Assembly (NCBI GenBank): GCA_002269645.1
Contig: NIVC01001097.1
Location: forward strand, 295,230-359,229
Origin: Macrostomum lignano
Lineage: Eukaryota
Direction of reading: 5' to 3'
DNA: 64,000 nt
Each line of letters opens with the position of its first letter. Within the stretch, counting starts at the first letter, position 1. Of this stretch, positions 1-64,000 are shown one piece after another. Under the pieces are notes generated by a model, which was not told where the DNA came from, ran no database searches, and worked only from the letters and a program-made list of their open reading frames with translations. Made by a program: the position numbers and the translations under genes.

Positions 1-390
1 AACTGCACATTCCACTCCCTAATCCCACAGTGGACTGACATCATCTGCACATTCCACTCCCTAGTCCCACAGTGGAATGACATCAGCTACACATTCCAAT
101 CCCTAATCCTACAGTGGAATGACATCAACTGCACATTCCACTCCCTAATGCCACAGTGGAATGACATCAACTGCACATTCCACTCCCTAATCCCACTGTG
201 GAATGACATCAGCTACACATTCCAATCCCTAATGCCACAGTGGAATGACATCAACTGCACATTCCACTCCCTAATGCCACAGTGGAATGATATCAACTGC
301 ACATTCCACTCCCTAATGCCACAGTGGAATGATATCAACTGCACATTCCACTCCCTAATCCCACAGTGGAATGACATCATCCGCACATTC
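1..390 (+). repeat. 42-bp tandem array whose unit is a branch point + acceptor + first ~28 nt of the DEPDC1 exon
   Basis: Unit CCCTAATCCCACAG|TGGAATGACATCAACTGCACATTCCACT; the last copy runs into the exon TGGAATGACATCATCCGCACATTCCG. Confidence 0.95.
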
Positions 391-3300
391 CGCACCTCGA
401 TGCCAGTCGGGCGGCACCGCAAAGGAGTCCGCGTGTTCGACAACTGCTTCCAGGGTTCAGACGCGGTGGACTGGCTGCAGCTGCACCTCAGCAAAAATCC
501 CAGTTTCGGCAGCAACGTCGGCCGCCATCAGGTGGTGCAGCTGCTCGGCAAGTTTCACAAGAGCGGCGTCTTTCACGATGTTCGCGGCGGCGGCGGCAAC
601 AGCAAGTATGACACCGAGCCCTTCGAGGACAGCTCCAGCCGGCTGTACAAGTTTAGCCTGGTGGAAACCACCCTGTCTCCGCTGAGCGCGCGGCAGCCCA
701 TCACAGCTATGGGTCTGTTGGTGGATGGGTGCTGTCTGCTGTACAGCCGTGGGTCTGTTGGTGGATGGGTGCTGTCTGCTGTACAGCCGTGGGTCTGTTG
801 GTGGATGGGTGCTGTCTGCTGTACAGCCGTGGGTCTGTTGCTGGATGGGTGCTGTCTGCTGTACAGCTGTGGGTCTGTTGCTGGATGGGTGCTGTCTGCT
901 GTACAGCTGTGGGTCTGTTACGTAAACGATTTCCTGGAATACAAGCCCCCTCCATGACCCAGACCGGTCTGTCGGCCGCCGCAGCCTCCGTGCCGGGCCT
1001 TCCTGGTCCGTCAGGAAGGCGACCAGCCTCTCGGCTTCATCATCAGCTTCGGGCGGAGCCGCCTGCGCCACCCCTGTGAGGCGGCCACCAGAGCCGCGTG
1101 AACCGCAGCAGCAGCTGCCACAGGCGCAGCCGGGCTCGGGGGGCGCAGCCGGCCAGGAGGAGGAGGACCTGGCCTACATCTGGCTGGACTCGGCCCTCAC
1201 CCGCATGCGCGAGCTGCTGGAGCTTTGCTCAATTGACGCCTTGACCGACGCTCGGCAGCTGCGGGCCGACTTTGTTCGGGACAACCTGACTTCGGCTGGA
1301 CAGGCCGGGGACCCGGCCGACTCGCTGCCGGCCTGGGTGAGCAACGCCGTCCGGTGCCTGGCCCGCTGGCCGGACACTGGCATGCCCAGCCTGCCGAGCT
1401 ACGAGGGCTTCGAGCTGGAGATATTCGCCGAACTGTGCGAGTTCTTCGAGGGTGAGGGGGGAGCCGCTGTGCTGGGCCGGTGCTCACTTAGTAGTCAGTT
1501 GCCTAGTAGTAGGTTATAGTAATCACCCAGTGCGCTCTGAGTGATAAGCTCAGCCGGCTCACCCAATCTGCGAATCCTCCGGCTTCACAGGCCGCGACGC
1601 GGAGCCGCTGGTGCCGCCGGACCTGCGCGACCTGTTCATCAACGTGCTGGCTCTGGCGGACAACCTGGCCAGCGAGCGGGCCGCGCACGACGCCGCCGCG
1701 CGTCGGAGACATCGGCGGCGCTTTCGCCGACACCCGATCGGCGCCCCGGCCATGACCAGCAGCTGCGCCGAGATCATGCGCCAGCTGACCGCGCCAGGCG
1801 CCTCCGCCACAGACGATGCCGACTGCAGCGACGCGAATTGGTCGCTGATGAATCAGCCGCGCTGCCGGCTGGCCAGAGTCTGCCACAGCGACTGCGAGTT
1901 CGACGCTGAGGACGACGGGGAGGACGCCGACGACTTCGCCGCCTGCCGCCGCCGCCGCCGCCACTGGCCCAGACGCTCTCCGCTCCGTCGAAGCGCCACC
2001 TCCGAGGCTGACGGTCTCGGCCGCGAACAGGAGTTGCTGCAGTCCGTCCAAGACCCCGGCAATGCGGCCGATGGCGGTGTTCACCCGCTGGACGGCGACA
2101 GCCTGCTGGCCTCGGGCCTGCAGCTGGCTGCGCTGTTTTTGCCCCCCAGCCGGCGGCGCCGCCTTCACCAACTGCTGCGGGCCATGCACAAACTGGGAGC
2201 CAACCCGCGCCTGCGGCTCGACCCCGTGCTGCCTACGGCTCACGTGGTTCGTTTAAGTCCTAGTGGGTTGGAGGAGCAGGCAGAATCCCACCCTGCCATC
2301 TCCCCCGAATCCCACCCTGCCATCTCCCCCGAATCCCACCCTGCCATCTCCCCCGAATCCCACCCTGCCATCTCCCCCGAATCCCATCCTGCCATCCCCC
2401 CAAATCCCATCCTGCCATCCCCCGAATCATCCCATCCTGCCATCTCCCCCGAATCCCACCCTGCCATCTCCCCCGAATCCCACCCTGCCATCTCCCCCGA
2501 ATCCCACCCTGCCATCTCCCCCGAATCCCACCCTGCCATCTCCCCCGAATCCCATCCTGCCATCCCCCAAATCCCATCCTGCCATCCCCCGAATCATCCC
2601 ATCCTGCCATCTCCCCCGAATCCCACCCTGCCATCTCCCCCGAATCCCATCCTGCCATCCCCCGAATCCCATCCTGCTATCTCCCCCAAATCCCATCCTG
2701 CCATCTCCCCCAAATCCCATCCTGCAATGTCCCCCGAACCCCACCTTGCAATGTCCCCCGAATCCCACCCTGCAATGTCCCCCGAACCCCACCTTGCAAT
2801 GTCCCCCAAATCCCATCCTGCAACGTCCCCCGAACCCCACCTTGCAATGTCCCCTAATTGCTACTATCCTCCAGGTGCTGCACTCTCTGGCGTCCTGCGT
2901 CCTACGTAGGAAGCCGGAAGTTCGAGAGCCGAGGCATCCGCAATCCGAGCAGCCGGACGTGTTCGCTCTTCAGCTGGTGTCGTTTATGACTGATCACTAC
3001 TCCATGATCTTCCGGCCGCCTGCGGATTTGCGCGAATGCATCGAGGCCAGGCTGGCTGCCGTGCGAGAGCTGCAGCTGGTAAGCGCGTTTTGATGTATAT
3101 GAGTATGACCACTGCTGCTAGCTATGACCACTGCTGCTAGCTATGACCACTGCTGCTAGCTATGACCACTGCTGCTAGCTATGACCACTGCTGCTAGCTA
3201 TGACCACTGCTGCTAGCTATGACCACTGCTGCTAGCTATGACCTAATAACTTTTCAGTCTCGCCAGAGCAGCGCCGCAACAGCAGCCACCGCCAAAACAG

Positions 3301-3623
3301 CCGCGCCGTCCCAGTCGGAGCTGACGCAGAAGCAGCAATTCTGCAGCCGCATCCCGGCCGAGCAGTTCTCCCTGTCCGGCCGGCTGGCCTCCGACCAGGC
3401 GCTGCTCAACCTGCTGGAGGGCCTCCTGTCCGATGAGAACCTGCCGGCCAGGGAGAAGCGCCGCAAGCTGCGCCTGTTCAAGGAGTCGCACCCGCACGTG
3501 TACGCGGCCCGCTTCCCGGATGCCGAGGTCGAGCGGTCGGTGCTGGACAGCCTGCGGGGACCGCCGGCCGCGCCGGGCCTGCTGGGCCGCACCATTGCCG
3601 CTCTGCGGAACTGGCGGCTGTGA
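367..3623 (+). CDS. DEPDC1: DEP-domain/RhoGAP-like protein (DEPDC1/DEPDC1B family), 5'-partial; exons 367-712, 963-1451, 1591-2246 (or 2243), 2875-3078, 3258-3623
   Basis: DEP domain WNDIIRTFRTSMP..FQGSDAVDWL..RLYKF; LPAWVSNAVRCLARWP..YEGFELEIF; C-terminal EKRRKLRLFKESHPHVYAARFP, all recalled as DEPDC1 blocks. Splice phases are consistent (GTGAGG 1452, CAG 1590, CAG 2874, GTAAGC 3079, CAG 3257). The 713-962 intron boundaries and the 2244/2247 donor are weak and uncertain. Confidence 0.85.
703..919 (+). repeat. 40-bp tandem array starting inside the DEPDC1 exon end
   Basis: Five units of ACAGCCGTGGGTCTGTTGGTGGATGGGTGCTGTCTGCTGT; the first unit overlaps coding ACAGCTATGG. Confidence 0.95.
2282..2853 (+). 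repeat. 23-bp intronic minisatellite (GAATCCCACCCTGCCATCTCCCC)
   Basis: Tandem copies fill the DEPDC1 intron. Confidence 0.95.
3104..3243 (+). repeat. 19-bp intronic minisatellite (TATGACCACTGCTGCTAGC)
   Basis: ~7 tandem copies in the last DEPDC1 intron. Confidence 0.95.
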
Positions 3624-3789
3624 CGGGTGGCGCTGGGGAACTGGTTGCTATGGCTAAGAGGAGTTGCTAAGCTCCTCTTGGTGCGCCTTCCTGGGCGGTC
3701 TTGAATTTTTTATTAAGAATCGAACTGATCCTATTAGTCTGATCTCTACCAGGTAATCGCCTGAAATCCCAATCCACTCTGAGCAGTTT

Positions 3790-4310
3790 TATGGGATTAT
3801 AATCCCCTCCAGATCGCCTCCTGGGATTCTAATCCCCTCTAGATCACCACCTGGGATTCTAAACCCCTCTAGATCGCCACCTGGGATTCTAATCCCCTCT
3901 AGATTGCCAGCTGGGATTCTAATCCCCTCTAGATCGCCACCTGGGATTCTAATCCCCGCTAGATCACCACCTGGGATTCTAAACCCCTCTAGATTGCCAG
4001 CTGGGATTTTAATCCCCTCTAGATCGCCACCTGGGATTCTAAACTCCTTTAGATCGCCAGCTGGGATTCTAATCCCCTCTAGATCGCCACCTGGGATTCT
4101 AAACTCCTTTAGATCGCCAGCTGGGATTCTAATCCACTCTAGATCACCACCTGGGATTCTAATCCCCTCTAGATCACCACCTGGGATTCTAATCCCCTCT
4201 AGATCGCCAGCTGGGATTCTAATCCCCTCTAGATTGCCAGCTGGGATTCTAATCCCCTCTAGATCGCCACCTGGGATTCTAAACTCCTTTAGATCGCCAC
4301 CTGGGATTTT
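3790..4310. repeat. 30-bp minisatellite (CTGGGATTCTAATCCCCTCTAGATCGCCAC)
   Basis: Tandem copies downstream of DEPDC1. Confidence 0.95.
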
Positions 4311-4830
4311 ATATTCATCTGTAATTTTAATCCCTCTAGACTAACCACCTGTAGTATGACTGGCATGAAACTCCTGTGACAATCTGCTCTCGGTCGCAGC
4401 TCCCCTACTTGTCAAAGTCCGCATGCCCCATTCACCGGTGCAGCTGCACTTGTATTCAACTTGTAATCACTGCAAAGCTTCGCACCTTGTCAACACTGTT
4501 TTTTATTTGTTGCACGCACCTTTGAGTGGCCAAGCACTGACTGCCGAGCATTTCAAGTCAAATTTTATTTATTTAAACCTTTCGGACATTGCATTCGCCT
4601 GCCAATTTGTCTTCTTTTAGCCTGTCAAGCAATGTTCCTTTGTTTCACTTGCAGTTGAAGTTTTTAGCTCAATTATTCTCCGAGCAAGTATTTTTGTATA
4701 AAGCCTGCAGCTGTTCAGCCACTTCGTCTTCTGTTTTGTTAAACTGAAATTACCTGTTTTTCTAACTGTAATATACGTTACCTGTCATTATAATCCCGCA
4801 TTACCGCTTAGCGTATTTCTACTGCTCTCT

Positions 4831-4844
4831 GTTGCCATGGAAAC
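4831..4844. promoter_or_regulatory. RFX X-box motif
   Basis: GTTGCCATGGAAAC matches the palindromic X-box consensus; no target gene assigned. Confidence 0.4.
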
Positions 4845-5665
4845 CATTGGAATCGTTGCTGGCCTCGATAATTTTGTTTTTTCAAGTTCGCTTTGTTAGG
4901 GAAACACAGTGTGTTACTGTTAGTAGCCACATATAGTAAGCTTGTTATAAACAATATTGCAGATCTCCACTTGAGCTGCATTGTGTGGCAATTGAATTTG
5001 TATGCTCTGGGAAGGCCGCCTGGAGAGTCACGTGACATCCAGCTGTCATAAAAAGACCCAACGAATGCATGGCTCTGAGAGCTCAGTCCAACATTCTCAG
5101 CAGTTCCGCAGCCGCGGGCTTCTTGAGACAGTCCAGAGTCGAACCGGCCTACTCAAAAATTGGATGCAGAAAATCCATGAGGCAGCAGCATGGATGCAGC
5201 TGGGGGAGCGGAGGCTGTTGCAGTAATAGCCGAACTAATAATAATCGATGCGCCATCGCCAACTGCGGGCGGCCCGGCGGTATCGAGCGATCGGCCTGCA
5301 GTCGGCGGCTCTCGACGGGTGAACGCAGAAGCTGCCAGTCGGGCGGGCGGAGGAGGGGCCGCTTGCTGCTTTAACGAGGTCGCTGCGGGTCCGCTGTGTT
5401 GCCTGTCAACAAGCCGCAGCTCTTGAGAGGCTTGCTGGGGAAGGAGGCTGCTCAGAGTAATTGGTTTGCATTGAATTCTGCTCAACTGCTGTGCATGAAG
5501 CAGTTGCAGCCCCGGTGAGCTTTTCTTGTGACAGCTGATCGGCTCACTGCAGCAGTGCTCAGCCGCCTGGCCACCTGCTCCGGCTGCCTCGGCTTCGTCC
5601 TGAGACCAATTAATTCATGCAACTACGCGTCTGCTGGCGAATAACTGCCTGCTTGAGCTCGAGTA

Positions 5666-6375
5666 ACTTGGGAATCTGGCTGAGCACTCACTGAGCGTTG
5701 GGAATCTGGCTGAGCTCTCACTGAGCATTGGGAATATGGCTGAGCACTCACTGAGCGTTGGGAATCTGGCTGAGCTCTCACTGAGCATTGGGAATATGGC
5801 TGAGCACTCACTGAGCGTTGGGAATCTGGCTGAGCTCTCACTGAGCATTGGGAATATGGCTGAGCACTCACTGAGCGTTGGGAATCTGGCCGAGCTCTCA
5901 CTGAGCGTTGGGAATCTGGCTGAGCACTCACTGAGCATTGGGAATCTGGCTGAGCATTGAGAATCTGGCTGAGCACTCACTGAGCATTGGGAATCTGGCT
6001 GAGCTCTCACTGAGTGAGCATTGGGAATCTGGCTGAGCACTCACTGAGCATTGAAATCTGGCTGAGCACTCGCTGAGCATTGGGAATCTGGCTGAGCACT
6101 CACTGAGCGTTGGGAATCTGGCTGAGCTCTCACTGAGTGAGCATTGGGAATATGGCTGAGCACTCACTGAGCATTGGGAATCTGGCTGAGCACTCACTGA
6201 GCATTGGGAATCTGGCTGAGAACTCACTGAGCATTGGGAATCTGGCTGAGCACTCACTGAGCATTGGGAATCTGGCTGAGAACTCACTGAGCATTGGAAA
6301 TCTGGCTGAGCACTCACTGAGCATTGGGAATCTGGCTGAGCACTCACTGAGCATTGGGAATCTGGCTGAGCACTC
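5666..6375. repeat. 30-bp minisatellite (CTGAGCACTCACTGAGCATTGGGAATCTGG)
   Basis: Tandem copies. Confidence 0.95.
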
Positions 6376-6556
6376 CTACACTTTAATGCCAGACTGAAAG
6401 CTTTGTCTGGTTGACTTCCTGCTGTGGATAATTTCCTGTTCTCCCGAAGATGAAGCTGATTTGGCTGATCGGCTCAAGCGGCTTTTGACGCGGCTTCAGC
6501 TTCGAATCCTGCACTGAGAAAAGTCCTCACGGAGCAGAGCTTGAGCAGTCGCGCGG

Positions 6557-6708
6557 CCAATCCCGGACGCTCCTGAGCACCCCTTAGCCAACCGCCGACT
6601 TGGCAGCTCGGGGCATAAAACCGGGGCTCAAGCCGAGTTCCACAGCCGCCTGAGCTCTGTTCGACCCTCTGCTGCTTTTTTGTTTCGTTCCGTTCTCAAC
6701 AGGTAAGT
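6557..6708 (+). promoter_or_regulatory. Putative promoter and non-coding first exon of the EF-hand gene
   Basis: CCAAT 6557-6561, CATAAAA 6614-6620, strong donor CAG|GTAAGT at 6703; next acceptor CAG|CCGCCATG at 10454. Confidence 0.5.
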
Positions 6709-7844
6709 TTGAGGCGCTCATCTCGGGAAATCCTCGCTCATCTTCTCATCCGCCTCCGCGCAATCCCTTCTTTTTCCCTAAGTCCTAATTCCCACGATTC
6801 GGGAGAATTATCCCTGCAGCCAGCGGCTGCTCAATTTACTCCCGCGGGAGATTGTCCGAGTTCACGACCGTCCGAGTTCACGACTGTCCGAGTTCATACT
6901 GTCCGAGTTCACGACTGTCCGAGTTCATACTGTCCGAGTTCATACTGTCCGAGTTCACGACTGTCCGAGTTCATACTGTCCCCCCCCTTTTAGCGCCCGC
7001 CCCCGAATCTGCGCCTAGCGGACAATTTCACATCAGATAAGTAGGCACCCCTGACTAACCAGATGAAGCCGCATCGGAGTCTGAGTTTGCACTGCCCGGA
7101 ACCCCATCATCCATCCATCCGGAAGACGCATGGCGCAGGAATGCAAAATTGCTGGCCGTTAAACAAGATTTTTTAGTTTGCTTTTGCAATAGCTGCTCAG
7201 ATTGAGGCTGTTGCTGCTCGGAACAGGAGATCTGGGGTGGACGGGAAGCCTCCCAGATTGCCCAGATTACCCCCCCCCCCCCCGAACAAGCAGGAGGAAG
7301 CGGCGGCGCTCGTATATTTGATATCCGGCTGTGCATGCAGTCCGTGGCGGGGCGGCCATTACTGCAGCGACATCCGTGTGCCGCCCCGGCCCGGCTTAGC
7401 CATGCGGGCCCGCGAGGCCGCAGCGGCGAGAGTGGCCGCCCTGGGGACCGGCGAATTCCCCGCCCGGCAATGCCCGGCCAGTTTCTTTAACATGCGAGCA
7501 GCTCGTTTTGCCGTTTCTGTTTTGCTCCGGGGGGGAATTTATCGATAGTGCAAATCTGCTGCTGCTGCTTGTTGCCATGCGGCCCTCGCTGACTCAGCAG
7601 CCCGGCTCTTATCAGCCATGGCGATCATTGAATCCGGTTCACCGCGTCCATGGGAAAATTATCCACCCCCTCCCGCTGATTTACTGCCAAGGCCAGCTCT
7701 GACACGTGTGAGCAACTCATGTGCGAGACTTCCGGTGGAATGCTTGAGCAGCTAAACTCGAAGGCTCGCTGAAGAAATAGGATTGGGAACGGCCTAAACT
7801 GAATCCCCACCTTCTGGCATATTTACTCCCGGCCTGTCCTGACC

Positions 7845-10447
7845 AGTATCCTGCCATCCCTGTCACCAGTATCCTGACATTCCTGTCACCAGTATCCACC
7901 AGTTTCCTGTCACCAGTATCCTGCCATCCCTGTCACCAGTATCCACCAGTTTCCTGTCACCAGTATCCTGACGTTCCTGTCACCAGTATCCACCAGTTTC
8001 CTGTCACCAGTATCCTGACATTCCTGACACCAGTATCCTGATATTCCTGACACCAGTATCCTGACATTCCTGACACCAGTATCCTGCCATCCCTGTCACC
8101 AGTATCCTGACATTCCTGACACCAGTATCCTGCCATCCCTGTCACCAGTATCCTGACATTCCTGTCACCAGTATCCACCAGTTTCCTGTCACCAGTATCC
8201 TGATATTCCTGACACCAGTATCCTGACATTTCTGTCACCAGTATCCTGACATTCCTGACACCAGTACCCTGAAATTCTTGTCACCAGTACCCTGACATTC
8301 CTGTCACCAGTATCCTGACATTCCTGTCACCAGTATCCTGACACTCCTGACACCAGTATCCTGACATTCCTGACACCAGTATCCTGACATTCCTGTCACC
8401 AGTATCCTGACATTCCTGACACCAGTACCCTGAAATTCCTGTCACCAGTACCCTGACATTCCTGTCACCAGTACCCTAAAATTCCTGTCACCAGTACCCT
8501 GACATTCCTGTCACCAGTACCCTGAAATTCCTGTCACCAGTACCCTGACATTCCTGTCACCAGTATCCTGACATTCCTGTCACCAGTATCCTGACATTCC
8601 TGTCACCAGTATCCTGATATTCCTGTCACCAGTACCCTGACATTCCTGTCACCACTATCCTGACATTCCTGTCACCAGTACCCTGACATTCCTGTCACCA
8701 GTACCCTGAAATTCCTGTCACCAGTACCCTGACATTCCTGTCACCAGTATCCTGACATTCCTGTCACCAGTATCCTGACATTCCTGTCACCAGTATCCTG
8801 ATATTCCTGACACCAGTATCCTGGCATTCCTGTCACCAGTATCCTGATATTCCTGACACCAGTATCCTGGCATTCCTGTCACCAGTATCCTGACATTCCT
8901 GTCACCAGTACCCTGACATTCCTGTCACCAGTATCCTGATATTCCTGACACCAGTATCCTGGCATTCCTGTCACCAGTATCCTGATATTCCTGACACCAG
9001 TATCCTGGCATTCCTGTCACCAGTATCCTGACATTCCTCTCACCAGTATCCTGACATTCCTGTCACTAGTACCCTGACATTCCTGTCACCAGTACCCTGA
9101 CATTCCTGTCACCAGTATCCTGATATTCCTGACACCAGTATCCTGGCATTCCTGTCACCAGTATCCTGATATTCCTGACACCAGTATCCTGGCATTCCTG
9201 TCACCAGTATCCTGATATTCCTGACACCAGTATCCTGGCATTCCTGTCACCAGTATCCTGACATTCCTGTCACCAGTACCCTGACATTCCTGTCACCAGT
9301 ATCCTGATATTCCTGACACCAGTATCCTGGCATTCCTGTCACCAGTATCCTGATATTCCTGACACCAGTATCCTGACATTCCTGTCACCAGTATCCTGAC
9401 ATTCCTGACACCAGTACCCTGAAATTCTTGTCACCAGTACCCTGACATTCCTGTCACCAGTATCCTGACATTCCTGTCACCAGTATCCTGATATTCCTGA
9501 CACCAGTATCCTGGCATTCCTGTCACCAGTATCCTGATATTCCTGACACCAGTATCCTGGCATTCCTGTCACCAGTATCCTGACATTCCTCTCACCAGTA
9601 TCCTGACATTCCTGTCACCAGTACCCTGACATTCCTGTCACCAGTACCCTGACATTCCTGTCACCAGTATCCTGATATTCCTGACACCAGTATCCTGGCA
9701 TTCCTGTCACCAGTATCCTGATATTCCTGACACCAGTATCCTGGCATTCCTGTCACCAGTATCCTGATATTCCTGACACCAGTATCCTGGCATTCCTGTC
9801 ACCAGTATCCTGGCATTCCTGTCACCAGTATCCTGATATTCCTGACACCAGTATCCTGGCATTCCTGTCACCAGTATCCTGATATTCCTGACACCAGTAT
9901 CCTGGCATTCCTGTCACCAGTATCCTGACATTCCTCTCACCAGTATCCTGACATTCCTGTCACCAGTACCCTGACATTCCTGTCACCAGTACCCTGACAT
10001 TCCTGTCACCAGTATCCTGATATTCCTGACACCAGTATCCTGGCATTCCTGTCACCAGTATCCTGATATTCCTGACACCAGTATCCTGGCATTCCTGTCA
10101 CCAGTATCCTGATATTCCTGACACCAGTATCCTGGCATTCCTGTCACCAGTATCCTGACATTCCTCTCACCAGTATCCTGACATTCCTGTCACCAGTACC
10201 CTGACATTCCTGTCACCAGTACCCTGACATTCCTGTCACCAGTATCCTGATATTCCTGACACCAGTATCCTGGCATTCCTGTCACCAGTATCCTGATATT
10301 CCTGACACCAGTATCCTGGCATTCCTGTCACCAGTATCCTGATATTCCTGACACCAGTATCCTGGCATTCCTGACACCAGTATCCTGGCATTCCTGTCAC
10401 CAGTATCCTGATATTCCTGACACCAGTATCCTGGCATTCCTGACATC
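7845..10447 (+). repeat. 2.6-kb 23-bp minisatellite (ACCAGTATCCTGACATTCCTGTC)
   Basis: >100 tandem copies ending 13 nt before the EF-hand ATG. Confidence 0.97.
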
Positions 10448-10459
10448 CCGGCAGCCGCC

Positions 10460-10861
10460 ATGAGCCTCCGCGATCTCTTCAACGCCTTCGACACCGACGG
10501 CAACGGCACCCTGGACCGCGCCGAGTTCGGCGCCCTCCTCCGCGCCTTCAGCACCGACCTGGACGAGCCGAGCGTCCTGGCTATCATGGCCGATGTCGAC
10601 CGCGACCGCAACGGCTGCGTTGACTTCGCCGAGTTCGAGGCGGTGGCCGCCAAGCACATCGGCGCCGAGCTGCCCGACCTGCGCTACCTCGCCGACTTCC
10701 GCGCCCTGGACGCGGACAGGAACGGCCTGCTGAGCCAGTCGGAGGCGGCCGAGCTGGCCTCGCGCCTCGGCCGCGCGGTGGACCCCAACCGGCTGGCCGC
10801 GGCCGACAAGAACGGCGACGGGAACCTCAACTACCCGGAGTTCGTGCAGCTGATGCAGTGA
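10460..10861 (+). CDS. Calmodulin-like protein with four EF-hands (133 aa)
   Basis: Loops DTDGNGTLDRAE, DRDRNGCVDFAE, DADRNGLLSQSE, DKNGDGNLNYPE; GCCGCCATG Kozak context; GC-rich codons. Confidence 0.92.
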   Translation: MSLRDLFNAFDTDGNGTLDRAEFGALLRAFSTDLDEPSVLAIMADVDRDRNGCVDFAEFEAVAAKHIGAELPDLRYLADFRALDADRNGLLSQSEAAELASRLGRAVDPNRLAAADKNGDGNLNYPEFVQLMQ

Positions 10862-10958
10862 CCGCCGGCAGGATGAGCGCCGCAGGGGCATCAGCTTCGG
10901 GGCTGCAGCTGCGTCATTAACAATTAGGGATCTCCGAACTGGAGTGTGGGAGCCAATT

Positions 10959-11360
10959 GGGGTCTGGAATTCAGAGCACAGGTGCTGATTGGGGTCTGGA
11001 ATTCAGAGCACAGGTGCTGATTGGGGTCTGGAATTCAGATCACAGGTGCTGATTGGGGTCTGGAATTCAGATCACAGGTGCTGATTGGGGTCTGGAATTC
11101 AGAGCACAGGTGCTGATTGGGGTCTGGAATTCAGAGCACAGGTGCTGATTGGGTCTGGAATTCAGAGCACAGGTGCTGATTGGGGTCTGGAATTCAGAGC
11201 ACAGGTGCTGATTGGGGTCTGGAATTCAGAGCACAGGTGCTGATTGGGGTCTGGAATTCAGAGCACAGGTGCTGTTTGGGGTCTGGAATTCAGAGCACAG
11301 GTGCTGATTGGGGTCTGGAATTCAGAGCACAGGTGCTGATTGGGGTCTGGAAATCAGATC
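10959..11360. repeat. 32-bp minisatellite (GGGGTCTGGAATTCAGAGCACAGGTGCTGATT)
   Basis: Tandem copies. Confidence 0.95.
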
Positions 11361-11877
11361 ACACTCCTGTGCTCTCCTAAACTTTCAGTGGGGATCAGAC
11401 TGCAGCACCCTGCTGAGTACTCTGAAGCCTCATCAAGCTGCCATCAGCAATTTGCATATTTGCTGACACACTTTGCCGCCTGCCTGAAGAGGCGTTTTGT
11501 CTGACTTGTCCCTACTGCAATCTCGCACTCGGGCTCCCATCTGCTTTATTCTGAGTTTGCCTCGCACATTCATTAAGCACCCACACACCGCTCCGACCTG
11601 TCAACCACAGCATCACAGCCCCATAATTACAAAATTAACTCTTCACGATGTTTTATTGCAGATCCCATATTGCAGAATCCCCCCCAGTCTCGGTTTGCAT
11701 TGCTAAATACATGGATGGCTATTCTCTACTAGGAGTCAATAAGTGCACATTGTAATTTTTGTGCCCTACGCGGCAGCAATCCTTAACAATAGCACTAAGC
11801 CCTAAATAAAAATATTACTGGCAGTTAAACTTCCGTGAGTTCATTTGGAGTTGCACAGTGCATCGCGCGGGGCTGCG

Positions 11878-14735
11878 TCAGCGTTGCGCAGTCTCCGTCT
11901 GGCTGGTGGTCACCCAGCCGCTGCTGCTGGCGCTGCCGCCCGCTGACAGCTGCGACAGAAGCTCCGCCGTGTTGGCTGCCCGGAGCTGCGAATCCGAGGT
12001 GGCTGCGTGATGACCGCCACCGCCACCAATGCTCCTGAGAATTGTCAAGTGCGCGCAACAGTCACTGCTTGACTGAAGTCTTGCTGCATCCCCAGTGAGT
12101 TCCTGAAGCCCTGCTGCATCCCCAGTGAGTTCCTGAAGCCCTGCTGCATCCCCAGTGAGTTCCTGAAGCCCTGCTGCATCCCCAGTGAGTTCCTGAAGCC
12201 CTGCTGCATCCCCAGTGAGTTCCTGAAGCCCTGCTGCATCCCCAGTGAGTTCCTGAAGCCCTGCTGCATCCCCAGTGAGTTCCTGAAGCCCTGCTGCATC
12301 CCTAGTGAGTTCCTGAAGCCTTGCTGCATCCCCAGGTCTCACCCGGTCCCAGTTGTCCAGTCCGAGGCGCTGGAGCTCCATGTGGACCAGCTGCACCAAT
12401 CAGCACTGAAGTGCAAATTTCATGGCACAAATGGCTTCGCTCAGCACAGAGAATTCTTAGGCTTCCAGATTCCATCTCGCAACTCAGCACTCACCTGTTC
12501 TGCACCTGCGCATTGTGGCCACCTCGGGGCCTCCTTCGCCTTTTTCTCCGCCTCCGACGCCGCTTGCGCCTCCTCCTTGGTCTTCTCTTCTTCCTGCGCG
12601 ACCTCCTCCCCTTCCTTCGCCTCTTCCTCTTCTTGTTCGGCTTGCCTCCTTCCTTGCTCGCTTCCTTGGCCGGCTGTTTGGCCCCCTGCGCCGCCAGCTG
12701 CCGCTTCAAGATGATCCGCTCGAAGGCGCGGCCCATGTCTATGTGCTCGCTGCACATGGGCCGACCGAACTGGTCGATGACGAACTCCCAGCTGAGCAGG
12801 CAGCCGCAGAGGCTGCACATGAAGCACTCCGGATGGCGCAGCGTCGTGTTGCACCGGTCGGTCAGCTGGATGGCCTCGCCGACAATCTGGGTGCCGCAGA
12901 CGGCGCAGGCAGCTGCTTGCGGGTGGTGCGCCGGGCACAGCGGCTGCCGGCGTTCATCGAGAGTGAAGCCGGGCTCGAATTTCAGGACGGCGCCGCAGGC
13001 TGTGACGCTGCAGTACAGGTGGTGAGGGTGGTAGGCCTTGCCGTGCAGCTCGACCTGGGCTTCGGGAGTGACGACAGGATAAATTAGGATGCACGAATGT
13101 GATGCATTTCTATTTTGCACCTTTGCAGTCTGCTAGGGTGCCACTGGTGTCTTTTTGATGCCATTTTTGCATCTTTTTGGGCCATTTCAGTGTCTGTTTG
13201 GGTGTCATTTTGATGGCTGTTTGGGTGTCATTTTGATGGCTGTTTGGGTGTCATTTTGATGGCTGTTTGGGTGTCATTTTGATGGCTGTTTGGGTTTCAT
13301 TTTGATGGCTGTTTGGGTGTCATTTTGATGGCTGTTTGGGTGTCATTTTGATGGCTGTTTGGGTGTCATTTTGATGGCTGTTTGGGTGTCATTTTGATGG
13401 CTGTTTGGGTGTCATTTTGATGGCTGTTTTGGTATTATTTTAATGGCTGTTTGGGTGCCATTTTGATGGCTGTTTGGGTGTCATTTTGATGGCTGTTTGG
13501 GTGCCATTTTGATGGCTGTTTGGGTGTCATTTTGATGGCTGTTTGGGTGCCATTTTGATGGCTGTTTGGGTGCCATTTTGATGGCTGTTTGGGTGCCATT
13601 TTAGTGCCTCATCGCCAGGTGGAACCTGGAAGGAAGCTGGGTGCCAGGGTCGGGAACATATACATGTACATGCGCGCGATGGTGGATTCCATAATCGAGA
13701 GTTTTTCAGGGAAGCTCGCTTAGAGATTTGTTAATAAGCCAGGCAATCTGTGACCAGAGCACGGCCGCACTGTAGCGAGAGTCCGCTGTCAGTTTTGCGT
13801 GACCCGCCCGAGCAGGAACTCCCGGGCCAGGCCATAAAGGCTGAGGGAGACTTGATTAAAATTAATTCATTTGATTGAAGCTTCTATAGCTTCATCAGCC
13901 GCGTAGTCCCTGCAGCTTCCCCGATCACTTCACCAATGAGAAGATTTTGAAAAAATGTTCTGATTGACAAAGCAGCAAGTTGAGGCGAGCTGGATCAGAA
14001 TGTTTAGGAAGTTCCATTGAGGTGCGCTTGCAAAGCCTCACATTCTTGAGCTGCCTCATGATTGACGCTTTTAGCTTTAATGCTCAGCGTGCAAATTTTA
14101 TCGATCGGAGTCTGTGATTGGGTGGCACATCATCTTCCCACGGATTTCCACTGTGGGCTGAGGAGGCTGCCCCAATCTGCCACATGGGTGCCACTCTGGG
14201 CTGAGTCCCAACCCAGGGTAAAGTCTTTCGATCACGAGCCCTCCCAGCGACTTGCCCAGCTCTTCCCGTTGATGATGGGGCCGCCGCAGTGAGCGCAGAT
14301 GGTCAGCACGCGGAAGCAGCGCTGACAGCAGATCCGGTTGCCCAGCCGGAAGGCGCGCAGGCCCAGCATCACCGAGCAGCAGATGCAGCAGCGAAAGCAC
14401 TCAATGTGGCAGGCCATGAGGTCCGTGCGGATAAACTGGTCTCCGGAGATCAAGTCCTTGCAGAAGTGACACCGCGAGCCGCTGTTCAAGGAGCCGAGCC
14501 GGGTGGACGCGATATTGACCCCGGCTGACCCCCAGACGACCATCGCTTGCTGTTGCTGTTGCTGCTGCCGTTGTTGTTGCTGTGGCGGCTGCTGCTGCGG
14601 GATCTGCGGTGGCGGCAGCTGCTGTGGGATCTGCGGAGGCGGCTGCTGCGGGATCTGCGGAGGCGGCAGCTGCTGCTGCATCTGCGGAGGCTGCAACGGT
14701 GGCTGCTGCGGCCAGCCCGCCATAGGCGCGGCCAT
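11878..14735 (-). CDS. Three-LIM-domain protein with Q/P-rich N-terminus and Arg/Lys-rich tail (~419 aa); exons 14735-14256, 13054-12495, 12405-12343, 12034-11878
   Basis: LIM motifs CHFC..HIECFRCCIC..CCQRC, CAHC..HPHHLYCSVTAC..CPAH, CAVC..HPECFMCSLC..CSEH; exons sum to 1260 nt with phases 0/2/2; first intron is GC-AG. Confidence 0.8.
12070..12335. repeat. 30-bp intronic minisatellite (GTGAGTTCCTGAAGCCCTGCTGCATCCCCA)
   Basis: Fills the last LIM-gene intron. Confidence 0.95.
13195..13605. repeat. 23-bp intronic minisatellite (GGCTGTTTGGGTGTCATTTTGAT)
   Basis: Tandem copies in LIM intron 1. Confidence 0.95.
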
Positions 14736-14958
14736 GAGACAGGAGTGCCAAGTTCAGTCAGCGCAATTCCTCCACAGGCCGTCCCGTGTTGCGACAAGAA
14801 AGAAATGACTGATCATGACTGACTGACTGAGCATATGGGGGATCGCATCAGACTTGGCTGAATGCATCAAAACCAGAATCATATAGTAGGAGTCACTCGG
14901 AGCCATAGACGACTGCAATGAAGTGAAACATGCAAAACTTCGAGCAAACAATGGATAA

Positions 14959-15367
14959 ACCAAGGAATTCTAAATCTAGCAACTGGAATGACAACTGAAA
15001 TAGCGGTGAGGACTTTTTTATACAAGATGAGGCTTACTGCGATTGCCACAGACATAGGATTTGTTTGCCGCATCAACTTAGATTGCCACTAAGAAGAATT
15101 AGCTTCGTTCGCCTTATTTTGTCTTAGCCTGTAAGCACTAATATGCCAGAGTGACTTTCCCGAAGCCAAGTCTCTGCAGAAGTTTTGCGCCCTCTGCACG
15201 CCAAATAAATGCGCCGTTTTTGGCTGCAAGTCCGGCAGCGAGTCGGAAACGCGCACGCTTGTTTACGTGTTTACGTCGCACACTTGCGATCTCTAATCTT
15301 GGCCTCATCTTGTAAATAGCTTATATTTCAGTTGTCATTCCAGTTGCTGGATTTAGAATTCCTTGGA
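14959..15367. mobile_element. MITE, possibly PIF/Harbinger type
   Basis: ~42-bp inverted termini CCAAGGAATTCTAAATCTAGCAACTGGAATGACAACTGAAAT (1 mismatch), flanked by TAA on both sides. Confidence 0.7.
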
Positions 15368-16868
15368 TAAGTAATCAGTGGCGAGTGACATTGTTGTCAC
15401 GTGCTGCGACCGCTGATTCTTTGCATTGTTTTGCTGCCTGACGTATGTAGTAGTGCATGAAAATGCGTATATTGATCGTTAAATTGCTAGACAATGCTTT
15501 CAGGAAGTGATTTTCCCGCTGTATTATGCACATTGAGAACTATGTTTTCTCCCATGCTGCGGGCACTCATTTCCTGGAAACCGATCTACACGAACAAGTT
15601 GAGATTACAGCACCTGAGGTCAGCGGAAAGTGGAAGCATTATAATTTCAATGCTCCGCGATCCCCTTGCAGCATCGATTTGAACTCAATTCGCCCCAGAA
15701 CTGCCGACAATTGTGGTAGGACAGTCTGATGATAGAACTTCAGGCTGCTGCTGTGTCCCCAGCCCGCTGACTCAGGGCAAACAATCAATTCCACTCGGCT
15801 GCCCTCCTAGATACGCTAATAAAATTGCTGGGAGCCAAAAACACAGCTGGGGCGGAGTGACCAGTCAATATCGGATATTTGACTTCCAGTTTAGACAGCC
15901 AAATTCCTAACTAAACACAGCAGCCCCGGCCGCGGCTTCCGCTTGGCAACGGCAAAGCTGCGGCGCTGTTATAGCGGCCGAATTGTTTGTTATAGTCCAG
16001 TCGATAGCCGAACAAATTGTTGGAGCCGGTGGCCATTGGTTAATCGATACTCCAGCTTCGTTACGCTCGTATACGTTTCTCGTAGAGATTGTTAATCCAG
16101 TCCCCTCAGAGTTGTCCACCATGTGGGTGCTTCAACAATGGACAATCTCCTATATGGGTTGACTGACGTACATTTTAAATCAATTAGTCGGTTGCTTCAC
16201 CAGAAATTACAGTATATAATTGATCTGAAGTAAAATCCTCGGCGAAATTAAAAAACTCGGCTAGTGCCTCATTATTCAGTACGCTTCGGCCGATCCAAAT
16301 ACGAGTATACCATTTGTTACGCCCATTAAACCGTAAGCCACAAATATGAAATTCTCAATGGATTACTAGACAATGGGGGATTCCATCCGGCAGCGGCGCC
16401 CAGCAGACCTAGGGCGGCCTTCCAATTCATCCGGGCCGTCGGCAGGCCGTGTCCCAGAGAGCCCAGCTGCAACGACAGTGTCCACCAGACCATCATCTTG
16501 CGCCGGCGGTGACGATCCCAACTGCAGGCGGGCCACGTGATCCAGACCAAGAGCTACATGTACATGTAACTGTCCCCCCCAGCCTCTGCAGGATGTCGCT
16601 GCTCAACATTCAAGGGCCATTTACGAGTTGACGGGGCCAGGCGCGACACGGGAACTGCCTGCTGTGTTGGACCTGCCAACACAAACTCTGGTCCGCTCGA
16701 TCGCGCTACAGCGTGCAGTGCCATCTGACGCACTCTCTGACCGCATGACTTTACTTTTAAGGTTGCACCTGTTTTTACTGCGATTTCTATAGACTGCTGA
16801 TAAGGGACAAGTGTCAACGGGTTGCCGACACTGGGGAAATTTTCAGGTTGCTCACAAGACGCTCGTAT

Positions 16869-17365
16869 GTCATTCCCAATAGGTGGCTGATAATAGGTCA
16901 TTCCCAATGGGTGGCTGATAATAGGTCATTCCCAATGGGTGGCTGATAATAGGTCATTTCCAATGGGTGGCTGATAATAGGTCATTTCCAATGGGTGGCT
17001 GATAATAGGTCATTCCCAATAGGTGGCTGATAATAGGTCATTACCGTCATTCCCAATGGGTGGCTGATAATAGGTCATTCCCAATGGGTGGCTGATAAGA
17101 GGTCATTCCCAATGGGTGGCTGATAATAGGTCATTCCCAATGGGTGGCTGATAATAGGTCATTCCCAATGGGTGGCTGATAAGAGGTCATTCCCAATGGG
17201 TGGCTGATAATAGGTCATTCCCAATGGGTGGCTGATAATAGGTCATTTCCAATGGGTGGCTGATAATAGGTCATTCCCAATAGGTGGCTGATAATAGGTC
17301 ATTCCCAATGGGTGGCTGATAATAGGTCATTCCCAATGGGTGGCTGATAAGAGGTCATTCCCAAT
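16869..17365. repeat. 28-bp minisatellite (GTCATTCCCAATGGGTGGCTGATAATAG)
   Basis: Tandem copies. Confidence 0.95.
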
Positions 17366-18228
17366 GAGAGGCCCAATAACCGGACAATCTTAAGGATATG
17401 CCAATCTGGTGGATTCTAAAAAAACACCAAGGTGAAAAAACAGATTACAATTGTAGATCAGAAGGATCTCAACTCGCATCTCAGAACAGAAGCAGCTTGG
17501 CTTGAAGCAGGCAGGTCACTGGAAAAATTTGCAATATTTCAGAACCATTTCCAGTTGCTGAGTGGTTGAGATTAATAATTCAGTAACTGACTGAACGATA
17601 AGAGAAATATCTGGGTCTGTAGGGAGCAGTAAATTTCATTTTTTCAGTTTATAAAATCAATTTCCATGCCATTTTAGAGACAATTTCAAATGAAACAGAG
17701 TTTTAACCCAGTTTTAAACTTTCAAGGTTGTTTCCATTAAAAAGGCTAAATGAAAGTGCTAATTTCATTTATTAAAATCGCTAAATAATTAATAATCCCA
17801 GTTTTACTTTCACACAAACGTCAATAAAGCAGAGCCGCCGCTCCGCAAAAGACAAGCGGGCACAAATAAGAAAAACAAAATTCATCTTTCAGGGCCGTAG
17901 GAAAATTATGGCAGCGGACAGTTATATGGTTTTGGGAAAATAATGAACAGAACAAACAGCAAAATGTCCTAAACATGCTACTTACTGTTAAGTAGTAAGC
18001 GAAAGCCAATACTACTTATCTAACTGGTAGATCTATCAGCCATCAGATCGTAAGAAGGGGGCCGGAAAAGCAGATTAACACGCACTCTGGATTCGAATGC
18101 AAAGTCAGCATCCATGCTCAGCTCTGCTGCTAATCCGGAGAAACTCCAGCAATTCAAGTTGCGATTGCTACCTGCCCAAGATATCTCTTGTGTAATAAAT
18201 AAAAGGGAGTCGCTGAGGGGAGGGCAGC

Positions 18229-19821
18229 TCAGTGCTGCCGATTAAGCAGTCGGTCGATAAGCGAGTGCAGAGCCTCACTGGCCGGCACAGCGGGCAGCTG
18301 GCTGAGCTGCCAGTGGGCCTCGCGGCAGTGCAGCTGGGCCAGCATCCGGGTCTGGCCAACGCCGTCGGCGCGGGCCACGCTGTCCAGAGCCAGCTGGAGG
18401 TCACCTGGACGGGAGAGCCGGCGGGCAACGGCGGCCCGCAGTTGCGGACAGGTCTGCATGGCGAACAGCACCGGCCCAGTGAGGACGCCGCGGCGCAGGT
18501 CGGCAGCACCAGCCGGCTTGCCCAGCTGGCCGTCAGAGGCCTCAAAATCTAGCAAGTCGTCAACCTGCGGGTCCGAGTAGGGTTGACGGGGAGAGCGACA
18601 GGGTCAGCTGGGCCGGGCTTTTAGACTTTCGAAAGCAGATTTTGATATTAAAAACGTCTTGAGAAGTTGGCATCAGTCTGGTAGGTGGTAGATACAGCGG
18701 AGTCTTCATCTGGACTCGAGAGTGGTGCATGAATTCATCATCTGGCATCAATATGTGGAATGGAACAGTGAGATGTTGCTGTGCTTCAGCAATATACCGG
18801 TATTCCCCGACGGGACTACTCAGCTATTAGTGGTAAAGAAAGCATTTTCTGAATCTTGGAAATCTCTCAGACGCTCACCAGCTGGAACGCCATGCCGATG
18901 CTGCGTCCGAGTTCGAATGCGGCTGCCGCGGTAGCCGGACTGGAGCCTGGCGCCAGAACTGCGGCGCACTTGGCCGAGTGCGCCAGCAGCGCGGCGGTCT
19001 TCCTATAAGTCCTGGCCAGGTAGCGGCTGAGGTCGCCGGTCTCGCCAAGCTGGTCGAGCTCGCCGCGCACCAGGTCGCTGATGGCTGTGGCCATGCCGCG
19101 GACAACCAGCGGGTGGCCAGTGCCGGCCAGCAGCTGAGAGGCCACGCCAATCATGTGATCGCCGGCCAGGACAGCGTCGCGATGGCCGAATCGGCTCTGC
19201 ACGGAGGCGGCGCCGCGGCGCAGGTCGGAGCCGTCGATGAGATCGTCGTGGATCAGCGAGGCGGAGTGGATCATCTCTGTCACTATGGCGACGGTGCGCT
19301 GCCGCTGGCAGGCCGGCGGACCGGCATTGCAGACGTGCGACACCAGCAGGACAAGCAAGGGCCTAACCAGCTTCCCGGGCGCGTCCAGATGGTGCCGCAT
19401 CATTAGGCTGAGTTTATCGGGCGCCGAATCGGGCGTCAGGTGAGTCCGCATGTCGGCCGCCAGGGTCGCCGTCTCGGCTTGGAGCTCCGAGAGCAGCCGC
19501 TCCGACTCGGGCGTAGGCGGCGTTGAGGATGAAGCGTCTTGGGCGCCGATGGCGGTCGCGCTGACGCGGGCGCGAACCGGCGCGCCAAAGCAGAAGCGGC
19601 GAGCGCAAGCGGCGCAGACGCGAAGCCTGCGTCAGGAAATGGAATTCAAACCGAATGAAAATAAATGCGGTGAAAATTGTACCAAGACTCGAGTGGCCAG
19701 GCATTGTCAGTGGGTAAAGCTTGACCTCACAATGGGTCGGAATAGCGTATATTTTAGCATCATAAAATATAATATTCAGAGTGCAATAAATCATATTATT
19801 GAGAACTCACCGAGAGTACAT
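18229..19821 (-). CDS. PDSS1: All-trans-polyprenyl (decaprenyl) diphosphate synthase subunit 1; exons 19821-19811, 19626-18879, 18564-18229 (364 aa)
   Basis: GKLVRP, EMIHSASLIHDDLID..RRG, LAGD, YRKTAALL, GMAFQL|VDDLLDF (both DDxxD motifs intact); Arg/Ala-rich transit-like N-terminus MYSRLRVCAACARRF; exons sum to 1095 nt. Confidence 0.9.
18668..18746 (-). ncRNA. C/D-box snoRNA, copy 1 (PDSS1 last intron)
   Basis: Minus strand: TGATGA attCATGCACCACT CTCGA gtccag ATGAAGA ..ATCTACCACCTACCAGA CTGA; box D is ~108 nt upstream of the acceptor. Confidence 0.8.
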
Positions 19822-19969
19822 GTGGATACTACTGGTAGCTCTCTTGAACACAGGCAGAAAATCGAAGGCCTAATCGCGGTGCTCAGCTGAAGCAGAGAAA
19901 AATAAAATATAGTTTTTATAATAGAGAAAAAGAACAAATTTTCTAAGTAAAAAATGTTTGACTGCAAGT

Positions 19970-20045
19970 TGCATCAGACTGGTAGGTGGTAGATATACCG
20001 TCCTCATTATTCAATAGGAGTGGTGCATGATTTATCATCACATGA
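19970..20045 (-). ncRNA. C/D-box snoRNA, copy 2 (PDSS1 5'-UTR intron 19887-20100)
   Basis: GTGATGA taaatCATGCACCACT CCTA..ATGAGGA ..ATCTACCACCTACCAGT CTGA. Confidence 0.75.
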
Positions 20046-20100
20046 ATCATAGCACAGGCCTAGGCCTTAGCCTAACAGAAATGAAATGATTGGAACTCAC

Positions 20101-20158
20101 ATCAAATTGATCTGGCCATAGCCATCCGAGACCTGCCTTTTGATGACGACGATGGAGG
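20101..20158 (-). other. Putative non-coding 5'-UTR exon of PDSS1
   Basis: TTGTCTTGCAG acceptor and GTGAGT donor between snoRNA copies 2 and 3; contains a 7-codon uORF. Confidence 0.55.
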
Positions 20159-20244
20159 CTGCAAGACAAATTGTTGTTTAAAAAGTATTAGCAAACAAAT
20201 CTAACACAATCCTATAATCCAAAAGTCAGATATTATACAATAAA

Positions 20245-20320
20245 TAGCTCAGTCTGGTAGGTGGTAGATCAAAGGAGTCTTCATGTTAACTCGAGAGTGG
20301 TGCATGAATTCATCATTTAG
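20245..20320 (-). ncRNA. C/D-box snoRNA, copy 3 (upstream PDSS1 intron)
   Basis: ATGATGA attCATGCACCACT CTCGA gttaac ATGAAGA ..ATCTACCACCTACCAGA CTGA; ~88 nt upstream of the acceptor at 20159. Confidence 0.78.
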
Positions 20321-21314
20321 ACAAGTAACACGCAAGGCAATATACAATATTCTTACAAAAAGTTAAATAATGATTTTAAGACCATAATAGATAGACTCAG
20401 AATGAAGTTCTGCTTCGCTAATTTTAACACGAGCTCGCATACATAGGTCGTGGCAGAAGATACAAGAATGTTTGTCGCACTTACTAAACAAGCTGCATTG
20501 CTGCGGCAGAAAGTTGGGACTGCAAAACTGCGAGCAAAAAAACCTTGGCCGCAGCAAAACTGATTCAGCGCCAGTTCACACACAACACGCAAGAACTCGC
20601 ATAGAGCACGGCCTTCGTGTTTTATAAGAGTTGGCTGAATAATATGTGGGGTTTGACGGGGCTTGAGTTTGCGGGGTATGGGGGGAGGCCCGCGTGGGGT
20701 GTGCGTACATTGTATGGAAAAAATCGATAACAGTTTAGGCCTTGGGGTGAACGGGGTTACACAGTAAAGGGGGTACACAGTGAAGGGGGGCAATGTCCAT
20801 ATATGGAAAGAAAGAAGACCGGCCCATTCCACCAATAGGCAATAAAGACCGACACTATCCTTCCTGGCTTTTAGCACACTTAATGCAACGCCCCAACCCC
20901 AAGCCAGACAACTAAAGCTTGGCCTGTCCCGGGTGGCCCCTAGGGAATACAAAATTCCGTTTTGGCAATCCCAGGTTTGAAAAAGTTTTTTCCGGGGACC
21001 CCGGGGAAAAAGTCGAAAATTCTCAGTCTCCCCCACCTTTTAAAAGTCCGGGGAATTGGCACTACCTTTGATGGTGCAATTTTGGGTTACAAAGTCATCT
21101 AATTTGATTATAAAGGCACACTATATTTTACATATGGAGTGTGTGACGATCGTACGGGCTGGTACAATAGACGTGCTTTTTTACTCATGTATAAGCTCAT
21201 CAAAATTGGAACATCACGCACACTTGATTGTGATGTAAATTGGGGAATGATAAGGCTCTTACAGAGCTATGGCCTGACACGAGGTACTGATACCAGGGTA
21301 GAAGGAAGGGGATC

Positions 21315-21530
21315 AGGCCTCACCCTCCCGAGGCACCCGCCCTAGATGTAAAATAATTGGTAGCTTGGGTTGTGGGCGGTCCGATGCACAGATACTATAA
21401 ACACTATCTAGTATCTATTATAGTATCTGTGGTCCGATGGCAAGGTCAAGGTCCCACTGTTCTAATCTCAACTATAGCCAAGGAGTTTTGAAGGCAGGGA
21501 CTGCTTAAAGTAGGTAAATACCTTTACGAC
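21315..21530. repeat. Dispersed repeat; diverged copy at ~22560-22715
   Basis: Shared block GTCCCACTGTTCTAATCYCAACTATAGCCAAGGA..TTGAAGG.AGGGACT.CTTAAAGTAG and upstream similarity. Confidence 0.8.
21387..21431. mobile_element. 45-bp miniature inverted-repeat element with 8-bp TSD
   Basis: TIR CACAGATACTATAA/TTATAGTATCTGTG; TSD GTCCGATG at 21379-21386 and 21432-21439. Confidence 0.8.
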
Positions 21531-21720
21531 CTGCTAACAGCTTCTGTTTTGTATCCCTGCAGGCTGCAGCCCTATAGCCTTCTACGAGTACTCAGTAGAC
21601 TGCACTGCTTGCTTAGAATATTAAGAAATCAAAGTAGGACAACTGGGTTATGATTTTTACTCGACAAGTATCTCAGCTGCAGATACTATACTACACCTTT
21701 TCACGTTCAATTTTGATCGA

Positions 21721-21883
21721 AGTCCAGTTCTAAAAAAACTAGCGGAAATTCAATTCAGACTGAGGATAATTTTGTCTATGGCTAAACCTTACTTCGGTTA
21801 GAATGTTTTGAGCTGGGGTTAGACTGGGCCCAAGTCTAAATTGGCTGAATTGAATTTCTGCTAGTTTTTTTATAACTGGACTA
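21721..21883. mobile_element. Small MITE-like inverted-repeat element
   Basis: AGTCCAGTTCTAAAAAAACTAGCGGAAATTCAATTCAG is inverted at 21845-21883. Confidence 0.55.
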
Positions 21884-24800
21884 CTCTAGCATGAATTATT
21901 GAATTATTGAAGTGGAATCAGGATCTAGATGGTCAATCCCAGGATTTTTTAATCCTGGACAATTGTGATCCCTGGATTTAGGCCTAATCCTGGGATCCCT
22001 GGATTTTATTCACTATCCAGCCCAAAACCCTGGGGTCATGTTCACTCTCCGCTGCCCACTTTGTAAAATCTTTGATGTTTGAGTTTAGTCTTGTTTACAT
22101 AATTTAATGTTGACTTTAAATTTTAAACTCATTGTGCATGTTGTGATAACCTTGACAATGTGAATGCCCACTGCCCAGACAGTAGTAGGTTGTGATTGCA
22201 AATGTAATATATACATTCATATTGCTTTGCACAGTGATACATGTACATTACATAATCTAATATATGTTATACATAAAATATATTATATAATATATATGCA
22301 TATTACAATATTGATATTATGAGTAGTAATATACTACTATAACATTCAATATATGAGTATAATAATATCATTGTTATAATGTTATATATTACATTTACCA
22401 GCCTAGCATTACCCCTTTAGCTCCTACCAGAAACTGTAAGCATTATAAAAAAAATATAGATACTTTATTGTCTTCAAATTATTTACTTGGGACTCCAAGG
22501 TTATAGCCAAAAAACCTAGGTCCCAAGGAGCAAATTTTCTAGGAAATTGACATTCTTAGATCATACCTCACCTCACAAGGGCACCTACCATAGATTGAGA
22601 ATTAGTAGCTTGGGGTTGTAGTTGTGGTCTGATTCCAACAATAACGTCCCACTGTTCTAATCCCAACTATAGCCAAGGAATTTTGAAGGTAGGGACTACT
22701 TAAAGTAGTTCTATTACCACCACTATGATAGGCATCTAAAGGGTGTATTGACACTTTGAGGTTTTTTGCATAGGGGGGGGGACTTTTGATCTGCACAAGG
22801 TTGAGACCCCTAATTTTAGATAAGTTATAGATAGATAAAGTTTAAATTAAATGAACAATAATTGAATTCCCCATCTGGCAAGCACTATGATTCATTTATT
22901 TTTTGTCATAAATGAACTGAAATTTTAGTATAGACACAAATTTTGGGCAAGGAGAAGCATGCTTGTTCAAGCTTTGAATCAGCCTTCAACTTTAATAGTG
23001 TGGTAGGGCTCCTAGAATTCATCATTAATTATGCTAATTATTGTTAATTACTAATGACTTACTAATGTGCAAAATCAATTCACTGGAAACTCATGCACAC
23101 GCAAGAACAAATAGGTTACTGTATATGTGTGACAAGAGGTCTACCAGTTGTTTTACTGCACTGATTCTGTGGGTATATAAATACAATGCGCACCAATTTG
23201 AATTTTCCTCAGATCTTGTTTGAATTTGGCCTCAGTTTCTTGTTTGAATTTCCACTCTTGTTCTCGTAGGCCCAGAGTTGCCTATTAGCCCGGACCATGT
23301 GCTCCCAGTCTAGTATTGTCTTGTGTAGGATTGGCCTTGTGTGCCTGACAATTTATTAGTTCATGACTAGCTATTAGTAACTAAATGAGTCTTAGTTAAG
23401 TGCAGCTCCTAAGTACTGAGTTAGTTTAGTCAAACCTAAATCTTAGCTCTAACAGACTATGTTGGTAAGGACATAGGAGGCTGAGCTTATCTTTGTGTTT
23501 TGTTGACTAATTATTGTTAAGGTTAATTATTATTTTCTGCTAGTGCGCTAGTTAATTATTTGTTTAATAATTACAATTGGCAGTTTGTTAAGTCATTGTT
23601 CAATTTAAGTTCAAATTCTAATTCAAATTATTCAAATCTTCCTTGATAGCGATTTTGGCTCAGTCATTTAATCATAGTTTTGATTGGTGATAGCAAACTA
23701 CCTTTCATGACATTTAGTTTGGGAATTGCTTGTCGATACATTGGGGAACATAACTTATCAAGAAAGGTACTGCCCTTCGACTGGTACAAAATAAGCAGTT
23801 TTGCCTTAGGCCAATTCTCAGAAAGCTACCAAAAGTTTAAGTTATTTGGGACTCCTGTCCACCTGGAAATAGAGAAACTAGTCACTCCACTCACTAAGAG
23901 TTCGTGGACAAGAGATCCATCTGAGCTAATAGGAACCAAGAGGCCCAGAAGGAAACTATAATTCCGCGAGCCATAGGGCCCATAGGAAATTGTAGGGCAC
24001 TTGCAACAAGAGGCCTGTCTTAGTCCCCCACTAAGTTTCGCAATCGTGATATATTACTTGTTGGCAGTAGCATGGTTCGCATCAATTTATTATTCAGACC
24101 AAATAAATAGCAACCTTTTACATTTTGTGGAACTGGCATTGGGATTAGCGTGAAGTATTTTGTTAGCAACTTAGAGGGCTGTTACATTTAGTGTCTTAGC
24201 AGTGGAATTTAGTAGTCAACATCGGAGTTTTTAATTAACCAGCACCGGTTACAATGGTTAGTTGAGAAATCTCTTTAAATGAGTTCTGATGAAATATTTT
24301 AAGAAGTGTTTTTCTATGTTAATTCATTTTCTAAGTGAAGTGAAGTAGTAGGAAGTGCATACAGTATATACTACTGAGAAGTAGAACATTAGAAAGAGAA
24401 AAAATACAAAGTAGATCTCAAAACATATAAGGGCCATGACCTGATCCTAGTAACACTCAGGACTGGAGAACATATATGTAGTACATATACCAGTAGACCA
24501 TATACTGCTCAGGCCAGGATAACAGAAAAATGCTACCAGAATAATAGTAGAACACTACCAGAATAATAGTAGAAAGCTACCTGTGAGAGTTTAAATTAAT
24601 ACTCAGATCAATACTTAGAATAATTCTCAGACAAATACTTAGACCTATGCTTAGATAAATACTCACAGACAAATATTTAGATATATGTGCAGACTGATTC
24701 TAAGAAATTTTCTCAGACTTATTCTAGGATAATAAATTTATAATAGAATAGTCTTAGTAGCAGCTACCAGCATTAGGAAATTAATATAGAGAAGTAAAGC

Positions 24801-25330
24801 CCTATCACAACTTTGGTGGCATTTTGTGAGATTTAATTAAAGACAGAGGAAGACCCCTACATCAGTATATATATCAGAGATAAAATGGATCTCTCATTTT
24901 TATGAGCAGAAAAAATATATATAAAATAAAAAAGTTGACAAATAATTCTAACCTTCTGCAAGCAGAACTCAGATATGGAAAAGTTGATAGAAAAAAGTTA
25001 ATGGAATACTTCATAGTTAATGTGATAGTTGACTAAATAGTTAATAGAAAATGATAAAAAAGTTAACAAAAATGTAAACAAGTAAATAAAAAAGTTAATG
25101 GCCAAAGTTATACTTACAACTTTTAGACCACTGCTAAATCATAACATAAGCTAAACTTTTATAGACACTAAAGAGCAGTTTTATTTTTTAAATTTAGGTC
25201 TAGCAATTGCTCAATGGATATAGTTTATTGAAGGCTATAAGTGAAATAAATAAACCCTACTAAACAAATCTAATATATTTTAATAATTTTTTAACAAATG
25301 CAAGTCTAAAATTTTTATTGTTACCCTTTT

Positions 25331-26422
25331 TGACGCGACGCAGACAAGGCTTGTTTAATTTGAACAATAATGCTCGCTGACCTGTTCCTGCTCCTGTTCG
25401 CTGACCTGGGGTTCAAGTGACTCTTGATGGACAGTCTTTGATCGGCAGACAGAGGCGAAGTGATTGCGCCTGTTGCAGCTCGCACACTTCTTTCCGTAGG
25501 CAGGGCAGCTTCCTTTTGCGTGACTACCCCCGCAGTATGAGCACTTTGATGAAGCATTGGACTTGGACTGACGTCTGGCGAAGGCTATCTCCAGTTGCTG
25601 CGGTTGTGTCGGGGCCACACTGTACTCTTGTATTTGCTCGATTTGTTCTAAGCTTTGCAGAATGTCGAGTCCTTTCGAGCACCCTGCGCCTGTGCTCTGC
25701 CGTAGCCAGACCGTCAATCAAGCGCATCGTTATCATATCATCTTCGATTGGTTGCTTCTTTCCCAGCTCCGCGAAGTCACAGCTAGCCGCCGCGGCACGA
25801 AGTCGTCGATAGTACGCAGCCGCCTTCTCGCCCTGCTCTTGCTTGATACCCAGGAACTTCATGCGTTCGGCTATGACAAGGCGCCGCTTGGGACGGATGG
25901 TGGCAGTTATCAGTTCTTTTATAGTTTCGAACTTCATGTCCTCCAGCAGTTTCGGTGCTGCGGCTAGCGAGAGAGTTCTGATTGCTGAAAGGCCAGCTGT
26001 GGCGAGAAAGAGATCTGTGACGTCCCGAGCTGTGTCCGAGTCACTCAGTTTCTTTATCCGAGCATTGGCAGCAAAGCTCAGAATCCAGGCTTCCGCTTGG
26101 TCCGGGTCGTCAAGATTCAGCTGTGTCTCCTTGTATCCTGCTTGCGACGCCATTGACGCGACGCAGACAAGGCTTGTTTAATTTGAACAATAATGCAGCG
26201 AACTGATATATTTGCTGAGTAAAAATTACAACGAAGAAAAGCTAGATTCAGTTATTTAAATATGTAGTGGTATAAAACGATATTTGAGTTATTGATAAAA
26301 GTTAGATTTGAAAGTACACTATGTGCGCATTGATGTACGCATGAGTGGGGTGGACGCTAGGCAGGGTAAGCAGGGCACAAAGTGAGTCAGTTTAATATCT
26401 AGCCAGTCAATAGTCAGCGACA
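25331..26422 (-). mobile_element. Internally deleted Gypsy (Mag-like) LTR retrotransposon: 5' LTR 26422-26154, frameshifted gag ~26153-25374, last ~43 bp of 3' LTR
   Basis: LTR TGTCGC...GCGTCA; 44-bp direct repeat 25330-25373 = 26153-26196; TSD CTTTT at 25326-25330 and 26423-26427; gag with IAERMKF and CSYCGGSH..CPAYGKKCASCNRRNHFASVC knuckles. Confidence 0.88.
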
Positions 26423-26658
26423 CTTTTGACTATTGCCCTTATGACTGTTGCCCTTTTTATCTATTGCCCTTTTTATTGGTACCCTAAATTACATGATCTA
26501 AAATGTAGTGCTTGCTATACCTAATGCTATACACAAGTAAAATTGAAAAAAGTAAGAAAATCAGGCTCCTACAAAAAACTTATCAATACCCAAGATCTGC
26601 AATAGCAATATTACTATGATACAAATAGACAATTTGCCAAAAACCTTTTGGCTAAACA

Positions 26659-27485
26659 TACATGCACAACAGTCAGCCGAGTTAGCCGATCTGGCTGACC
26701 AATTTGGTGGCCAACCAAGGTAAGTTGCAAAATGCCCATCTGAATAAATAAGTAGTACTAAGTAGATGACGAGGCATTTTGCCTTAATAAGACAGTTATA
26801 GTTACTCTTGCCATTTACCAAAAGTTGCGTTAATTTTGCTTTAAGGTTTCTTTTATATGTAAGTTGCATTTTGGCCCAAAAATATGTCACATTTTTGTTA
26901 GAACTAAGTTGCATGGCTGACTGAATTTTGGAGGTTGCGCATATATATGGCTAAAAGTCAATTCACCAAATGCCTTTTTGTCAAAAGTCAATTTACAAAA
27001 AACCTGATTGGGAAACTGATATCTAATAATTCAAATTGCAATATTAGCAATGTATTTGGAGGCGCATGACCAAGATGGCCATATACCAAGATGGCCACAG
27101 CTTTAAATGTCTAAATAGATAATAATAAGACTAGGTACATATATTTAACTCCTTTCCTTTTTTAGCAATTAGGAAAATAGATGTTATAATACATACATGC
27201 GCAACAGTTGGCTGAGTCGGCCAATCTAGCCAACCAATTTGGCAGCCAATCAAGGAACTCGCAAAAATGCCCACCCAAAAAATACCAAAGTAGTAGTACT
27301 AAGTAGCTGATGAGACATTTTGACTTAATAAGACAGTCATAGTTACTCTTGCCATTTATCTAAAGTTGCGTTAATTTTGCTTTAGGGTTTTTTTACATGT
27401 AAGGCACATTTTTGGCCAAAAACTACGTCGCATTTTTGTTAAAAAACTAGTTGCATGGCCGACCAAATTTTGGAGTTTGCGCATG
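26659..27485. mobile_element. Two copies (26659-26944, 27196-27485) of a ~290-bp TA-flanked MITE
   Basis: TA-CATGCGCAA...TTGCGCATG-TA termini on copy 2; copies alignable throughout. Confidence 0.65.
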
Positions 27486-27947
27486 TATATTATTATAGAA
27501 TTGTATTATAATCATTCCCTTTGGACTTAGGCCTAGCTTTTATTGTAGCCTGACCTGTAGGAGCTTACTTATTTATCTACTATGTGAAGCAAGTAACCTA
27601 GCACAAAATAAATACCCTATGACATTCATATATTTATCCTAATTATTTGCATAGCTAGCATTACCATTAGCAATAGTTTTTAATAAACAGATCGTGATAG
27701 ATTTGATAGATGTGATGATAGAGAATAAATTGGCACAAACACTAAAAAAGATTAAACGTTTTATATTATAAGTAGGCCTAATTAGTTTCAAATCTATTTT
27801 TGTATTAGTATTTATGAATATAATTGATTAAACAAAAATAATTTAATATATTATATTGCTAATTAATGATAGATAGAAAGAGAATAGATATAATAAATAT
27901 TCAATATTGTAGCCATCTTGGTGTGTGGTCATCTTGGTCTTATACCC
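27060..27947. mobile_element. Inverted-repeat element hosting the second 290-bp MITE
   Basis: GACCAAGATGGCCATATACCAAGATGGC at the left end is inverted as GCCATCTTGGTGTGTGGTCATCTTGGTC at the right end. Confidence 0.5.
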
Positions 27948-29319
27948 TTTTGCATAAGGTTGTAATTTTTTTTTTATTAATTGTCATTGCCAAAAATTTT
28001 TTATTGATTATCAATTATAAAACACTTGTTCCTATTGCCATTGGTGAAATTCTTTTAATTTTATAAAAAAATATTTGGAAAATAATTTTTGTGTAACAAC
28101 TACTATATGCTGTATTGTAGTTAAGCTGATATATATTGAAAGATATTTTTCCTTCCTAAAAAGACATTTTTCATATTAATAAGCAATATACTAATAGTAA
28201 TACAAATTATTATTATTTTCTCCTTTACTCAACAAATCAATAATGAATTAAGAGTAGCTTACAATGCAGTAAAATGAGTAAACTCCCTGTAATTTGTAGG
28301 CCTAGGCTACTGTTCTATAAGCCACAATGTGCATGTATTTTATATTGTGTTACTTGTGTTATTGTGTTATGCAAAATGTTACTATTATGTAATAAGTTTT
28401 CAATATCTTACTTTTGAAAAATGGTATCCAGAAAGTAGGATAACTAATATAACTTAGTTCAAAAACCTTAGTAGTAGTCTCAAAGGAATACAATCCACTT
28501 CAGTACTCAGCCATTTTGGTCACAGCCACTTTGGTAACAAAGCAGAGCAACACTTTATTTTTATGATATTTAGGTTTAGCAATAATTAGTTTAATAATTT
28601 TCATCTCAAATATCTTATTGCCACATATGGCTAAACTTTCTAGTTGAACTGCATTATAATTCGTTTAAACTTGCGCATTAACTTTGTGAAAAAAAATGGA
28701 AGGCAAAGAAAATTAAGCAACCAGTGAGCTCGAGCATACTGTATAGTCATAGAAATTGAAAAATTAAATAATGAATGAAAAAGAAAGTAGATTCTATAAT
28801 TTTAAGTCAGAGATTCTAATGTAAATGATAGGCCTACACAATATTTGGTCAACTACAGGATGTCTCGGGTGCATGTATCTGACTCATCTGAAAATTAAAA
28901 TAGATCGGCTAAAAATGGTTCACTTTTAAACAAGTTAAACAGATGCAGGTACGCATGTGTTTTGTCGTTCTTTCTTTCAAGTTTGTTCGCACATTCTTTC
29001 AGAGCATATCAATTAATACATCTTTGTATTAACTCAGATCTATATTATATTATTCTAACTTGCTGTTGTTACCGAAGTGGACTGTTACCACTCAAAGTAA
29101 ATCACTCAATAATACAATAATACATCTAGAGGTAGTAGAGGGTTCTAGGCGCCTATAACAAATAATAAATAATAAAACTTTAATAAGTTAGGCCTAGTAT
29201 TCTACTATATCAAGTTATTTGTGAAATCTAACGGGCACCCATACCCAAATCTTCGAAGTCAACTTTGAACACAAAACTTAAAACCGACCGACCGAACGTC
29301 CCGTGAAGTGCAAGCCGGG

Positions 29320-29697
29320 GGGTCTCCCTAAAAGACGCCCCGCACCGCCCTGCAGTGCTACACATTAAAACAAATTGGACTATAACTGAAGACAGTTCAA
29401 AATGCGTTTTCTGTTAAGCTTCAAAGTTTTTATTAAATTTAGTTTTTTTACTTTGAAATAAAAAATTCGGTGAGTAAGAAGTGATATTAATAATAATATT
29501 AAAAAATAATAATAATTTAATTTAATAATGAAAACGAGAATATAAAAAAGAAAATTATGTTTAAAATAATAATTATAGATATTTATTCCATTACTCTTAC
29601 AACAAATAGTTTTTCTTGCAATCGTATACTGCATTGACAAAAAATGTTATAATGTGTAGCGGTTCGGGGCGGTGCGGTGCGTGTTTTAGGGAGACCC
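29320..29697. mobile_element. Mutator-like MITE
   Basis: ~47-bp TIRs GGGTCTCCCTAAAA.ACGC.CCGCACCGCCC...GCTACACATT; 9-bp TSD CAAGCCGGG at 29311-29319 and 29698-29706. Confidence 0.85.
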
Positions 29698-30772
29698 CAA
29701 GCCGGGCCAGATTTTGTATAAAAAACAAAAGTATAACAATTTTTTTACTTTATTTTGTCTACCAAGTTATTGACACAAAACACTAAATTTTCATAAACTA
29801 TAATTATTTAGTGCGCATATTTTTCAACACGATTTGTTTAGTCGCCATGCTTTTCGTCGTCTTAGTATCAAGGAGTACTTAAGTGCAAGGACTACTTGAG
29901 TGGTCATTTTTGCCTAGTATATGATTTTCGACTTTGGTTTCGACTTAAGATCTATACTGATTGAGCGACTAAGTGAGGTCGTCCCAGATCTCGATGGAAG
30001 TAATGGGAATGCTTGTTAAAAATGATAGAAAAGAATTCCTCAACTTTTTTAAGACCACAATAGAACAGCCAATGCTGACAGTTTGCGAACAAAATTTAAA
30101 AAATATATATTTCTCCACAGGAATTAATAATGATTGTACCACAGGTGATGCCTGTTTAAACTTTAGTAAAAAATAACGCTAAGCAACAGAGCCAGTGCAT
30201 GGGAATTATAACCTTATTTAGTAATGTATATTAGGAGTATTTTAAGACTTAAGAGACAGCATGTCCTACTTGAACTTAAATAATGACTATGATTTTTGTT
30301 TAAAAGAGCAATAATATGAAGCACTTGTAAAGTAAAATCAGTTAAAAACTTACCTAAAAACACTAGACAGACCAGCATTACTTGATAGACGTACAGCTCC
30401 GCAAAGATGCGCACAATAACCGATATTCGGGCGCATAAAACTTGATTTATCTAAATCTACGTATATCTTCAACCTGCTAGGATGAGAGCAGACAGAGAGC
30501 GCAGTAGGGTATAGGGATGGGCAAGAGTATTGAGATTAAAACTTTATAATAGATCGTAAAAATTAGAAAAATCGATAAACATAATCGACCGATATCAAAA
30601 CCATCAGTTATTTATTTTTAATTATACTAAATCCTAGATCCTGAAGAGCATAAAAAGGGCAAAATGAGCTAAGTTGATCATCCATGCAGCAGAGAAAGCG
30701 TGATATTGAATACGTAACTTAAATGTATATAAATAAATATTATTCAGCCTGGGCCCTGGCTGGGATGGCTGC

Positions 30773-33700
30773 TCAGTCGTGCACCTCCTCGGTTACTGAA
30801 TCAGCAGATGGCACAGGTAGCTGCTCCAGCTGCTGCACCTTCTGCGGCTGCTGACGGTCACCGTCACCCGCTTTCTCATCGTCCTGCAGAAAAAGCGAGC
30901 GGGAGGGCGCGGCCTCGAGCTCCTCCTGAGTGAGCACCCGCACCGCATACTCCCCATCAATATCGGCCAGTCCGTGCACCTCCACCGGCTTGTTGCCCTT
31001 CAGCAGCTTGGCCAGGTAGGACGTGATGGGTGGGGTGATCACCTGGCCTGGCACTAGCACCGGGATGCCGGGTGGGTAGGCCAGCACCTGGTCGCAGCAG
31101 ACGCGGCCAGTAAGAGCCTCGTTCGGCCTGCGGATAGATAGCGGATGGGCGGGATAGATAGCGGATGGTGGGGTAGATATCGGATGGTGGGGTAGATAGC
31201 GGATGGGCGGGGTAGATATCGGATGGTGGGGTAGATAGCGGATAGGCGGGTAGATAGCGGATGGTGGGGTAGATAGTGGATAGGCGGGGTAGATAGCGGA
31301 TGGGCGGGGTAGATAGCGGATGGGCGGCGGGGTAGATAGCGGATGGGGGGTAGATAGCGGATGGGCGGGGTAAATAGCGGATGGCGGGGTAGATGGCGGA
31401 TGGGCGGCGGGGTAGATAGCGGATGGCGGGGTAGATAGTGAATAGGCAGGGTAGATAGCGGATGGGCGGGGTAGCTAGCGGATGGGCGGCGGGGTAGATA
31501 GCGGATGGCGGGGTAGATAGCGGATGGCGGGGTAGATAGCGGATGGCGGGGTAGATAGTGAATACGCGGGGTAGATAGCGGATGGGCGGGGTAGATAGCG
31601 GATGGGCGGGGTAGATATCGGATGGGCGGCGGGGTAGATAGCGGATGGCGGGGTAGATAGTGGATAGGCAGGGTAGATAGCGGATGGCGGGGTAGATATC
31701 GGATGGGCGGCGGGGTAGATAGCGGATGGCGGGGTAGATAGTGGATAGGCAGGGTAGATAGCGGATGGCGGGGTAGATAGTGAATAGGCGGGGTAGATAG
31801 CGGATGGGCGGGGTAGATAGCAGATGGGCGGCGGGGTAGATAGCGGATGGCGGGGTAGATAGTGGATAGGCGGGGTAGATAGCGGATGGCGGGGTAGATA
31901 GTGGATAGGCGGGGTTGGAGAGCGGGCGTGTCACTCACCGGCCATCATCGTCCAGCAGGTAGAGACACTCGCCCGACTCGTAGAAAGCGCTGCGCGGCAG
32001 GCAGGCCAGCCGGCTGAAGTGCGGCACCTCCGCCATCCGGTAGGACTGCTTCGGCACCCGGCGCCGGTCCTTGGCCAGGCGGAACATGGCGTCGCACAGG
32101 CGGGACACCTTGCTGCGGGTGGTGCCTACGCCCAGCAGCAGCGTCAGCGTGCTGAATGTCGACTTCTCGCCCTGGATGTTGTACTTGTCGAACAGCACCT
32201 GGCATTGATGGTCGGGAAGGTTTTAAAATTCTGTATAGTCAGTGCATTCGACTTTTCTACTTTGATTCCTTAGGCGCGACACAAAATTATTTTTTAATTT
32301 TACAGTGAGAATCCTGTTGTGTTGTGCACTTTTACGGTGCCTGTGTACCTGCCTCCCAGCGGGCTGGGGTCACCCCTCAACTAGTTGTTTACAGTACTTT
32401 TTGTTATTCCCCCCTTTGCGTTGCCGCAGCCAGAGGCTTAAGTCGGTGTGAGTTTTGGCATTTGTTCGCTCGCCCTGCGTGGTGATTGGTCGCGGCCAGC
32501 CAGTCGCGTAGTGATTGGCTGGGCCGGTGGCGGGCGTGGTGCTGACGTCCCCCGGGGGGAATGGCTGGGGGGTTGGTGGGGTGGTGGAGTTGAGAGCGCG
32601 TGGCCCTCCCCCCTCCGCGGGCGTGTGCTATTTAACATCGCTCGCGGCGGATTGGAGCGGTGCGCGTCTCGACTGTCCCCTCTCTGTGAACTCGATTTTT
32701 CGTCAGAGCTATATACACCGAAAAAGGCCATCTACCTGAGCCCTGAGCGACAGCCGCCAGCTAAGTAAGTGCGCATTCTGCCTTTTTTCTTTCGGTTGCC
32801 TAGGGGGGCAGAGAGTCCGTGTGTCCGGACACCGACTCAGCTAGTTGGGGTTGATACCAGTACGTCAGAAGGATACCTACCGTACGCCTCTACGCCTCTA
32901 CGCCAGCCAGTGCGTCCCGACGCCTCGCTGAAGGCGGCCCGCACCACTGCGTCCCGACGCGTGGGAAGGCTGCGTGGGTGCGTCCTGACGCCCCAGACTG
33001 TCAGGGGAAGTGCTCGCCCTAGCGCCCGCGTGCAGGCTTAGCAAGGACCCGATTGTACTGTACCCTGGTAGGACTACCCTACTGCCGGGCCGGGGGCTGC
33101 AGGGATACAACAATCCCTTCAAATCCAACAATGAAAAACTCATATTCACTGACATCCCAAAGTGAGGACTAAAACTCGCTCAAATCCCACAAACCTGTTC
33201 CATCTCGTCGGCGCTGTAGCCAGACTTGGAGATGTCCACAGTCAGCTTGGTGGGGTCCAGCCGAACCCCGTCATTGCGCACCTCATCGGGCAGGAGGTCG
33301 CCGATGTCCAGTACGCGGAAGACGCCGGTGGAGTTGATTTTCTGGCGAAGTTCAGCGCCCAGTTTGAGGGTCCGGTCCAGCAGCTTGTAGCCCTCCATCA
33401 TTGCCTGCTTCCGGCCAACGTCCAGGCTGGCGATGAGAGCGTACTGTGGGCTCGTGGAGGCGTACATGTTGAAGTTCTCACGGAACAGGTGCTCGTCGAA
33501 CTCCGGGTCGTTGACGTGGACCATGCTGGCCTGCGAGAAGGAGGTCAACGTCTTGTGGATGCTCTGCGTTACGTAGTCGGCGCCGCACTCCAGCGCGGTG
33601 GGCCGGAAGGCCGGATGGAAGCGGGCGAAGGCGTACCAGGCCTCGTCAATGATCACCTGCGGGATTTGGTGGCGTTGGGAGCGCGGGTTCCGAAATTGCA

Positions 33701-34831
33701 AAGTGGCATCCCGGTTATGAAAGGTTCATGAGATGCTTTGAAACACATTGACTATAACAACGGCACCAAGCCGATTCAAGCGTTTAAAGGCAGCACTAAA
33801 GTACTCAGGCGGCATCCGTATAAACAAACCTTGATGCCGGCCTTGTGCGCAGCCTCAACAATGGGCTTCAGGTCGTACAGCATACCATCGTAGGTGCAGC
33901 AGGTGAGAATGAGCGCCTTGGCGTCCGGATTCTCCTTGATAGCCCGGTAGATGGTGGCCTTCGGCACAGGGCCGAAGATGCCGAACTCCCTGCACACGGA
34001 GGAGTCCAAGTAGATGGGCCGAGCGTCCGACAGGATCACGCCGTGGTGGACGGACTTGTGGCAGTTGCGGTCCAGCAGGAGCTTGTCGCCCGGGGCCAGC
34101 AGAGTCTGGAAGATGATCTTATTGGTGGTGGAGGTGCCGTTGGTGGCCAGATAGGTCTTGCGGGCGCCGAAGGCCGTGGCGGCCAGGTTCTGGGCGGTGG
34201 CGATGACCCCAGTGGGGTGCAGCAGCGAGTCCAGCATGGGCACGGAGACCGACAGGTCGGCCCTGAGCAGATTCTCCCCCACGAACTCGTAAAAATCGCT
34301 GACCCAGGGCGAGTTCTTGAGCGAGTCACCGCCAGAGTGACCGGGCGAGTGCCAGGAATCCTTGGCCATCTTCACATAGGCCTGCAGCGCATCGTAGAAC
34401 GGCGTGGCGGACTTCTCGGCCAGCTCGGCGGACAGGATGCGGAACCAGCCGTGGTAGTCGGGCTCGTCCCGGTCGAAGTAGCCGTCCACGGCGTGGCTGA
34501 CCAGCTCCTCCACCATGGCGCGCTCGTCATCGCTGAGCACAACATAGAGGGACAGCTCCGGCCGCCAGGAGTTGATGCGGTTGGCCAGGTCCAAGGCCGC
34601 CTGGCCGGCGCCGAGGCCGGCCAGCGACTTGTCAATCACCACCAGCTGCAGGTCGCCGTCCGCCTTCACCGTCTGCATGGCGTGGTCTCCGGTGTGCGCG
34701 GACACGAATGCGATGCCGAACGGGTTGTCAAGGCGAGCGCTGGCCGAGGCCAGGCCGCTCAGAGCCGGCTCCAGCCAGGCCGCGTCGTTGCTGACGACCA
34801 GCGCACGGCTTACCGGCTTTAGCGACGGCAT
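30773..34831 (-). CDS. Bacterial-type PLP-dependent Orn/Lys/Arg decarboxylase with N-terminal receiver-like wing domain (692 aa); exons 34831-33830, 33656-33195, 32198-31939, 31127-30773
   Basis: WHSPGHSGG, NGTSTTNK, LLDRNCHKSV, IDEAW, QSIHK (PLP lysine), STSPQY, YPPGIPVLVPG; three GT-AG introns with phases 0/0/2; exons sum to 2079 nt with no stop. Confidence 0.93.
31135..31915. repeat. 19-23-bp minisatellite filling decarboxylase intron 3
   Basis: GGGGTAGATAGCGGATGGC variants, running to within ~10 nt of the acceptor. Confidence 0.95.
32409..33170 (+). other. GC-rich antisense insert in decarboxylase intron 2 with Pol II promoter motifs and a micro-intron; possibly a retroelement 5' end
   Basis: ATTGG 32485 and 32514, GGGCGTGG, TGACGTC 32543, TATTTAA 32629, GTAAGT..TAG 32765-32803. 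Confidence 0.4.
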
Positions 34832-34879
34832 GGCCTGCTGCGAGCAGCAGAAGGAGATTTGAGTCCGGCTCTGCCACTG

Positions 34880-36125
34880 CAGGGGTCTGGCTTTATTTAC
34901 TGCTGGGGTCTGGCTTTATTTACTGCTGGGGTCTGGCTTTATTTACTGCTGGGGTCTGGCTTTATTTACTGCAGGGGTCTGGCTTTATTTACTGCAGGGG
35001 TCTGGCTTTATTTACTGCTGGGGTCTGGCTTTATTTACTGCTGGGGTCTGGCTTTATTTACTGCTGGGGTCTGGCTTTATTTACTGCTGGGGTCTGGCTT
35101 TATTTACTGCTGGGGTATGGCTTTATTTACTGCAGGGGTCTAGCTTTATTTACTGCAGGGGTCTGGCTTTATTTACTGCTGGGGTCTGGCTTTATTTACT
35201 GCTGGGGTCTGGCTTTATTTACTGCAGGGGTCTGGCTTTATTTACTGCAGGGGTCTGGCTTTATTTACTGCTGGGGTCTGGCTTTATTTACTGCTGGGGT
35301 ATGGCTTTATTTACTGCTGGGGTCTGGCTTTGCCACTGCTGGGGTCTGGCTTTATTTACTGCAGGGGTCTGGCTTTATTTACTGCTGGGGTCTGGCATTA
35401 TTTACTGCTGGGGTATGGCTTTATTTACTGCTGGGGTCTGGCTTTATTTACTGCTGGGGTCTGGCTTTATTTACTGCTGGGGTCTGGCTTTATTTACTGC
35501 TGGGGTCTGGCATTATTTACTGCTGGGGTCTGGCTTTATTTACTGCTGGGGTCTGGCTTTATTTACTGCTGGGGTCTGGCTTTATTTACTGCTGGGGTCT
35601 GGCTTTATTACTGCTGGGATGGGGCCTGATTCCGCTGGGGTGGGGTCTGATTCTGCTGGGGTGGGGTCTGATTCTGCTGGGGGGGTCTGATTCTGCTGGG
35701 GTGGGGTCTGATTCTGCTGGGGTGGGGTCTGATTCTGCTGGGGGGGGTCTGATTCTGCTGGGGAGGGGTCTGATTCTGCTGGGGGGGTCTGATTCTGCTG
35801 GGGTGGGGTCTGATTCTGCTGGGGAGGGGTCTGATTCTGCTGGGGTGGGGTCTGATTCTGCTGGGGTGGGGTCTGATTCTGCTGGGGAGGGGTCTGATTC
35901 TGCTGGGGGGGGTCTGATTCTGCTGGGGTGGGGTCTGATTCTGCTGGGGAGGGGTCTGATTCTGCTGGGGTGGGGTCTGATTCTGCTGGGGAGGGGTCTG
36001 ATTCTGCTGGGGGGGGTCTGATTCTGCTGGGGAGGGGTCTGATTCTGCTGGGGGGGTCTGATTCTGCTGGGGAGGGGTCTGATTCTGCTGGGGGGGTCTG
36101 ATTCTGCTGGGGTGGGGTCTGATTC
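34880..36125. repeat. Two adjacent minisatellites: 23-bp (CTGGGGTCTGGCTTTATTTACTG) and 21-bp (CTGGGGTGGGGTCTGATTCTG)
   Basis: Tandem copies; switch at ~35620. Confidence 0.95.
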
Positions 36126-37304
36126 TACTATCAACTAAGACAGTGAAAATACAGACAACACAAAGACCGCTGAGTTCCTGATCCAGACTAAAACACTGTC
36201 CTTGGTCCAAAGACAAAAGGATGAAATTATCAATAAATTTATTAATAAACAGGAATTAGCAAAATGGTGAATACAAAGCGGAATACTAGAGCGCGCCGGC
36301 TGCCGAAAACAGTATAGGGAAGTCGGCACTGGCAGGCATAAAATATAAGGCGTTTTCTATCCTAAATTGGAATCACGTAGAAAAATTTACATCATTTTTC
36401 TCCTTATTCATCACCCTACTACTATTAAGTAGGAATAAGTGAAAATAGAAATTAAAAAAAGGCGAAGGCCGCTGCCAGAGCCGGAAATGTTAATAAATGG
36501 AGACAGAGGAAGACGGTGACTCGAGTGCGGAATGAGCTGCTGGGCCCTGCCTCAGTTTACTGATAGGCTTGAATACAATAGAAACTAAACTGCTGAAAAA
36601 GTGGCTCTCAGTAAAACTCCTAAAGGTTCGTTGAGTTCAGTGCGATTGAAAAAGTTCACTGAAATGAGGCTCTGGGTGAGACGACACAACAGGACAGGGA
36701 GCTGCGCAATGCTGCTAATCGTGTATGGGATAAAGACTGAGTATGCTGAGTACAGTACGCTGAGCACGTGCAGTATGCACAGCAAATATACAGTATGCTG
36801 AGTAGCTGAGTAGCTCAGGCGGGCCGGGCAGCGCCAGTCTCAATTTTCTGCTTCATTCTCCGAGCCGCTGGTGCTGCTAAAGCGTTGTGGAGCCAAAGAG
36901 GAGCTTGGCCTGCGGGTTGCAATGGGGCGATTTGGGACCCGTCAATAAGATGTAAGCTGGTCAGACTGGCTGCGGAATTAGTCCATAAATTTGGCCTGCA
37001 CAAAGCGGTAACTACTACTATAAATACGAGTTTGCTTAGATGCGTGAACTCTGCAGGCTGGCGGCTTGAAATGGTTAGGCATGTGAGCGATAGGTTGGGG
37101 ATAGACTTTGCGGCCAGGGAGGCCCTTCTACATGTACATGGAGTAGATAGCAACCAATTTACAGGTGCTGTGAGGCGCTAGGGTGAGCTAGGATTGACGC
37201 CACAGCTGCATCCTTGAGGTCCTCCACCTGAGCTCAGACCACGTCCCGACCTGCGGCCGTTCGCAGAACGAGAAATCGCGGAAATCGGCGACGAACTTGA
37301 GCGG

Positions 37305-37520
37305 GGCCGGATGCGGAACCGGATGCGGAACCGGATGCGGAACCAGATTCGTAACTGAATATGGAACTAGATCCGGAACCAGATACGGATCCGGAACCAG
37401 ATACGGATACAGATACGGAACCAGATACGGATCCGGAACCAGATACGGATCCGGAACCAGATCCGGAACCAGATCCGGAACCAGATCCGGAACCAGATGC
37501 GGAACCAGATGCGGAACCAA
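37305..37520. repeat. 12-bp-based repeat (GATCCGGAACCA)
   Basis: Tandem variants. Confidence 0.9.
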
Positions 37521-38027
37521 CAGCGTCGATTGCCGGCAGTGGCGGCTGCAGTTATCAAAATTCAGCACCGATTATGAGTAAGTAGGATAAGAGAAATTAG
37601 AAAGAAGATTCTGGAGCTTGATTTGAGTCGCAATTTTGGTAAGCTACGGCAGAGAAATAAAAATTCTGCATCCGAGTTATGGATCCTCAGACAGCACGAA
37701 TATTGGAATTAAAAAAATCAAATGAGAAATTTCTGGCAAAAAAACCATAATGCGATTATGACAAAGCAAGCCAATACGTAGTAAGAAAGCACTACTACGA
37801 GTAGGACATCAGGGCACGGCAAACTGTGCAATCCGACAACATAAACAGAAACGATTCCGATTTCTATCTTCCTCTACTGTAAGTAGGCTTTTCAGAATAA
37901 AATAACAAACAATCGACCATTTCTCAGGCCAATCGAATCGGCAAAAAAACTACAAATCGCTGCAAAACAGTTCGCCCCGCCCTGCCCGCATGTTGCGGAC
38001 TTGCGCGTCCACCTGGCCGGGGCTCAC

Positions 38028-38184
38028 CTGGCCCACCTACCTCTGGCCAAGCCGGTCGAACTTCCTAGACAGCGACGGCGAGCGCTTCTGCTTGAATTGG
38101 TGCGCGGGTTTTCGGGCTAAACAGGCTGGGCGAGGACTTGCACACTGCTGGCTAATTGGCTAATTGGCTAATTGGCTAATTGGC
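38028..38184 (-). promoter_or_regulatory. Four tandem CCAAT boxes and putative non-coding first exon of the decarboxylase gene
   Basis: (GGCTAATT)x4 at 38150-38184; CAG|GTGAGC donor at 38027; acceptor CAG|GCCATG at 34835. Confidence 0.45.
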
Positions 38185-38373
38185 AAAACACCCGGGAGCA
38201 GCGTGCGGTGGCTCAAAGAAGCAAAATGGAACATAAAAATCTATTTTTCTCTTCAAAACCCAAGGTTGAAAAAGAAACAGTGGCAATGAGAAGGAACTGG
38301 AGCAAACCGAGCACAACACATTCTAGTAAAACAAAAGGTGCAGTTTTCTGTTTAAATGTAACCGAATACCAAA

Positions 38374-57130
<18,757 letters not shown>

Positions 57131-57175
57131 GGCTGCACTGGCTCTGTAGGCGGCTACAGCAATCAGTATTGAGTG

Positions 57176-57189
57176 GTTGCTATGGAAAC
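57176..57189. promoter_or_regulatory. RFX X-box upstream of KANK
   Basis: GTTGCTATGGAAAC, 46 nt upstream of the KANK ATG. Confidence 0.55.
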
Positions 57190-57206
57190 AAAATTTTTTT
57201 CCTAAT

Positions 57207-57635
57207 CCATGATACTAAAAATAGTTTGTCAGTTATCTATGTGATTGATTTCAGAAAAAACGGCTCAACCGATTTTCTTCAAACTTGCACCATTTTATCA
57301 TTTTTTCCTTTGGGACTAAAAATAACTTTTTAGCAAAGAATAGTTGTTCGTTTTTAATTCTGTTTCAAAGAAAGCAATTGCATATTTTAAGTAAAAGCTC
57401 AAAACAATATTATAATAATTCAATTCATATAGATTATTTACTTATATATTACAAGTTAACACTGAACTTCTTTGAATAAAAGCATAATGAAAAAAAACAA
57501 ATACATACCATTAAAAATATTATAAAAAACAAATATATATATATTTATAGAAATAGAAGTTTGAAGAAAATTGGTTCAGCAGTTTTTTCTAAAATCGTTC
57601 ACACATACCTACGGAAAACCATTTTTAGTATATGG
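57207..57635. mobile_element. MITE-like element with long imperfect inverted termini
   Basis: CCATGATACTAAAAATAGTTT...GATTTTCTTCAAACTT is inverted at 57557-57635. Confidence 0.55.
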
Positions 57636-58779
57636 AAATAGTTGGGCATCAATGAAAGACTTGCCAAAATACTGTTTAGTTTAAGCAAATATAAATTCAT
57701 AACTGTAATGAAAACTCATAATAACTTAGATATTTAATTCAATACAATGATGTAGCTTTGAATAGGTTAAAGCCAAAGAAAGGGTGGGGTGGCCATCTCA
57801 ACGAGATAAAAATGTAAAAAATGGAGCTACTTTTGAAGTAGCTAAAAAATTTGTGAGACAAGTCGATTTTTACTAAAGTACCTATTTTCCCTTGGCTCCC
57901 TTTTCGGTATTGACCTCTTATAGTGATCTAATTCCATAGCTCAAACTGACTGGATTTGTATGTTGCATTATTAATATTAATCATGAAATTTAGCTAGGAA
58001 TATACTGTGCATACTAGAAACAAATAGATAAATAAAATTAAATTTATAAAATATATTGAAACTAAATTCGCTATTTAATAAGCTTAAAACAAAATATCAA
58101 GACTGCAGTGTGGGTCTCGGTCAGGTCAGGTCCAATTCAATTCCAAAGTAAGGAAAATACTCGTAACTTGCATGTAATTTGAAAAAAGAGACTACTCTTG
58201 TTTAAATTTATAACAAGTCATATAGAATTAAGTAAGCTCTTTATATACATTGAAATTGCCATTTTTAATACATAAGAAAAAAACATATTTAAGATCATTT
58301 TATTCAAAGATTAGGTGTTCTTTTTTCGTAACAGTAAAAAAGCATAATTTGCGCTCGTTTCCAAAACTACACAAAAATCAAGGACTTACTAGTAGTAGAA
58401 GGAATGACCTCGTGTCTTACAAATTTCTAGAAGGCTTTTTTCGTCCTTCTAGTTTGGTAGTCATTGGCATGAATTTGCAAGACAGCATGAATTTGTGTGT
58501 TGACGTTCGATCCACTGCATGTGGAGGCCAGACTGTCTAGCCATCTTTGAGTGCCCTTGAAAATCTGCCTTTTAAATTTCACAGGATAATGTACAGTATG
58601 GTTGAACCAATTAGTAAGCTGTTTACGTCTGCAATTAGCTTGGCTTCTAAACTTATTAAAATCATCGCAGCTGCCTTTCATTTATTCTTATGAAATATCA
58701 TACTGCATGCATTCTTCATTGCTATTAAACTGAAAGTAGAAAGCTGTTTTGCTAAGTATATATTATGCAGGAGTGGCCC

Positions 58780-59090
58780 GGGTCCATAAGAATTTCCCGC
58801 AGACGAATTGCCCGCCGAGTTTTTTCCCGCCAAGGTTTGCCCGCAATGCTTTTTACTGCAGCGCATTTGGCAGCTAGATTCTGTCTGCATTGCCCCCCCC
58901 CAAAAAAAAAATACGCATTTGATATATGCATGCAGTTACTATCAAAACGTTTTGATCGGGTAAATCTCTTTATTAAAACTTACTAAGCATTGGCGAGGCA
59001 ATGCAGACAAAATCTGCCGCGTGGCCAAATGCGCTGCAGGAAAAAAGCAATGCGGGCAAATCTCGGCGGGCATTTCTCGTGCTCCCGATC
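58780..59090. mobile_element. Mutator-like MITE
   Basis: Inverted TGCCCGCCGAG/CTCGGCGGGCA and TGCCCGC motifs; flanked by (G/C)AGTGGCCC on both sides. Confidence 0.5.
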
Positions 59091-61060
59091 AGTGGCCCAT
59101 CCAGTTATTCTACAGGGGTCGACAAACCTTTTACCTCAAGGGCTAGATGAAGAATCCGGCTCATTCTGCGGAGTGGAAAGGATCGAGGGAATTAGAAGAT
59201 GAGAGATTGGAGAGAGAGTGGAGATGGTAGAGAGGAAAGGATCAGAGAGGAGAGGAGAGAGGAACATGGAGAGGGGAGAGAAGAGAGAAGAGAGGGTGTC
59301 TGGTGTCTGAACTTAACGAGACACCAACCTTGAGCGGACGGGATTGCTATTGTGAAGTTTCAATGAACCATGCAGAATTGTGTACATGACTAACATACAT
59401 GTACATATTGTACACGTACAACAGTACATGTGTTTTTTTGCAGTCGATCAATCATTGCCCTTCGCAAGCCATATTTCATATCCTGGAAAAGCATATTGGA
59501 AGATGGCTCATAATCGCGCGGGTTAGAAATACTGCAAGGTCTTGCATAAAAATTATAAGATTTGCCAGTAACTTTTCGATGCTTTTAGTTGGCCTCCTCT
59601 CACAATTTTCACGATTCCGCTTTAGTTAAGCCCTCGATGGAATGATGAAAAAACACTGCAAAAAACGATCAACACTTCAATTTGAAATTACATTTTACGA
59701 ATGAAAGTCCACGACTCGTCCACTACAAGTCGCGATCTTGTATGATAATCATGAGTATTTATGAATATTGTAAGAAATTATCTATAATCATTATCAGTTG
59801 ACATCAGGCATCGATGATTTTTGTCACAGGGCCGGCTTGTAAGTCCTATCAAAATTAAGAATTTGTACTTCAATTTCCGGCGGCTACGAGATTTATTTTT
59901 GCGCGAAGGAAAATGGGGACAGGCCACCTAAAAATATTATAAATTCAGTGCTGAAACTGAAATCACTCGAATTAACTCAGTGCTGAGGGTACAGTTTCAA
60001 TATATTTGAAACTTCTAGACAAAAACTGAATTACAAATTACAAGATTCCACGGAGTTGCTTGCTGCAAGCATGTTCGAAAACGATAAGTAGCTGTTAAAA
60101 ACAGCTGCATTGCTGCTCTTCAGGGTTCCTCCTCCATCAGCATGTCGAATCTCACTTCTGCAAGGTAAAGCAAAATAATAAGCACACAAGTGAAAGACCT
60201 CTTAGAAAAAAGACCAGTTATGATCAAGAGCAAAATATTGGCGAGAAAAGCCGCCTGCAGACCGCACTGCATTCTCAGTTTACGAATAGGGATCGCAATC
60301 GAATCCCAGGATAAATTTTTGCGTTTTTTACAAAGTGTTATAAAATGAACAAATTGGGCCAAAAACTACGCTCGTAGTTCATTATTTATACTGCGCTAAT
60401 CTCCGTAGTTGCCTCACATCGTGTGGTGTTTTTTTCAACCCGAGTGACAACTAAAAGTCTGTTAGAATTTTCGTTTTCGTTTTTAAAATTACGAGTACTT
60501 AATGGCTACACTTGGTATTGGTTGGTAGCTGCTAGTTGCTAGATTTGATGCTGTATGAGAGTGAGAGTAGATAGTCTCAACAGAGTCAATTTAGAGCTTT
60601 AGAAACTTTAACAAAATCTTTTACACTTTTTCTACTCTACTATCTACATTCGACATACAGTACACAATACATACATGTATCTCGCATTACATACAAGCTT
60701 AAAAATCTGTATTTTTTCTGATTACGGGATCGCAAAAAACGGGATTTTGTGATCCCTATTTACGAATTGAATCATTCCAGCCAATGTTGCGAATATAATA
60801 TTGTTAGCAAAAGAAAATGTAAACTTCTAAATGTATTGATCATATAGGGCTCCGTGGACAGAAAAGCATTGCGTGTTCACCAAACCAATCAGACAGAAGC
60901 AAACGGCAGCACCCGCACAGCACAGACCAATAAGTATAGCTAGACTGCGCATCCAGCATTGCTTGCGCGCCTTGGACTCGTTTTTTTGACAAAATGACAA
61001 AGCAAAAAATGGTCCTCTGTACCCCAGCCCAAAACGATCGATATTTATGGCCTGGGGAAG

Positions 61061-61455
61061 GGGGGGGGGTTCACAAACTCAAAAGCACCTTCTTTCACAA
61101 GATCGAAATTTCACAAGGTCGAAATTTCATAACATCGAAAACTCAAATAGCAACCACTTTCACAAGGTCGAAACTTCACAAGGTCGAAATTTCACAACAA
61201 CGAAAACTTTAGCAAAGGACTTCATAAGGTCGAAATTTCAGAACATCGAAAACTCAAATAGCAGCCACTTTCACAAGGTCGAAACTTCACAAGGTCGAAA
61301 CTTCACAACATTGAAAACTTTAGCAAGGGACTTCATAAGGTCGAAATTTCACAAGGTCGAAAACTACTGTATGGTTCTTGTTATATTAATTTTTCGATGT
61401 TGTGAAATTTCGACCTTGTGAAATAATTTACTTTTCGACGTTGTGAAAGCACCCC
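61061..61455. mobile_element. Mutator-like MITE inserted upstream of the THAP ORF
   Basis: GGGG..TTCACAA / TTGTGAAAGCACCCC termini; 9-bp TSD CTGGGGAAG at 61052-61060 and 61456-61464; internal TTTCACAAGGTCGAAA repeats. Confidence 0.75.
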
Positions 61456-61610
61456 CTGGGGAAGACTGGCCCTTCTTCAGCTGTCTGCGCTCTGCCTTTT
61501 TCTAAATTAACATGTATATTATTGCGGCTTGGGGACCACAATAGCAATGCTATACTAACTTTAAACAGCTAAGCAAAGTTATTAAAAAATTAATAATTGC
61601 TCAAAACGAA

Positions 61611-62003
61611 ATGGAAGAACAACCCGAATCTTCTAAATTGCCGAGGAAAAGAAAGGGAAATCACGGCAGCTTTTGCTGCGCTGCTGGCTGCTCGAACAAC
61701 TCAGCAATGTCTTTGATACTCAGGAGTGTCCTTTCATACTTTTGCAAAGGACAAGAAAATAAGGGAAAATTGGCTGATAGCGCTGAGAAGAAAAGATTTT
61801 GAGCCATCGCCATCCACTCAAGTCTGCTCAATGCATTTTGAGGAATCTTGCTTCAAAGAGCAATTTGCAGGCTTTCTGCCTAGCGTCAAAAGACGGCTAT
61901 ATCCAAATTCCGTTCCTTCCATCTTCCTGGCGTTCCCTGACCATCTGCAGCTGAAAGCTGAAAAGAAACGGAAGACTGCCAACACGGCCACAGCTCGCGA
62001 AGT
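61611..62003 (+). pseudogene. THAP zinc finger of a P-element-like transposase (frameshift near 61715)
   Basis: FCCAAGCSN..SFHTF..W..LRR..P..VCSMHFEESCF..L.P.SVPSIF, the C2CH THAP signature. Confidence 0.85.
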
Positions 62004-63307
62004 TGATTTCGCTGCTGTGCCGTTCCATACTTTGTCCTGGTTCGCGGAGTAGTATGTCAGAGCACCTGAAGTTGACTCAGAAAATCCAGCCAGTGAAAGT
62101 TTTGGAGACGTCTTCTGGATGCTCTTGGGATCCATGACGCTAGAGTTGAGCTTTGGGCCAGCTTCAATGGCTTCGTTTTCTCCAGTTCGAATAGCTGCCG
62201 GATGTGGCTGAAGTCGGCCACGATGAAGGCTCCATTTTGCGTCAAGTTTTGTTGGCTGGCAAAGAACTTGGACTCGATATTAGGCACGTAGTTCCAGAAT
62301 TATTCTCTTTTGGAAATTATTATAGATGTTCTTAACCGTGTGGGTCGGATCGAACAGCAGGATTACGTTCAGCATGATAAGGATGAGGAATCGATGCTTG
62401 AAGATTGCCACCACAAAGCTTGTGAGTGAAAAACGCTCGATTTGCAGGGTGATTGTCGACTAGAATGGTGACTACGTTCAAATTAGTGCGCTGAAGCGTT
62501 TCCATAACGCTATTATGGTGTTCAAACAAAACTTCTGCTGTCAGCTTGCTTAATGGAAATAGCGCAACAACGTCACGAAACTTGCCAGCGATGGATTTGA
62601 CCATGAAACAAAGCAACGTAGACGCTGTAGTATCCTGCTGCATTCCAAAATCGTTCCGTTAGAGTATTGGATTATTCTGTTGAGATGAATTTCGTCAATG
62701 ATAAGGTTCACGTTGGACTCCATGATTGAGAGATCTTGAGTCCGTAGGTGTAAGTATCGCTCATCAGAGACACAGAGGTAACTGACAGCGGGCTGGATAT
62801 CGCTGTTAGCCGCCTTACTGATGGAGAATCAGCACCTCGTGTTCTAACAAAGCCTGATAGCATGCTGTGCTCGCAGACTTAAGAACCATTGCAAACACAA
62901 TCAAGTCAGGTGAGTACCGTAGAGACGACTTGTTTATCGCGCAGGACAGCTTCAGCTGCTCCACGATAAACTGAACTCTTTGACAAAGCGGCTCGGTGGA
63001 TTCCTCACATTCTTCTATCCATCGCTGGAGGCAGGCAACGGCGTCTTCAATTAATTGCGTTCTTCTCTGCTGCTGCTGCTTTGTGTTGCCAACGACTTTA
63101 TTTGGGCCAGCATGTTCTGAACCTGGGAAAAGAGGCGGACCTTGCCGCCGTCCAAGAATTGTTGCAGTCTTTTTTGGGGCAGTGATAAGCCCATTCACGC
63201 TCACGGCTACTGTCATGTCACCGTGAACCTGTAGGGAGCAAAGCAGCATGGGCACGGTTCCGTATTTCACGTGAACAATGCAGAATGTAGTGATTTCGGC
63301 ACTAGTC
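62004..63307 (-). pseudogene. P-element/THAP9-like transposase core, inverted relative to the THAP domain, frameshifted
   Basis: RYSPDL, LIIDEIHL, LLCFMVKSIAGKFRDVVAL.P, LVDNHPANRAFF, FDPTHTVKNIYNNF, DFSHIRQLFELE. Confidence 0.85.
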
Positions 63308-63310
63308 ACT

Positions 63311-64000
63311 AATGCGGGTAAGTTGGAGGCGCAACTTGCGAGTCTCCCCTGCCCGGACTCTGGCACATCAGACTGGCTAGTAAAACAGTTTAAGCTTGAT
63401 CAGAAAAATCTATCGAGAGATCAGCAGAGAACCACATTCAAGCTGCTCAATCACTTTCTGGGACAGATCTCGAAGAACGACACAAACTTAGGGAAAACGC
63501 ATCTTCACGAGATGGCGATTGAGTTGCAGGACCCAGTGTGCCGTCCCATCTCACAGCCTTCAAAAAGAGCGACGCCTGCTCAGAAAGAATTTATTGACAA
63601 GCATATTCAGCAGCTGATTAACCAAGAGGTCATCGAAGAGTGTGAATCTGAATGGGCATCACCTATTGTTTTAGTTAGGAAAAAGGATGGCTCACAACGC
63701 CTCTGCATTGATTACCGTCAGGTAAACAAGTTGATTAAGCCTTGTAGTTTCCCCCCTGCCGTCAGTAGACGAATCATTCGACAGTCTTGCTGGATCAAAA
63801 GTCTTCTCGAGTTTGGATCCAACTTCAGCATATTGGCAAGTTGGCATTAGAGAACAGAATCGGGACATAACGGCTCTTTTCTGCCCCCAAGGATTGTTTC
63901 GTTGGAAGTTCGTGCCGTTCGGCATCAAAACGGCACCAGCAAACTTCACAAAGTCTTTCGACCGCTTCTTTATGCGCGTGAGTTTGATCTACCTGGACGA
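63311..64000 (+). mobile_element. Gypsy pol fragment (reverse transcriptase), frameshifted, truncated by the window end
   Basis: SEWASPIVLVRKKDGSQRLCIDYRQVN, then SLD..SAYWQV..FCPQGLFRWKFVPFGIKTAPANF. Confidence 0.9.

What the first reader, a model, noticed from the sequence alone, without database searches (positions are those of the whole stretch)
30773..34831. Bacterial-type basic amino acid decarboxylase as an intact, intron-containing animal gene (probable domesticated horizontal transfer)
Seen: a 692-aa ORF with wing (receiver-like), PLP-binding and C-terminal domains, all catalytic motifs present, interrupted by three canonical introns, one filled by a host-style minisatellite, and flanked by animal genes and transposons. 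This argues against contamination. Established: the AdiA/CadA/LdcC/SpeC AAT-fold family is prokaryotic with sporadic protist members, whereas animal ornithine decarboxylase has the unrelated alanine-racemase fold. Inference: the host gained a separate route to agmatine, cadaverine or putrescine, probably outside antizyme control, possibly for pH or osmotic stress, polyamine supply or signalling. The substrate cannot be assigned from sequence by eye.
Basis: partly seen in the sequence, partly recalled or inferred. Interest (0 to 1): 0.85.

Follow-up and report, generated by a model that had tools for sequence, protein, structure and literature searches.

The report
Bacterial amino-acid decarboxylase gene in flatworm
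The flatworm Macrostomum lignano carries an intact, intron-bearing, apparently expressed copy of a PLP-dependent amino-acid decarboxylase that it acquired long ago from a Chromobacterium-like bacterium, an enzyme type otherwise almost unknown in animals.

Summary
On the minus strand, four exons (34831-33830, 33656-33195, 32198-31939, 31127-30773) joined across three GT-AG introns encode a 692-aa protein. It has a receiver-like wing, an OKR_DC_1 PLP domain and the family's C-terminal domain.

The window is Macrostomum lignano. The protein matches GenBank BOX15_Mlig029890g1-g3, annotated only as hypothetical. I found no paper describing it.

Horizontal transfer is strongly supported:
- The nearest non-flatworm relatives are betaproteobacterial proteins of 652 aa, 70-76% identical (Chromobacterium, Aquitalea, Gulbenkiania).
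- The flatworm sequences nest inside that clade with 98-100% bootstrap support.
- Two further assembly loci carry the same gene with the same three introns. A KANK gene lies upstream at all three loci.
- GenBank's gene models come from RNA-seq-derived transcripts.

New here: M. lignano has a second paralogue, 74% identical, next to an ENaC-type channel gene. The two form one clade. In both, changes avoid bacterially invariant positions (7% versus about 40%). This indicates one old transfer, a duplication, and long purifying selection.

The substrate is unproven. The best PDB match, Rv2531c, is a glutamate decarboxylase, but its specificity residues are absent here. The bacterial homologues sit beside argD-argF-argG, which favours ornithine or arginine.

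Flanking transposons were not confirmed.

The parts
33830..34831 (-). Exon 1 (codons 1-334). ATG at 34831. Encodes the receiver-like wing (residues ~8-141), the linker and the first half of the PLP domain.
   Evidence: translation. (Pfam PF01276 from residue 143). (wing seen by profile alignment and in the AF2 model).
33657..33829 (-). Intron 1, 173 nt, phase 0, GT-AG. It is identical in all three genomic copies. It sits at an AAG|GT site that is also present in the closest bacterial gene.
33195..33656 (-). Exon 2 (codons 335-488). Contains the D338-E-A-W motif, the S-I-H-K369 PLP-lysine motif and the S-T-S-P loop.
32199..33194 (-). Intron 2, 996 nt, phase 0, GT-AG. It is only 194 nt in the paralogous copy L003.
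32316..33111 (-). An insertion of about 796 nt inside intron 2, flanked by a GGATT target-site duplication. It is present in the window and L002 and absent from L003. It is probably a non-autonomous mobile element.
   Evidence: plus direct reading.
31939..32198 (-). Exon 3 (260 nt; codons 489-575, the last one split). Contains the G-E499-K-S-T motif.
31128..31938 (-). Intron 3, 811 nt, phase 2, GTGAGT...CAG. It is 746 nt in L002 and 604 nt in L003.
31135..31915 (.). Minisatellite that fills intron 3. The unit is 19-20 nt (TAGATAGCGGATGGGCGGGG), about 39 copies. The copy number differs between the genomic copies.
30773..31127 (-). Exon 4 (codons 575-692 plus the TGA stop at 30775-30773). Encodes the Y-P-P-G-I-P motif and the C-terminal domain.
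30776..30886 (-). A 37-codon C-terminal extension beyond the position of the bacterial stop codon (QDDEKAGD...EEVHD). It is predicted to be disordered. It is present in all three DC1 copies and absent from the DC2 paralogue and from bacteria.
34876..36126 (.). Two minisatellite arrays (23-nt and 21-nt units). They start 45 nt upstream of the ATG, in the spacer between KANK and the decarboxylase gene.
38040..49387 (-). 3' exons of the upstream host gene, a KANK (KN motif and ankyrin repeat) homologue on the same strand. The same neighbour is found in the two other genomic copies.

Best explanation
This is a genuine nuclear gene of the flatworm Macrostomum lignano (here called DC1). It descends from a single, old horizontal transfer of a 'winged' fold-type-I (AAT-fold) PLP-dependent amino-acid decarboxylase. 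The donor was a betaproteobacterium related to today's Chromobacteriaceae.

After integration the gene:
- gained three spliceosomal introns, at least one at a pre-existing AAG|GT site;
- lost its stop codon and gained a 37-residue disordered tail;
- duplicated into two paralogues (DC1 and DC2, 74% identical).

DC1 now exists in three near-identical copies, because the sequenced DV1 line carries duplicated chromosomes.

Shown here: the gene structure, the bacterial ancestry, the linkage to KANK, and retention of the catalytic residues under purifying selection.

Inferred: the protein is an active homo-oligomeric PLP enzyme. Lys369 would hold PLP as an internal aldimine, the substrate amino acid would displace it, and CO2 would be lost from the external aldimine. 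The most likely substrate is ornithine or arginine, with lysine possible. That would give the worm a second route to putrescine, agmatine or cadaverine, structurally unrelated to the canonical alanine-racemase-fold ODC.
For: Identity. The protein matches M. lignano proteins A0A1I8HZQ0, PAA72361, PAA72828 and PAA62975 at 99-100%.

Bacterial ancestry. The next-best hits are bacterial 652-aa proteins at 76-65% identity over 94% of the query, with no other eukaryote in the top 120. The best of them, P0003, sits on a contig with dnaB, flagellin, argF and argG. In NJ trees, DC1+DC2 are monophyletic in 100/100 replicates. They are sister to P0003/P0004 in 98-99/100 and nest within Aquitalea, Chromobacterium, Gulbenkiania and Pseudogulbenkiania sequences.

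Integration. There are three GT-AG introns. Two other Mlig_3_7 contigs (197 and 369 kb) carry the same introns, and a KANK gene lies upstream at all three loci. Intron 2 has a mobile-element insertion that is polymorphic between copies. The minisatellite copy number also varies between copies.

Expression (indirect). GenBank models for this assembly are RNA-seq-derived transcripts mapped to a PacBio/Canu assembly. Their exon structure equals the one I derived from sequence alone.

Selection. Only 19-20 of 265 bacterially invariant columns are changed in DC1 or DC2, against 143-149 of 363 variable columns (Fisher p 1e-21 to 1e-23). All PLP and catalytic motifs are retained.

Fold. The AF2 model's top Foldseek matches are Rv2531c, AdiA and LdcI/LdcC over ~740-770 columns.

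Substrate hints. DC1 has S375 where Rv2531c has the glutamate-binding R576. It has E499 (in G-E-K-S-T) where Rv2531c has N731, matching the V-E-K-T motif of the lysine decarboxylases LdcA and LdcC. In Betaproteobacteria the homologue is followed on the same strand by an argD-like aminotransferase in 46 of 50 loci. argF and argG follow in 30 of 31 loci with enough sequence.
Against: - No enzyme assay exists for this protein, and I found no characterised member of its 652-aa bacterial subfamily.
- NCBIfam scores (200-244 bits) are far below the cutoffs (794-1310) of every characterised Ldc, Adi or Spe equivalog.
- The best PDB match by sequence is a glutamate decarboxylase, not a basic-amino-acid decarboxylase.
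- I saw no RNA-seq reads directly, and no Logan-assembled transcript with this exact product is on record.
- Several positions that are invariant in bacteria are changed in both paralogues. One is the residue just before the His-Lys of the PLP motif (T to I or S). Others are H399Y and R318L. These could reflect altered activity.
- dN/dS among the three DC1 copies rests on only 8-11 differences and is uninformative.
- The trees are distance-based, not maximum likelihood.
- Many of the bacterial loci used for the synteny count are near-duplicates from metagenomes.
Confidence: 0.88

Rival explanations
1. The gene is truly horizontally acquired and active, but it is not a basic-amino-acid decarboxylase. 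It would act on another substrate (for example glutamate to GABA, as Rv2531c does). Alternatively it would catalyse a variant PLP reaction, and in the worm serve signalling, defence or another non-polyamine role.
For: Rv2531c, the top sequence and fold match in the PDB, is a glutamate decarboxylase. The same study notes that most clusters of IPR000310 have no verified function. No characterised equivalog is matched. Both worm paralogues changed several bacterially invariant positions near the active site. Plant 'bacterial-like' members of the family have been reported to evolve new alkaloid-pathway functions (title and abstract only).
Against: The proposed glutamate determinants of Rv2531c are not present: R576 corresponds to S375 and N731 to E499. 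The extra N-terminal domain is also absent. S375 and E-K-[ST] match the lysine decarboxylases. The bacterial homologues are tightly linked to argD-argF-argG.
Confidence: 0.2
2. The gene is an integrated but functionless relic. It would be transcribed at noise level or not at all, and would look intact only because too little time has passed for it to decay.
For: No direct expression data were seen here. The DC2 paralogue is missing from the RNA-seq-based GenBank annotation. dN/dS among DC1 copies is based on very few changes.
Against: DC1 and DC2 have diverged by 26% in protein sequence. Both keep full-length open frames, and both changed only 7% of bacterially invariant sites against about 40% of variable ones. 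That pattern is not expected under neutral decay. A DC1 gene model exists in a transcript-derived annotation with the correct splice junctions.
Confidence: 0.05
3. The gene is bacterial contamination or a chimeric misassembly, not worm DNA.
For: The high identity (up to 76% protein, 78% DNA) to free-living betaproteobacteria, and the GC-rich coding sequence.
Against: The reading frame is broken by three spliceosomal-type introns, which bacteria lack. Two further assembly loci on 197-369-kb PacBio contigs show the same structure, and KANK lies upstream at all three loci. Introns contain host-type minisatellites and a polymorphic insertion. GC3 (0.87) is in the range of neighbouring host exons (0.66-0.90).
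Confidence: 0.01
4. The gene was inherited vertically: an ancient eukaryotic or animal gene lost almost everywhere else.
For: The OKR_DC_1 family does occur sporadically in eukaryotes, namely plants, Paulinella and Apicomplexa.
Against: The worm sequences nest deep inside one family-level betaproteobacterial clade with 98-100% bootstrap, at 70-76% identity. No eukaryotic sequence other than M. lignano is among the best 120 hits. The eukaryotic members described in the literature belong to other subfamilies: the wing-less 'ancestral' form or the four-domain Rv2531c type.
Confidence: 0.02

Closest known systems
Uncharacterised 652-aa winged decarboxylases of Chromobacteriaceae and other Betaproteobacteria (for example Chromobacterium phragmitis, Aquitalea magnusonii, Gulbenkiania mobilis; variously auto-annotated as ornithine or arginine decarboxylase)
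   Same: They are 70-76% identical to DC1 over the whole bacterial length. The three-domain architecture is the same, and all invariant residues of the PLP site are shared. The worm genes nest inside this clade.
   Different: The worm gene has three introns, a 37-aa C-terminal tail and two extra N-terminal residues. It has changed about 7% of positions that are invariant in bacteria, and it has lost the argD-argF-argG neighbourhood. I found no published activity for any member of the bacterial group.
Enterobacterial and Pseudomonas winged AAT-fold decarboxylases: LdcI/CadA, LdcC, LdcA, AdiA, SpeC/SpeF
   Same: They share the fold, the wing + PLP + C-terminal domain order, the S-x-H-K PLP lysine and the S-Q-A-S motif. 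The E-K-[ST] motif is shared with the lysine decarboxylases.
   Different: Identity is only about 21-28%. NCBIfam scores are far below every equivalog cutoff. The protein is 652-692 aa rather than 710-756 aa. Oligomeric state and substrate are unknown.
Mycobacterium tuberculosis Rv2531c (PDB 9N0O/9N0N), a glutamate decarboxylase of the OKR family
   Same: It is the best-scoring solved relative by sequence (E 4e-80; profile 4.5e-108) and by fold. The receiver-like domain and catalytic core are shared.
   Different: Rv2531c has an extra N-terminal domain (947 aa). It has R576 and N731 where the worm protein has S375 and E499.
Other bacteria-to-animal horizontal transfers of metabolic enzymes that acquired introns and host expression (known from my own reading in bdelloid rotifers, plant-parasitic nematodes and insects)
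   Same: Same kind of event: a bacterial enzyme gene fixed in an animal nuclear genome, with introns, linkage to host genes and purifying selection.
   Different: I know of no previously described animal case involving the AAT-fold Orn/Lys/Arg decarboxylase family. [quoted passage not shown]
Animal ornithine decarboxylase (alanine-racemase fold, antizyme-regulated)
   Same: It would catalyse the same chemical class of reaction if DC1 acts on ornithine. M. lignano is mentioned in the antizyme survey PMC1874602, though I saw only the search hit.
   Different: The fold is unrelated (established knowledge; PMC8503589). There is no reason to expect antizyme binding, but that was not tested.

Membership tests
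Fold-type-I (AAT-fold) Orn/Lys/Arg decarboxylase family, Pfam OKR_DC_1 / InterPro IPR000310 | Major PLP-binding domain PF01276 above the gathering score | tested here: met
   338.8 bits against a cutoff of 27, covering residues 143-518 and the full model length.
Fold-type-I (AAT-fold) Orn/Lys/Arg decarboxylase family, Pfam OKR_DC_1 / InterPro IPR000310 | C-terminal domain PF03711 | tested here: met
   34.0 bits against a cutoff of 24.2, residues 518-620.
Fold-type-I (AAT-fold) Orn/Lys/Arg decarboxylase family, Pfam OKR_DC_1 / InterPro IPR000310 | PLP-attachment lysine in the S-x-H-K...S-Q-[STA][STA] signature | tested here: met
   T-Q-S-I-H-K369-T-L-T-S-F-S-Q-A-S, read directly from the translation. 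It aligns to K570 of Rv2531c. UniProt names the paralogous copy by this site.
Fold-type-I (AAT-fold) Orn/Lys/Arg decarboxylase family, Pfam OKR_DC_1 / InterPro IPR000310 | Decarboxylase activity on an amino acid | not testable with these tools
   This needs recombinant protein and an assay.
Extended ('winged') form of the family | N-terminal CheY/receiver-like wing domain | tested here: met
   Pfam PF03709 is not reported. However, the family profile aligns from residue ~6 onto the wings of LdcA and Adc. AF2 also gives a confident beta-alpha x5 domain at residues 8-141.
Characterised subfamilies LdcI/CadA, LdcC, AdiA, SpeC, SpeF (NCBIfam models) | Score above the curated cutoff of the subfamily model | tested here: not met
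   Scores were 243.6 (cutoff 968), 223.4 (1056), 203.1 (1310), 200.7 (1167) and 200.2 (794) bits. The protein is not a member of any characterised subfamily.
Rv2531c-type glutamate decarboxylases | Four-domain architecture with an extra N-terminal domain (~947 aa) | tested here: not met
   DC1 is 692 aa and its alignment starts at Rv2531c residue ~150. The feature is described in PMC13506015.
Rv2531c-type glutamate decarboxylases | Arg576 (proposed gamma-carboxylate contact) and Asn731 | tested here: not met
   The equivalent residues are S375 and E499 in DC1, and the same in DC2 and the bacterial relatives.
Bacterium-to-animal horizontally transferred gene | Phylogenetic nesting within a bacterial clade | tested here: met
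   NJ bootstrap of 98-100 for placement inside Chromobacteriaceae-type sequences. This is a distance method only.
Bacterium-to-animal horizontally transferred gene | Physical linkage to bona fide host genes, and spliceosomal introns | tested here: met
   KANK lies upstream at all three loci, and the gene has the same three GT-AG introns in each.
Bacterium-to-animal horizontally transferred gene | Absence from other animals / restricted taxonomic distribution | tested here: inconclusive
   No other eukaryote is in the best 120 hits of three searches. Macrostomum relatives and other flatworms could not be searched specifically.
Bacterium-to-animal horizontally transferred gene | Spliced expression in the host | not tested
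   The evidence is indirect only. The GenBank gene models derive from RNA-seq transcripts and match my exon structure. No reads were examined.

The most novel reading that the evidence does not exclude
An animal lineage has kept, for a long evolutionary time and in two diverged paralogues, a bacterial winged AAT-fold decarboxylase. The enzyme would have been re-tuned after transfer: both paralogues changed residues that are invariant in bacteria, next to the PLP lysine and the phosphate loop. It would make a product that animals do not normally make this way, such as cadaverine or agmatine (or GABA by a non-GAD route). The worm would use that product for something specific to it, such as defence, adhesion, reproduction or osmotic or pH tolerance in intertidal sand, outside the canonical ODC-antizyme circuit.
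Probability: 0.2. Interest if true: 0.75.

Novelty: new member of a known kind. Interest (0 to 1): 0.62.

Why it matters
Well-supported cases of bacterial genes working in animal genomes are still few, and each shows how animals can gain metabolism they did not inherit.

[quoted passage not shown] A retained, duplicated animal copy would add an animal lineage to that range. It would also give a second, structurally unrelated amino-acid decarboxylase in an animal that is a genetic model, with RNAi and transgenesis available, so the function is directly testable.

The case is also a caution. Since the 2026 Rv2531c work, the label 'Orn/Lys/Arg decarboxylase' can no longer be taken as a substrate assignment.

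Finally, the conserved placement of the bacterial homologue in front of argD-argF-argG points to an uncharacterised betaproteobacterial enzyme that is worth assaying in its own right.

Tried and rejected
- **Base composition as a transfer signal.** GC3 of the gene (0.87) lies within the range of neighbouring host exons (0.66-0.90), so composition says nothing either way.
- **Assembled transcripts.** I looked up the exact protein, and queried with the C-terminal 228 aa that spans two exon junctions and the worm-specific tail. No Logan-derived transcript or orthologue from another Macrostomum species turned up. The tail query instead revealed the DC2 paralogue.
- **Closer donors or relatives.** Scans of one genome per GTDB species and of JGI metagenomes gave only intron-less bacterial genes at 47-71% identity. 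These scans depend on exact peptide patterns and missed Chromobacterium itself, so they do not bound the donor.
- **DNA of the DC2 locus.** It is not on record, so its introns and dN/dS against DC1 could not be determined.
- **dN/dS among the three DC1 copies.** Values were 0.19-0.27, but from only 8-11 differences. Unique non-coding sequence differs just as little (about 0.4%), so the copies are too recent to be informative.
- **Published expression values.** Mlig029890 was absent from all main texts searched and from the one paper of three checked whose supplementary files were held.
- **Operon with KANK.** The spacer is about 3.2 kb (about 1.7 kb after removing tandem repeats), above the 1-kb criterion used for M. 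lignano operons. The sequence upstream of the ATG does not fit the [T/C]TNCAG trans-splice motif well. I did not pursue this further.
- **Transposons flanking the gene.** No transposase or RT domain was found in 29 ORFs, and no tRNA-like element was found.
- **Contamination and vertical inheritance.** Both were considered and rejected (see the rival explanations).


Full report
**1. What is in the sequence**

Reading the minus strand of 30600-35000 and joining four segments gives a 2079-nt frame with no internal stop, encoding 692 residues. The segments are 34831-33830, 33656-33195, 32198-31939 and 31127-30773.

The three intervening segments are 173, 996 and 811 nt. Each begins with GT and ends with AG. 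The donors are GTTTGT, GTTTGT and GTGAGT, and every acceptor is CAG. These fit the splice motifs reported for M. lignano, GT[G/A]AG and CAG (PMC8629364).

Intron 3 is almost entirely a 19-20-nt minisatellite with 39 copies. The host spacer immediately upstream of the ATG carries two further arrays with 23- and 21-nt units. Tandem repeats are reported to make up about 15% of this genome.

**2. What the protein is**

Pfam finds the Orn/Lys/Arg decarboxylase major domain (E 5e-101) and the family's C-terminal domain.

The N-terminal 140 residues get no Pfam hit. However, a profile built from 32 family members aligns from about residue 6 onto the wing domains of P. aeruginosa LdcA and Providencia Adc. 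An AlphaFold2 model (mean pLDDT 73.8) shows a confident five-stranded beta-alpha domain at residues 8-141. The last 38 residues are disordered. Foldseek returns only winged AAT-fold decarboxylases at the top: Rv2531c, AdiA, LdcI, LdcC, LdcF, LdcA and ODC.

The PLP lysine (K369 in S-I-H-K), D338-E-A-W, H258-K259, the S-T-S-P loop and Y-P-P-G-I-P are all present.

**3. Whose genome, and where the gene came from**

The protein matches Macrostomum lignano entries at 99-100%: UniRef A0A1I8HZQ0 and GenBank PAA72361, PAA72828 and PAA62975 (BOX15_Mlig029890g2, g1 and g3). These are annotated only as hypothetical or domain-containing proteins.

Every other hit among the best 120 is a protein of about 645-682 aa from Betaproteobacteria. 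The best are two unnamed Logan contigs at 76%. Next come Chromobacterium, Gulbenkiania, Aquitalea, Pseudogulbenkiania and Vogesella at 70-73%, then Ideonella, Leptothrix and others at 65-68%. The 76% hit lies on a plainly bacterial contig with dnaB, flagellin, argF and argG.

In neighbour-joining trees the worm sequences are sister to those two contigs in 98-99 of 100 replicates. They sit inside the Chromobacteriaceae group. At the DNA level the worm CDS is 78% identical to the closest bacterial gene.

**4. Why it is not contamination**

- The frame is interrupted by introns.
- Two further contigs of the PacBio/Canu assembly GCA_002269645.1 (369 kb and 197 kb) carry the same gene. It has the same three intron positions and an identical 173-nt intron 1. 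A 1524/1525-aa ankyrin gene lies upstream on the same strand at both.
- In the window that neighbour's ankyrin domain hits KANK1, KANK2 and KANK3 structures first (E 3e-60).
- The copies differ in host-like ways. The intron-3 minisatellite is 811, 746 or 604 nt long. Intron 2 is 996 or 995 nt in two copies but 194 nt in the third. The difference is a ~796-nt insertion flanked by a GGATT duplication.
- Three near-identical copies are expected, because the sequenced DV1 line has extra large chromosomes and 180 Mb of duplicated blocks that are at least 95% identical.

**5. Expression**

I could not look at reads. The GenBank annotation of this assembly consists of transcripts assembled from RNA-seq and mapped to the genome. 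Its 692-aa products require exactly the splicing I inferred from sequence. This is indirect support only.

No exact-product transcript is on record among the Logan assemblies. I found no paper or held supplement that mentions Mlig029890.

**6. A second paralogue, and what it says about age and selection**

A query with the C-terminal third found a different M. lignano protein family, A0A1I8HIJ3 and A0A1I8GP85. Its decarboxylase part, DC2, is 74% identical to the window's protein, DC1. It is 75% identical to the closest bacterium.

In the older ML2 gene model, DC2 is fused to a downstream amiloride-sensitive sodium-channel (ASC) domain, which is an animal family.

DC1 and DC2 share many residues that differ from all bacteria, for example Y-A-F-A-R-F, N-M-Y-A-S-T-S-P, I-Q-G-E-K and F-Y-E-S-G-E. 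They are monophyletic in 100/100 replicates. This argues for one transfer followed by duplication in the worm lineage. The duplication is old enough for 26% protein divergence.

Of 265 alignment columns invariant in 66 bacterial sequences, only 19 (DC1) and 20 (DC2) are changed. Among 363 variable columns, 149 and 143 differ from the bacterial consensus (p about 1e-23 and 3e-21). Both genes have therefore evolved under purifying selection for the ancestral fold and active site.

The worm branches are about 30% longer than bacterial ones relative to an outgroup.

Some bacterially invariant positions changed in both paralogues. These include the residue before H368-K369, plus H399Y, R318L, G269D and P591. 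This may mark a functional adjustment.

**7. Changes since transfer**

- Intron 1 lies at AAG|GT, and the same nonamer is present in the bacterial gene, making it a proto-splice site.
- The bacterial stop position is read through into 37 extra residues, which are acidic and Gln-rich and predicted to be disordered. DC2 lacks this tail.
- The bacterial gene neighbourhood is gone.

**8. Function**

The family name is not a substrate assignment. The top PDB match, M. tuberculosis Rv2531c, was shown in 2026 to be a glutamate decarboxylase. The same study stresses that most clusters of this InterPro family are uncharacterised. NCBIfam scores are a quarter or less of the cutoffs for LdcC, CadA, AdiA, SpeC and SpeF.

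Two lines of evidence still favour a basic substrate:

- Rv2531c has R576, proposed to bind the gamma-carboxylate, and N731. At those positions the worm proteins and their bacterial relatives have Ser (S-Q-A-S) and Glu (E-K-S/T). The lysine decarboxylases LdcA and LdcC have the same residues there. The worm proteins also lack the extra N-terminal domain.
- In Betaproteobacteria the homologue heads a conserved same-strand array, with murJ divergent upstream. The decarboxylase is followed by an argD-like class-III aminotransferase, then argF, then argG. The aminotransferase is present in 46 of 50 loci with enough downstream sequence. argF and argG are present in 30 of 31. Many of these loci are related metagenome contigs, so the counts are not independent.

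This ties the enzyme to ornithine or arginine metabolism. My best estimate is an ornithine or arginine decarboxylase, with lysine possible. I put about 0.65-0.7 on a basic substrate and about 0.2 on something else.

**9. Comparison with what is known, and novelty**

The protein works like, and by domain criteria belongs to, the winged AAT-fold decarboxylase family. It is not a member of any characterised subfamily.

The phenomenon, bacterial enzyme genes fixed in animal genomes, is known. The particular family is not known from animals as far as I could find. [quoted passage not shown] Later work adds plants, Paulinella and Apicomplexa. Searches for Macrostomum with horizontal transfer, or with decarboxylase, found nothing on this gene. 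I therefore rate it a new member of a known kind.

**10. Limits**

- The trees are distance-based.
- Other Macrostomum species and other flatworms could not be searched.
- No reads were examined.
- No assay exists.

Noticed in passing
Not in the window; proteins P0124 / P0244 (UniRef A0A1I8HIJ3, A0A1I8GP85): M. lignano has a second, diverged paralogue of the bacterial-type decarboxylase (DC2, 74% identical to DC1). It lacks the C-terminal tail. In the ML2 gene model it is fused to a downstream amiloride-sensitive sodium-channel (ASC/ENaC) domain. It is absent from the RNA-seq-based GenBank protein set. The model also lacks 12 residues (K-I-I-F-Q-T-L-L-A-P-G-D) where DC1 has no intron, which hints at a DC2-specific intron.
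   Followed up: partly
window 32316-33111 (inside intron 2): An insertion of about 796 nt flanked by a 5-bp GGATT duplication. It is present in the window and locus L002 (99.5% identical) but absent from L003. No other copy is in the window, and no ORF domain or tRNA-like part was detected. It is probably a non-autonomous mobile element.
   Followed up: partly
Bacterial loci L001, L004-L068: In Betaproteobacteria the homologous decarboxylase gene sits in a strongly conserved array: murJ (divergent), then the decarboxylase, an argD-like aminotransferase, argF and argG. I found no characterised member of this 652-aa subfamily. The linkage suggests an unassayed ornithine- or arginine-linked enzyme.
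   Followed up: partly
window 34876-36126, 37310-37519, 38589-38950, 39350-39768, 40400-41023: A dense run of minisatellites (units of 12, 21, 23 and 25 nt) and a (GACA)156 microsatellite in the KANK 3' region and the KANK-decarboxylase spacer. The long GC-skewed 'ORFs' listed there are artefacts of these repeats.
   Followed up: no
window 18867-19451 (-) and 148-957 (+): An exon-sized ORF encodes a long-chain (solanesyl/decaprenyl-type) polyprenyl-diphosphate synthase, likely the coenzyme-Q pathway PDSS homologue. A second ORF has a DEP domain. Both are ordinary host genes as far as checked.
   Followed up: partly
window 22000-30700: There is a sharp drop in GC (0.31-0.38 against 0.51-0.59 across the gene) immediately 3' of the decarboxylase stop codon. 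The content of this AT-rich block was not examined.
   Followed up: no
window 53770-56025 (-): A 751-aa ORF with no Pfam match lies upstream of the mapped KANK 3' exons on the same strand. It may be the large low-complexity central exon of the 1524-aa KANK-like gene. No KN-motif hit was obtained for it or for the neighbouring ORFs.
   Followed up: no
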